Below, in pieces: positions 1 to 32,000 of a stretch of DNA of 32,000 bases. The stretch spans positions 60,001-92,000 of the forward strand of contig JAUWKS010000004.1 of the NCBI GenBank assembly GCA_030614005.1, read 5' to 3'. This DNA comes from Candidatus Heimdallarchaeota archaeon. GTDB taxonomy: Archaea; Asgardarchaeota; Heimdallarchaeia; JABLTI01. Every line of letters starts with the position of its first letter. Positions within the stretch are counted from its first letter, which is position 1. The notes under the pieces were generated by a model. That model had not been told where the DNA came from and made no database searches. It saw only the letters and a program-made list of their open reading frames with translations. The translations under genes were made by a program, and so were the position numbers.

Positions 1-42
1 ATAAAAAATTGAGTATGCACAAATATCTTTTTAAGAAAAGAA

Positions 43-71
43 TTTAAACTTCACATACTCAAATTTGAGTA
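43..71 (+). promoter_or_regulatory. TATA-like box (TTTAAA, 43-48) followed by a perfect 16-bp palindrome TACTCAAATTTGAGTA (56-71); putative RbkR operator
   Basis: The palindrome is read directly from the sequence. It lies just downstream of a purine-rich BRE/TATA and upstream of a wHTH-riboflavin kinase gene. Operator role is inferred. Confidence 0.55.
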
Positions 72-114
72 ATAGTATCATTAACCTAAAGCAGGAATGA
101 AGGTAGGATAGTAA

Positions 115-858
115 ATGGCAAAAATCTCACAAGAGAAGAAAAGCTTCTTTTTTGGTAGTAGTGTTGATTTTGATAGCAAACAATTAGCAGTTGTCCTAAA
201 ATTAGGAATTTATGGAGCATTGAGTAATCCAATTGATATCACTAGCAGTGAATTAGGTAAATATTTAGGAGTGTCTCAGCAAACTGCTGCAAGATATCTT
301 GTTGAGTTAGAGAAAAATCATCTCATTGAACGTTCACGGACCTCAAGAGGACAAGCAGTACATATCACTAAATTAGGAAAAGAGCTGTTAGAAAACCTCA
401 GTATTATGATCACAAAGGCTCTTTACTCACAGAAACGCTCAACAACAATTTATGGTGTAATTGAAAATGGTTTAGGAGAAGGAGCATGGTATATTACCCA
501 AGAGGAATATAAAAAACAATTCGAGGAAACATTGGGATTTGTTCCTTATCCTGGAACAATTAATTTGCGAATACTCAATGTTGATGATTTGAAAAAAATC
601 GCTCAAATAAGACAATCTGAACCCTACATTATTCATGGGTTTGAAAAGAAAGGCAGATATTTTGGCGATGTTATGTGTTACAAATGTCGTTTCCAAGATG
701 GAACAATGGGAGCAATCATAATTCCTAGTAGAACACATCACAACAAAGACATTCTCGAGGCTATTGCTCCAGTTTATATGCGTGAAAAATTGGCAGAAGA
801 AGGAACTAAAGAGCTACCAGATGGTAAAACGCTTAAAATAGAAGTATTTCTACAATAA
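115..858 (+). CDS. ribK: CTP-dependent riboflavin kinase with N-terminal winged HTH (RbkR-type bifunctional regulator)
   Basis: N-terminal HTH (TSSELGKYLGVSQQTAARYLVELE). Kinase motifs GLGEGAWY, PYPGTINL, EAIAPVYMR. Confidence 0.92.
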   Translation: MAKISQEKKSFFFGSSVDFDSKQLAVVLKLGIYGALSNPIDITSSELGKYLGVSQQTAARYLVELEKNHLIERSRTSRGQAVHITKLGKELLENLSIMITKALYSQKRSTTIYGVIENGLGEGAWYITQEEYKKQFEETLGFVPYPGTINLRILNVDDLKKIAQIRQSEPYIIHGFEKKGRYFGDVMCYKCRFQDGTMGAIIIPSRTHHNKDILEAIAPVYMREKLAEEGTKELPDGKTLKIEVFLQ

Positions 859-894
859 AAAAAGTAGAAATATTTATTCCTATTTTTTTAGTTA

Positions 895-1392
895 TTAATA
901 CGTCAAATTAACAGCTTGTAAAGTTGCTTCAAAGAGTATTTTCACTATCTCTTGTTTTAATTGAATGCGTGTTTGTTTAGGATCTAACGTTAATTCCTTT
1001 GCGTAGGTTTTTTGGCCTGCAATAGCTACTGCAATAAAAGCAGTGCCTTTCAATTTATCTTCAATAGATTCACCAACCACTCCAGTAGTAGAAAGACCAA
1101 TATCAACGTCATAACTAAGTAAACCTTCCGCCATTAACTTGGCGCATTCTATTGATATTGAACCAAAATCGGGAATAATGTACGAAGGAAGTCCTAGAAA
1201 TTCTTCTTTTGCATCTGTAGAATAAGCAATTATGCTAAAGGGTAAGATTTCTGAGCAATCATCTAAATCAGTAAGAAGCGAGGTTGCTAAACCTCCAGTA
1301 CAGCTCTCTGCAATAGCAAGGGTCAATCCACGAGTAGTGAATTCACTAAGGATTTCTGAAGCCAACTCTTGTAAACGTTCTTCGAAAGACAA
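895..1392 (-). CDS. cinA: CinA C-terminal domain / PncC-like NMN deamidase family protein
   Basis: LAIAESCTGG, YSTDAK, CAKLMAEG and STTGVVG motifs; standalone domain of 165 aa. Confidence 0.85.
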   Translation of the reverse strand: MSFEERLQELASEILSEFTTRGLTLAIAESCTGGLATSLLTDLDDCSEILPFSIIAYSTDAKEEFLGLPSYIIPDFGSISIECAKLMAEGLLSYDVDIGLSTTGVVGESIEDKLKGTAFIAVAIAGQKTYAKELTLDPKQTRIQLKQEIVKILFEATLQAVNLTY

Positions 1393-1515
1393 AAATCTAC
1401 ACCAAGATAGTTTTTGTTCTTTCTCTTTCTAAATATTTCCTTTTTATCTGACTTATATCTTCATTGTCACAAATGTTAATGGTTAAATAAGATAAGACTC
1501 TATTAATAATCCGGG

Positions 1516-2220
1516 ATGTTTATGATTGATGCAAAAGAAGCTCGCACTGCTTTAATTGAAAGCAAAATAATAAAATCACAGAAAATTGTTCGATTAATCA
1601 TTTGGTTAACAGTTCCAGTATTAATTTTAACACTCGGACTTGCTTGGATTTTCTATGCTGAAAGTTACGAATTCATTTATGAGTTTATAAGCGCATTAGG
1701 CAATATCAGAAGTTTTGATCTAGATAATATTAACACAACTTCTAGGATAATAATGACCACGGGTTTTAGCCTATTGGCATTCTTGAATTTAGCAATAGCT
1801 ATTTTCTATTTCATTCGACCCGTTCTTCGATTTAACAAACTGAAAGGTTCCCTTTACATACTTGTTTCTGCTGGAGCAGCATTAATAGGAGTTCCTGGCG
1901 ATCATCCAACATTATCGCTCTTTCATGTTATTGGGGCATTCGTTTTTGTATTCAGTTTTGCCTTGGTGAACTTTGTTCAACAGTTACTGCGGTTTTCTCG
2001 GAAACATAATATGAAATTTGAAAAGAAAGCGTTTGATTTTTACTTGGATATGCTCATTGTTGTTATTGTCTTTTCATTGATGATATTACTAGGAATTTTG
2101 TATATATTGGATAATACGATTGGGTTAGCAGGTCCAGCATTTACTGTTCCTTTGTGGCAAAAAATTCTGCTCATATTTGAGATAATTGCAATTTTTGTAC
2201 TTGATTTAGATGACATGTAA
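1516..2220 (+). CDS. Multi-pass membrane protein, DUF998-like
   Basis: About six hydrophobic segments. FISALG resembles the DUF998 ISxLG motif, and there is a His before a TM segment (LFHVIGA). Confidence 0.65.
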   Translation: MFMIDAKEARTALIESKIIKSQKIVRLIIWLTVPVLILTLGLAWIFYAESYEFIYEFISALGNIRSFDLDNINTTSRIIMTTGFSLLAFLNLAIAIFYFIRPVLRFNKLKGSLYILVSAGAALIGVPGDHPTLSLFHVIGAFVFVFSFALVNFVQQLLRFSRKHNMKFEKKAFDFYLDMLIVVIVFSLMILLGILYILDNTIGLAGPAFTVPLWQKILLIFEIIAIFVLDLDDM

Positions 2221-2279
2221 AGTTTTGACACTTTACTTCTTCTTTCTTTTTTTCTTTCTTTAAATTCATTAAGAAAAAG

Positions 2280-2414
2280 TGGAGCACAGGGCGAGATTTG
2301 AATTCGTGCATGAGGAGCAGATGCTACACATGTCTCACGTAAAAGGGATAACTGCCGGTGCAATGCATTTGCATCCGTTTGCAATCCCTCGCCCGGCCGC
2401 TAGACTACCTGTGC
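2280..2414 (-). tRNA. tRNA-Cys(GCA) with encoded CCA and two introns (37/38 at 2350-2378; 53/54 at 2303-2333)
   Basis: Hand folding: acceptor GCACAGG/CCTGTGC, discriminator U73, CCA, anticodon stem AGGGA/TCCCT around TT-GCA-AA, T-stem GTGAG/CTCGC with loop TTCAAAT. Removing 29 and 31 nt gives a 75-nt cloverleaf. Both inserts are flanked by bulge-helix-bulge motifs. Confidence 0.93.
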
Positions 2415-2923
2415 TTGGGTGTTTACGTTAGTTATTGTTCTTCATATCTTATTTTTAAAGATAATGGCAAATATTGCATATCTCAAAACTTTTTTCACAA
2501 TCGAAGAATTTCTTCTGAAAAAATGTAAACAATAAAATAGTCACCTATTGTGACCTCGTTTTGAGACTTCAATTAGTGAATTCGCTTTAAATAGTAATTC
2601 TGTTTAGTTAATTATAGTGGTGAAGAAAGTGATTGAACAAATAAAAATTCGGCTTCAAATGAAGAAAGAAATGAAACCTATTTCCTTCCATACTTCAATG
2701 AAGCGAGACAAATAATAAGCAGGTTAGTAGTACTTACAAAGTTTACTCATCACACACACGATGGTAAGCTTTTGTCTCCGAGAAAAGTCGAATATTAATG
2801 GATAAGGTTGGAGTTTTGTCAGGAACTCCAGCTCTCTTTCCATTTTTGGTTGGTAATGAGGTATTTTTAGTTTTCATAACAATAATCTTATTATACGCAT
2901 ACTTTTCTGTTTTTAACTTGGAG

Positions 2924-3871
2924 ATGAAATGTAATTTGCCCAAAAAAGCTAAGAAATTGAAAAAAGTCAAGCATGCTGAAATATGGAAAGATATGACCGT
3001 ATCTGATTTATTTAGTGAATATCAAAAAACAGGTTTCAATGGTAAAGAACTCGCTAATGCTCATCATGTTATGCAAGCTATGATTGATGATAAAAAATGT
3101 ATTAAATTTGCAACTCTCGCTGGGGCACTTATCCCGGGTGGTCTTAAAAAAGTCATTTATGCTTTGATCGAGAATAATTTAGTCGATGGTTTAATTGTTA
3201 CAGGAGCAATGCTCACTCATGATCTAATCGAAGCTTTTGGCGAAGCTCATTTCCATGCTCCTTTACAAGTTCCTGACTATGAATTACAGAAAGAAGAGCT
3301 TAATCGAATCTACAATGTTGTTGTTCCTACGAAAGGTTATCGAGTATTGGAAGATGGTCTTCAAGCATTATTTCCTGAGCTCCCTCAAGAGACAATGTCT
3401 TCCTCTAGATTTATTGATGAACTTGGCAAAAAAATGACTGTTAAATGCATCCCGAAGTTAGCTGCAGAACGAGGTATTCCTGTTTATTGTCCATCCTTAC
3501 CTGACAGTATTTTAGGATTCCAGATTTGGATGTTCTCTCAGCTTCATAAACTAAAAGTTAATCCTTCACTTGACCAAGGTGATCTACTCGATTTCACGTG
3601 GAAAAATGATAGTGATGATATGAAAGTCGGTGCACTCATTGTTGGTGGAGGTGTACCTAAACATTTTCTAGCACTTGCAGCTCAAGTTGCTGGTAAAGCA
3701 TTAGATTATGCTGTCCAAATTACTATGGATCGCCCTGAGCATGGCGGTGTTAGTGGTGCTTCTATAAGCGAAGGTGTTTCTTGGGGAAAAGTTGATGAAA
3801 AAGCTAAAACAGCTAATATTATATCCGATGCTATCATTGCTTTACCCTTGTTAGTTGCCTCTTTACTCTAA
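2924..3871 (+). CDS. dys: Deoxyhypusine synthase
   Basis: TGFNGKEL, TGAMLTHD, GGGVPKH and SGASISEGVSWGKV (catalytic Lys retained). Start moved from 2798 to ATG 2924, which follows GGAG; the upstream 42 codons do not look like DHS. Confidence 0.9.
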   Translation: MKCNLPKKAKKLKKVKHAEIWKDMTVSDLFSEYQKTGFNGKELANAHHVMQAMIDDKKCIKFATLAGALIPGGLKKVIYALIENNLVDGLIVTGAMLTHDLIEAFGEAHFHAPLQVPDYELQKEELNRIYNVVVPTKGYRVLEDGLQALFPELPQETMSSSRFIDELGKKMTVKCIPKLAAERGIPVYCPSLPDSILGFQIWMFSQLHKLKVNPSLDQGDLLDFTWKNDSDDMKVGALIVGGGVPKHFLALAAQVAGKALDYAVQITMDRPEHGGVSGASISEGVSWGKVDEKAKTANIISDAIIALPLLVASLL

Positions 3872-4064
3872 AGAGGTCACTAAATTTCGATAAAAGGTTC
3901 AAAAATAGTTGAAAGGAAAGAAAAAATAAAATACTATAAAGACCAATATATATACATAAGAATAAAGAATGTGCACAAAGATTTATTATATCTTAAATTT
4001 CCCTTTTGGTAAATTCCCGCGCATCATATAGCCGTACTTGCTATAGAAGGAAATGATTTAGAGA

Positions 4065-4694
4065 ATGCCTACACAAGAGTCCGATTATAATCTTCTTGAA
4101 TCAGTTGTTAGAGAGATTGGTGGAGATGATGCTATAAAAGTTGCTGGGTTACTTAACCCAATAGAAGAGACAACTGATGAAGCAATCGCTGCTGGAGCAG
4201 AGATGAAGCTGAATGCAGTACGTAAAATCCTCTATAGATTATACGATGCTCGTTTAGCAGAATTCAGACGAATTAGAGATAAAAGCACTGGATGGTTCAT
4301 CTATTTTTGGCGCCTTAAGCCCAATCGAGTTGAAGAATTAGTAATTAATCGCAAAAAGACTGTTTACAGAAAACTCAAAGCACGATTAGATTATGAAAAG
4401 GGTTTCCATTTCTTTAAATGTGATCAAGATTACTGCCCAAGATATATTTTCGATGAAGCTATGGAAAATAATTTCAAATGTCCTGAATGTAGTAACGAAT
4501 TGAAAGCATTTGACAACAAAGATATAGTAGAAAAACTAAGTAAAAAGGTTGATGAGTTACAGAAATCTCTTGAAAAATCAGGTGTAGATGTTGAAAATCT
4601 AGACAATGATGCAAAAGATGATTTAGGGCAAATCATTGCTACAGGTAAAGTAGCCGCAATCGCGGATAGCAATAGTTATCTTGGAACAGAATAG
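4065..4694 (+). CDS. tfe: Transcription factor E (TFIIE-alpha homologue)
   Basis: wHTH (TDEAIA...VRKILYRLY), GWFIYFW motif, Zn ribbon (CDQDYC...CPEC), acidic tail. Confidence 0.93.
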   Translation: MPTQESDYNLLESVVREIGGDDAIKVAGLLNPIEETTDEAIAAGAEMKLNAVRKILYRLYDARLAEFRRIRDKSTGWFIYFWRLKPNRVEELVINRKKTVYRKLKARLDYEKGFHFFKCDQDYCPRYIFDEAMENNFKCPECSNELKAFDNKDIVEKLSKKVDELQKSLEKSGVDVENLDNDAKDDLGQIIATGKVAAIADSNSYLGTE

Positions 4695-4785
4695 TGGTAA
4701 AAAAATAACTATTCTTCCTTTTTTCTTTTAAGCTTTAACAACGGTGAATTTTGACAATTATTATTTAATATTCGAGGTATAATAA

Positions 4786-5553
4786 ATGAAAAAATTGAAA
4801 CTAATGACTAAAATTTATTCAAGCAAAAAAAGAGTTTTTAGTCATATTCAAAGAGAGATAGAAGAGCAAATCAAAGATTTAAACGTAGCAATCACATCAA
4901 CCATTCTTGATGATGATGGTTTTGTTACCATTGCCTTAGAAGGAGAGGATGAAATTGCTGCTAGTAATTTTATTGCTTCTCTTTTTGGCGAAAGCAAGAA
5001 ATTTGGTGAATTGAAAGAAGGCGACATTATAAAAGGTTATATTTGTTCAAGTGGCAAAGTAGGTTTTGGTATTTTTGTAGATATAGGCATTAAAAATCCT
5101 TATCAAATCGATGTGTTAATACCACTTTTCATTTTAAGAAAGCAGTTAGTGGATGATAAAAAAATCCCTGTTAGAAAGCTAATAGATCTTTTTGGACTAA
5201 TAGATAATTTCCCTCTTGAAGTCGTTTTAGATAAAGTAAGTATCGGCACTAAGAAAATTGAAGGTCGCTTATCAGAGAAGCAAACAGAAACTTTTCAACG
5301 CTGGGTAGAAGATGGTCTCGAAAAATTGTTTATTCTTGGGACATCAAAAGAGACAGTACAGGATGTTCTCAGAGATACTAACCACTCTCACGATATTATA
5401 GAAATCGAAACTGTAGGGTGGATGGAAAATGTTCTTACATGCAAATTTAATACTAATGCTAAGGGTTTGATTCCAAGAATCGGGAAAATACTTCCAAGAG
5501 CTAAATTTGAAATATTTTCACCTGCACAAATAAATAAAGCGCTCAAAGATTAA
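4786..5553 (+). CDS. DUF2110-like archaeal protein with S1/OB-fold-like segment
   Basis: GKVGFGIFVDIG motif and LIDNFPLEV; located directly after tfe, a known archaeal neighbourhood. Confidence 0.75.
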   Translation: MKKLKLMTKIYSSKKRVFSHIQREIEEQIKDLNVAITSTILDDDGFVTIALEGEDEIAASNFIASLFGESKKFGELKEGDIIKGYICSSGKVGFGIFVDIGIKNPYQIDVLIPLFILRKQLVDDKKIPVRKLIDLFGLIDNFPLEVVLDKVSIGTKKIEGRLSEKQTETFQRWVEDGLEKLFILGTSKETVQDVLRDTNHSHDIIEIETVGWMENVLTCKFNTNAKGLIPRIGKILPRAKFEIFSPAQINKALKD

Positions 5554-5575
5554 TTTCGTGGAAAAGTATCATTGA

Positions 5576-6211
5576 TTACTTTTCTATTTCTTTTTCTTTA
5601 ATGAATTGTTTTATTCTTAGATAGAGGCTATCAATTATTTCTATTAGTGGGACTTCCCCATCTATTAGCAGAAAAATTCCAATAGGATCTTTTTTTATTA
5701 TTTCTAAAAACAGTCTCCGGACACTTCTTTGATAATCCAACTCTTCAAAGGTGTTGCTTTTCTGCCTATCTTTAACTATCCGTTGTTGTGATATCCTGGG
5801 GTCAACATCAATTATTATTGTAAGATCGGGTTCCGGGAACTTTAGTCTATTTGTTTTCAAAATGCCACTCCAATCATCATTCATCCGTACACCTTGATAA
5901 CAAGCAGTTGAAAAGAAATAGCGATCCATCAAAACGATTTTTTTCTCCGCTAAAGAAGGCAGAATCCTTTCTTTCACATTCCATTCTCTATCATCAATGA
6001 ACCATTGTAATTCTTCTTCTAACGACGCACGCCCATCAAAGTAACTATTACGTATTTTTTTTCCTGCTTCAGTTTCATTGGTTGGTTCTTTGAAAGTGAC
6101 AACACTAAATCCATCGTCTGTTAAACGTTTTAAGAGTGCCGAAATTATTGATGTTTTTCCTGTACCATCTATTCCTTCAAAAGCAATTAAAATTCCATTG
6201 GATAGCAACAT
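5576..6211 (-). CDS. tmk: Thymidylate kinase
   Basis: P-loop FEGIDGTGKTS, KEPT, DRYFFS and PEPDLTIIIDV. Confidence 0.93.
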   Translation of the reverse strand: MLLSNGILIAFEGIDGTGKTSIISALLKRLTDDGFSVVTFKEPTNETEAGKKIRNSYFDGRASLEEELQWFIDDREWNVKERILPSLAEKKIVLMDRYFFSTACYQGVRMNDDWSGILKTNRLKFPEPDLTIIIDVDPRISQQRIVKDRQKSNTFEELDYQRSVRRLFLEIIKKDPIGIFLLIDGEVPLIEIIDSLYLRIKQFIKEKEIEK

Positions 6212-6339
6212 TGAATTCCTCTCGAGCGGTTATTATTCTATTCCTTTAGTGAAATAAAAGTACTATTTATTCATTTTCTCTAAAAAAAGATTAAAAACAG
6301 CATATCCATTTTGTTTATTTACTGGATATCTGTTTATTT

Positions 6340-8226
6340 TTAATTTACTTGTGAAAAGATTGCTCTCAATGACATTAGCATTGGTAAGGTCAAGGGAACA
6401 TAAGGTAAACCTTTAACCTCTTGTTTTATTCGTTTGATTAATTTTTTCTCTGTCATTGGTATTTCTTTTCGTTCTTCTTCTCGTACACGAACGTTGTAAT
6501 TTTTTGATTCTAGCTCTTTTTCACCGACTACTATAATGTAGGGTATCCATTCTTTCTCTGCAGCACGAATCTTTTTACCTACACGTTCTGAACGGTCATC
6601 GATATCAACTCTAATGTTATCTTTTTGGAATTTTTTAGCTAATTTCTTACAGTGGGAAATGAAATCTTCATTTACAGGTAATAATCGTACCTGAGTTGGC
6701 GATAACCAAACTGGAAACATAGGAGCTTTTCCTTGAATTTGTTCAGTATAGGCTTTTTCAAGGATAGCGTAAACTATTCTTTCAATGGCTCCGGATATAC
6801 TGGTATGTAAGATAATTGGTCTCTGTTGTTCGTTGTTCTTGTCAATGTAACTTATATCAAAACGTTCCGCATTTTCAATATCTATTTGCACAGTACTTAA
6901 AGCTGAGGCTTTGTTTTGATTATCTACGAAATTGAACTCAAACTTGCAAATGAAATAAGCATACATTTTATCGTAGGTTTCGATTAAAGCAGGTCTATTT
7001 CGAGCTTTTACCATTTCTTGGAACCATTTCTTATTTTTCTCAAAGAAATCTTTCTGTGAACGAAACGCTGATTCATAATCTAACTCGAAAGCATCTAGTG
7101 TCTCCATTGAGAGATCAAATTGCTCTCTAAAGTATTTTTGAGCAGATTTGACATCTTTAGTAATAGTGTGCATATCGGGCATAGTGAAGGTTCGTAATCT
7201 GCGCAAAGCAGCCAATTCTCCTCTTTGTTCTCTTCTAAAGGAATAATGACTCATTTCAAATAATTTAACTGGAAGGTTATTATAGGAAATTATTGAATCT
7301 GCGCTCATTAGAAATTGCCCAAAGCATGCAGCAAAACGAAGGAAGTAATTGTCAGTGCCTGATTTTAGCATATATTGCCTTGCAGGAAATCTGTGCATAT
7401 ATTTCTCAATTGCTGGATGAGTATAGCTGTACATAATTGGACTTTCAATGGGCATACCACCATATTCAATTGTTTTATTCTTCACAAATTCCTCTATGAG
7501 ATATTTTACCATCCAACCTTTTGGATACCAGCGAAAATTACCTGCATCACTTCCAGGTTCGTAATCCACTAAAGCTAATTTTCTCATTAATAGTGCATGT
7601 GGAGGAGGAACCTCAGAAGAACGAAGTTTTTCAGTTTCATATTTAGCGAATTTTTCTAATTTTTTGTTAGTGCCAAATTTGTAATTTTTTACAGGTGTTA
7701 ACGTGCCATCAGGATCCATTATGAAGAATTCATGCTTGGATTCTTCCTCAGCTTTTAATGCTTCACTTTCCATTAAAGTGCCATCTGCTTCCTTTACAAT
7801 GACATCATCTGCAATAATTGAACGTGATAACTCAGAGAGTGGATGTCCTTTACATTTTATGTTAAATGCCTTGTACCAACCGAAAGGAGCACGAGTTATA
7901 GTAAAACCTTTTTCTTTTAGAGAAGCTTCCATAATTTTCAATACACGTAAGGCAACATCTGGTCTCGAGGGAGTATTTGAAATATGCACCCATGGATAGA
8001 GTACAACATTCTTTGTTCCAAGCTGTTCAGTTATTGATTCAACTTCAATGACTGCTTTTTCAGCTACATTTTCGAAATGGTCTTCGTCTCCTTTCTCCAC
8101 TGAGGAGAAGACTACTAAACATTCTTCTACTCTCTTGAGTTTCTTCTCAATTTCTTCGGCTGCTTTAAGAGCCTTCTTTTTTGGTTCAAATTCAATGAAA
8201 TCTGAATGCACGGTTAAAATGCGCAA
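6340..8226 (-). CDS. thrS: Threonyl-tRNA synthetase, archaeal type with N-terminal editing domain
   Basis: RILTVHSDFIEFE, PWVHIS, APFGWYKAF, LRFAACFG, FRREQRGE and SGAIER. Start reassigned to TTG at 8226, preceded by GGTGG. Confidence 0.96.
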   Translation of the reverse strand: MRILTVHSDFIEFEPKKKALKAAEEIEKKLKRVEECLVVFSSVEKGDEDHFENVAEKAVIEVESITEQLGTKNVVLYPWVHISNTPSRPDVALRVLKIMEASLKEKGFTITRAPFGWYKAFNIKCKGHPLSELSRSIIADDVIVKEADGTLMESEALKAEEESKHEFFIMDPDGTLTPVKNYKFGTNKKLEKFAKYETEKLRSSEVPPPHALLMRKLALVDYEPGSDAGNFRWYPKGWMVKYLIEEFVKNKTIEYGGMPIESPIMYSYTHPAIEKYMHRFPARQYMLKSGTDNYFLRFAACFGQFLMSADSIISYNNLPVKLFEMSHYSFRREQRGELAALRRLRTFTMPDMHTITKDVKSAQKYFREQFDLSMETLDAFELDYESAFRSQKDFFEKNKKWFQEMVKARNRPALIETYDKMYAYFICKFEFNFVDNQNKASALSTVQIDIENAERFDISYIDKNNEQQRPIILHTSISGAIERIVYAILEKAYTEQIQGKAPMFPVWLSPTQVRLLPVNEDFISHCKKLAKKFQKDNIRVDIDDRSERVGKKIRAAEKEWIPYIIVVGEKELESKNYNVRVREEERKEIPMTEKKLIKRIKQEVKGLPYVPLTLPMLMSLRAIFSQVN

Positions 8227-8251
8227 AATTAACCACCTGAAATATTGTTTG

Positions 8252-8274
8252 CTAGTACAAATGCTCTGTACTAG
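8252..8274. promoter_or_regulatory. Perfect 8-bp inverted repeat CTAGTACA-N7-TGTACTAG in the thrS leader
   Basis: Read directly; it lies 26-48 nt upstream of the TTG start. Function unknown. Confidence 0.4.
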
Positions 8275-8355
8275 TGAATCCTTTCGATGGAAGAAGTAAT
8301 TAAAGTTTTTTGTAAGCATTGCAGAAATTAAACAAGCATTTCTCGTAGTGGAAAA

Positions 8356-9189
8356 TCATTTGAGTGCTTTTTTCATTGCTGCATCTACTACAGATGTTGG
8401 GAGAAATTCCAATAATCTTCGCATTTTATCATTCTTAATTTTATAGCGAGATTTAGGCTTTCTTTTGTGGAGAGCTTTGTACACAATTTTAGCAATGGCT
8501 TTTGGTTCTGCACCTTTGTCAATTTCTTTTTTGCATACTTTTATTACTTGTTCTAATTGCTTCTTAAAAAGTGAATTATCGACATCGTTTTCTTCAGCAT
8601 AGCAAACATATGCACGATGAAGGAGTGGTGTCTTAACTGCGCCTATTTGTAAATGAACAACTGGCATATCAAGAAACATAAGTTCCCTTCTAAGTGAATC
8701 AGAAAATGCTTCTAAAGCATATTTTGACATTGAATAGGGTCCATTTAATGGGAAGGAAAACCTACCAGCTTCCGAGCCAATGTTTACGATTCGCCCTTTA
8801 GTTGGATACAACAGAGGAAAGAATGCCTTGGTTATATTAAAAACACCTATAACATTGACAGCAAGGATTCGCTCTAAGTCTTCAGTACTAATCTCTACTA
8901 AAGGACCACCTACAAATATACCCGAATTATTAACAATTCCATCAATTGTGGGAAATTTCTCACTAATCTTTTCAAAAGCATCAGAGATACTTTTGGTATC
9001 TGTTACATCTAAATGAAAAGTGCTTATGGAATTAATGTTAGTTAATGAGTCAAGAGCTTTTTTATTAATATCAGTAGCAATAACATGATCCCCTTTTTCA
9101 ACTAAAAAATTAGTAATTGCTAAACCAATACCGCTTGCTGCACCTGTAACAAGTATTGTTTTATTTATTTTGCTCATAGATAATATCAA
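8356..9189 (-). CDS. Short-chain dehydrogenase/reductase (classical SDR)
   Basis: TGAASGIG, NNSG, catalytic S (GSEAG) and YSMSK (YxxxK). Confidence 0.9.
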   Translation of the reverse strand: MILSMSKINKTILVTGAASGIGLAITNFLVEKGDHVIATDINKKALDSLTNINSISTFHLDVTDTKSISDAFEKISEKFPTIDGIVNNSGIFVGGPLVEISTEDLERILAVNVIGVFNITKAFFPLLYPTKGRIVNIGSEAGRFSFPLNGPYSMSKYALEAFSDSLRRELMFLDMPVVHLQIGAVKTPLLHRAYVCYAEENDVDNSLFKKQLEQVIKVCKKEIDKGAEPKAIAKIVYKALHKRKPKSRYKIKNDKMRRLLEFLPTSVVDAAMKKALK

Positions 9190-9260
9190 CTCTTAGAGAT
9201 AGCTAGTAATAGGAACGATTAGATTTGAGAAAAAGTAAACAATACTAATTTAAAAATCCA

Positions 9261-10232
9261 TCATTCATTTTCTTGTTTCAAGACATCGTAAAGTTCTGCC
9301 TGGAATGCAATATTCTCCTCTCGAGATTTATTTTTCACAGAGATAACAACAACAAATAATGCTATAGCTATCAAAGAGAATAGTAATGAAAATGTAATTA
9401 CGAACCAATTCAAAACTTTTGGAAGAGAGAAATACTCTATTGAAAGATAGAAAGTAGCTTCAAAGGCTCCTTTTGCTGGAAGATTTTCTTTTGAAGAAAT
9501 AAACGTCAACCAGTGTTGGTTATCGGCATCTATTTGCCCTACGTATGAAAGATTATAGTTATCTATCATTAATTGTTCGACTCTGAATCCTATCTCTTCC
9601 AAAAAAGTTGATGAGATGTTTGAACTTGAAACAGCAACGGGCAATTGAATTCTCAAAGATTCAAACTCCAAACCATCATCCCAATCAGGGCGAACAAGAT
9701 TTATTCCAACCAGATTTGTTTCAACTCCATAATGGAAAATTTGACTTTTCTTAAAGAAGTCTGCACTATAGGAAAAATAGTAGAGAATGGGTTTTCCTGC
9801 TTGAACTTTTGAGACATTTTTTAAATAAAGATAATATGAGACATCAAATCTACTTGCAGCGGTAATATTAAGCCCCAGAATTTCCCCTTCTGTAAATGCA
9901 TATGTCTTCTCTAAATTGATTACATTTGCTTCTTCAATAGTCCTTATAAAAATACCAACATGATCTTCTGTGGGTGTACAGTTAAGAATCATTGATACTG
10001 TACCTAATCCATTACTATCTATTGTGATGTTTGTTTTTACCCAATGTAAATCTGCACTATACGCATTATCTTGTGGAGTTAAATATGGGTCCTGAGGATT
10101 AATTGTATTGGTCATGTGGTTGAGGCTAACATTTGGCGTAGCTGTTGTAAAAATAACAGTTAAGAGATTGCAAATTAACAAAACAATAAAGATATTAACA
10201 GGAACTCGAAAGATTCGTTTAATATTAGCCAT
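9261..10232 (-). CDS. Hypothetical membrane protein: N-terminal signal/TM, beta-rich ectodomain, C-terminal TM
   Basis: Hydrophobic segments at both ends of a 323-aa ORF; no family recognised. Confidence 0.7.
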   Translation of the reverse strand: MANIKRIFRVPVNIFIVLLICNLLTVIFTTATPNVSLNHMTNTINPQDPYLTPQDNAYSADLHWVKTNITIDSNGLGTVSMILNCTPTEDHVGIFIRTIEEANVINLEKTYAFTEGEILGLNITAASRFDVSYYLYLKNVSKVQAGKPILYYFSYSADFFKKSQIFHYGVETNLVGINLVRPDWDDGLEFESLRIQLPVAVSSSNISSTFLEEIGFRVEQLMIDNYNLSYVGQIDADNQHWLTFISSKENLPAKGAFEATFYLSIEYFSLPKVLNWFVITFSLLFSLIAIALFVVVISVKNKSREENIAFQAELYDVLKQENE

Positions 10233-10361
10233 AAATTGTTTCCCTTCACAATTAATTTAATATTACTTGCACTTAGTTAACTCTTAAAAGCTACTGCAAA
10301 GCTGAAAATTAATTTGTAGGAGTAAACTAATACTAGAACAGAGAAAAATTGGTGATTCTGA

Positions 10362-12677
10362 ATGCCATCCAATTCTAAGAAAGAAAAAAAGAGTGGAAAA
10401 TCAAACATAAGAAAAGAAATGTCTGTACCAATAATACCCGAAATGATTGATGCAATTACAAGTTTAGGAAAAGGGGAGATTGAGGTACCAAAAGAAATAG
10501 TTGAAATTGAAGCTTTGATTTTTTCACGCGGGAAATTGAACGCTCAATTCTTTAGAGGGATTAGAAAAAGATATGTCGTTCCATCATGGGTAGAGATGAT
10601 GCTTTCACCAAAAAGTAAAGGGTGTGTTTCACTAGGGCATAGCTCATGGTTTATCAATTCAAATTATCGCGATTGGATAGCATTTGGAGGTATTGATTGT
10701 CATTCAGAAGGAATTATCACAAGTAAAGGACTAGTTGTTCCAATAATTGATGGTTATGGACTACTCTCGGGAGCAATTATTGAAGATAAAGCATATTATA
10801 TCACTCAAAATGGTTCTTCAACTCAAGAATTGTTGAATGGTTATTTGCCCATTGGGATAAATAAGTGGAAAATCAAAAAACAGTCTTTTGAGCAAATAGT
10901 GTACGGTGGCAAATCCGGAAAAGGAGAGGTAGGTGTTCTTTCTTTTGAGAATAAAACCACATCTAAAAGCAACTTAGTACTATCTGTAAGACCATTTAAT
11001 CAAGAAGGAGTTTCATTAATTCACTCAATCACTTATAGGGAAAAAGACCAAGCAGTATTCATTAACAAAGAATTAGCTTTTAGGTTAATAGAAAAACCGG
11101 AGAAAATTGCTTCAGCTAATTATCATAACAATGGTGATTCTGCAACAAAGCTTCTTTCATTAGGAAAGAGACTTGATTCAGAAGAAGTTACAATTACTTG
11201 TTCCGTAGGTTTCGCTAATATGACTTTCATTTTTCCAGAAAGTCTTCAAAAAATGAAAGCTTTCATTAGAATGTCAAATGAACCATTAGAAGCAGCGCCA
11301 GTTTTAGACAAAATAAAGTTCCAATGGGAAGAAAAATTATCTCAAGGGTTGATTTTGAAAACAGGTAATAAAGAAATTGATCGATTATATTTAGCCAGCT
11401 TGTCAAATCTCCTCCTCTTAACGGATCCTGGTACTATAACTCCTGGTCCTACAAAATATCATCGATTTTGGTGCAGAGATGCAGCCTTTCTTATCAATGC
11501 TTTAGATAAAACTGGTTATCATCAATATGCTAGAGAGGCTCTAAATCAATTTATCATAAGACAAAGAAAAGATGGTTTTTATTATAGCCATGAAGGGGAA
11601 TTTGATTCAAATGGGGAAGGAATTTGGGCTTTCGCAGAACATATTAAATTTACAAAAAGTACATTCTGGTTAGAAAAAATATACTATTCAATCGAGAGAG
11701 CAGCTTTATGGCTAATAAAAACTAGAAAGCTTGAGAAGAAAGAAGCAATCAAAGGAAAAGAACATTTAGTTAAGGGATTATTACCTCCTGGTTTTAGTGC
11801 GGAGCATTTGGGACCTTGTGATTATTTCTATTGGGACAATTTCTGGGGTGTTGCAGGATTAAGAGAAGCTGTTTATTGCGCAAAAGCGCTTAAAGCTCCA
11901 TCATTAAGCATATTGGAAAAAGAGTACAAAGAATATGAAAAGGATCTACTCACAAGTCTTGAGAAGTTGTATGAAAAATTCCAATATTTACCTGTTGGAC
12001 CCTATAGAGAATGCGATAGTGCAATGATTGCAAACCTGTGTGCTTGGCATCCAACTAAAGTTTTGGATGGAAATAACGAGATGGTATCCAAAACTGCTGA
12101 TATAATCTATCAAGAATTCACTCATAATGGTGGGTTTTTCCATGAAGTTGCTTGGAATTGTTTTGGTACATATTTAACTATGCATTTAGCGCAAGTGTTT
12201 GTTGCTCAAAATAATGGTGAAAAGGTGAAAGAATTAATTGATTGGTTAGTAAAATATCAAACATGCCCTATGGGGTGGGCGGAAGGGATTAGCCCTCAAA
12301 CAATGGAAGGAGGTATGGGAGATTCACCACATGGATGGGCAAGTGCAGATTGGATTTTCCTTTTACGAAATATGTTTGCATATGAGACGAAAAATGGGTC
12401 TCTAAGATTGCTGTCTGGGTATCCAGAAACATTCTTACAACAAGGAATATCAACTAACAAATTAAAAACTCATTTTGGTGAGTTAGAAATATCTGCTTTA
12501 TTGGAAGAAAACAAACTATCAATCAGTTTGAATTGCAAACTGACTATTCCATTTATTGAAATTATGACTTCAAGACCTGTGAAATCTGTTGCAGTAGATA
12601 ACGGAAAAGGAGAAATTATTGAAGAAAAATGTGTTAGGATTGATAAAGATGCAAAGAAAATAACAATCAATTTTTGA
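10362..12677 (+). CDS. Six-hairpin (alpha/alpha)6 glycoside hydrolase-like protein
   Basis: YHRFWCRDAAF, EFDSNGEGIW, YWDNFWGVAG, WAEG and PHGWASA motifs resemble GDE/GH15/GH78-like enzymes. Exact family not assignable by eye. Confidence 0.75.
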   Translation: MPSNSKKEKKSGKSNIRKEMSVPIIPEMIDAITSLGKGEIEVPKEIVEIEALIFSRGKLNAQFFRGIRKRYVVPSWVEMMLSPKSKGCVSLGHSSWFINSNYRDWIAFGGIDCHSEGIITSKGLVVPIIDGYGLLSGAIIEDKAYYITQNGSSTQELLNGYLPIGINKWKIKKQSFEQIVYGGKSGKGEVGVLSFENKTTSKSNLVLSVRPFNQEGVSLIHSITYREKDQAVFINKELAFRLIEKPEKIASANYHNNGDSATKLLSLGKRLDSEEVTITCSVGFANMTFIFPESLQKMKAFIRMSNEPLEAAPVLDKIKFQWEEKLSQGLILKTGNKEIDRLYLASLSNLLLLTDPGTITPGPTKYHRFWCRDAAFLINALDKTGYHQYAREALNQFIIRQRKDGFYYSHEGEFDSNGEGIWAFAEHIKFTKSTFWLEKIYYSIERAALWLIKTRKLEKKEAIKGKEHLVKGLLPPGFSAEHLGPCDYFYWDNFWGVAGLREAVYCAKALKAPSLSILEKEYKEYEKDLLTSLEKLYEKFQYLPVGPYRECDSAMIANLCAWHPTKVLDGNNEMVSKTADIIYQEFTHNGGFFHEVAWNCFGTYLTMHLAQVFVAQNNGEKVKELIDWLVKYQTCPMGWAEGISPQTMEGGMGDSPHGWASADWIFLLRNMFAYETKNGSLRLLSGYPETFLQQGISTNKLKTHFGELEISALLEENKLSISLNCKLTIPFIEIMTSRPVKSVAVDNGKGEIIEEKCVRIDKDAKKITINF

Positions 12678-12797
12678 CTTGTATATTTGAAGAAGAATTT
12701 CTTTAAATAAGAGAAAAACACTTAGCTAACAAAGAAAAGGCTTCAATAACGAATTCTTTTTGCGAAAAGGTATTATTTTAGTATTCTAATCTTATTC

Positions 12798-12819
12798 TGA
12801 TTTAATTTACATTAAATCA
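12798..12819. promoter_or_regulatory. Palindrome TGATTTAAT-N4-ATTAAATCA upstream of the GGR-family gene
   Basis: Perfect 9-bp arms; the repeat ends 36 nt before the ATG at 12856. Confidence 0.4.
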
Positions 12820-12855
12820 AATTACAGCTATTTCAAATAATAGGTAAGGAATTGT

Positions 12856-14115
12856 ATGACAACTATAAATGACAATCATATTTATGAAGTGGGTATTGTA
12901 GGTGCAGGACCAGCAGGAGCGTCTTGTGCGTATTATTTAGCGAAATTTGGTATAGAGGTCGCACTTTTTGAGAAGAAGAAATTTCCAAGAAAAAAGGTTT
13001 GTGGAGATGCAATAACTGTACGCGCTCAAGATCATTTGAAGCGGATGGGTGTGTTGCAAGAGATACTCAAAGAGAAAAAAGGTAATTGGGCAGCACTGGG
13101 CGGTATTGTAAGTCCAAGTGGTATAGAATACTATGGCGATTCTTCTAATGAAGTCAAAGGTCAACATCTTGTAATCGCTATCAAAAGAGAAATTATGGAT
13201 GAAAAAATTGTTAGAGCTGCGACCAATGCAGGTGCTAAATTATTTGAAAATATCAGTGTTTCAAATGTGAATTTTTCTGTGTCTGAAAAGTGTTGGTTAG
13301 TAAAAACTGAAAATATTAAGAAATCATTCAAAGTTCGTATGCTTGTTATAGCTGATGGTGCAGCATCAAAGCTTGCGAGGTCTCTTGGATATGTAGATGG
13401 TCCTCCAGAGGCTACTTGTAGTAGTGTCTATATCGAAGCTGGCACACATACCTTTGAGCAAGATGGTGTATGTTATTATCCATCAAAGCTTGTACCAGGC
13501 TATTGTGCCTTATTTAAAGAAGCGGATGGTGATTTAGTTTATTGTTGTTACATTATCCCAGGAGGAGAGTGTGATAAGGGAGATTTAGTAAAAATGCATC
13601 ATTCGCTGATAAAGGATGACCCCTTCATCAGTAAAGCTATTGGTCCCAATGCCAAAATCGAAAAAATGAAAGCAGCACCAATTCGATTTGGTGGCATTCC
13701 ACAAAGTTATGATAATAATCTATTAATTGTGGGAGATGCTGCGGGACAAATCGATCCTCTTACTGGAGAAGGAATTCAATATGCTATGGATGCAGCTGAA
13801 TATGCAGCAAATACAATAACAAAAGCAAACAAAAAAGGAAATTATTCTAAGAGATTATTAAAGGGTTATCAAAGAAAATGGATGAAATCCTTTGGCAGAG
13901 ATTTCAAATGGTCACAAAGAATGGTTAAGGTTTGTACCAGATATCCAATCTTTCTTGATGCATTTGCTTCAGCGAGTAACAGAAAAGGTGACAAATTCAT
14001 GACTGTGTGGGGTAAGATTATGACAGGCTCAAAGAGTAAGCTTAATTTCTTCTTACCAAAGCTAGCTTTTCCCTTAGTTGTTGAAATAATCCGGTTAAAA
14101 CTGAAAAAGAAATAA
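12856..14115 (+). CDS. Geranylgeranyl reductase-family FAD-dependent oxidoreductase
   Basis: VGAGPAG, KVCGDA, IADGAAS and GDAAGQIDPLTGEGIQYAM. Confidence 0.85.
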   Translation: MTTINDNHIYEVGIVGAGPAGASCAYYLAKFGIEVALFEKKKFPRKKVCGDAITVRAQDHLKRMGVLQEILKEKKGNWAALGGIVSPSGIEYYGDSSNEVKGQHLVIAIKREIMDEKIVRAATNAGAKLFENISVSNVNFSVSEKCWLVKTENIKKSFKVRMLVIADGAASKLARSLGYVDGPPEATCSSVYIEAGTHTFEQDGVCYYPSKLVPGYCALFKEADGDLVYCCYIIPGGECDKGDLVKMHHSLIKDDPFISKAIGPNAKIEKMKAAPIRFGGIPQSYDNNLLIVGDAAGQIDPLTGEGIQYAMDAAEYAANTITKANKKGNYSKRLLKGYQRKWMKSFGRDFKWSQRMVKVCTRYPIFLDAFASASNRKGDKFMTVWGKIMTGSKSKLNFFLPKLAFPLVVEIIRLKLKKK

Positions 14116-14117
14116 GT

Positions 14118-14142
14118 ATATGAGTAGAATATTTACTCATAT
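14118..14142. terminator. Hairpin ATATGAGTA-N7-TACTCATAT between convergent genes
   Basis: Perfect 9-bp stem fills the gap between the stops at 14115 and 14142. Confidence 0.5.
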
Positions 14143-15434
14143 TATTCTTCTTTTGAATCTCTTGCATCTTCAACTAATCCTAATTCTTCGGCAAAAATCA
14201 ATTTGAGCTCTGGTTTTATCTCAAAGGATACAATTCTACCGTCTCGATGTTTATTCAGGAAATTTAGTGCAGCCATTTGGTTGAGATACCGTGAGAGATT
14301 TCCTTGATCCATACCAAGTTCATCAGAGAGAGAAGTTCCTACAACAGGTCCTCCTCCTTTTTCACTAATAATGCATTCCAAAATATCTCTCATTTTAGGT
14401 GTTAGAATTTGCTTAATACGTTCACTTTGAGCATCCTTCAGTTTCTCTCGAGCAAATTCCACTCCACCCTCAACAGAAGGAAGGTCTACTTTTTTGAGGT
14501 TATTTTGAGCTGTAACATCTAATATAGATCTTAAAACTAGTAACAACATTCGCGGATTCCCAGTAGCATACTCCTTGTTTACTTTCGAAATAATGGATTC
14601 ATCAAAAGGTGAAAGATTATCAGGTTCTTCGGGACGAAATGCAGCTAATCTTTTTTGAATAATAGCTATTGCGATTTTATCTGAAACAGGTTTGAACTCA
14701 ATTTCAACATGAACTCGAGTAGCTACAGCAGGATGAATCTCCTTCAAGGAAGCCCAAGCATTTGGTGTGGAACAAATCACTGTAATATGTCCCGGAATAC
14801 CAACAGCATGGCTCAAATATTCACGCAAAATTTCGAATGTTTTTCTAATCTCGCGTTGTATACTGGCTTCAATTATTTCTTCGAATTCATCTATAATCAG
14901 CCCTGAGAGTAAATCATTAGCACTAATTTTTTTGAAGAGCTTAGCTAAATCTTTTCCTGCTTGAAAAGGTTTGAATTTCACATCGGGTAGAGAAGCAATT
15001 CCACGATAATGTTCCCATAGTTGTTCAGCATATTCTCGCAATTCTTCTGGAACATCTTCGTTATCCATTAGTGGAATACAAACACTTTCAAAAAGTGCAT
15101 AGGTTACAATACCCGGAGTTCCACCAGGTAATTTTGTATAAAAAATTAATGCTTTTTTTCGTTTTAATGTCTCAATAATAGAACTTGCTCGTATAGATTT
15201 TCCAGATCCATATTCACCTATTAGAGCAACAGTAGCAGAACCACCATTAAGTATTGTAGATAAATTAGAAGCTATCTTCTTATCTGCAGCAGTAATTACA
15301 TGCATCTTAACAATTTCTTCTGCAGTCATCGATTCCGCGGATATTTTATCGAAAGGATTTCTATGGAGCTTATATTTTTTCAAGTATTTTTCTTCACTCA
15401 GCATGTCATCATAAATAGACAAGCAATTCACCAA
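14142..15434 (-). CDS. AAA+ P-loop ATPase with C-terminal winged helix (Cdc6/Orc1-like architecture; start may be MLSEE at 15404)
   Basis: NPF motif, Walker A GEYGSGKS, Walker B LIIDEFEE, putative Arg finger ATRV, GNPR, and HTH LSDELGMDQGNLSRYLNQM. Confidence 0.8.
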   Translation of the reverse strand: MVNCLSIYDDMLSEEKYLKKYKLHRNPFDKISAESMTAEEIVKMHVITAADKKIASNLSTILNGGSATVALIGEYGSGKSIRASSIIETLKRKKALIFYTKLPGGTPGIVTYALFESVCIPLMDNEDVPEELREYAEQLWEHYRGIASLPDVKFKPFQAGKDLAKLFKKISANDLLSGLIIDEFEEIIEASIQREIRKTFEILREYLSHAVGIPGHITVICSTPNAWASLKEIHPAVATRVHVEIEFKPVSDKIAIAIIQKRLAAFRPEEPDNLSPFDESIISKVNKEYATGNPRMLLLVLRSILDVTAQNNLKKVDLPSVEGGVEFAREKLKDAQSERIKQILTPKMRDILECIISEKGGGPVVGTSLSDELGMDQGNLSRYLNQMAALNFLNKHRDGRIVSFEIKPELKLIFAEELGLVEDARDSKEE

Positions 15435-15570
15435 CGGTAAGTTATTTCGCTTAAATTACAGGAGCTTTAGAGGTTGATTTTTTGCTAAATATAAAGGAAT
15501 AATGTTCTATCAAGTAAAAGAATGTTGTTATTTGTAGTATTTGAAAAAAAAGTATAATTAGGAAAAATAA

Positions 15571-16011
15571 TCAGCTATTTTTCCTATAGCTATATGCATT
15601 ACCTATATCGCTAGGTAATAGCTTTTTATAATTGACATAAAATTCAATAAAAAGTCCACAGAAAATCAAATTGATTACACCCATAAGAAATAGTGGCCAT
15701 GCAATTATCCCCAAAATAAAGGAACCCAATATTAGTATAAAAAAGCCAAATTTGGCCATCAGACCAGTGGATACAACTAAATGATTTTTTGTTATATCTA
15801 ATCCTACTAGAAAATATTTGATGCCAGACATACCAGCTAAAATCAAGAAAGCATACAGCCAAAAATAGATTTCCCTAGTGTGTTGGAACAAACCAAAGAA
15901 TGGTAAGAAACCAGAAATTAAAGGAGCAAAAATTCCGAAAACTAGAACTGTGCTAATATTCCAAAATCCTGCAACAATAAACAGATATTTGTAATAGATT
16001 GCTTTATTCAT
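15571..16011 (-). CDS. Small four-TM hypothetical membrane protein
   Basis: Four hydrophobic segments in 146 aa. Confidence 0.7.
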   Translation of the reverse strand: MNKAIYYKYLFIVAGFWNISTVLVFGIFAPLISGFLPFFGLFQHTREIYFWLYAFLILAGMSGIKYFLVGLDITKNHLVVSTGLMAKFGFFILILGSFILGIIAWPLFLMGVINLIFCGLFIEFYVNYKKLLPSDIGNAYSYRKNS

Positions 16012-16135
16012 ATTTCCACGCCCAATGTTTGTTTTAAGATAATTTTAATGATCAATTACTATATAGTAATGATAATAAGAACTATTTTTAATAACCTTTC
16101 GAGAAGGAATTAATGTCTAAATAATTTTTCAATGA

Positions 16136-16537
16136 ATTCTAATAGTTTTTTTACAAGAAATTATCCAAAATAGAGTGAGAGGTGAAGGATATAGATGGAA
16201 GATAGAACCCATATCCTTCCTGGGCACCTCCCTCGGTAAATTTCTCACTCTCTGAAATCTTCGCCTTGGAACATTAATACTTAGTAAGGAATTAGGTGAT
16301 AAGGATGTTCTTCTAGAAAACCTAATTGATATCTCTAGATGTAAACAGCAATTAGCTTTATTTGATGATAGTTTGAATAGTCTTGATAGAGCAAAGGAGC
16401 TACTCAAAACTATTGAAGACATAGAAAATCGTGAGCTTATTAGAGAAAAAATAACTATGCAACATGGAGAACTTCTAGGACGTATAGATAATTGGGATAT
16501 GTTCATCCGGAGATATTATGAATTTCTTAAAGACTAA
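16136..16537 (+). pseudogene. Interrupted helical (TPR-like) ORF, not in the ORF track
   Basis: The frame is open from 16136 to 16537 except for TGA at 16253-16255. The distal part (SKELGDKDVLLENLIDISRCKQQLALFDDSLNSLDRAKELL) looks like a TPR helix pair. Its TAA overlaps the TAG of the convergent gene. Confidence 0.4.
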
Positions 16538-17754
16538 ATTATTAGCTCTTCTGCATCAACTACTCTTTTCTTAAGAGATAAATTATTTACTTGGAATTTT
16601 GTTCCATCAAATAATTCTACTTTTTCAAGACCTAATGCTTTAGCTGCGGAAATCCGACCTATTGCATCTGCTTTCATTATTCCTGACCCTGATGTACCAC
16701 TGACCCATTGAATATTGGATACCTTCTCTATAACTGGATTCTTATCAGGTCAATAATAAGCGTAATAACCAGCCCATTTTGAAAAAATTTTGAGTTCTTT
16801 TAATTTAGGAAAGTAATGTTGCAAAACAGGTTTAATGGCAAATTCGAAATATTCTTGATCAGCGTCTGGTGGAAAGTTTTTCATTTGATAGGGATTTCCT
16901 AATTCATTTGCACAACCTACCATTATAATTCCATTTTGTAAAACAGGTTTGACATATACTCCTCCTATAGGAAGTATGAAGATTGGTGTGCTTTCTTTTG
17001 GATTTGAAACAATTTGTATTGGATCTAATTTTAGAGTATACATTTGACGTTTTTGAGGATAAATTTGGGAAGCTATACCTACTGGAGCTAATAGATCATT
17101 TGTCCATGCGCCAGTTGCAAAAAGGAAATTAGTAGCTGCAAACACATCACCGTTTTGATCAGTTATTGAAAGAAGTTTTACATCGGACCATGATGGAAAG
17201 TGTCGTTCTTCTTCAGATAGTGACAATTTCTGAATGCTTTTTTCCAAAGCTATTCTTCCACCTAATGCTTCAAATTGCTTTGAATAGTATTTTGCCAAAT
17301 TAATTGCAGATAATGAACCACATCTGTGTCCATAAATTGCTTGATGAATTTCAGGAAAATCATCTGATGAATTAAAATTTAATTGAAGGTTTTTAGAAAA
17401 TTCATTTGGAGAAAGTATATCGAATGTATCTGATTGATCATTTAGCTTTTGTAATCCTTTCTGAGATTTTTTCCAATCATTTTGTGAGAACATCCAAAGA
17501 TAGCCCAGATTTTTAAGACCAATCTCGCTAGCAATTGTTTCATAAAAACCTATTGAACTGGTAGAAAGCACTAAGCTTGACTTGGATGAAAACAGATTTC
17601 GATAAAGTGCTGCACTTCTTGAAGTATTTCCTGCAGCAATTTTTGAAAACTTATCGATGAGAAGTATTTTTTGTTTTGGAGAATATTTCTGTAAGTAATA
17701 AGCGGTACTTGCACCTATGACTCCAGCACCTACAATGATTGTATCAAATTTCAT
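16534..17754 (-). pseudogene. FAD-dependent DAO/sarcosine-oxidase-beta-family oxidoreductase interrupted by an in-frame TGA at 16750-16752
   Basis: IVGAGVIGAS, AGNTSRSAA, ATGAW and WAGYYAYY. The frame continues for 71 codons (PDKNPVIE...SGTSGSGIMKADAIGR) to TAG at 16534. Confidence 0.8.
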
Positions 17755-17889
17755 TTCAGAACGTCCAAAAACAACTTGTGCTAAACAAAAGCAAATATCT
17801 GATACCTAATGTGAAATATAAAGATTATATATGAGTGAGAAAAATAAGAAAGAAAAAGTAAGAAGAGAATAATTCTCTTAATACTAATC

Positions 17890-19542
17890 TTATACTAAGA
17901 AATTAGTTGGGATAATCCTGTCCTTATGTTCTTGTCTGGAATAATCTGGGAAGAGAATTGGAGAGGGAGGATTCTTTACTTTGTGTTCATCACAAAGGGC
18001 ATTGTATTTTGTAATATGGTCAAGAGTCAATTTGCCTAGAGAAACTTTTGGTATACTCTTAGCTGTAGTGATACCTGCTGCTCTTCCGAATACACTAATT
18101 TCTAGCAAACTGTTACCCATTAGACGATTACTTCCATGTGTACCACCACAAACTTCACCAGCAGCATAGAGGTTTTTCACTGCGGTTGCAGTGTTTTCAT
18201 CAATTGCTAAACCACCGTTTTGATAATGAAGTGTTGGATAAATCAAGATTGGATCTTCAATCATGTTTACGCCAAAGCGTTCGAATTGTCTAACCATAGC
18301 AGCGAAATTCTTTGCAATAGTGCCTTCTCCATGAATTTGATCAATCAATGGGGAATCTAACCATAAACCAGGTTGCCCTGAGGGAGTTACTAGTCCATTA
18401 TTTCTTCCACCACATTCTCTAATGATCAAGCTTGCTTCAACATCTCGTGTCTCGAGTGGGAAACAGAATTGTTCACCATTTTTATTTAGCACTTGAGCAC
18501 CTTTTCCTCGCACTTTCTCAGTTACTAATAAACCGACAATTTGTTCTGGGAATGCAGCTCCAGTTGGATGGTATTGAACGGATTTCATTAACTTCAAGGG
18601 CGCACCAGCACGATAACCCATTACGCAGCCATCAAATGTTGCGCCATAATGGTTTGATGTTGGGAAGCCTTGAATATGTAATCGACCAAAGCCACCTGTG
18701 GTTACAACAGTTGCTTTAGCTTTTACGGTGATGTATTCCTTACTATCAAGATTTAGTAAAACAGCACCAGCAACTTGTCCTTTGTCATCTTTAATGAGCT
18801 CTACTGCTGGAGAGAATTCAATGATAGGAATTTCTTTATTGAAAACTTCATCTCTCAAAGTCTTCATGATTTCTGCACCAGTGAAGTCTTTGGCGAAATG
18901 CATTCTCTTTCTGGAAGTTCCTCCACCATGAATAGCATCCATGGTTCCATCGTCGAACTTATCAAACATCATACCAAGTTTTTCGTACCATTGAAGTAAT
19001 AATGGAGCATCACGTACTAATCTTCTAGTTAATGGAGGATCATTTTCATAATGTCCACCACCAATAGCATCTAGATAGTGAATTGCTGGACTATCTACTT
19101 CTCTTACAGCTGCTTGTATTCCACCTTGAGCCATAGTAGTGTTTGAATCACCCATTCTTAATTTTGTAGCAATCAGAATGTTTTCAGCTTTCACACCGTT
19201 TTTTATTGCCCAGAGTGCAGCATTTGCTCCAGCACCACCACCACCAATGATCAAAAGATCAACAACGAAATCAATTTTGTTGAGATCAACTTTCTTGGGG
19301 TCTAGTACTGATTTTGTTTCAATTATCTTTGCAACTTCAAGAGGAACTACTTCACCTTTTGAAACACCAAAACGCAGACTTGCTTTCTGTGCCTTAATGA
19401 AATCAGGATGGTAATTATTCAACACATCATCAATTTCATCTGGTGAACAGTGGTCCATTGTTACTTTTAATCGTTTTTCACGAGTTTTTTCAACTATTTT
19501 GATTGATTCTCGCATATAGTCTGGATAAGGATCGTTTACCAT
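17890..19542 (-). CDS. Fumarate reductase/succinate dehydrogenase-family flavoprotein (TfrA-like)
   Basis: IGGGGAG, AQGGI, HGGTSRKR, QYHPTG, TEKVRG, ETRD, HYQNGG and NRLMGNSL. Confidence 0.9.
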   Translation of the reverse strand: MVNDPYPDYMRESIKIVEKTREKRLKVTMDHCSPDEIDDVLNNYHPDFIKAQKASLRFGVSKGEVVPLEVAKIIETKSVLDPKKVDLNKIDFVVDLLIIGGGGAGANAALWAIKNGVKAENILIATKLRMGDSNTTMAQGGIQAAVREVDSPAIHYLDAIGGGHYENDPPLTRRLVRDAPLLLQWYEKLGMMFDKFDDGTMDAIHGGGTSRKRMHFAKDFTGAEIMKTLRDEVFNKEIPIIEFSPAVELIKDDKGQVAGAVLLNLDSKEYITVKAKATVVTTGGFGRLHIQGFPTSNHYGATFDGCVMGYRAGAPLKLMKSVQYHPTGAAFPEQIVGLLVTEKVRGKGAQVLNKNGEQFCFPLETRDVEASLIIRECGGRNNGLVTPSGQPGLWLDSPLIDQIHGEGTIAKNFAAMVRQFERFGVNMIEDPILIYPTLHYQNGGLAIDENTATAVKNLYAAGEVCGGTHGSNRLMGNSLLEISVFGRAAGITTAKSIPKVSLGKLTLDHITKYNALCDEHKVKNPPSPILFPDYSRQEHKDRIIPTNFLV

Positions 19543-19564
19543 GTTCTTTACACCTCAGTTCCTC

Positions 19565-20266
19565 TTAGGCTTTTTCCCGTACTCGCTCAGCATAGAGCTT
19601 TGCGAGACCTTTTTTATCGGTCTTCATGAGCTTTTCTAATTCAGCATCATATTTGCCTTTTTCAATTTCCTTGACTCTTTTGGTCATTTGTTTATATTCT
19701 GGTTGAATATAGCGACCGTAAAGTCTTCTAGCTAAAACACCAACATTAAATTGAGTGATTTCAGCTGGACATCTAGTGGCACAAAGTCCACACATTATGC
19801 AGTCAAAACTCAAAGTTGCTGCTAGAGCAATATCTCCTCTTAGTGCTGCTTGCACATAATCCATTACTTCAATGTCCATAGGACAAGCTTTTGTGCACGT
19901 ATTGCAAGAGATACATCTGGCAATTTCAGGATAAAACTCAAGCATTGTATTTGGTACTGCTTTTAAAGACTCTATATCGTAGAGTTTTTTGTTCGCGGGA
20001 CTAATTGGTATTTGAGCAACAATCATACCGTCTTCAACTTTCGTTGCACAAGCTAAGCCTGTGTAGAGTTTGTGATCTCCTTTCAAACGATATATTGTAC
20101 TACAGGCTCCACAGAAACCTCCACGACAACCAACGCCACGATCCAATCTCCATCCGAGATATTCGAAAGCTTTCATTATCGTTAGATTAGATGGAACCTC
20201 AAATTCTGTATTAGCAACAATTATTTTTACTTTCTCATAAGTCACTTCAGTGGTCGTTTTATCCAC
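19565..20266 (-). CDS. FrdB/SdhB-like Fe-S subunit ([2Fe-2S] plus two [4Fe-4S])
   Basis: GCRGGFCGAC...LAC, CISCNTCTKACP and CIMCGLCATRCP. Confidence 0.88.
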   Translation of the reverse strand: MDKTTTEVTYEKVKIIVANTEFEVPSNLTIMKAFEYLGWRLDRGVGCRGGFCGACSTIYRLKGDHKLYTGLACATKVEDGMIVAQIPISPANKKLYDIESLKAVPNTMLEFYPEIARCISCNTCTKACPMDIEVMDYVQAALRGDIALAATLSFDCIMCGLCATRCPAEITQFNVGVLARRLYGRYIQPEYKQMTKRVKEIEKGKYDAELEKLMKTDKKGLAKLYAERVREKA

Positions 20267-20267
20267 C

Positions 20268-21188
20268 TCATTTCTTTACTTTTACGGGAACTTTCATTGG
20301 AGTTCCCAATAACTTCCGTTTCCTTAATACGGGAGTGGGGTCAACATAATGTTCATGAAAACCCAATTCTTTCACATCTACTCCTAAAGCTAAAGCCATT
20401 AATTGAGTAAAGTATACTACTGGAATTTCAGGTAGTGCTGAATTCAATTCTCGAGCTTCCTTTTGGCGTCGATCTAAGTTAAATTGACATAATGGGCAAG
20501 AGACCACTAATAGATCTGCTTCTCTTCGTGCTGCAGAACCGATTATTCTATTTGTTCTATCAGCTACTAGATGCTTATCTTTTACAGTTAGATAAGAACC
20601 GCAACATTCAGTCATATAAGGAGTCTCAACTGCTTCTGCTCCGAGTGCAAAAATCAAATCAGAGAGAATAGTTGGTTTTTCAGGATTCTTGTCAATTGTT
20701 ACTTCTTTAGGTCGAAGTAAAGTGCAGCCATAGTAAGGAGCAACTTTCAACCCTTTAAGTGGATTAACAATTTTCTTTGCTATGCCAGCAATATCAACTT
20801 TTTCTAGCAAAAGTTCAAGTAAATGCCACACTCTTACATCACCTTCATAATCTTCTTCTTCATACATGAAAGCGTTTAAACGAGAAGCCTTTTCCTCATC
20901 ATTCTGAATGAGGATATTTGCTCGCTTTAGAGTATTATAGCACATAGAACAAGTGGTTGTAAGATCTGTAAAACCATCTTCACGAGTACGAATCATATTT
21001 CTCATTGGAGCTAATTGACTTGTAAGATTGTCTTCAGCCAATCCAAAGAAAGTGCCACAACAAGTCCATCGTGTTAATTCAACTAATTCTATGTCGAATT
21101 TCTTCATAACTTCTCGAGCAGTTAAATCCATGTATTTTGCGTATGATTTTGCTGTACAACCTGGGTAGTAGGCTATTTTTTCTGTCAT
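20268..21188 (-). CDS. hdrB: Heterodisulfide reductase subunit B (two CCG domains)
   Basis: YYPGC, TCCG, CSMC, YYGC, ECCG and CPLCQFNLD. Confidence 0.93.
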   Translation of the reverse strand: MTEKIAYYPGCTAKSYAKYMDLTAREVMKKFDIELVELTRWTCCGTFFGLAEDNLTSQLAPMRNMIRTREDGFTDLTTTCSMCYNTLKRANILIQNDEEKASRLNAFMYEEEDYEGDVRVWHLLELLLEKVDIAGIAKKIVNPLKGLKVAPYYGCTLLRPKEVTIDKNPEKPTILSDLIFALGAEAVETPYMTECCGSYLTVKDKHLVADRTNRIIGSAARREADLLVVSCPLCQFNLDRRQKEARELNSALPEIPVVYFTQLMALALGVDVKELGFHEHYVDPTPVLRKRKLLGTPMKVPVKVKK

Positions 21189-21205
21189 CTTTGTTTACGC
21201 TCCGG

Positions 21206-21613
21206 TTATGATGTTTGTTTCTTAAAGCTGCTAATAAGAGCTATTTGGGGTAATTCTTCTAGCTCCTCTTTTGTAAGAGCTTCAAGTGTGACATAGCTTT
21301 TCTTTGCTCTCAGTGAGATTTCTCGTAAAGATTCCATCACTTTAGCAATATCTATGCCTTTTGGACATCTTGCACTACATATTAAGCAAGAAGAACAGAT
21401 CCAGAAGGTGTTAGTATCCAAAACGGATTCATCGCCAAGTTGAATCTTATGAATTACTTGATTAGGTAGGAGGTCCATTACAGCTGATTCAGGACAACCG
21501 CCCGAACACTCACCACATTGATAACACCGCATAATATTAGCACCGGCGAGATCGAGGACCTTCTGACGAAATGCAATGCGTTTCTCAGTTTTGGTTAGTT
21601 TTACCATTGACAA
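21206..21613 (-). CDS. hdrC: Heterodisulfide reductase subunit C
   Basis: CYQCGECSGGCP and WICSSCLICSARCP. Confidence 0.9.
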   Translation of the reverse strand: MSMVKLTKTEKRIAFRQKVLDLAGANIMRCYQCGECSGGCPESAVMDLLPNQVIHKIQLGDESVLDTNTFWICSSCLICSARCPKGIDIAKVMESLREISLRAKKSYVTLEALTKEELEELPQIALISSFKKQTS

Positions 21614-21660
21614 TTATTTTCACTCCATTATTATCTCAATTAATTAATCATAACGTATTT

Positions 21661-22176
21661 CTAATTCAAGATTTTTTCAAGTTCTTGTTCAATTATTGCA
21701 ATTGCTTCTGGAACTGCTTTCTGAACTGTTTCAGAAAGTGATTCACTGAAGTCGCTGATATTTTCGACTTCGATGCCAATAATTGTAACAACTTGAGGTA
21801 ATTTATCCTCTCCTAGTTCTGTTTTGAGAAGATCATAAGCAGTAGCTAAATTGCAGTCGTGAGCACAATAAGTATGGATAGTTGTTCTAAAATCATCGAT
21901 TGAAAACTTGTATACATCACCAGGTGTTCCACCTTGTAATGCTAATCCATCAATCATAATGACATTTGAATATCCAATAAATCGTTCTACTAGACTTAAG
22001 CCACCAATGGATACTTCTTCAAACTCAAGTTCAGGAGTGTTGGAATATTTCTTCTCGAGTAGTCTAACAATGTGTATCCCTACACCATCATCTGATAGAA
22101 TAGGGTTGCCAATACCAATTACTAGTGTTTTGGCTTTTCCAGTGTTTTGATAATTCAGAGAAGAAATTTCATTCAT
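21661..22176 (-). CDS. [NiFe]-hydrogenase maturation protease
   Basis: GIGNPILSDDGVG, IMIDG and HxxH-like HTYCAH; adjacent to the large subunit gene. Confidence 0.9.
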   Translation of the reverse strand: MNEISSLNYQNTGKAKTLVIGIGNPILSDDGVGIHIVRLLEKKYSNTPELEFEEVSIGGLSLVERFIGYSNVIMIDGLALQGGTPGDVYKFSIDDFRTTIHTYCAHDCNLATAYDLLKTELGEDKLPQVVTIIGIEVENISDFSESLSETVQKAVPEAIAIIEQELEKILN

Positions 22177-23630
22177 TGGTTTTTAAGCACGTCCTTGAGA
22201 TTTTTGTCCTTATCGTATATCTTTACTTCAAGGGGCATACTACCAGTTGGAGTATGTGTTGAACACGCTAAACATGGATCATAGGATCTAAATGCAACTT
22301 CAACCATATTCAAGACTGCTTGATCTGTGTAATTGCCATTTTTGATAACATGCTTTGCTGCTTCTCTAACGCTAATATTGATTGGAGCAATATTGTGCGT
22401 TGTTGCAACAATTAGGTTGACTTTCGTAATCATGCCGTTTTCGTCTGCAGTGTAATCGTGAATAAGTGTGCCTCTTGGTGCTTCTACCATACCAATACCT
22501 CTTCCACCCATTTCTTTAGGAATAACGCGGTATTCATTATTGGTTATGTGAGGTTTTTTGCATAAATCTACAATAATTTCTGCTGCATTAAGCATCTCGA
22601 CTAATCGTGCCCAATTAGAAACTAGTTGTAAGTGACATGGTTTTGGTACCACTTCAAAAAGTCTCTTTTGTGCTTTTTGAGCAAGAGGGGTAGAATATTT
22701 TCCAATGTTCAATCGTGCAAGTGGACCAACACTGTATACACCACTTTCAGAACCTGATTCAAAACCTTTCCAACCAATTTTTTGAATGAAGGTTTGTTTT
22801 GCGGTGCACCATGGTTCGCAATGTTCAGTGATATGTTCATAATATTTATCGGCTGGGAAACGATCTATTTCCTTTCCCTCTGGATTAATTATTACTGCTT
22901 CGCTACTGTAATAATCAATGAGTCCATTCTCATCCACAGAAGCCAAGTAATTAAATTCGTTTTTGTAGATATCACCGGTGATTAACTTCAGGAGTTTTTT
23001 CTCTTTAATCAGATCTTCAAACCAGTCTAAACTCCATTGGCAGAATTTGACCATTTCTTTTGCACGCTTAAGAATTTCATCTCGTTCTTCTATTTTAAGA
23101 CCTTTAGATACTCCACCAGGAATAGCAGTAACTGGGTGAGTGGATTTTCCACCAAGAATTTGTTGGATTCTATGAGAATTATTTCTCTGTTTTAGAACCT
23201 CAACAGTTAAGTCTTTATCAGCACGAAGCATTCCAAGAAGATTCCTTTCTGCAGGAGGGGCATCTATCCCCATTACAAAATCAGGTCCAGCGAGAGCAAA
23301 GAAGTGAGCTGAATGAGAATACCATACATGAGCTGTTGCACCCATCCTTCGTAAATCTTCACCTGTTTTCTTAGGTTCAACATGAAAGATTAAATCAAGT
23401 GCTTTTGCACTGGCTATATGATGAGGCCAGGGGCATACACCACATATCCTACTCACGATTCGGGGCATTTCTTCTGCGGGTCTTCCTTCACAGAACTTTT
23501 CAAATCCCCTCAATTCTTGAACTTGGAAATATGCATCTACAGCATTTCCTTTGTCATCAAGAAATATTGATATTTTTGCTTCTCCTTCTAATCGAGAGAC
23601 GGGATTAATATAAATTGTCTTTTTTGTCAT
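22173..23630 (-). CDS. mvhA: [NiFe]-hydrogenase large subunit, MvhA-type (group 3c)
   Basis: SRLEGE, RICGVC, EAPRG and DPCLACSTH followed by a 26-aa cleavable tail. Confidence 0.92.
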   Translation of the reverse strand: MTKKTIYINPVSRLEGEAKISIFLDDKGNAVDAYFQVQELRGFEKFCEGRPAEEMPRIVSRICGVCPWPHHIASAKALDLIFHVEPKKTGEDLRRMGATAHVWYSHSAHFFALAGPDFVMGIDAPPAERNLLGMLRADKDLTVEVLKQRNNSHRIQQILGGKSTHPVTAIPGGVSKGLKIEERDEILKRAKEMVKFCQWSLDWFEDLIKEKKLLKLITGDIYKNEFNYLASVDENGLIDYYSSEAVIINPEGKEIDRFPADKYYEHITEHCEPWCTAKQTFIQKIGWKGFESGSESGVYSVGPLARLNIGKYSTPLAQKAQKRLFEVVPKPCHLQLVSNWARLVEMLNAAEIIVDLCKKPHITNNEYRVIPKEMGGRGIGMVEAPRGTLIHDYTADENGMITKVNLIVATTHNIAPINISVREAAKHVIKNGNYTDQAVLNMVEVAFRSYDPCLACSTHTPTGSMPLEVKIYDKDKNLKDVLKNQ

Positions 23631-23645
23631 GATAGTTCCCTCTAT

Positions 23646-24668
23646 TTACTTTTTAGAGCTCTCCTCTTCAGCAACTTTCTTTTTCGTTTTTATTATGTAC
23701 TCAGGTGTGAAAAACCGATAAAATGTACCAAATGGATCAGGAATTGTTTCCATCAATTTCTTCAAACCTTCAGGACCTAGTTCCGCTTCGATTTTTGCTC
23801 CACCTATTGAAGCAATTGCAGAAAGCATTTTTAATCCTGGATCTTTCACACCTGGAGCGGGACCAAAGCATCCTCTGCATGGCATATTTGCTCCTAAAGT
23901 ACATTGTCCACCACAGCCTGCACGCGTGGCAGGGCCCATACAAATAATCCCTTGAGAAAGCAAACATTTTTCTGGATCTGGATCAATCTCAAATGGTCGT
24001 CTAAATCTGTTTATGACGATTTCTTCAGGTTTTTCGCGACCACATTCTTCGCAAAGGGCAGTTTCACCAGCAACTACTGTTCCTTTTGGTGGTAATTCTC
24101 CCTTCTTGATGAAATTGGTAATAATATCAACAAGCATTTCCCATTGTGTTGGAACAGGAGGACAACCAGGAACAAAATAATTTACATCTACTTCAGATGT
24201 AAGTGGCAAACAAGAGTCTAATAATTTTGGTAAAGTCATTGCCCGTCCTTTTTTATATTCAGATTTAGGTCGCATATAATTTTGATTTGGACCAGATTCA
24301 TCAATGTTGTAGCCATTGGTATATACTGAATCTAAAATAGTTTGTGCATCATATGGATTTGCTAGTTGTGGTATTCCACCAAAACAAGAACAAGACCCAT
24401 AAGCTATCATTACTTTACTCTTTTTTCTGAACAAATGAGCAATTTCAGCATGCTCTGAGGTTCGGATAGGTCCATGATATAAGCAAATGTCAATTTCTTT
24501 ATCTTGGAGAGCCTCTACATCTTCGAATTTGAAATCAGCAGCAACTTGCCAAAATACAAGTTCAATGACTTCTTCGATTGGAATTAGCATCTCATTAAGA
24601 TTAATGATAGACATATCACAACCGCCACAAAATGAACCGGCTGCAACAGCTAATTTTATCTTCTTCAT
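23646..24668 (-). CDS. mvhG: [NiFe]-hydrogenase small subunit, MvhG-type
   Basis: CGGC, GSCSCFGG, PGCPP, CEEC, CMGPATRAGC and CRGCFG. Confidence 0.9.
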   Translation of the reverse strand: MKKIKLAVAAGSFCGGCDMSIINLNEMLIPIEEVIELVFWQVAADFKFEDVEALQDKEIDICLYHGPIRTSEHAEIAHLFRKKSKVMIAYGSCSCFGGIPQLANPYDAQTILDSVYTNGYNIDESGPNQNYMRPKSEYKKGRAMTLPKLLDSCLPLTSEVDVNYFVPGCPPVPTQWEMLVDIITNFIKKGELPPKGTVVAGETALCEECGREKPEEIVINRFRRPFEIDPDPEKCLLSQGIICMGPATRAGCGGQCTLGANMPCRGCFGPAPGVKDPGLKMLSAIASIGGAKIEAELGPEGLKKLMETIPDPFGTFYRFFTPEYIIKTKKKVAEEESSKK

Positions 24669-24669
24669 T

Positions 24670-25125
24670 TTAATGTTTGGCCTCCAGAGCTACCCTATTA
24701 TTTCTTAAGGGATTTGGGGGGAGATGTTTGAGTTTTTCAATAAACTCAGTCATTGTCTTTACGAACTTCTTAGCTTCCGAAGAAGAAATCCACTCGAGAT
24801 GTATTCGCTCATCTTCTATGCCCATTTGAGCAGCTAGTTCTTTGACCAAAACCATTCTCTTTAACGTTTTGTAGTTTCCAGTGACGTAATGGCATTCGCC
24901 TGGATGGCAACCTGCAACAATTACACCATCAGCTCCACCTGCTAAAGCATCAAAGATATAGGTAGGGTCAACTCGTCCTGAACAAGGGGTTACAATAGTG
25001 ATGACATTTGCGGGGTATTTCATTCGAGAAACACCAGCTAGATCTGCTGCATTACTACTACACCATTTGCAGAGAAATGCAATTACTTTGGGTTCGGGGT
25101 TTAACAATTCAGACATTGTACTCAC
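24670..25125 (-). CDS. mvhD: MvhD [2Fe-2S] adaptor subunit
   Basis: FLCKWC, PCSGR, GCHPGECHY and WISSSE. Confidence 0.93.
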   Translation of the reverse strand: MSTMSELLNPEPKVIAFLCKWCSSNAADLAGVSRMKYPANVITIVTPCSGRVDPTYIFDALAGGADGVIVAGCHPGECHYVTGNYKTLKRMVLVKELAAQMGIEDERIHLEWISSSEAKKFVKTMTEFIEKLKHLPPNPLRNNRVALEAKH

Positions 25126-25136
25126 GCACCTATTTC

Positions 25137-27131
25137 TTATTTAGCCTCCGTTTTTAAGGCAATTCGAATCATATTCTCGATTTGCTTATCAGTTTGATTC
25201 TTCAAAGTCAATGCTAAACTTGGGCATGCGCTTGCACACGTGCCACAACCTTGGCAAAGAATTTCTTTCACAACTGAAATGTTCTTTACAGAGTCAAAAG
25301 ATATTGCACCATAGGGACAAAGGCTTTGGCATACTTTGCAACCACTACATGCTTTTTCGTTTACAATAGCCACTATGGGGTCATGATAAAGTTGGGGTTT
25401 TGATAATAGAGCCATTGCTTTTGAAGCAGCAGCGCTACCTTGAGCAACACATTCAGGAATATCCTTTGGTGAGAGTGCAGTACCGGCAACAAATAATCCT
25501 TGAACTAAACTTTCGACTGGTTTCAATTTTACATGTGCTTCCTTGAAAAATCCATATTCATCAAGGTTACACTTTGTTACTCCTGAAAGTATTTTAGTGT
25601 CAAATGAAGGAATCATAGCAGGAGCTAAAACAACTAAATCAGCTTCTACTTCTAATCTTTCGCCTGTAAGTGTATTAGCAGCCCAAATTATCGTTTTATC
25701 TCCTTCTCTGAAGATTTTTGATGGTTTTCCTCTAATGTAAATTACACCCATTTCTTGTGCTCTATCGATGAATTCTTCGTATCCTCGACCAGCTGCTCGA
25801 ATATCGATATAAAAGACATACACTTCTGTTTCTGGCTCTTGATCTTTTAAGAGTAAAGCGTGTTTACCAGTATATGTACAACAGATTTTACTACAATAAG
25901 CCATATGATGTTCTGGGTCTCTACTACCTACGCATTGAACAAAAACAACAGTTTCTGGTTTCTTATGGTCAGATGGTCTTAAAACAGCACCACCAGTTGG
26001 TCCTGCACTATTTAACAAACGTTCGAATTGCAAACCATCTATGACATCAACTTCTGGACCAAAATCATATTCTGAAATCTTTGATATATCGTAGAGATCA
26101 TATCCTGTTGCAATTACTATTGCACCAACATTCAATTCTACGATTTCTTCTTTCATATCATAATTGATTGCTTTTTGTTCGCAAGCATCCCGACACTTTG
26201 AACATACTAAGGGGTGAATACCCAAACAATTCTCAATATCAAGTATATAAGCACTTGGAACTGCTTGTGGAAAAGGTAAGTAGATTGCTTTTCTTGGACC
26301 AAGTCCACCTTCAAATTCATTTGGAACTATTACTGGGCAGACTTCGACACAATCATCACACAAGTTGCAAAGCTCTTCAATAACAAATTTCGGTTTCTTA
26401 GTTATTTGAGCTTTAAAGTTCCCTACGAAACCCGTAACACTAGTTAGTTTAGCGTTTGTTATTAGCTCAACATTATCATGATGAGCTATTTCAGACATTT
26501 TAGGTGATAGGATACATTGAGAACAATCTAGTGTTGGGAATGTTGAAGTTAATTGAGCCATGTGTCCACCAATTGTTGGTGATTGCTCAACTAAATACAC
26601 ATGATAACCTGAGTTTGCTAAATCTAGAGCAGCTTGAATTCCAGTTATTCCTGCACCAACCACCATTGCATTACGATTTACGTCCACAGAAATTGGTGTC
26701 AGTGCTTCATTCAACAAAGCTTTTTCAACTTTAGTTTCAATGATTTTCATTGCTTTTACAGTTGCTTTTTCTTTATCTGAATGAACCCAGCTGCACTTTT
26801 CTCGAATGTTAGCTATTTCAACTTCATATTTATTGATACCAACATCTGCGGCAGCTTTTCTGAAAGTTTCTTCATGCAACGTTGGTGAGCAACATGCACA
26901 AATTATTCCATCTAATCGATGATACTTAATATCATCTTGAAGTGCTTTTTGACCTGGTTCCGAGCACAAATAATGGCTTTCAGCCGCATGAACTACTCCA
27001 TGAAGATTAGTGGCTTCTTTAGCAATGTTTTCAACGTCTACTGTAGCAGCTATATTCTTACCACAATGACACACGAAAACACCTAAACGTTTTGCTTCTT
27101 CTGGTTCTCTAGTTTTCTTTTTCTGAGACAA
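25137..27131 (-). CDS. hdrA: Heterodisulfide reductase subunit A (electron-bifurcating flavoprotein); TTG start
   Basis: VFVCHCG, VGAGITG, FPTLDCSQC, QCVGSRD, YCSKICC and two ferredoxin-like domains. Confidence 0.95.
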   Translation of the reverse strand: MSQKKKTREPEEAKRLGVFVCHCGKNIAATVDVENIAKEATNLHGVVHAAESHYLCSEPGQKALQDDIKYHRLDGIICACCSPTLHEETFRKAAADVGINKYEVEIANIREKCSWVHSDKEKATVKAMKIIETKVEKALLNEALTPISVDVNRNAMVVGAGITGIQAALDLANSGYHVYLVEQSPTIGGHMAQLTSTFPTLDCSQCILSPKMSEIAHHDNVELITNAKLTSVTGFVGNFKAQITKKPKFVIEELCNLCDDCVEVCPVIVPNEFEGGLGPRKAIYLPFPQAVPSAYILDIENCLGIHPLVCSKCRDACEQKAINYDMKEEIVELNVGAIVIATGYDLYDISKISEYDFGPEVDVIDGLQFERLLNSAGPTGGAVLRPSDHKKPETVVFVQCVGSRDPEHHMAYCSKICCTYTGKHALLLKDQEPETEVYVFYIDIRAAGRGYEEFIDRAQEMGVIYIRGKPSKIFREGDKTIIWAANTLTGERLEVEADLVVLAPAMIPSFDTKILSGVTKCNLDEYGFFKEAHVKLKPVESLVQGLFVAGTALSPKDIPECVAQGSAAASKAMALLSKPQLYHDPIVAIVNEKACSGCKVCQSLCPYGAISFDSVKNISVVKEILCQGCGTCASACPSLALTLKNQTDKQIENMIRIALKTEAK

Positions 27132-27132
27132 G

Positions 27133-27699
27133 TTATTTCTTAGCCTCCTGCTTTTTCACCTTTTTTGCATAGTTCTTCCCAGTTTTGAACGCTTTTTCGT
27201 TCAATTCCCTGAATCGAGCTGGTACGAATTCAATTACAGATTTTAAAATCGCTTTTTGATCTATATAGTCATTGAGTTCTGCAAAGAACCCTAGCATAAC
27301 AATATTCGCAACTATCTTTTTGCCAAGTTCTTTTTCAGCTATTGCTGTTGCAGGAATACTATAAATATGTCCAGCTTTCTTCATCCTATCATCGACGGGT
27401 ACGAGATTTTCTTCATAGAAAAACCATCCACCCTCTTTGAGAGAATCAATATGTGTAGTATACGCTTCCTTACTCATACAAATGAAAGCATCTGGTGCTA
27501 ATACGTAAGGAAAGTCTACTTCTTCTTCAGATATAACAAGATTACAAGCACTGGCACCCCCTCTGCTTTCGGGGCCATATGACTGAGTTGTTACAGATTT
27601 TCTCTTTTCAAAGATAGATACAGCAGCTCCAAGTATTTTACCCATAAGTGCTATACCTTGACCGCCAAATCCACACAAACGAATTTCAGTTCTAGTCAT
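27133..27699 (-). CDS. korC: 2-oxoacid:ferredoxin oxidoreductase gamma subunit (KorC-like)
   Basis: GFGGQG, SYGPESRGG and NIVMLG. Confidence 0.88.
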   Translation of the reverse strand: MTRTEIRLCGFGGQGIALMGKILGAAVSIFEKRKSVTTQSYGPESRGGASACNLVISEEEVDFPYVLAPDAFICMSKEAYTTHIDSLKEGGWFFYEENLVPVDDRMKKAGHIYSIPATAIAEKELGKKIVANIVMLGFFAELNDYIDQKAILKSVIEFVPARFRELNEKAFKTGKNYAKKVKKQEAKK

Positions 27700-27703
27700 T
27701 ATT

Positions 27704-28570
27704 TCACCTTCGTTTAGCGAATAGTTGGATTCGCGCTATATGATCACTCAATGTTGGCTTATCTTCTTTATCGACAAATTTACCGACAACGATTTTATTA
27801 CCCAAATTAAGTTCTGCGTCACCAGGGTCAATGCCATGTCGGATAATCGTATTTTCTCTAAAGAATTCCAACATCTTAATTCCTTCCTCATAGTCATTTC
27901 TTCTACCGAAAGTAGTTGGACACGGAGGAATTACTTCAATGAACGAGAAGCCTTTCTTTTTGATTGCTTCGACCATTGAGGCTTGCAATCGTCTTGCATT
28001 TAGAGAAGTCCATCTTGCAACATAAATCGCTCCAGCAGAAGCTACCAAATGGCAGAGATTAAAGTTTGGTTCAACATTTCCATAAGGAGAAGTTGAAGTC
28101 CAAGCTCCCATTGGAGTTGTTGGTGCTAATTGACCACCTGTCATTCCATAAATGAAATTATTTGAACAGATTACTGTAATGTCAGCATTTCTTCTTGCCG
28201 CATGGATTATATGATTTCCACCAATAGCGAATAAATCGCCATCACCTGAAAATACAATTACTTTTAGCTCAGGATTTGCTAATTTTAATCCGATAGCAAA
28301 TGGTATTGCTCTACCGTGTGTTGTATGGAATACATCTAGATCTAAGTAACCAGATGCTCTTCCAGTGCATCCGATTCCAGATACAACCACAATTTTCTTT
28401 GTATCTATTCCGGATTCGGCAATTGCATGGATGAAACATGAAAGCACACTACCTAAACCACAACCACTACACCATACGTGTGGGAGTCGGTCCCAACGTA
28501 ATAAGTAATCCATTGGATGTCTTTTTGCTTCTAGTATAGTATCATCAACTTTTTCTTCTGAGATGGTCAT
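27704..28570 (-). CDS. korB: 2-oxoacid:ferredoxin oxidoreductase beta subunit (KorB-like)
   Basis: WCSGCG, GIGC, TPP motif GDGD...NN, and PCPT. Confidence 0.9.
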   Translation of the reverse strand: MTISEEKVDDTILEAKRHPMDYLLRWDRLPHVWCSGCGLGSVLSCFIHAIAESGIDTKKIVVVSGIGCTGRASGYLDLDVFHTTHGRAIPFAIGLKLANPELKVIVFSGDGDLFAIGGNHIIHAARRNADITVICSNNFIYGMTGGQLAPTTPMGAWTSTSPYGNVEPNFNLCHLVASAGAIYVARWTSLNARRLQASMVEAIKKKGFSFIEVIPPCPTTFGRRNDYEEGIKMLEFFRENTIIRHGIDPGDAELNLGNKIVVGKFVDKEDKPTLSDHIARIQLFAKRR

Positions 28571-29733
28571 TTCTTCTTTACCTCCTCGATTTTCGCTAGT
28601 ATTTCTTTTGGGGTGTGAACAGTCCCACCTAGCTTTGAGGATAGCACAACAGGAACACTCTTTCGGGTTGCTTCTCTAACCTCTTTGACTATTTGTCCAT
28701 TGTTAATCTCTGCTACAACAATAGCATCAACTTTTTTCGCTAGTTCTTCAATAAGCTTCGTTGGAAAAGGCCAAATTGTAATTAAGCGAAGTAGGCCAGC
28801 TTTAATTCCTTTCTTTCGGGCAAGGTTTACTGCGCCTTTTGCAGATCTAGCAGTTATTCCATATGAGATAACAAGTACTTTTGCATCTTTTGTCATGTAT
28901 TCTTCTGTTAATCGGATTTTTTCTTCATTCAGTAATATTTTGTCACACAAACGTTTTACTAATATTTCTTGGGCTTCTGGTGTTATTACTGGATATCCTT
29001 TTGTATCGTGAGTTAATCCTGTAACAAAAACATTGTAACCTTCTCCGGCGGCAGCCATCGGAGGAATCATATCTGCATCAGGTTTAAAAGTCAAATGATT
29101 TTTCTTTGAACCTGTTGGTTTCTTTCTGTTTTCAATTTTTATTTTGGACTTGGTGGGGATAATTAGTTTTTCAACCATATGACATATTGATTCATCAGTT
29201 AGCATAATAACTGGTGTTCTATATTTCTCTGCAAGATTAAAGGCTTCAATCGATAAATCGAATGCTTCCTGCACAGAATTGGGTGAAAGGGCTATTAATT
29301 CATAATCGCCATGAGAGCCCCAGCGTGCTTGCATAACATCTCCTTGTCCTACAAGTGTTGGGAGACCTGTTGAAGGTCCTGCCCTTTGAACATTAATAAT
29401 AACAAAGGGAGTTTCAGTCATGGCTCCAAGGCCTATGTTCTCCATCATTAAAGAAATACCGGGACCAGACGTTGCGGTCATGGATTTCCTGCCAGCCCAA
29501 GAAGCGCCTAAAATAGTAGCAATTGAAGCAATTTCGTCTTCCATTTGGATGAAAACTCCACCCACCTGCGGTAAACGACGAGACATTCTCTCAGCGATTT
29601 CACTCGAAGGGGTGATTGGGTATCCACCAAAAAATCTGCAACCAGCTGCTAGGCAACCTTCTGCAATAGCTTCATTACCACTTATGTAGTGCTCTCCGGT
29701 TAAGACGTCATGTATTGATGCTTTTTTACTCAT
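28567..29733 (-). CDS. korA: 2-oxoacid:ferredoxin oxidoreductase alpha subunit (KorA-like)
   Basis: GYPITPSSE, QMEDE, TSGPG and QRAGPSTGLPT. Confidence 0.92.
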   Translation of the reverse strand: MSKKASIHDVLTGEHYISGNEAIAEGCLAAGCRFFGGYPITPSSEIAERMSRRLPQVGGVFIQMEDEIASIATILGASWAGRKSMTATSGPGISLMMENIGLGAMTETPFVIINVQRAGPSTGLPTLVGQGDVMQARWGSHGDYELIALSPNSVQEAFDLSIEAFNLAEKYRTPVIMLTDESICHMVEKLIIPTKSKIKIENRKKPTGSKKNHLTFKPDADMIPPMAAAGEGYNVFVTGLTHDTKGYPVITPEAQEILVKRLCDKILLNEEKIRLTEEYMTKDAKVLVISYGITARSAKGAVNLARKKGIKAGLLRLITIWPFPTKLIEELAKKVDAIVVAEINNGQIVKEVREATRKSVPVVLSSKLGGTVHTPKEILAKIEEVKKK

Positions 29734-29779
29734 TCAAATTCGCCTTGTTCATTTTATTCAATTGATTCCGAATTTTAGA

Positions 29780-30088
29780 TTATTTTTTTGCACCTGTTGT
29801 ATCTTCTTCTTTCTCAAGGAATATTGAGAATTCGGGGCAAATCAATTCACAGAAACCACATTTTGCGCAATCGTCCATATCCATATCATCCTTGATTTTT
29901 GGAGGATGATACCCTTTAGAATTAATTTCCGGAGAACTTTCTAGTAACTCCGTTGGACAAAAGTTTATACAAAATAAGCATCCTTTACATCGATCTGTTA
30001 TGATCTTTAAGTGCCATTTCTCCTGCTCTTTATATTCGGGAGGTATAAATGATATTATTTTTCTAAGTGTCATGTGCAAACGCAACAT
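29780..30088 (-). CDS. korD: 2x[4Fe-4S] ferredoxin, KorD-like delta subunit (start may be ATG at 30073)
   Basis: CKGCLFCINFCP and CAKCGFCELICP; first gene of the kor cluster. Confidence 0.85.
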   Translation of the reverse strand: MLRLHMTLRKIISFIPPEYKEQEKWHLKIITDRCKGCLFCINFCPTELLESSPEINSKGYHPPKIKDDMDMDDCAKCGFCELICPEFSIFLEKEEDTTGAKK

Positions 30089-30136
30089 TTACAATTTGTG
30101 AGAAGTGTAATTTTCTTATGCTTAAAAAATTATTCT

Positions 30137-30158
30137 ATTGAGTTTGATATTACTCAAT
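30137..30158. promoter_or_regulatory. Palindrome ATTGAGT-N8-ACTCAAT upstream of the kor-hdr-mvh-frd operon
   Basis: Perfect 7-bp arms next to a minus-strand TTTTTAAG TATA-like box (30121-30128). Confidence 0.35.
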
Positions 30159-30282
30159 TGTTTATTATTCAAATTAGAATCACTTCGAATGTATTAATTA
30201 CTTATATAGACATGTTCAAAATTTAGAAGAGAGAGAAATTTGAGTAAAATTGTTTTTTAATTCAAATTAAAGATTGAATAGA

Positions 30283-30389
30283 ATGTAATCTATGTCAAGA
30301 ATGTAATGAATGTAACTTATGTTATGAATGTAATCTATGGAAATATGTTATCTATGTAATGTATGTAAAGAATGTAATCGATGTAAGTA
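30283..30389. repeat. Degenerate tandem repeat, 12 units of 9 nt (consensus ATGTAATNN; one unit is 8 nt)
   Basis: ATG(T) cores at 30283, 30292, 30301, 30310, 30319, 30328, 30337, 30345, 30354, 30363, 30372 and 30381. Confidence 0.85.
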
Positions 30390-30440
30390 AATTATATATC
30401 AAAAAACAAGAAAAAAATGAGAAATCAAAAAGAATACAAA

Positions 30441-31370
30441 TTATCGCGGAAGGTCTAAAGGATAAAGGTCTCCAACCAGTTTTCTCAAGTTAAGATGTTC
30501 ATCATTCATTGAATTAGCATTATATAATACATTTCTTGCAATTTCAATAGCTCTTTGAATGGGGTCAGTATTACCCATTAAGAATGCAATAACATGAGAT
30601 TTTTCTTTTACAAAAACTACTTTGTAATTTGCAATTTCAATAACTTCTTCACCAGTACCATAAATACGCATTGTTCGAGAAAAAACACGTGCTTTTCGTC
30701 TTAATTCCCTAAAAGCAGTTAAAAGCAAAATATTTGGGTTGTCAACAAATAATGCTTCGAAGGTTCGATCAGTTTCTTCGTCTAGAATTAGTGAAGCTCT
30801 AAGTTCAATATAATCTATTATTCGTTCTTTTTGTTTGAAAAGAGATTTATTCAACCATTCTCCAATTGCATATAATCCTTCTCCAGTTTGAGAAGAAAAT
30901 TTGAAAAGATCACATTCACATTTATTTCGATCCAATTTTATCAAATCGAGTTGTTCTAGTAGTTCGTTTACTGGAACTGAAGATTTATGATCTGATTTTG
31001 ATGCTAGAACCAGCATTTTAATTGGAGAGTTAAATTCGACTACATCTATTATAAGTTGCCTGATTTTTTCAAAAACTGATGGATCAGTTGAATCCACTAA
31101 AAAAAATAATGCATCAGCACCCAATATTGAGCGTTTCCATAATGACTTATATTGAGGTATATGATCTTTCAAATCCCAAGTAGTTAGTGTTAAATTATCA
31201 ACAGTATGATACTCCAGTTCGGAAACAGCAGAAATCGAACCGTGCAAAAATTCTTGTGATTGAATTATTCTTTTTACTAATGATGTCTTACCTGAATTAG
31301 TTAAACCGATTAATGCAATAGAAACTTTAGTTTCAGATTTTGAGATTATTCCTTTTATTGCAGACATCAT
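30441..31370 (-). CDS. Arf/Arl-like small GTPase domain (degenerate) fused to a C-terminal alpha/beta domain
   Basis: GLTNSGKT, WDL, LWKR, FLVDSTD, SKSD and SSQTGEG; about 130 extra C-terminal residues. Confidence 0.8.
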   Translation of the reverse strand: MMSAIKGIISKSETKVSIALIGLTNSGKTSLVKRIIQSQEFLHGSISAVSELEYHTVDNLTLTTWDLKDHIPQYKSLWKRSILGADALFFLVDSTDPSVFEKIRQLIIDVVEFNSPIKMLVLASKSDHKSSVPVNELLEQLDLIKLDRNKCECDLFKFSSQTGEGLYAIGEWLNKSLFKQKERIIDYIELRASLILDEETDRTFEALFVDNPNILLLTAFRELRRKARVFSRTMRIYGTGEEVIEIANYKVVFVKEKSHVIAFLMGNTDPIQRAIEIARNVLYNANSMNDEHLNLRKLVGDLYPLDLPR

Positions 31371-31469
31371 TCCAAATCCAATAGTTAGTACTAACTAATC
31401 AGTAGATAGTATTTAATGGTATATCTTGTGATATTAAGATAACTATCACAATTTCTGAAAAATAATTTG

Positions 31470-31485
31470 GAGGGATTAGTCCCTC
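31470..31485 (-). terminator. Hairpin GAGGGA-N4-TCCCTC just downstream of the Pro-rich gene
   Basis: 6-bp GC-rich stem located 11 nt after the stop at 31497. Confidence 0.4.
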
Positions 31486-31496
31486 TATTTTACTAG

Positions 31497-32000
31497 TTAC
31501 TCTCGAGTTTCTTCACTCATGAATTTCTTCAATCGTGCTAATTCTCTCAGCATTTCCATTCTCAGACCACTTATACTTTGGCCATCGCCATCACCAGTTG
31601 GTGCGACAGGAGCTGTTGTAGGTGCGGCAGGTGTGGACGTAGGAACAGGGGGAGGAGCCATATTTGATGTAGTGGGAGGAGCTATTGGGGAAGAGGAAGG
31701 TAATTTTGGTGGTAATGGAGGTGTTGAAACTATTGGAGGCGCTACGCTAGGAGGAACAACAGTTGTTGGTCTAGCGGTTGCGGATACAGGTGGAATTCTT
31801 GGGGGAGTAGGAATTGGTGAAGATGGTTTTGATGGGGGAGTGCCCAATGAGGGAGCTCTAGGAGGACCTATTGATGGAATACTTGGAGGACCAGTAGTTG
31901 GGGGGGCAGGGACACCAGGTACGCGGGGGGCAGTTGAAGGAATGCCGGGAGTACTTGAGGGAGGAGGTGGTATTGAACTTTGTCCAGTACTTGGAGCAAT
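31497..32000 (-). CDS. 3-prime part of a proline-rich protein ending in an amphipathic helix; 5-prime end lies outside the window
   Basis: The frame is open from the window edge to the stop at 31497 (IAPSTGQSSIPPPPSSTPG...SISGLRMEMLRELARLKKFMSEETRE). The listed TTG start at 31847 is internal. Confidence 0.85.
   Translation of the reverse strand: MAPSTGQSSIPPPPSSTPGIPSTAPRVPGVPAPPTTGPPSIPSIGPPRAPSLGTPPSKPSSPIPTPPRIPPVSATARPTTVVPPSVAPPIVSTPPLPPKLPSSSPIAPPTTSNMAPPPVPTSTPAAPTTAPVAPTGDGDGQSISGLRMEMLRELARLKKFMSEETRE

Follow-up and report, generated by a model that had tools for sequence, protein, structure and literature searches.

Non-canonical tRNA introns in Asgard archaea, together with the type of splicing endonuclease (EndA) that goes with them, have been reported since 2018 (PMC5829648, PMC11291895, 10.64898/2026.10.13.758758), so the novelty that the initial annotation implied for such a capacity in an Asgard lineage does not stand. 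Kaneta et al. (2018) describe an (αβ)2 EndA with the L1/Crenarchaea-specific loop (CSL) in Asgard archaea and take incomplete Asgard tRNA sets as pointing to hidden disrupted genes (PMC5829648). Valentin-Alvarado et al. (2024) count 92–95% of the tRNA genes as interrupted in three complete Asgard genomes, with most tRNA genes of Atabeyarchaeia and Freyarchaeia containing multiple introns, often at non-canonical sites (PMC11291895). The preprint of Goswami et al. (2026), which covers 90 Asgard genomes, gives T-arm introns with strong bulge-helix-bulge motifs (BHBs) as a main class and α/β EndA as widespread (10.64898/2026.10.13.758758). The published intron counts of Heimdall-type genomes are lower than those of Atabeyarchaeia and Freyarchaeia. 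A second related system is that of hyperthermophilic archaea, treated in a review that lists 53/54 among the archaeal non-canonical intron positions (PMC4090602); the review also refers to the large-scale transposition of tRNA introns in Thermoproteales described by Fujishima et al. (2010).

The locus analysed here lies in the window, by which we mean the whole stretch of 32,000 nucleotides of DNA examined, and belongs to a Heimdall-type Asgard archaeon, whose only tRNA-Cys(GCA) gene it in all likelihood is, functional and spliced at both of its introns (Table 1). It resembles the published multi-intron tRNAs of Asgard archaea in its host, in the combination of a canonical and a T-arm intron, in having BHBs at the boundaries of both introns, in intron lengths of about 20–30 nt, in the accompanying α/β EndA with an L1/CSL loop, and in that standard tools miss or mis-model such genes. 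Unlike the heavy published cases (Atabeyarchaeia, Jordiarchaeia/Freyarchaeia), the Heimdall-type genome studied here is only moderately loaded. With the archaeal system reviewed in PMC4090602 it shares the use of 37/38 together with non-canonical positions, including 53/54 and 59/60, as well as relaxed HBh′ motifs and an (αβ)2 EndA with a CSL lysine, whereas it differs from the hyperthermophiles in belonging to a different phylum and in being a sediment organism of low GC content (33.5%). The kind of feature is already published, and the gene is a good example of it, not a discovery; what is new here is modest, namely the presence of all four intron states in a single genus. Neither this tRNA-Cys gene nor its four states were found described in the available parts of the papers by Kaneta, Valentin-Alvarado and Goswami and their colleagues.

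Table 1. Features of the tRNA-Cys locus, in positions of the window
Feature	Coordinates	Strand	Description
tRNA-Cys(GCA) gene	2280..2414	-	135 nt; mature 75 nt; CCA encoded at 2282-2280; discriminator U73
Exon 1	2379..2414	-	tRNA nucleotides 1-37: acceptor 5′ strand, D-arm, anticodon stem 5′ strand, anticodon GCA
Intron 1	2350..2378	-	29 nt, canonical position 37/38, strict hBHBh′ motif
Exon 2	2334..2349	-	tRNA nucleotides 38-53: anticodon stem 3′ strand, variable loop, T-stem 5′ strand
Intron 2	2303..2333	-	31 nt, position 53/54, inside the T-arm
Exon 3	2280..2302	-	T-loop UUCAAAU, T-stem 3′ strand, acceptor 3′ strand, U73, CCA
Upstream block	2448..2477	-	30 nt; kept in all orthologues, sister genus included; likely promoter
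TATA-like element	2450..2459	-	TTTAAAAATA; 36-45 nt ahead of the mature 5′ end
T-rich run	2271..2279	-	directly 3′ of CCA; similar runs after the orthologous genes, sister genus included; likely terminator

By EndA, the public MAGs closest to this genome bear the title Candidatus Heimdallarchaeota archaeon, with identities of up to 95%, in agreement with the apparent Asgard lineage proposed in the initial annotation, and the neighbouring genes encode archaeal housekeeping proteins (a CTP-dependent riboflavin kinase, a deoxyhypusine synthase, TFE alpha, and a ThrRS with an archaeal editing domain). The locus is present in DNA runs of metagenomes from cold seeps and marine sediment. An identical tRNA-Cys gene lies on a 13.5-kb contig that was assembled from a run of another study, so the interrupted gene is not an assembly artefact. 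In contigs of four DNA runs the gene is seen in its unspliced form only, and there is no RNA run among those matched by either 2.4 kb or 221 nt around the gene. We note that the ThrRS gene of the window (6340-8319) has no in-frame stops; the ThrRS matches in four congeners, G010, G001, G009 and G007 (L042, L043, L049 and L050), have one or two in-frame TGA or TAA stops, which may be alignment edges or MAG errors.

The cloverleaf of the tRNA emerges only once the 29-nt and the 31-nt inserts are both taken out. ARAGORN then calls the doubly spliced sequence a tRNA-Cys(gca) of 75 nt, in which the acceptor stem has 7 bp, the discriminator base is U73 and CCA is encoded. The discriminator base U73 is the main identity element for CysRS, and it precedes CCA in the genome containing the window (G000) and in every orthologue. 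If either insert is left in place, the intron-free mode of ARAGORN returns nothing; in intron mode, a tRNA-Cys with a 29-nt intron at 37/38 is called once intron 2 alone has been removed. Run on the whole window, as on the tRNA-Cys precursor, ARAGORN reports no tRNA, and Rfam gives no match at its gathering score. These null results are failures of the finders rather than evidence against the gene, and the earlier suspicion that standard annotation may overlook it holds for these two common programs. With the threshold relaxed, the gene reaches 24.6 bits under the Rfam tRNA model, against a gathering score of 29 bits, in an alignment that forces one 63-nt insertion and a mismatched T-stem. Read literally, this alignment of the covariance model would place one intron of 63 nt in the anticodon loop and give a T-stem of ACGAA/CUCGC, an arrangement whose probability we consider practically negligible, for it leaves two mismatches in the T-stem and one in the anticodon stem, and the 16 nt that separate the two inserts are seen to be exon in orthologues with one intron or none. 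The single 63-nt insertion is refuted by these intron-less and single-intron orthologues.

Comparison with relatives defines the gene structure. Ten other species-level genomes of the same genus (G001–G010) and one genome of a sister genus (G011) were searched, and the loci were read. Both introns are present in G000, G010, G008, G007, G004 and G005, intron 1 alone in G001 and G002, intron 2 alone in G006 and in one metagenome contig, and no intron in G003. The gene of G003 is continuous exactly across the predicted junctions, GCAG|AUCC and GUGAG|UUCGAAU, and the exact splice junctions of the gene in the window are fixed by comparison with this intron-less orthologue. The proposal that the tRNA-Cys is split by two introns, one of 29 nt at 37/38 and one of 31 nt at 53/54, is thereby upheld. 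Alternative second introns offered by a BHB scan give mature lengths of 80–86 nt, one of them cutting into the anticodon stem; the junctions set by the orthologues with one intron or none rule these alternatives out. Spliced in silico, all 12 of the 12 orthologous genes become a 75-nt tRNA-Cys(gca) in ARAGORN. Between G000 and G010 the exons are identical at 74 of 75 positions, intron 1 at 23 of 29 and intron 2 at 20 of 31, and the acceptor, anticodon and T stems show compensatory pair changes among the orthologues.

Intron 1 is enclosed in a BHB in which the cuts would fall after the second bulge nucleotide. The central helix is formed by UUGC (2384-2381, bases 32–35) paired with GCAG (2355-2352) near the intron 3′ end, and is flanked by two bulges of 3 nt each, AA|A and UU|A. 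The outer helix is the 5-bp anticodon stem plus one further pair, and the inner helix is CGG/CCG, followed by a UGCA/UGCA hairpin. With a 4-bp central helix, two 3-nt bulges and flanking helices of at least 2 bp, the motif qualifies as a strict hBHBh′, as had been predicted from the UUGC/GCAG helix and the AAA and UUA bulges. We note that in the orthologues of G001, G008, G002 and G010 the central helix of intron 1 is degenerate, with one to three of the four pairs, so BHB quality is not uniformly kept.

In intron 2, CGUG (2339-2336, bases 48–51) pairs with CACG (2308-2305) at the intron 3′ end to give the central helix, the bulges are AG|A and AA|U, and the inner helix is CAUG/CAUG. The outer helix consists of one A-U pair, a U-C mismatch, and then three A-U pairs. 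Every element named beforehand for this motif, the weak outer helix included, is found. Since a strict outer helix has at least two contiguous pairs, the motif fails the strict definition and is best called relaxed, HBh′-like. In 200,000 trials with shuffled intron 2, all four central pairs together with at least four inner pairs appear 60 times; for shuffled intron 1, all four central pairs together with at least three inner pairs appear 352 times in 200,000. The BHB pairing of both introns is far commoner than in shuffled introns.

Bases 49–51 serve both the second BHB and the T-stem, and because they are used twice the two folds are mutually exclusive, in line with the earlier statement that the second BHB can form only with the T-arm unfolded. 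The predicted energies of the alternatives are nearly equal, −10.2 kcal/mol for the second BHB versus −11.1 kcal/mol for the T-stem in the local fold, and −42.1 versus −43.8 kcal/mol over the whole precursor, so that the T-stem conformer is predicted to be slightly the more stable. From this competition and the weakness of the outer helix one could argue that EndA removes the 37/38 intron only, and that the 31-nt insert leaves in some other way or stays as an expansion of the T-arm. Four observations make this very improbable. The partner within the intron covaries with base 50, which is sensible only with the BHB helix in use; in the intron-less orthologues the mature T-arm has the standard form; the same 31-nt architecture at 53/54 is present in the tRNA-Phe and tRNA-Lys of the genome; and a tRNA with 31 extra nucleotides in its T-loop could not build the conserved elbow.

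The covariation is as follows. The central helix of intron 2 is fully paired (four of four) in all 10 orthologues that have this intron, and in the alignment of eight intron-2 genes all nine pairs of the second BHB are standard in every gene, compared with 8–53% when the 3′ partners are slid. Three of the pairs change on both sides in this alignment, and compensatory changes preserve the pairing of the central as well as the inner helix. In G004 and G005, base 50 is C instead of U, its partner in the intron is G instead of A, and base 64, with which it pairs in the T-stem, is G as well. With about five independent lineages, the covariation of the second BHB is supportive rather than a statistical proof that its helix is used.

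The flanks of the gene carry signals that are likewise kept among relatives. The upstream block with its TATA-like element is likely the promoter of the tRNA-Cys gene, and the T-run after CCA is likely its terminator. The block occurs once in the genome, and this single copy rules it out as a general promoter motif of tRNA genes. A near-palindrome, GCAAUAUUUGC, lies just 5′ of the TATA element within the block; it is kept across the genus and the sister genus, is unique in the genome, and might act as a BRE or as the binding site of a specific regulator.

No second tRNA-Cys is found in the genome, which is about 90% complete, by any of four methods: ARAGORN with introns, the Rfam model, BLAST, and a BHB-splicing scan in which a 7-bp acceptor stem plus CCA serves as the seed, up to three BHB candidates are removed, and the product is passed to ARAGORN. 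The initial annotation had set a separate intact tRNA-Cys, combined with the lack of a spliced product, as the mark of a pseudogene. A decaying pseudogene, disabled by the insert in its T-arm while another tRNA-Cys sits on unassembled DNA, would fit the incompleteness of the genome, the rejection of the precursor by standard finders, and the congener G009, in which only a 3′ fragment of the gene is seen. We nevertheless regard it as highly unlikely, in view of the strong purifying selection on the exons with compensatory changes in the stems, the conserved promoter and terminator, the covarying BHB with which the insert is retained across four clades of the genus, and the failure of all four methods to find a replacement. 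Very probably, then, the tRNA-Cys gene works and its transcript passes through the usual archaeal splicing pathway.

The genome encodes the proteins that such a pathway would use. Two EndA paralogues, each with the N- and C-terminal endonuclease domains (PF01974 and PF02778), are located on different contigs, at L001:1474-2136 and L002:1471-2052, both on the minus strand. The best matches of EndA alpha are catalytic alpha subunits from S. tokodaii, A. pernix and P. aerophilum, with E-values of about 1e-36 against the crenarchaeal alpha subunits 2cv8_A and 3p1z_B, of which it is a homologue and not a near-identical copy. It keeps the Tyr/His/Lys triad, and its loop aligns without gaps to that of A. 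pernix 3p1z_B, the lysine of IRKPQG aligning to K44. K44 of the A. pernix CSL is tied to broad substrate specificity (PMC5829648). The second paralogue has a proline at the position of the catalytic histidine, as expected of a structural beta subunit. By sequence, the endonuclease is of the broad-specificity type, an α/β pair with the CSL lysine in alpha that is predicted to form a heterotetramer. Genes for the RtcB ligase and CysRS are also present.

From these components we infer the steps of transcription, cleavage and ligation, and the order of intron removal. Transcription from the conserved TATA promoter would give a precursor made up of a leader and about 135 nt of gene sequence, in which the (αβ)2 EndA would cut both introns at the 3-nt bulges of the two BHBs. 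The first BHB, a strict motif, would extend the anticodon stem. The second would form only when bases 48–51 are paired with the intron 3′ end and the T-stem is unformed, and because its outer helix is weak, its cleavage probably relies on the broad-specificity loop of EndA alpha. RtcB would then ligate the three exons, the T-arm would refold, and CysRS would charge the 75-nt tRNA.

The tRNA-Cys gene is not the only interrupted tRNA gene of this genome. The BHB-splicing scan recovers 34 tRNA genes with about 25 introns, a rough count that fits the census of the 2026 preprint. Several of these genes are missed by ARAGORN: tRNA-Phe(GAA) (G000:C2:4749-4881, plus strand), with a D-loop intron and a 31-nt intron at 53/54; tRNA-Lys(UUU) (G000:C7:5326-5465, plus strand), with a D-arm intron and a 31-nt intron at 53/54; a tRNA-Met of 180 nt (G000:C36:13355-13534, plus strand), more than half of which is made up by three introns of 31, 41 and 30 nt; and tRNA-Gly(UCC) and tRNA-His, with one D-loop intron each. 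A second tRNA-Met, at C36:36274-36352, is uninterrupted.

The 53/54 introns of the Cys, Phe and Lys genes are all 31 nt long, start with A, and end with CGAA before UUCAAAU. They may be a family spread between genes or the convergent outcome of BHB constraints. Equal-length introns at the same site in several tRNA genes are reminiscent of the transposition in Thermoproteales; unlike there, the letters shared here are mostly forced by the BHB and C48-G49, and intron transposition among the three genes is only a lead.

The distribution of the introns can be set against a tree of ThrRS, a single-gene tree with a midpoint root, in which the genus falls into four clades: (G009, G007), (G000, (G010, G001)), (G005, G004), and (G008, (G006, G003, G002)). 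Intron 2 is recognisable in all four, with 20–25 of 31 positions identical to G000, and being common to them it was most likely present in the ancestor of the genus; by this reading of the sequences it would later have been lost precisely in G001 and within the clade of G008, G006, G003 and G002. The latter clade alone shows all four intron states; whatever its topology, a minimum of three events is needed to account for them, barring an exchange of alleles by recombination. That the genus is in active turnover of its tRNA introns, with the states (+,+), (+,−), (−,+) and (−,−) among close species and at least three precise losses, is a tentative reading that we hold to be possible but rather doubtful.

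In the sister genus, the tRNA-Cys gene of G011 (L014, G011:C117, from about locus position 1501, plus strand) has neither intron 1 nor intron 2. Its one intron, 28 nt long and located at 59/60, has a perfect BHB (four of four central pairs, eight inner pairs and five outer pairs), and 59/60 is the sole position in this gene to score so.

Two observations from G009 are set apart here. Its tRNA-Cys is represented by the 3′ part only, from the variable loop to CCA and without intron 2 (L011, G009:C29, around locus positions 1490-1526), and this part sits behind AT-rich DNA. No 5′ half is found within 1.5 kb or elsewhere in the 86%-complete genome, and two candidate 5′ halves proved to be other tRNAs. 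The fragment could be one piece of a split gene, a gene with a very long intron, or a remnant. The same genome contains another heavily interrupted tRNA-like gene of about 140 nt (L038, G009:C51:38600-39150, around locus positions 240-385), with an AGACCUG...CAGGUCU acceptor stem and ACCA.

In sum, the locus provides a clean T-arm intron, proven by comparison, in a Heimdall-type Asgard archaeon, while knowledge of archaeal tRNA splicing as such is left unchanged. As this is the only tRNA-Cys found in the genome, pipelines that miss it would wrongly report an incomplete tRNA set for the organism. The series of intron states within one genus yields exact junctions without recourse to RNA data, and it indicates that precise intron loss is frequent. 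If the reading as active turnover is true, then together with the three 31-nt introns at 53/54 it would make this genus a tractable natural system for precise intron loss and for the copying of introns between genes.

Follow-up and report, generated by a model that had tools for sequence, protein, structure and literature searches.

Among the closest described systems is the methanogen MvhAGD-HdrABC complex (PDB 5ODC, 8RVU, 9SFI), all six subunit families of which recur in the Asgard operon analysed here, with a full-length HdrA match, the MvhA nickel site, the two CCG domains of HdrB and the two [4Fe-4S] motifs of HdrC in common. As opposed to the methanogens, the Asgard host lacks mcr and ComA, and hence CoM-S-S-CoB; its HdrC is short (135 residues), all subunits score below the NCBIfam equivalog cut-offs, and the hdr genes are preceded by Kor genes ahead of hdrA and followed by fumarate reductase genes after hdrCB. 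A second relative is TfrAB, the thiol:fumarate reductase of Methanothermobacter (Heim et al. 1998, as cited in PMC8163825). Like TfrAB, the Asgard proteins are soluble and anchorless and combine a flavoprotein with an FrdB-like part ([2Fe-2S] plus two [4Fe-4S]) and an HdrB-like CCG part, but here the iron-sulfur and CCG portions are encoded by two genes, with hdrB ahead of frdB and the order thus reversed. The Tfr models are also matched far below cut-off (TfrA 317 against 718 bits, TfrB 38 against 385), the flavoprotein is extended at its N-terminus and missing its C-terminal domain, and the predicted donor is HdrA/HdrC instead of CoM-SH and CoB-SH.

Two bacterial arrangements come nearer in concept. 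In tubeworm symbionts and Thioflavicoccus mobilis, a FlxABCD-HdrABC-KorABCD-TfrAB cluster has been proposed to encode a single complex sending electrons to Kor and to fumarate reductase (Rubin-Blum et al. 2019, PMC6315080). Its korABCD, hdrABC and tfrAB-like genes are interspersed as in the Asgard operon, whose donor is not the NADH-dependent FlxABC but an Mvh [NiFe] hydrogenase accompanied by a dedicated maturation protease, and whose archaeal cluster contains no acl, pnt or rnf genes. The 'succinate operon' of Pseudoclostridium thermosuccinogenes (Koendjbiharie and van Kranenburg 2019 preprint, cited in PMC7282089) likewise joins an anchorless fumarate reductase to an Hdr-type bifurcating module, with fumarate proposed to drive ferredoxin reduction; as outlined in the citing article, it is bacterial, driven by NADH/Flx, and includes a fumarase but neither Kor nor hydrogenase. 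The first-pass annotation had surmised that similar clusters might exist in other anaerobes, and the concept is indeed already in print for Flx-driven bacterial clusters; the operon described here is an H2/Mvh-driven Asgard version. Finally, type-E succinate:quinone oxidoreductases/MFR (SdhABE) share with the operon the replacement of [3Fe-4S] by a second [4Fe-4S] and a CCG-domain partner, SdhE. In contrast to SdhABE, HdrC is present here, HdrA and Mvh lie in the same operon, HdrB falls below the SdhE cut-off (155 against 500 bits), the FAD is predicted to be non-covalent, and the genus shows no MqnA/D or COX1 as quinone markers.

Operon layout and conservation

The window is a 32,000-nt stretch (forward-strand positions 60,001 to 92,000) of contig JAUWKS010000004.1 from Candidatus Heimdallarchaeota archaeon (GCA_030614005.1), a Heimdall-type Asgard metagenome-assembled genome that is 90.4% complete. 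The open reading frame listing places 13 co-oriented genes on the minus strand between 17890 and 30088, with successive gaps of 46, -4, 4, 1, 11, 1, 15, -4, 47, 17, 1 and 22 nt. Family assignments from Pfam and NCBIfam give the order KorD-KorA-KorB-KorC, HdrA, MvhD-MvhG-MvhA, a HycI-type protease, HdrC, HdrB, a Fer2+2xFer4 protein and a FAD_binding_2 flavoprotein, so that the gene order, orientation and tight spacing described in the first-pass annotation are borne out. In the order of transcription, the features are (bit scores with model cut-offs in brackets):

30089..30440, minus strand: AT-rich upstream region, 352 nt, presumed promoter site with several TATA-like stretches (sequence reading)
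29780..30088, minus strand: korD, delta subunit, two [4Fe-4S], 102 aa; Fer4 dicluster families, top NCBIfam match OGOR_delta (51 bits, cut-off 125)
28567..29733, minus strand: korA, 2-oxoacid:ferredoxin oxidoreductase alpha subunit, 388 aa; POR_N and PFOR_II, PRK08659 (571 bits, cut-off 411), OorA (411 bits, cut-off 579)
27704..28570, minus strand: korB, TPP-binding beta subunit, 288 aa; TPP_enzyme_C, 2-oxoglutarate ferredoxin oxidoreductase beta model PRK09628 (275 bits, cut-off 364)
27133..27699, minus strand: korC, gamma subunit, 188 aa; POR family, PRK08537 (202 bits, cut-off 235)
25137..27131, minus strand: hdrA, electron-bifurcating flavoprotein by family, 664 aa, TTG start; NCBIfam HdrA2 (821 bits, cut-off 1100) and PDB 8rvu_a
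24670..25125, minus strand: mvhD, [2Fe-2S] adaptor between hydrogenase and HdrA, 151 aa; Pfam FlpD (172.7 bits)
23646..24668, minus strand: mvhG, [NiFe] hydrogenase small subunit, 340 aa; Oxidored_q6, VhuG (179 bits, cut-off 450)
22173..23630, minus strand: mvhA, group-3c-type [NiFe] hydrogenase large subunit, 485 aa; top PDB match 5odc_F, MvhA (343 bits)
21661..22176, minus strand: hydrogenase maturation endopeptidase, 171 aa; HycI, TIGR00072 (107 bits, cut-off 47)
21206..21613, minus strand: hdrC, two-[4Fe-4S] subunit, short form, 135 aa; TIGR03290 (69 bits, cut-off 160)
20268..21188, minus strand: hdrB, two CCG domains, i.e. two non-cubane [4Fe-4S] sites, 306 aa; TIGR03288 (168 bits, cut-off 345)
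19565..20266, minus strand: FeS subunit (FrdB/TfrB-N-like) of a putative soluble fumarate reductase, 233 aa; Fer2 and Fer4_9
17890..19542, minus strand: flavoprotein (FrdA/TfrA-like) of a putative soluble fumarate reductase, 550 aa; FAD_binding_2 over residues 95-479 only
17837..17880, minus strand: terminator-like inverted repeat followed by T-rich runs, directly past the last stop codon (sequence reading)

Of the gaps on either side of the gene block, only the upstream region is a long non-coding one, and the two longest internal gaps contain no T-rich stretches. The next gene downstream (16750-17754) keeps its position within the genus only.

A survey of synteny covered 19 related loci and recovered a constant core of hdrC-hdrB-frdB-frdA with hdrA and mvhD. 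The arrangement is not a product of chance, since the same gene order is found in other Asgard families at 50-85% protein identity. Around this core the donor module varies, being MvhGA in most loci and FlxABC, as in the tubeworm symbiont cluster, in two Heimdall-class relatives of the source genome (L075, L076); Kor genes occur in 10 of the 19, and in L064 and L078 hdrCB and frdBA are not adjacent. These last two observations, together with the near-equal scores of HdrB on the SdhE and HdrB models (155 and 168 bits), are what one would expect if the operon encoded separate, co-transcribed enzymes: Mvh-HdrA(BC) with some other acceptor, a type-E-like FrdAB pair (perhaps with an SdhE-like HdrB) and an ordinary catabolic Kor. 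We nonetheless regard this as unlikely, given that the Hdr-Frd core stays the same while its donor modules change, that hdrC, which type-E enzymes lack, always accompanies hdrB and frdBA, that a single HdrB/HdrC pair is available for the single HdrA of the genome, and that none of the 11 genomes of the genus was found to contain Sdh_cyt, MqnA/D or COX1.

Proposed electron path from hydrogenase to flavoprotein

HdrA matches PDB 8rvu_a over residues 7-661 (E 8e-198), and MvhA retains both nickel-site motifs (RICGVCxxxH and DPCLACSTH) and bears a C-terminal extension. In HdrC, eight cysteines and P122, I124, A125 and K132 are invariant among 14 orthologues, and the C-terminal tail is conserved; HdrB, which matches PDB 5odc_B (E 1e-40), has ten of ten cysteines invariant (C11, C43, C44, C80, C83, C155, C195, C196, C231, C234). 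HdrA (by tblastn), MvhD and HdrC each occur once in the genome, and therefore the operon's Hdr has no other partner set; further CCG proteins are encoded, but are unlinked to the operon. Given the sub-threshold scores of all Hdr-, Mvh- and Tfr-type subunits, functions are transferred here at the family level only.

The FeS subunit is weakly matched by NCBIfam models (TfrB 38 bits, dhsB 37 bits), and its 12 invariant cysteines (C47, C52, C55, C73, C118, C121, C124, C128, C156, C159, C162, C166) spell out a [2Fe-2S] site and two four-cysteine [4Fe-4S] motifs. TfrB and type-E SdhB show this combination, in contrast to quinone-linked enzymes. A natural fusion of FeS subunit and flavoprotein exists, which we count in favour of a probable physical association of the two Frd subunits. 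Counting against the Hdr coupling proposed below, more divergent proteins of the flavoprotein subfamily work without any Hdr, as in a trio of FeS protein, flavoprotein and NuoF-like protein.

The flavoprotein has a conserved N-terminal extension of ~90 residues and no C-terminal helical domain; its AF2 model (pLDDT 93) best matches the fold of 1kf6_A (TM 0.70). Alignment to E. coli FrdA identifies counterparts of H232, E245, R248, R287, H355 and R390, so that the protein keeps all fumarate-binding and catalytic residues; five of these positions (H325, E342, R366, H439, R473) are invariant among 23 family members, and the sixth (R345) is nearly so. Its distance from characterised enzymes (the low TfrA score and ~30% identity to FrdA), the unusual extension and the missing domain might instead point to another unsaturated dicarboxylate, or to an imino or thio compound, as substrate. 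With both carboxylate-binding His/Arg pairs and the proton-donor Arg invariant, and with fumarase and SucCD encoded in a genome that has no other fumarate reductase, we hold such a substrate to be very unlikely. The only other SdhA-like gene of the genome is NadB (698 bits, cut-off 629), and the flavoprotein lacks the Glu that precedes the GG motif in that protein.

How electrons would reach this flavoprotein was addressed by modelling HdrC, HdrB and the FeS subunit together, an analysis the first-pass annotation had suggested. The complex scored 0.86 against 0.00 for the best of three controls, passing a mark that 58 of 80 solved complexes reach, as do 2 of 110 mismatched pairs; these counts apply only approximately here, our own alignments having been used. 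Runs shared at least 84% of contacts, with partner pLDDT of at least 81. In the predicted interface, FeS residues 104-145 (including the C118-C128 motif) face HdrB residues 9-16 and 40-45 (C11, C43, C44), and the conserved HdrC tail (residues 110-134) also contacts the FeS subunit; the first cluster motif of the FeS subunit is thus predicted to dock on the first CCG cluster of HdrB. This docking expresses model confidence and not a measurement; its HdrB-HdrC part resembles solved structures, and our search found no solved complex in which HdrB is paired with a protein related in sequence to the FeS subunit.

The predicted docking bears on the choice, left undecided in the first-pass annotation, between fumarate as a direct sink and fumarate reached through a thiol cycle, in which HdrB would reduce some small disulfide and the thiols would be re-oxidised to drive fumarate reduction. 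Such a scheme would amount to the methanogen Hdr plus TfrAB pair with a different thiol, and papers on Asgard archaea do bring in Tfr together with CoM/CoB, or else an 'unidentified heterodisulfide' (PMC9723677, PMC11291895). Both HdrB CCG motifs are complete and form a heterodisulfide-type site that would suit a thiol substrate, and HdrB beside an FrdB-like protein resembles a split TfrB, with weak TfrB matches on both. On the other hand, there is a single HdrB-type subunit, at whose one site disulfide reduction and thiol oxidation would both have to take place, with no gain over direct transfer. With the FeS cluster motif placed directly on the first CCG cluster, the other CCG proteins unlinked, and McrA and ComA absent, a thiol cycle seems to us quite improbable, and the direct option is favoured.

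Kor, genomic context and direction

The absence of mcr and SdhC/D genes from the window, reported in the first-pass annotation, extends well beyond it: McrA, ComA and Sdh_cyt were not found in the 90.4%-complete genome, and neither McrA nor Sdh_cyt occurs in any of the 11 genomes of the genus. Hence, neither the substrate used by methanogens nor a membrane anchor of the classical kind is available. By the markers MqnA/D, COX1 and Sdh_cyt, and classical Men aside, the genus likewise gives no hint of a quinone pool. What we count as the putative remainder of a reductive branch comprises, in this genome, genes for an Ldh_2-type malate dehydrogenase, a class I fumarase and SucCD.

Among the Kor models, the generic KorA alone clears its cut-off, and 2-oxoglutarate is thus a putative substrate; a second Kor-like cluster is present in the genome (on C35). 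The link of Kor to the Hdr-Frd core is optional, as roughly every second related cluster has no Kor. For this reason, and with succinyl-CoA synthetase encoded on another contig, the operon does not form the self-contained circuit that had been envisaged.

The opposite direction, in which ferredoxin reduced by 2-oxoglutarate oxidation and electrons from succinate are confurcated at HdrA to yield H2 in an amino-acid fermentation, would agree with accounts of cultured Asgard archaea as H2-evolving fermenters with a confurcating Mvh-Hdr (PMC9723677; PMC11216029). Peptidases and SucCD are encoded in the genome. Kor-type enzymes are, moreover, reversible. Against this, the group 3c hydrogenases characterised so far all oxidise H2 in the account of PMC11216029. 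The FAD-linking His44 of FrdA is replaced by Asn in the flavoprotein and throughout its long subfamily. In E. coli FrdA, H44 variants with non-covalent FAD still reduce fumarate but do not oxidise succinate. Averaged over ferredoxin and succinate/fumarate, the potential (~-230 mV) is also too positive for H2 formation unless H2 is extremely low. This H2-evolving route, which the first-pass annotation had kept as an option, is consequently disfavoured and has in our judgement only a slight probability.

A proposed H2:fumarate/ferredoxin system

The operon probably encodes a soluble H2:fumarate/ferredoxin electron-bifurcating system with direct wiring, coupled to a Kor-type 2-oxoacid:ferredoxin oxidoreductase. 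MvhAG would oxidise H2 and, by way of MvhD, deliver electrons to the HdrA FAD, at which the pair would be split. The high-potential electron would travel through HdrC, the two non-cubane clusters of HdrB and the two [4Fe-4S] and one [2Fe-2S] clusters of the FeS subunit to the non-covalent FAD of the flavoprotein, at which fumarate would be reduced to succinate with no thiol/disulfide intermediate. The low-potential electron would go to ferredoxin, or possibly to KorD directly, and Kor would spend the reduced ferredoxin in carboxylating succinyl-CoA to 2-oxoglutarate. The stoichiometry would balance, with one reduced ferredoxin (two electrons) formed per fumarate and one required per succinyl-CoA. 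The chain from H2 through HdrA to fumarate and ferredoxin, and on to Kor, proposed in the first-pass annotation thereby finds partial support in the retained active site, the constant core, the donor swaps, the single Hdr without mcr or CoM synthesis and the complex prediction. What the sequences show directly is which genes are present, how they are ordered and conserved, the residues for cofactors and catalysis, and the lack of methanogen cofactor genes; complex formation, direction, the two substrates and bifurcation itself are what we infer.

The redox potentials involved are -414 mV for H2, ~+30 mV for fumarate and ~-140 mV for CoM-S-S-CoB. Fumarate offers far more driving force than CoM-S-S-CoB, and ferredoxin reduction would therefore be feasible at the low H2 of sediments. 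The operon suggests that it is fumarate, and not a methanogen-type disulfide, that would enable reduced ferredoxin to be obtained from H2.

Gene content of the operon and its flanks

The ORF listing of the window gives 13 consecutive minus-strand ORFs running from 30088 to 17890, which Pfam and NCBIfam identify, in operon order, as KorD, KorA, KorB and KorC, HdrA, MvhD, MvhG and MvhA, a HycI-type maturation protease, HdrC, HdrB, an iron-sulfur protein with a Fer2 and two Fer4 domains, and a FAD_binding_2 flavoprotein. The operon and its two fumarate reductase-like genes are:

17890-30088, minus strand: 13-gene kor-hdr-mvh-frd operon
17890-19542, minus strand: FrdA/TfrA-like flavoprotein (frdA-like)
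19565-20266, minus strand: FrdB/TfrB-N-like iron-sulfur (FeS) subunit (frdB-like)

The intergenic distances, in the same order, are 46, -4, 4, 1, 11, 1, 15, -4, 47, 17, 1 and 22 nt, and a reading of the sequence found no T-rich stretch in the two longest internal gaps. An AT-rich gap of 352 nt lies upstream of the operon, and immediately 3' of its last stop codon come an inverted repeat and then T runs. Since ORF coordinates, gaps and family assignments all match, the gene content, order, coordinates and gaps described for the operon in the first-pass annotation are correct to the base. Scanning with the sigma-70 promoter consensus yielded 44 sites against 53 expected, and the terminator scan 12 matches against 9.2 expected; neither is informative for an archaeal host. 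The stretch occurs in DNA runs only, from marine-sediment and cold-seep metagenomes, with no RNA run among those listed.

A DAO-family gene at 16750-17754 was considered as a 14th member of the operon and rejected, as it is conserved within the genus only and a terminator-like stretch lies in between. Between korD and an Arf-like gene, at 30268-30386, there is a tandem array with a 9-bp period and some 12 copies of the consensus ATGTAATCT (plus strand), which sits upstream of the operon's presumed promoter and could be a regulator-binding array. The Arf-like gene, directly upstream of the operon (30441-31370), encodes an Arf-family small GTPase of 309 aa with a C-terminal extension and is kept at the same position within the genus. 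Further away lie a NACHT/AAA-like ATPase of 430 aa (14142-15434) and two large ORFs without a Pfam match (10362-12677, 771 aa; 9261-10232, 323 aa), and the other genes of the window are archaeal housekeeping genes (TFE-alpha, deoxyhypusine synthase and a ThrRS with the archaeal editing domain).

Hdr, Mvh, Kor and fumarate reductase-like subunits

The operon contains all six subunit families of the methanogen MvhADG-HdrABC complex. HdrA aligns in full length (residues 7-661) with a solved methanogen HdrA (PDB 8rvu_a, E 8e-198); HdrB retains both CCG motifs complete, with ten cysteines that are invariant in 14 orthologues, and the same holds for the eight cysteines of the two [4Fe-4S] motifs of HdrC, which also has a conserved C-terminal tail. 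Among the [NiFe] subunits, MvhA presents both nickel-site motifs, RICGVC and DPCLAC, matches PDB 5odc_F with 343 bits and has an extended C-terminus that would be cleaved off by the protease encoded next to it, and the small subunit is recognized by Oxidored_q6, as MvhD is by FlpD (Pfam). The operon differs, however, in that all these subunits fall below the NCBIfam equivalog cut-offs (HdrA2 821 against 1100, HdrB 168 against 345, HdrC 69 against 160, VhuA 338 against 800, VhuG 179 against 450 and VhuD 139 against 215), and hence, as judged from these scores, the Hdr and Mvh subunits are relatives of the methanogen enzymes that lie outside the same functional family. The delta, alpha, beta and gamma subunits of Kor carry POR_N, PFOR_II, TPP_enzyme_C, POR and Fer4 domains. 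For KorA, model PRK08659 exceeds its cut-off of 411 with 571 bits, and the best-scoring named Kor models are those for 2-oxoglutarate, all below cut-off (OorA 411/579, KorB 275/364, OGOR_delta 51/125). HdrA, MvhD and HdrC are present in one copy each in the source genome, which also contains a second four-subunit Kor-like cluster (C35:89870-92755; KorA 49% identical) and, at C27:6568-12984, a second MvhG/MvhA-like pair (44-45%) and another hydrogenase.

The flavoprotein (550 aa) can be aligned to E. coli FrdA over residues 92-493, with FrdA residues H232, E245, R248, R287, H355 and R390 corresponding to H325, E342, R345, R366, H439 and R473. In an alignment of 23 family members five of these counterparts are invariant and R345 is nearly so, and the dicarboxylate-binding His/Arg pairs and the proton-donor Arg of the Frd/Sdh flavoprotein superfamily are all kept. 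E. coli FrdA is likewise the top PDB fold match (TM 0.70) of the AlphaFold model, which is confident throughout (pLDDT 93, pTM 0.92), including a conserved N-terminal extension of about 90 residues with an HPD[YF] motif and no Pfam family that is predicted to pack against the rest of the chain. The flavoprotein lacks the C-terminal helical domain, with no Pfam match to Succ_DH_flav_C, and Asn134 stands where FrdA has its FAD-linking His44; this asparagine is found in every member of the long subfamily, whereas classical members of the same alignment keep the histidine. The FeS subunit has twelve invariant cysteines, assignable to a [2Fe-2S] and two four-Cys motifs. Its divergence is such that generic 2x[4Fe-4S] ferredoxin domains are all that a sequence search of the PDB returns, with no complex II subunit among them.

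These features set the pair apart from membrane-bound complex II and from TfrAB. Membrane-bound complex II (classes A-D) has a covalent 8-alpha-N3-histidyl FAD and a [3Fe-4S] motif in its FeS subunit, in contrast to Asn134 and the two four-Cys motifs here, and its SdhC/D-type haem or quinone anchor, sought as Sdh_cyt, was found in none of the genus's 11 genomes. In TfrAB, TfrB is a single chain with an FrdB-like N-terminus and an HdrB-like C-terminus, whereas the operon splits these parts between two genes, hdrB lying upstream of frdB; on the operon proteins the TfrB model reaches 38 and 32 bits against a cut-off of 385, and the TfrA model 317 bits on the flavoprotein against 718, matching model positions 8-410 of 546. 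Among the other FAD_binding_2 proteins of the source genome, only one carries a Succ_DH_flav_C domain, and its gene stands alone on contig C71. This gene was rejected as a canonical SdhA: it lacks an FeS partner and is NadB (L-aspartate oxidase; 698 bits against a cut-off of 629). The Glu before the GG motif, which we take to be a NadB-specific catalytic residue, is present in this NadB and absent from the operon flavoprotein.

Conservation, donor modules and predicted docking

Taking as orthologues those proteins with at least about 50% identity that align from residue ~5, the full-length flavoprotein is found in about 65 of 399 Asgard species genomes, spanning at least 13 families; the other Asgard matches are NadB/SdhA-type paralogues that align only from residue ~90. 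A synteny survey had been suggested at the outset, and a search with a single protein produced six close loci; the wider survey by genome search, with the 13 operon proteins mapped onto 19 loci, bears out the recurrence of the cluster. The frdB gene directly precedes frdA in every one of the 19, hdrC-hdrB directly precedes frdB in 17 and sits at another position of the cluster in the remaining two, and hdrA and mvhD are present wherever the contig allows. MvhGA is the donor module in 12 loci, Kor occurs in 10, and extra HdrA-like proteins are seen in others. This mapping points to HdrABC-MvhD plus FrdAB as the constant unit, with interchangeable donors and a frequent but optional Kor. In two loci of the Heimdall class (L075:8717-11586 and L076:5011-7894) FlxA-, FlxB- and FlxC-like genes (NAD_binding_1, FAD_binding_6, DHODB_Fe-S_bind; Fer4_22; Fer4) replace mvhG and mvhA in an otherwise identical Kor-HdrA-HdrCB-FrdBA cluster, and the donor module has thus been swapped within the class. 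The 13-gene feature is real, conserved and functionally coherent.

The hdrC-hdrB-frdB-frdA arrangement is also found in a Desulfocapsaceae bacterium, with a flavoprotein 54% identical. One Asgard genus (L072:12478-14752, L073:333-2682) has a second, classical-type FrdA/FrdB pair adjoining the Hdr-linked one. A natural fusion of FeS subunit and flavoprotein exists (P0003, 727 aa, L084:5250-7433), and a bacterial protein from the same flavoprotein subfamily with 44% identity (P0004, L080:9366-12891) sits in a trio of FeS, flavoprotein and NuoF-like (Complex1_51K) genes without any Hdr, possibly a simple NADH:fumarate reductase. The existence of the fusion and of the Hdr-free trio suggests that the FeS-flavoprotein pair acts as a soluble acceptor module of the plug-in type.

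The point of contact between this module and Hdr was modelled, as the first-pass annotation had proposed, by predicting HdrC, HdrB and the FeS subunit as a complex in three runs, each chain being represented by a 14-row orthologue alignment. The prediction, which conveys the confidence of the model and is no measurement, supports binding, with a score of 0.86 against 0.00 for the best of three controls; of 80 solved complexes 58 reach the score mark, as do 2 of 110 mismatched pairs, a calibration that holds only roughly because own alignments and three chains were used. The runs share at least 84% of contacts, with a partner pLDDT of at least 81. In the predicted interface, residues 104-145 of the FeS subunit, including the C118-C128 cluster motif, face HdrB residues 9-16 and 40-45, which carry C11, C43 and C44 of the first CCG motif, and residues 110-134 of the HdrC tail take part as well. 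The HdrB-HdrC portion may simply reproduce the solved structures that this pair resembles; a PDB search found no solved complex in which HdrB is bound to a protein related in sequence to the FeS subunit. The modelled interface agrees with electrons passing directly from cluster to cluster at the disulfide-binding site of methanogen HdrB.

Fumarate as a proposed acceptor of the Hdr complex

The most economical reading of the operon is H2:fumarate/ferredoxin electron bifurcation with ferredoxin feeding Kor. The high-potential branch would run from HdrA through HdrC and HdrB to the FeS subunit, FAD and fumarate, and reduced ferredoxin would pass to Kor, the one reduced ferredoxin formed per fumarate being what one succinyl-CoA carboxylation needs. 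The potentials involved are -414 mV for H2, about +30 mV for fumarate/succinate, about -140 mV for CoM-S-S-CoB and about -450 to -500 mV for ferredoxin. With fumarate the driving force is much greater than with the methanogen disulfide, and ferredoxin reduction would therefore stay feasible at sediment H2 levels. The first-pass annotation had named fumarate as the sink, reached directly or through a thiol cycle, and had allowed for a reverse, H2-evolving route; it is the direct version that we favour. A thiol cycle between HdrB and the fumarate reductase would require the single HdrB to run both half-reactions, and markers of mcr and CoM synthesis are absent: in family searches of the source genome (3.62 Mb, 126 contigs, 90.4% complete) McrA and ComA, the markers for the CoM-S-S-CoB substrate of MvhADG-HdrABC, were not found, and McrA is lacking from all 11 genomes of the genus. 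Asgard archaea are not known to make CoM/CoB. The family searches also found no Sdh_cyt in the source genome, and neither the MqnA/D family nor COX1 in any of the 11 genomes. The H2-evolving direction is likewise disfavoured, by the predicted non-covalent FAD and by unfavourable thermodynamics.

Two further readings concern how closely the enzymes cooperate. They may be separate enzymes that are merely co-transcribed, which is possible. At the other extreme, and in our judgement improbably, all the gene products less the protease would form one soluble particle, a fumarate-to-2-oxoglutarate metabolon in which HdrA splits the H2 electrons, the HdrB clusters act as a pure wire without thiol chemistry, and the low-potential electron goes straight into KorD/Kor without free ferredoxin. 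Were this true, fumarate would be the long-sought physiological Hdr acceptor in non-methanogenic archaea such as the Heimdall-type Asgards.

Bifurcation to fumarate and ferredoxin would take its place in a wider pathway, since malate dehydrogenase (Ldh_2-type), class I fumarase and SucCD are encoded elsewhere in the source genome, making a reductive route from oxaloacetate to 2-oxoglutarate possible. The same reductive route operates with Tfr and Kor in Methanococcales and Methanobacteriales. Citrate_synt was not found in the source genome or in its 96%-identical closest relative. Of 10 congeners 6 have it, and five of these also contain a second Citrate_synt-domain match, in four cases in frames of ~711-714 aa that are possibly ATP-citrate-lyase-like. 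The layout of the TCA cycle thus varies within the genus, and the idea that the operon is the sole route to 2-oxoglutarate was dropped as a firm claim in view of the congeners with citrate synthase.

The concept of a bifurcating fumarate reductase is not itself new, and a bacterial, NADH-driven form was already proposed in 2019. Rubin-Blum et al. 2019 (PMC6315080) reported that, in tubeworm symbionts and Thioflavicoccus, korABCD and tfrAB lie among the flxABCD-hdrABC genes, and suggested that one complex feeds both enzymes. The interspersed korABCD, hdrABC and tfrAB-like genes are common to that cluster and the operon, but the donor there is the FlxABC NADH dehydrogenase, against MvhGA and its protease here. 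The 'succinate operon' of P. thermosuccinogenes joins a Flx-Hdr module to a fumarate reductase, with ferredoxin reduction being proposed (PMC7282089; cited 2019 preprint). Papers on Asgard archaea treat hdrABC, mvhADG and a cytoplasmic fumarate reductase as separate items (PMC11291895, PMC8163825, PMC9723677), and they leave the high-potential Hdr acceptor as 'an unidentified heterodisulfide' (PMC11291895) or call on CoM/CoB and a Tfr that depends on them. The literature searched yielded neither a description of the Mvh-driven operon nor a biochemical test of any version. The operon is a new hydrogenase-driven, archaeal variant of the proposed systems.

For the non-methanogenic Asgard archaea, the operon offers a concrete and testable Hdr acceptor in fumarate, whose much more positive potential would allow ferredoxin to be reduced with H2 even where, as in marine sediments, H2 levels are very low. 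If confirmed, H2:fumarate/ferredoxin would constitute a new class of flavin-based electron bifurcation, and the non-cubane clusters of HdrB would be shown able to act as a plain electron relay. Views on how the archaeal relatives of eukaryotes metabolize hydrogen and carbon would change as well, with these archaea being H2 consumers that build C5 skeletons reductively, and not only H2-evolving fermenters.
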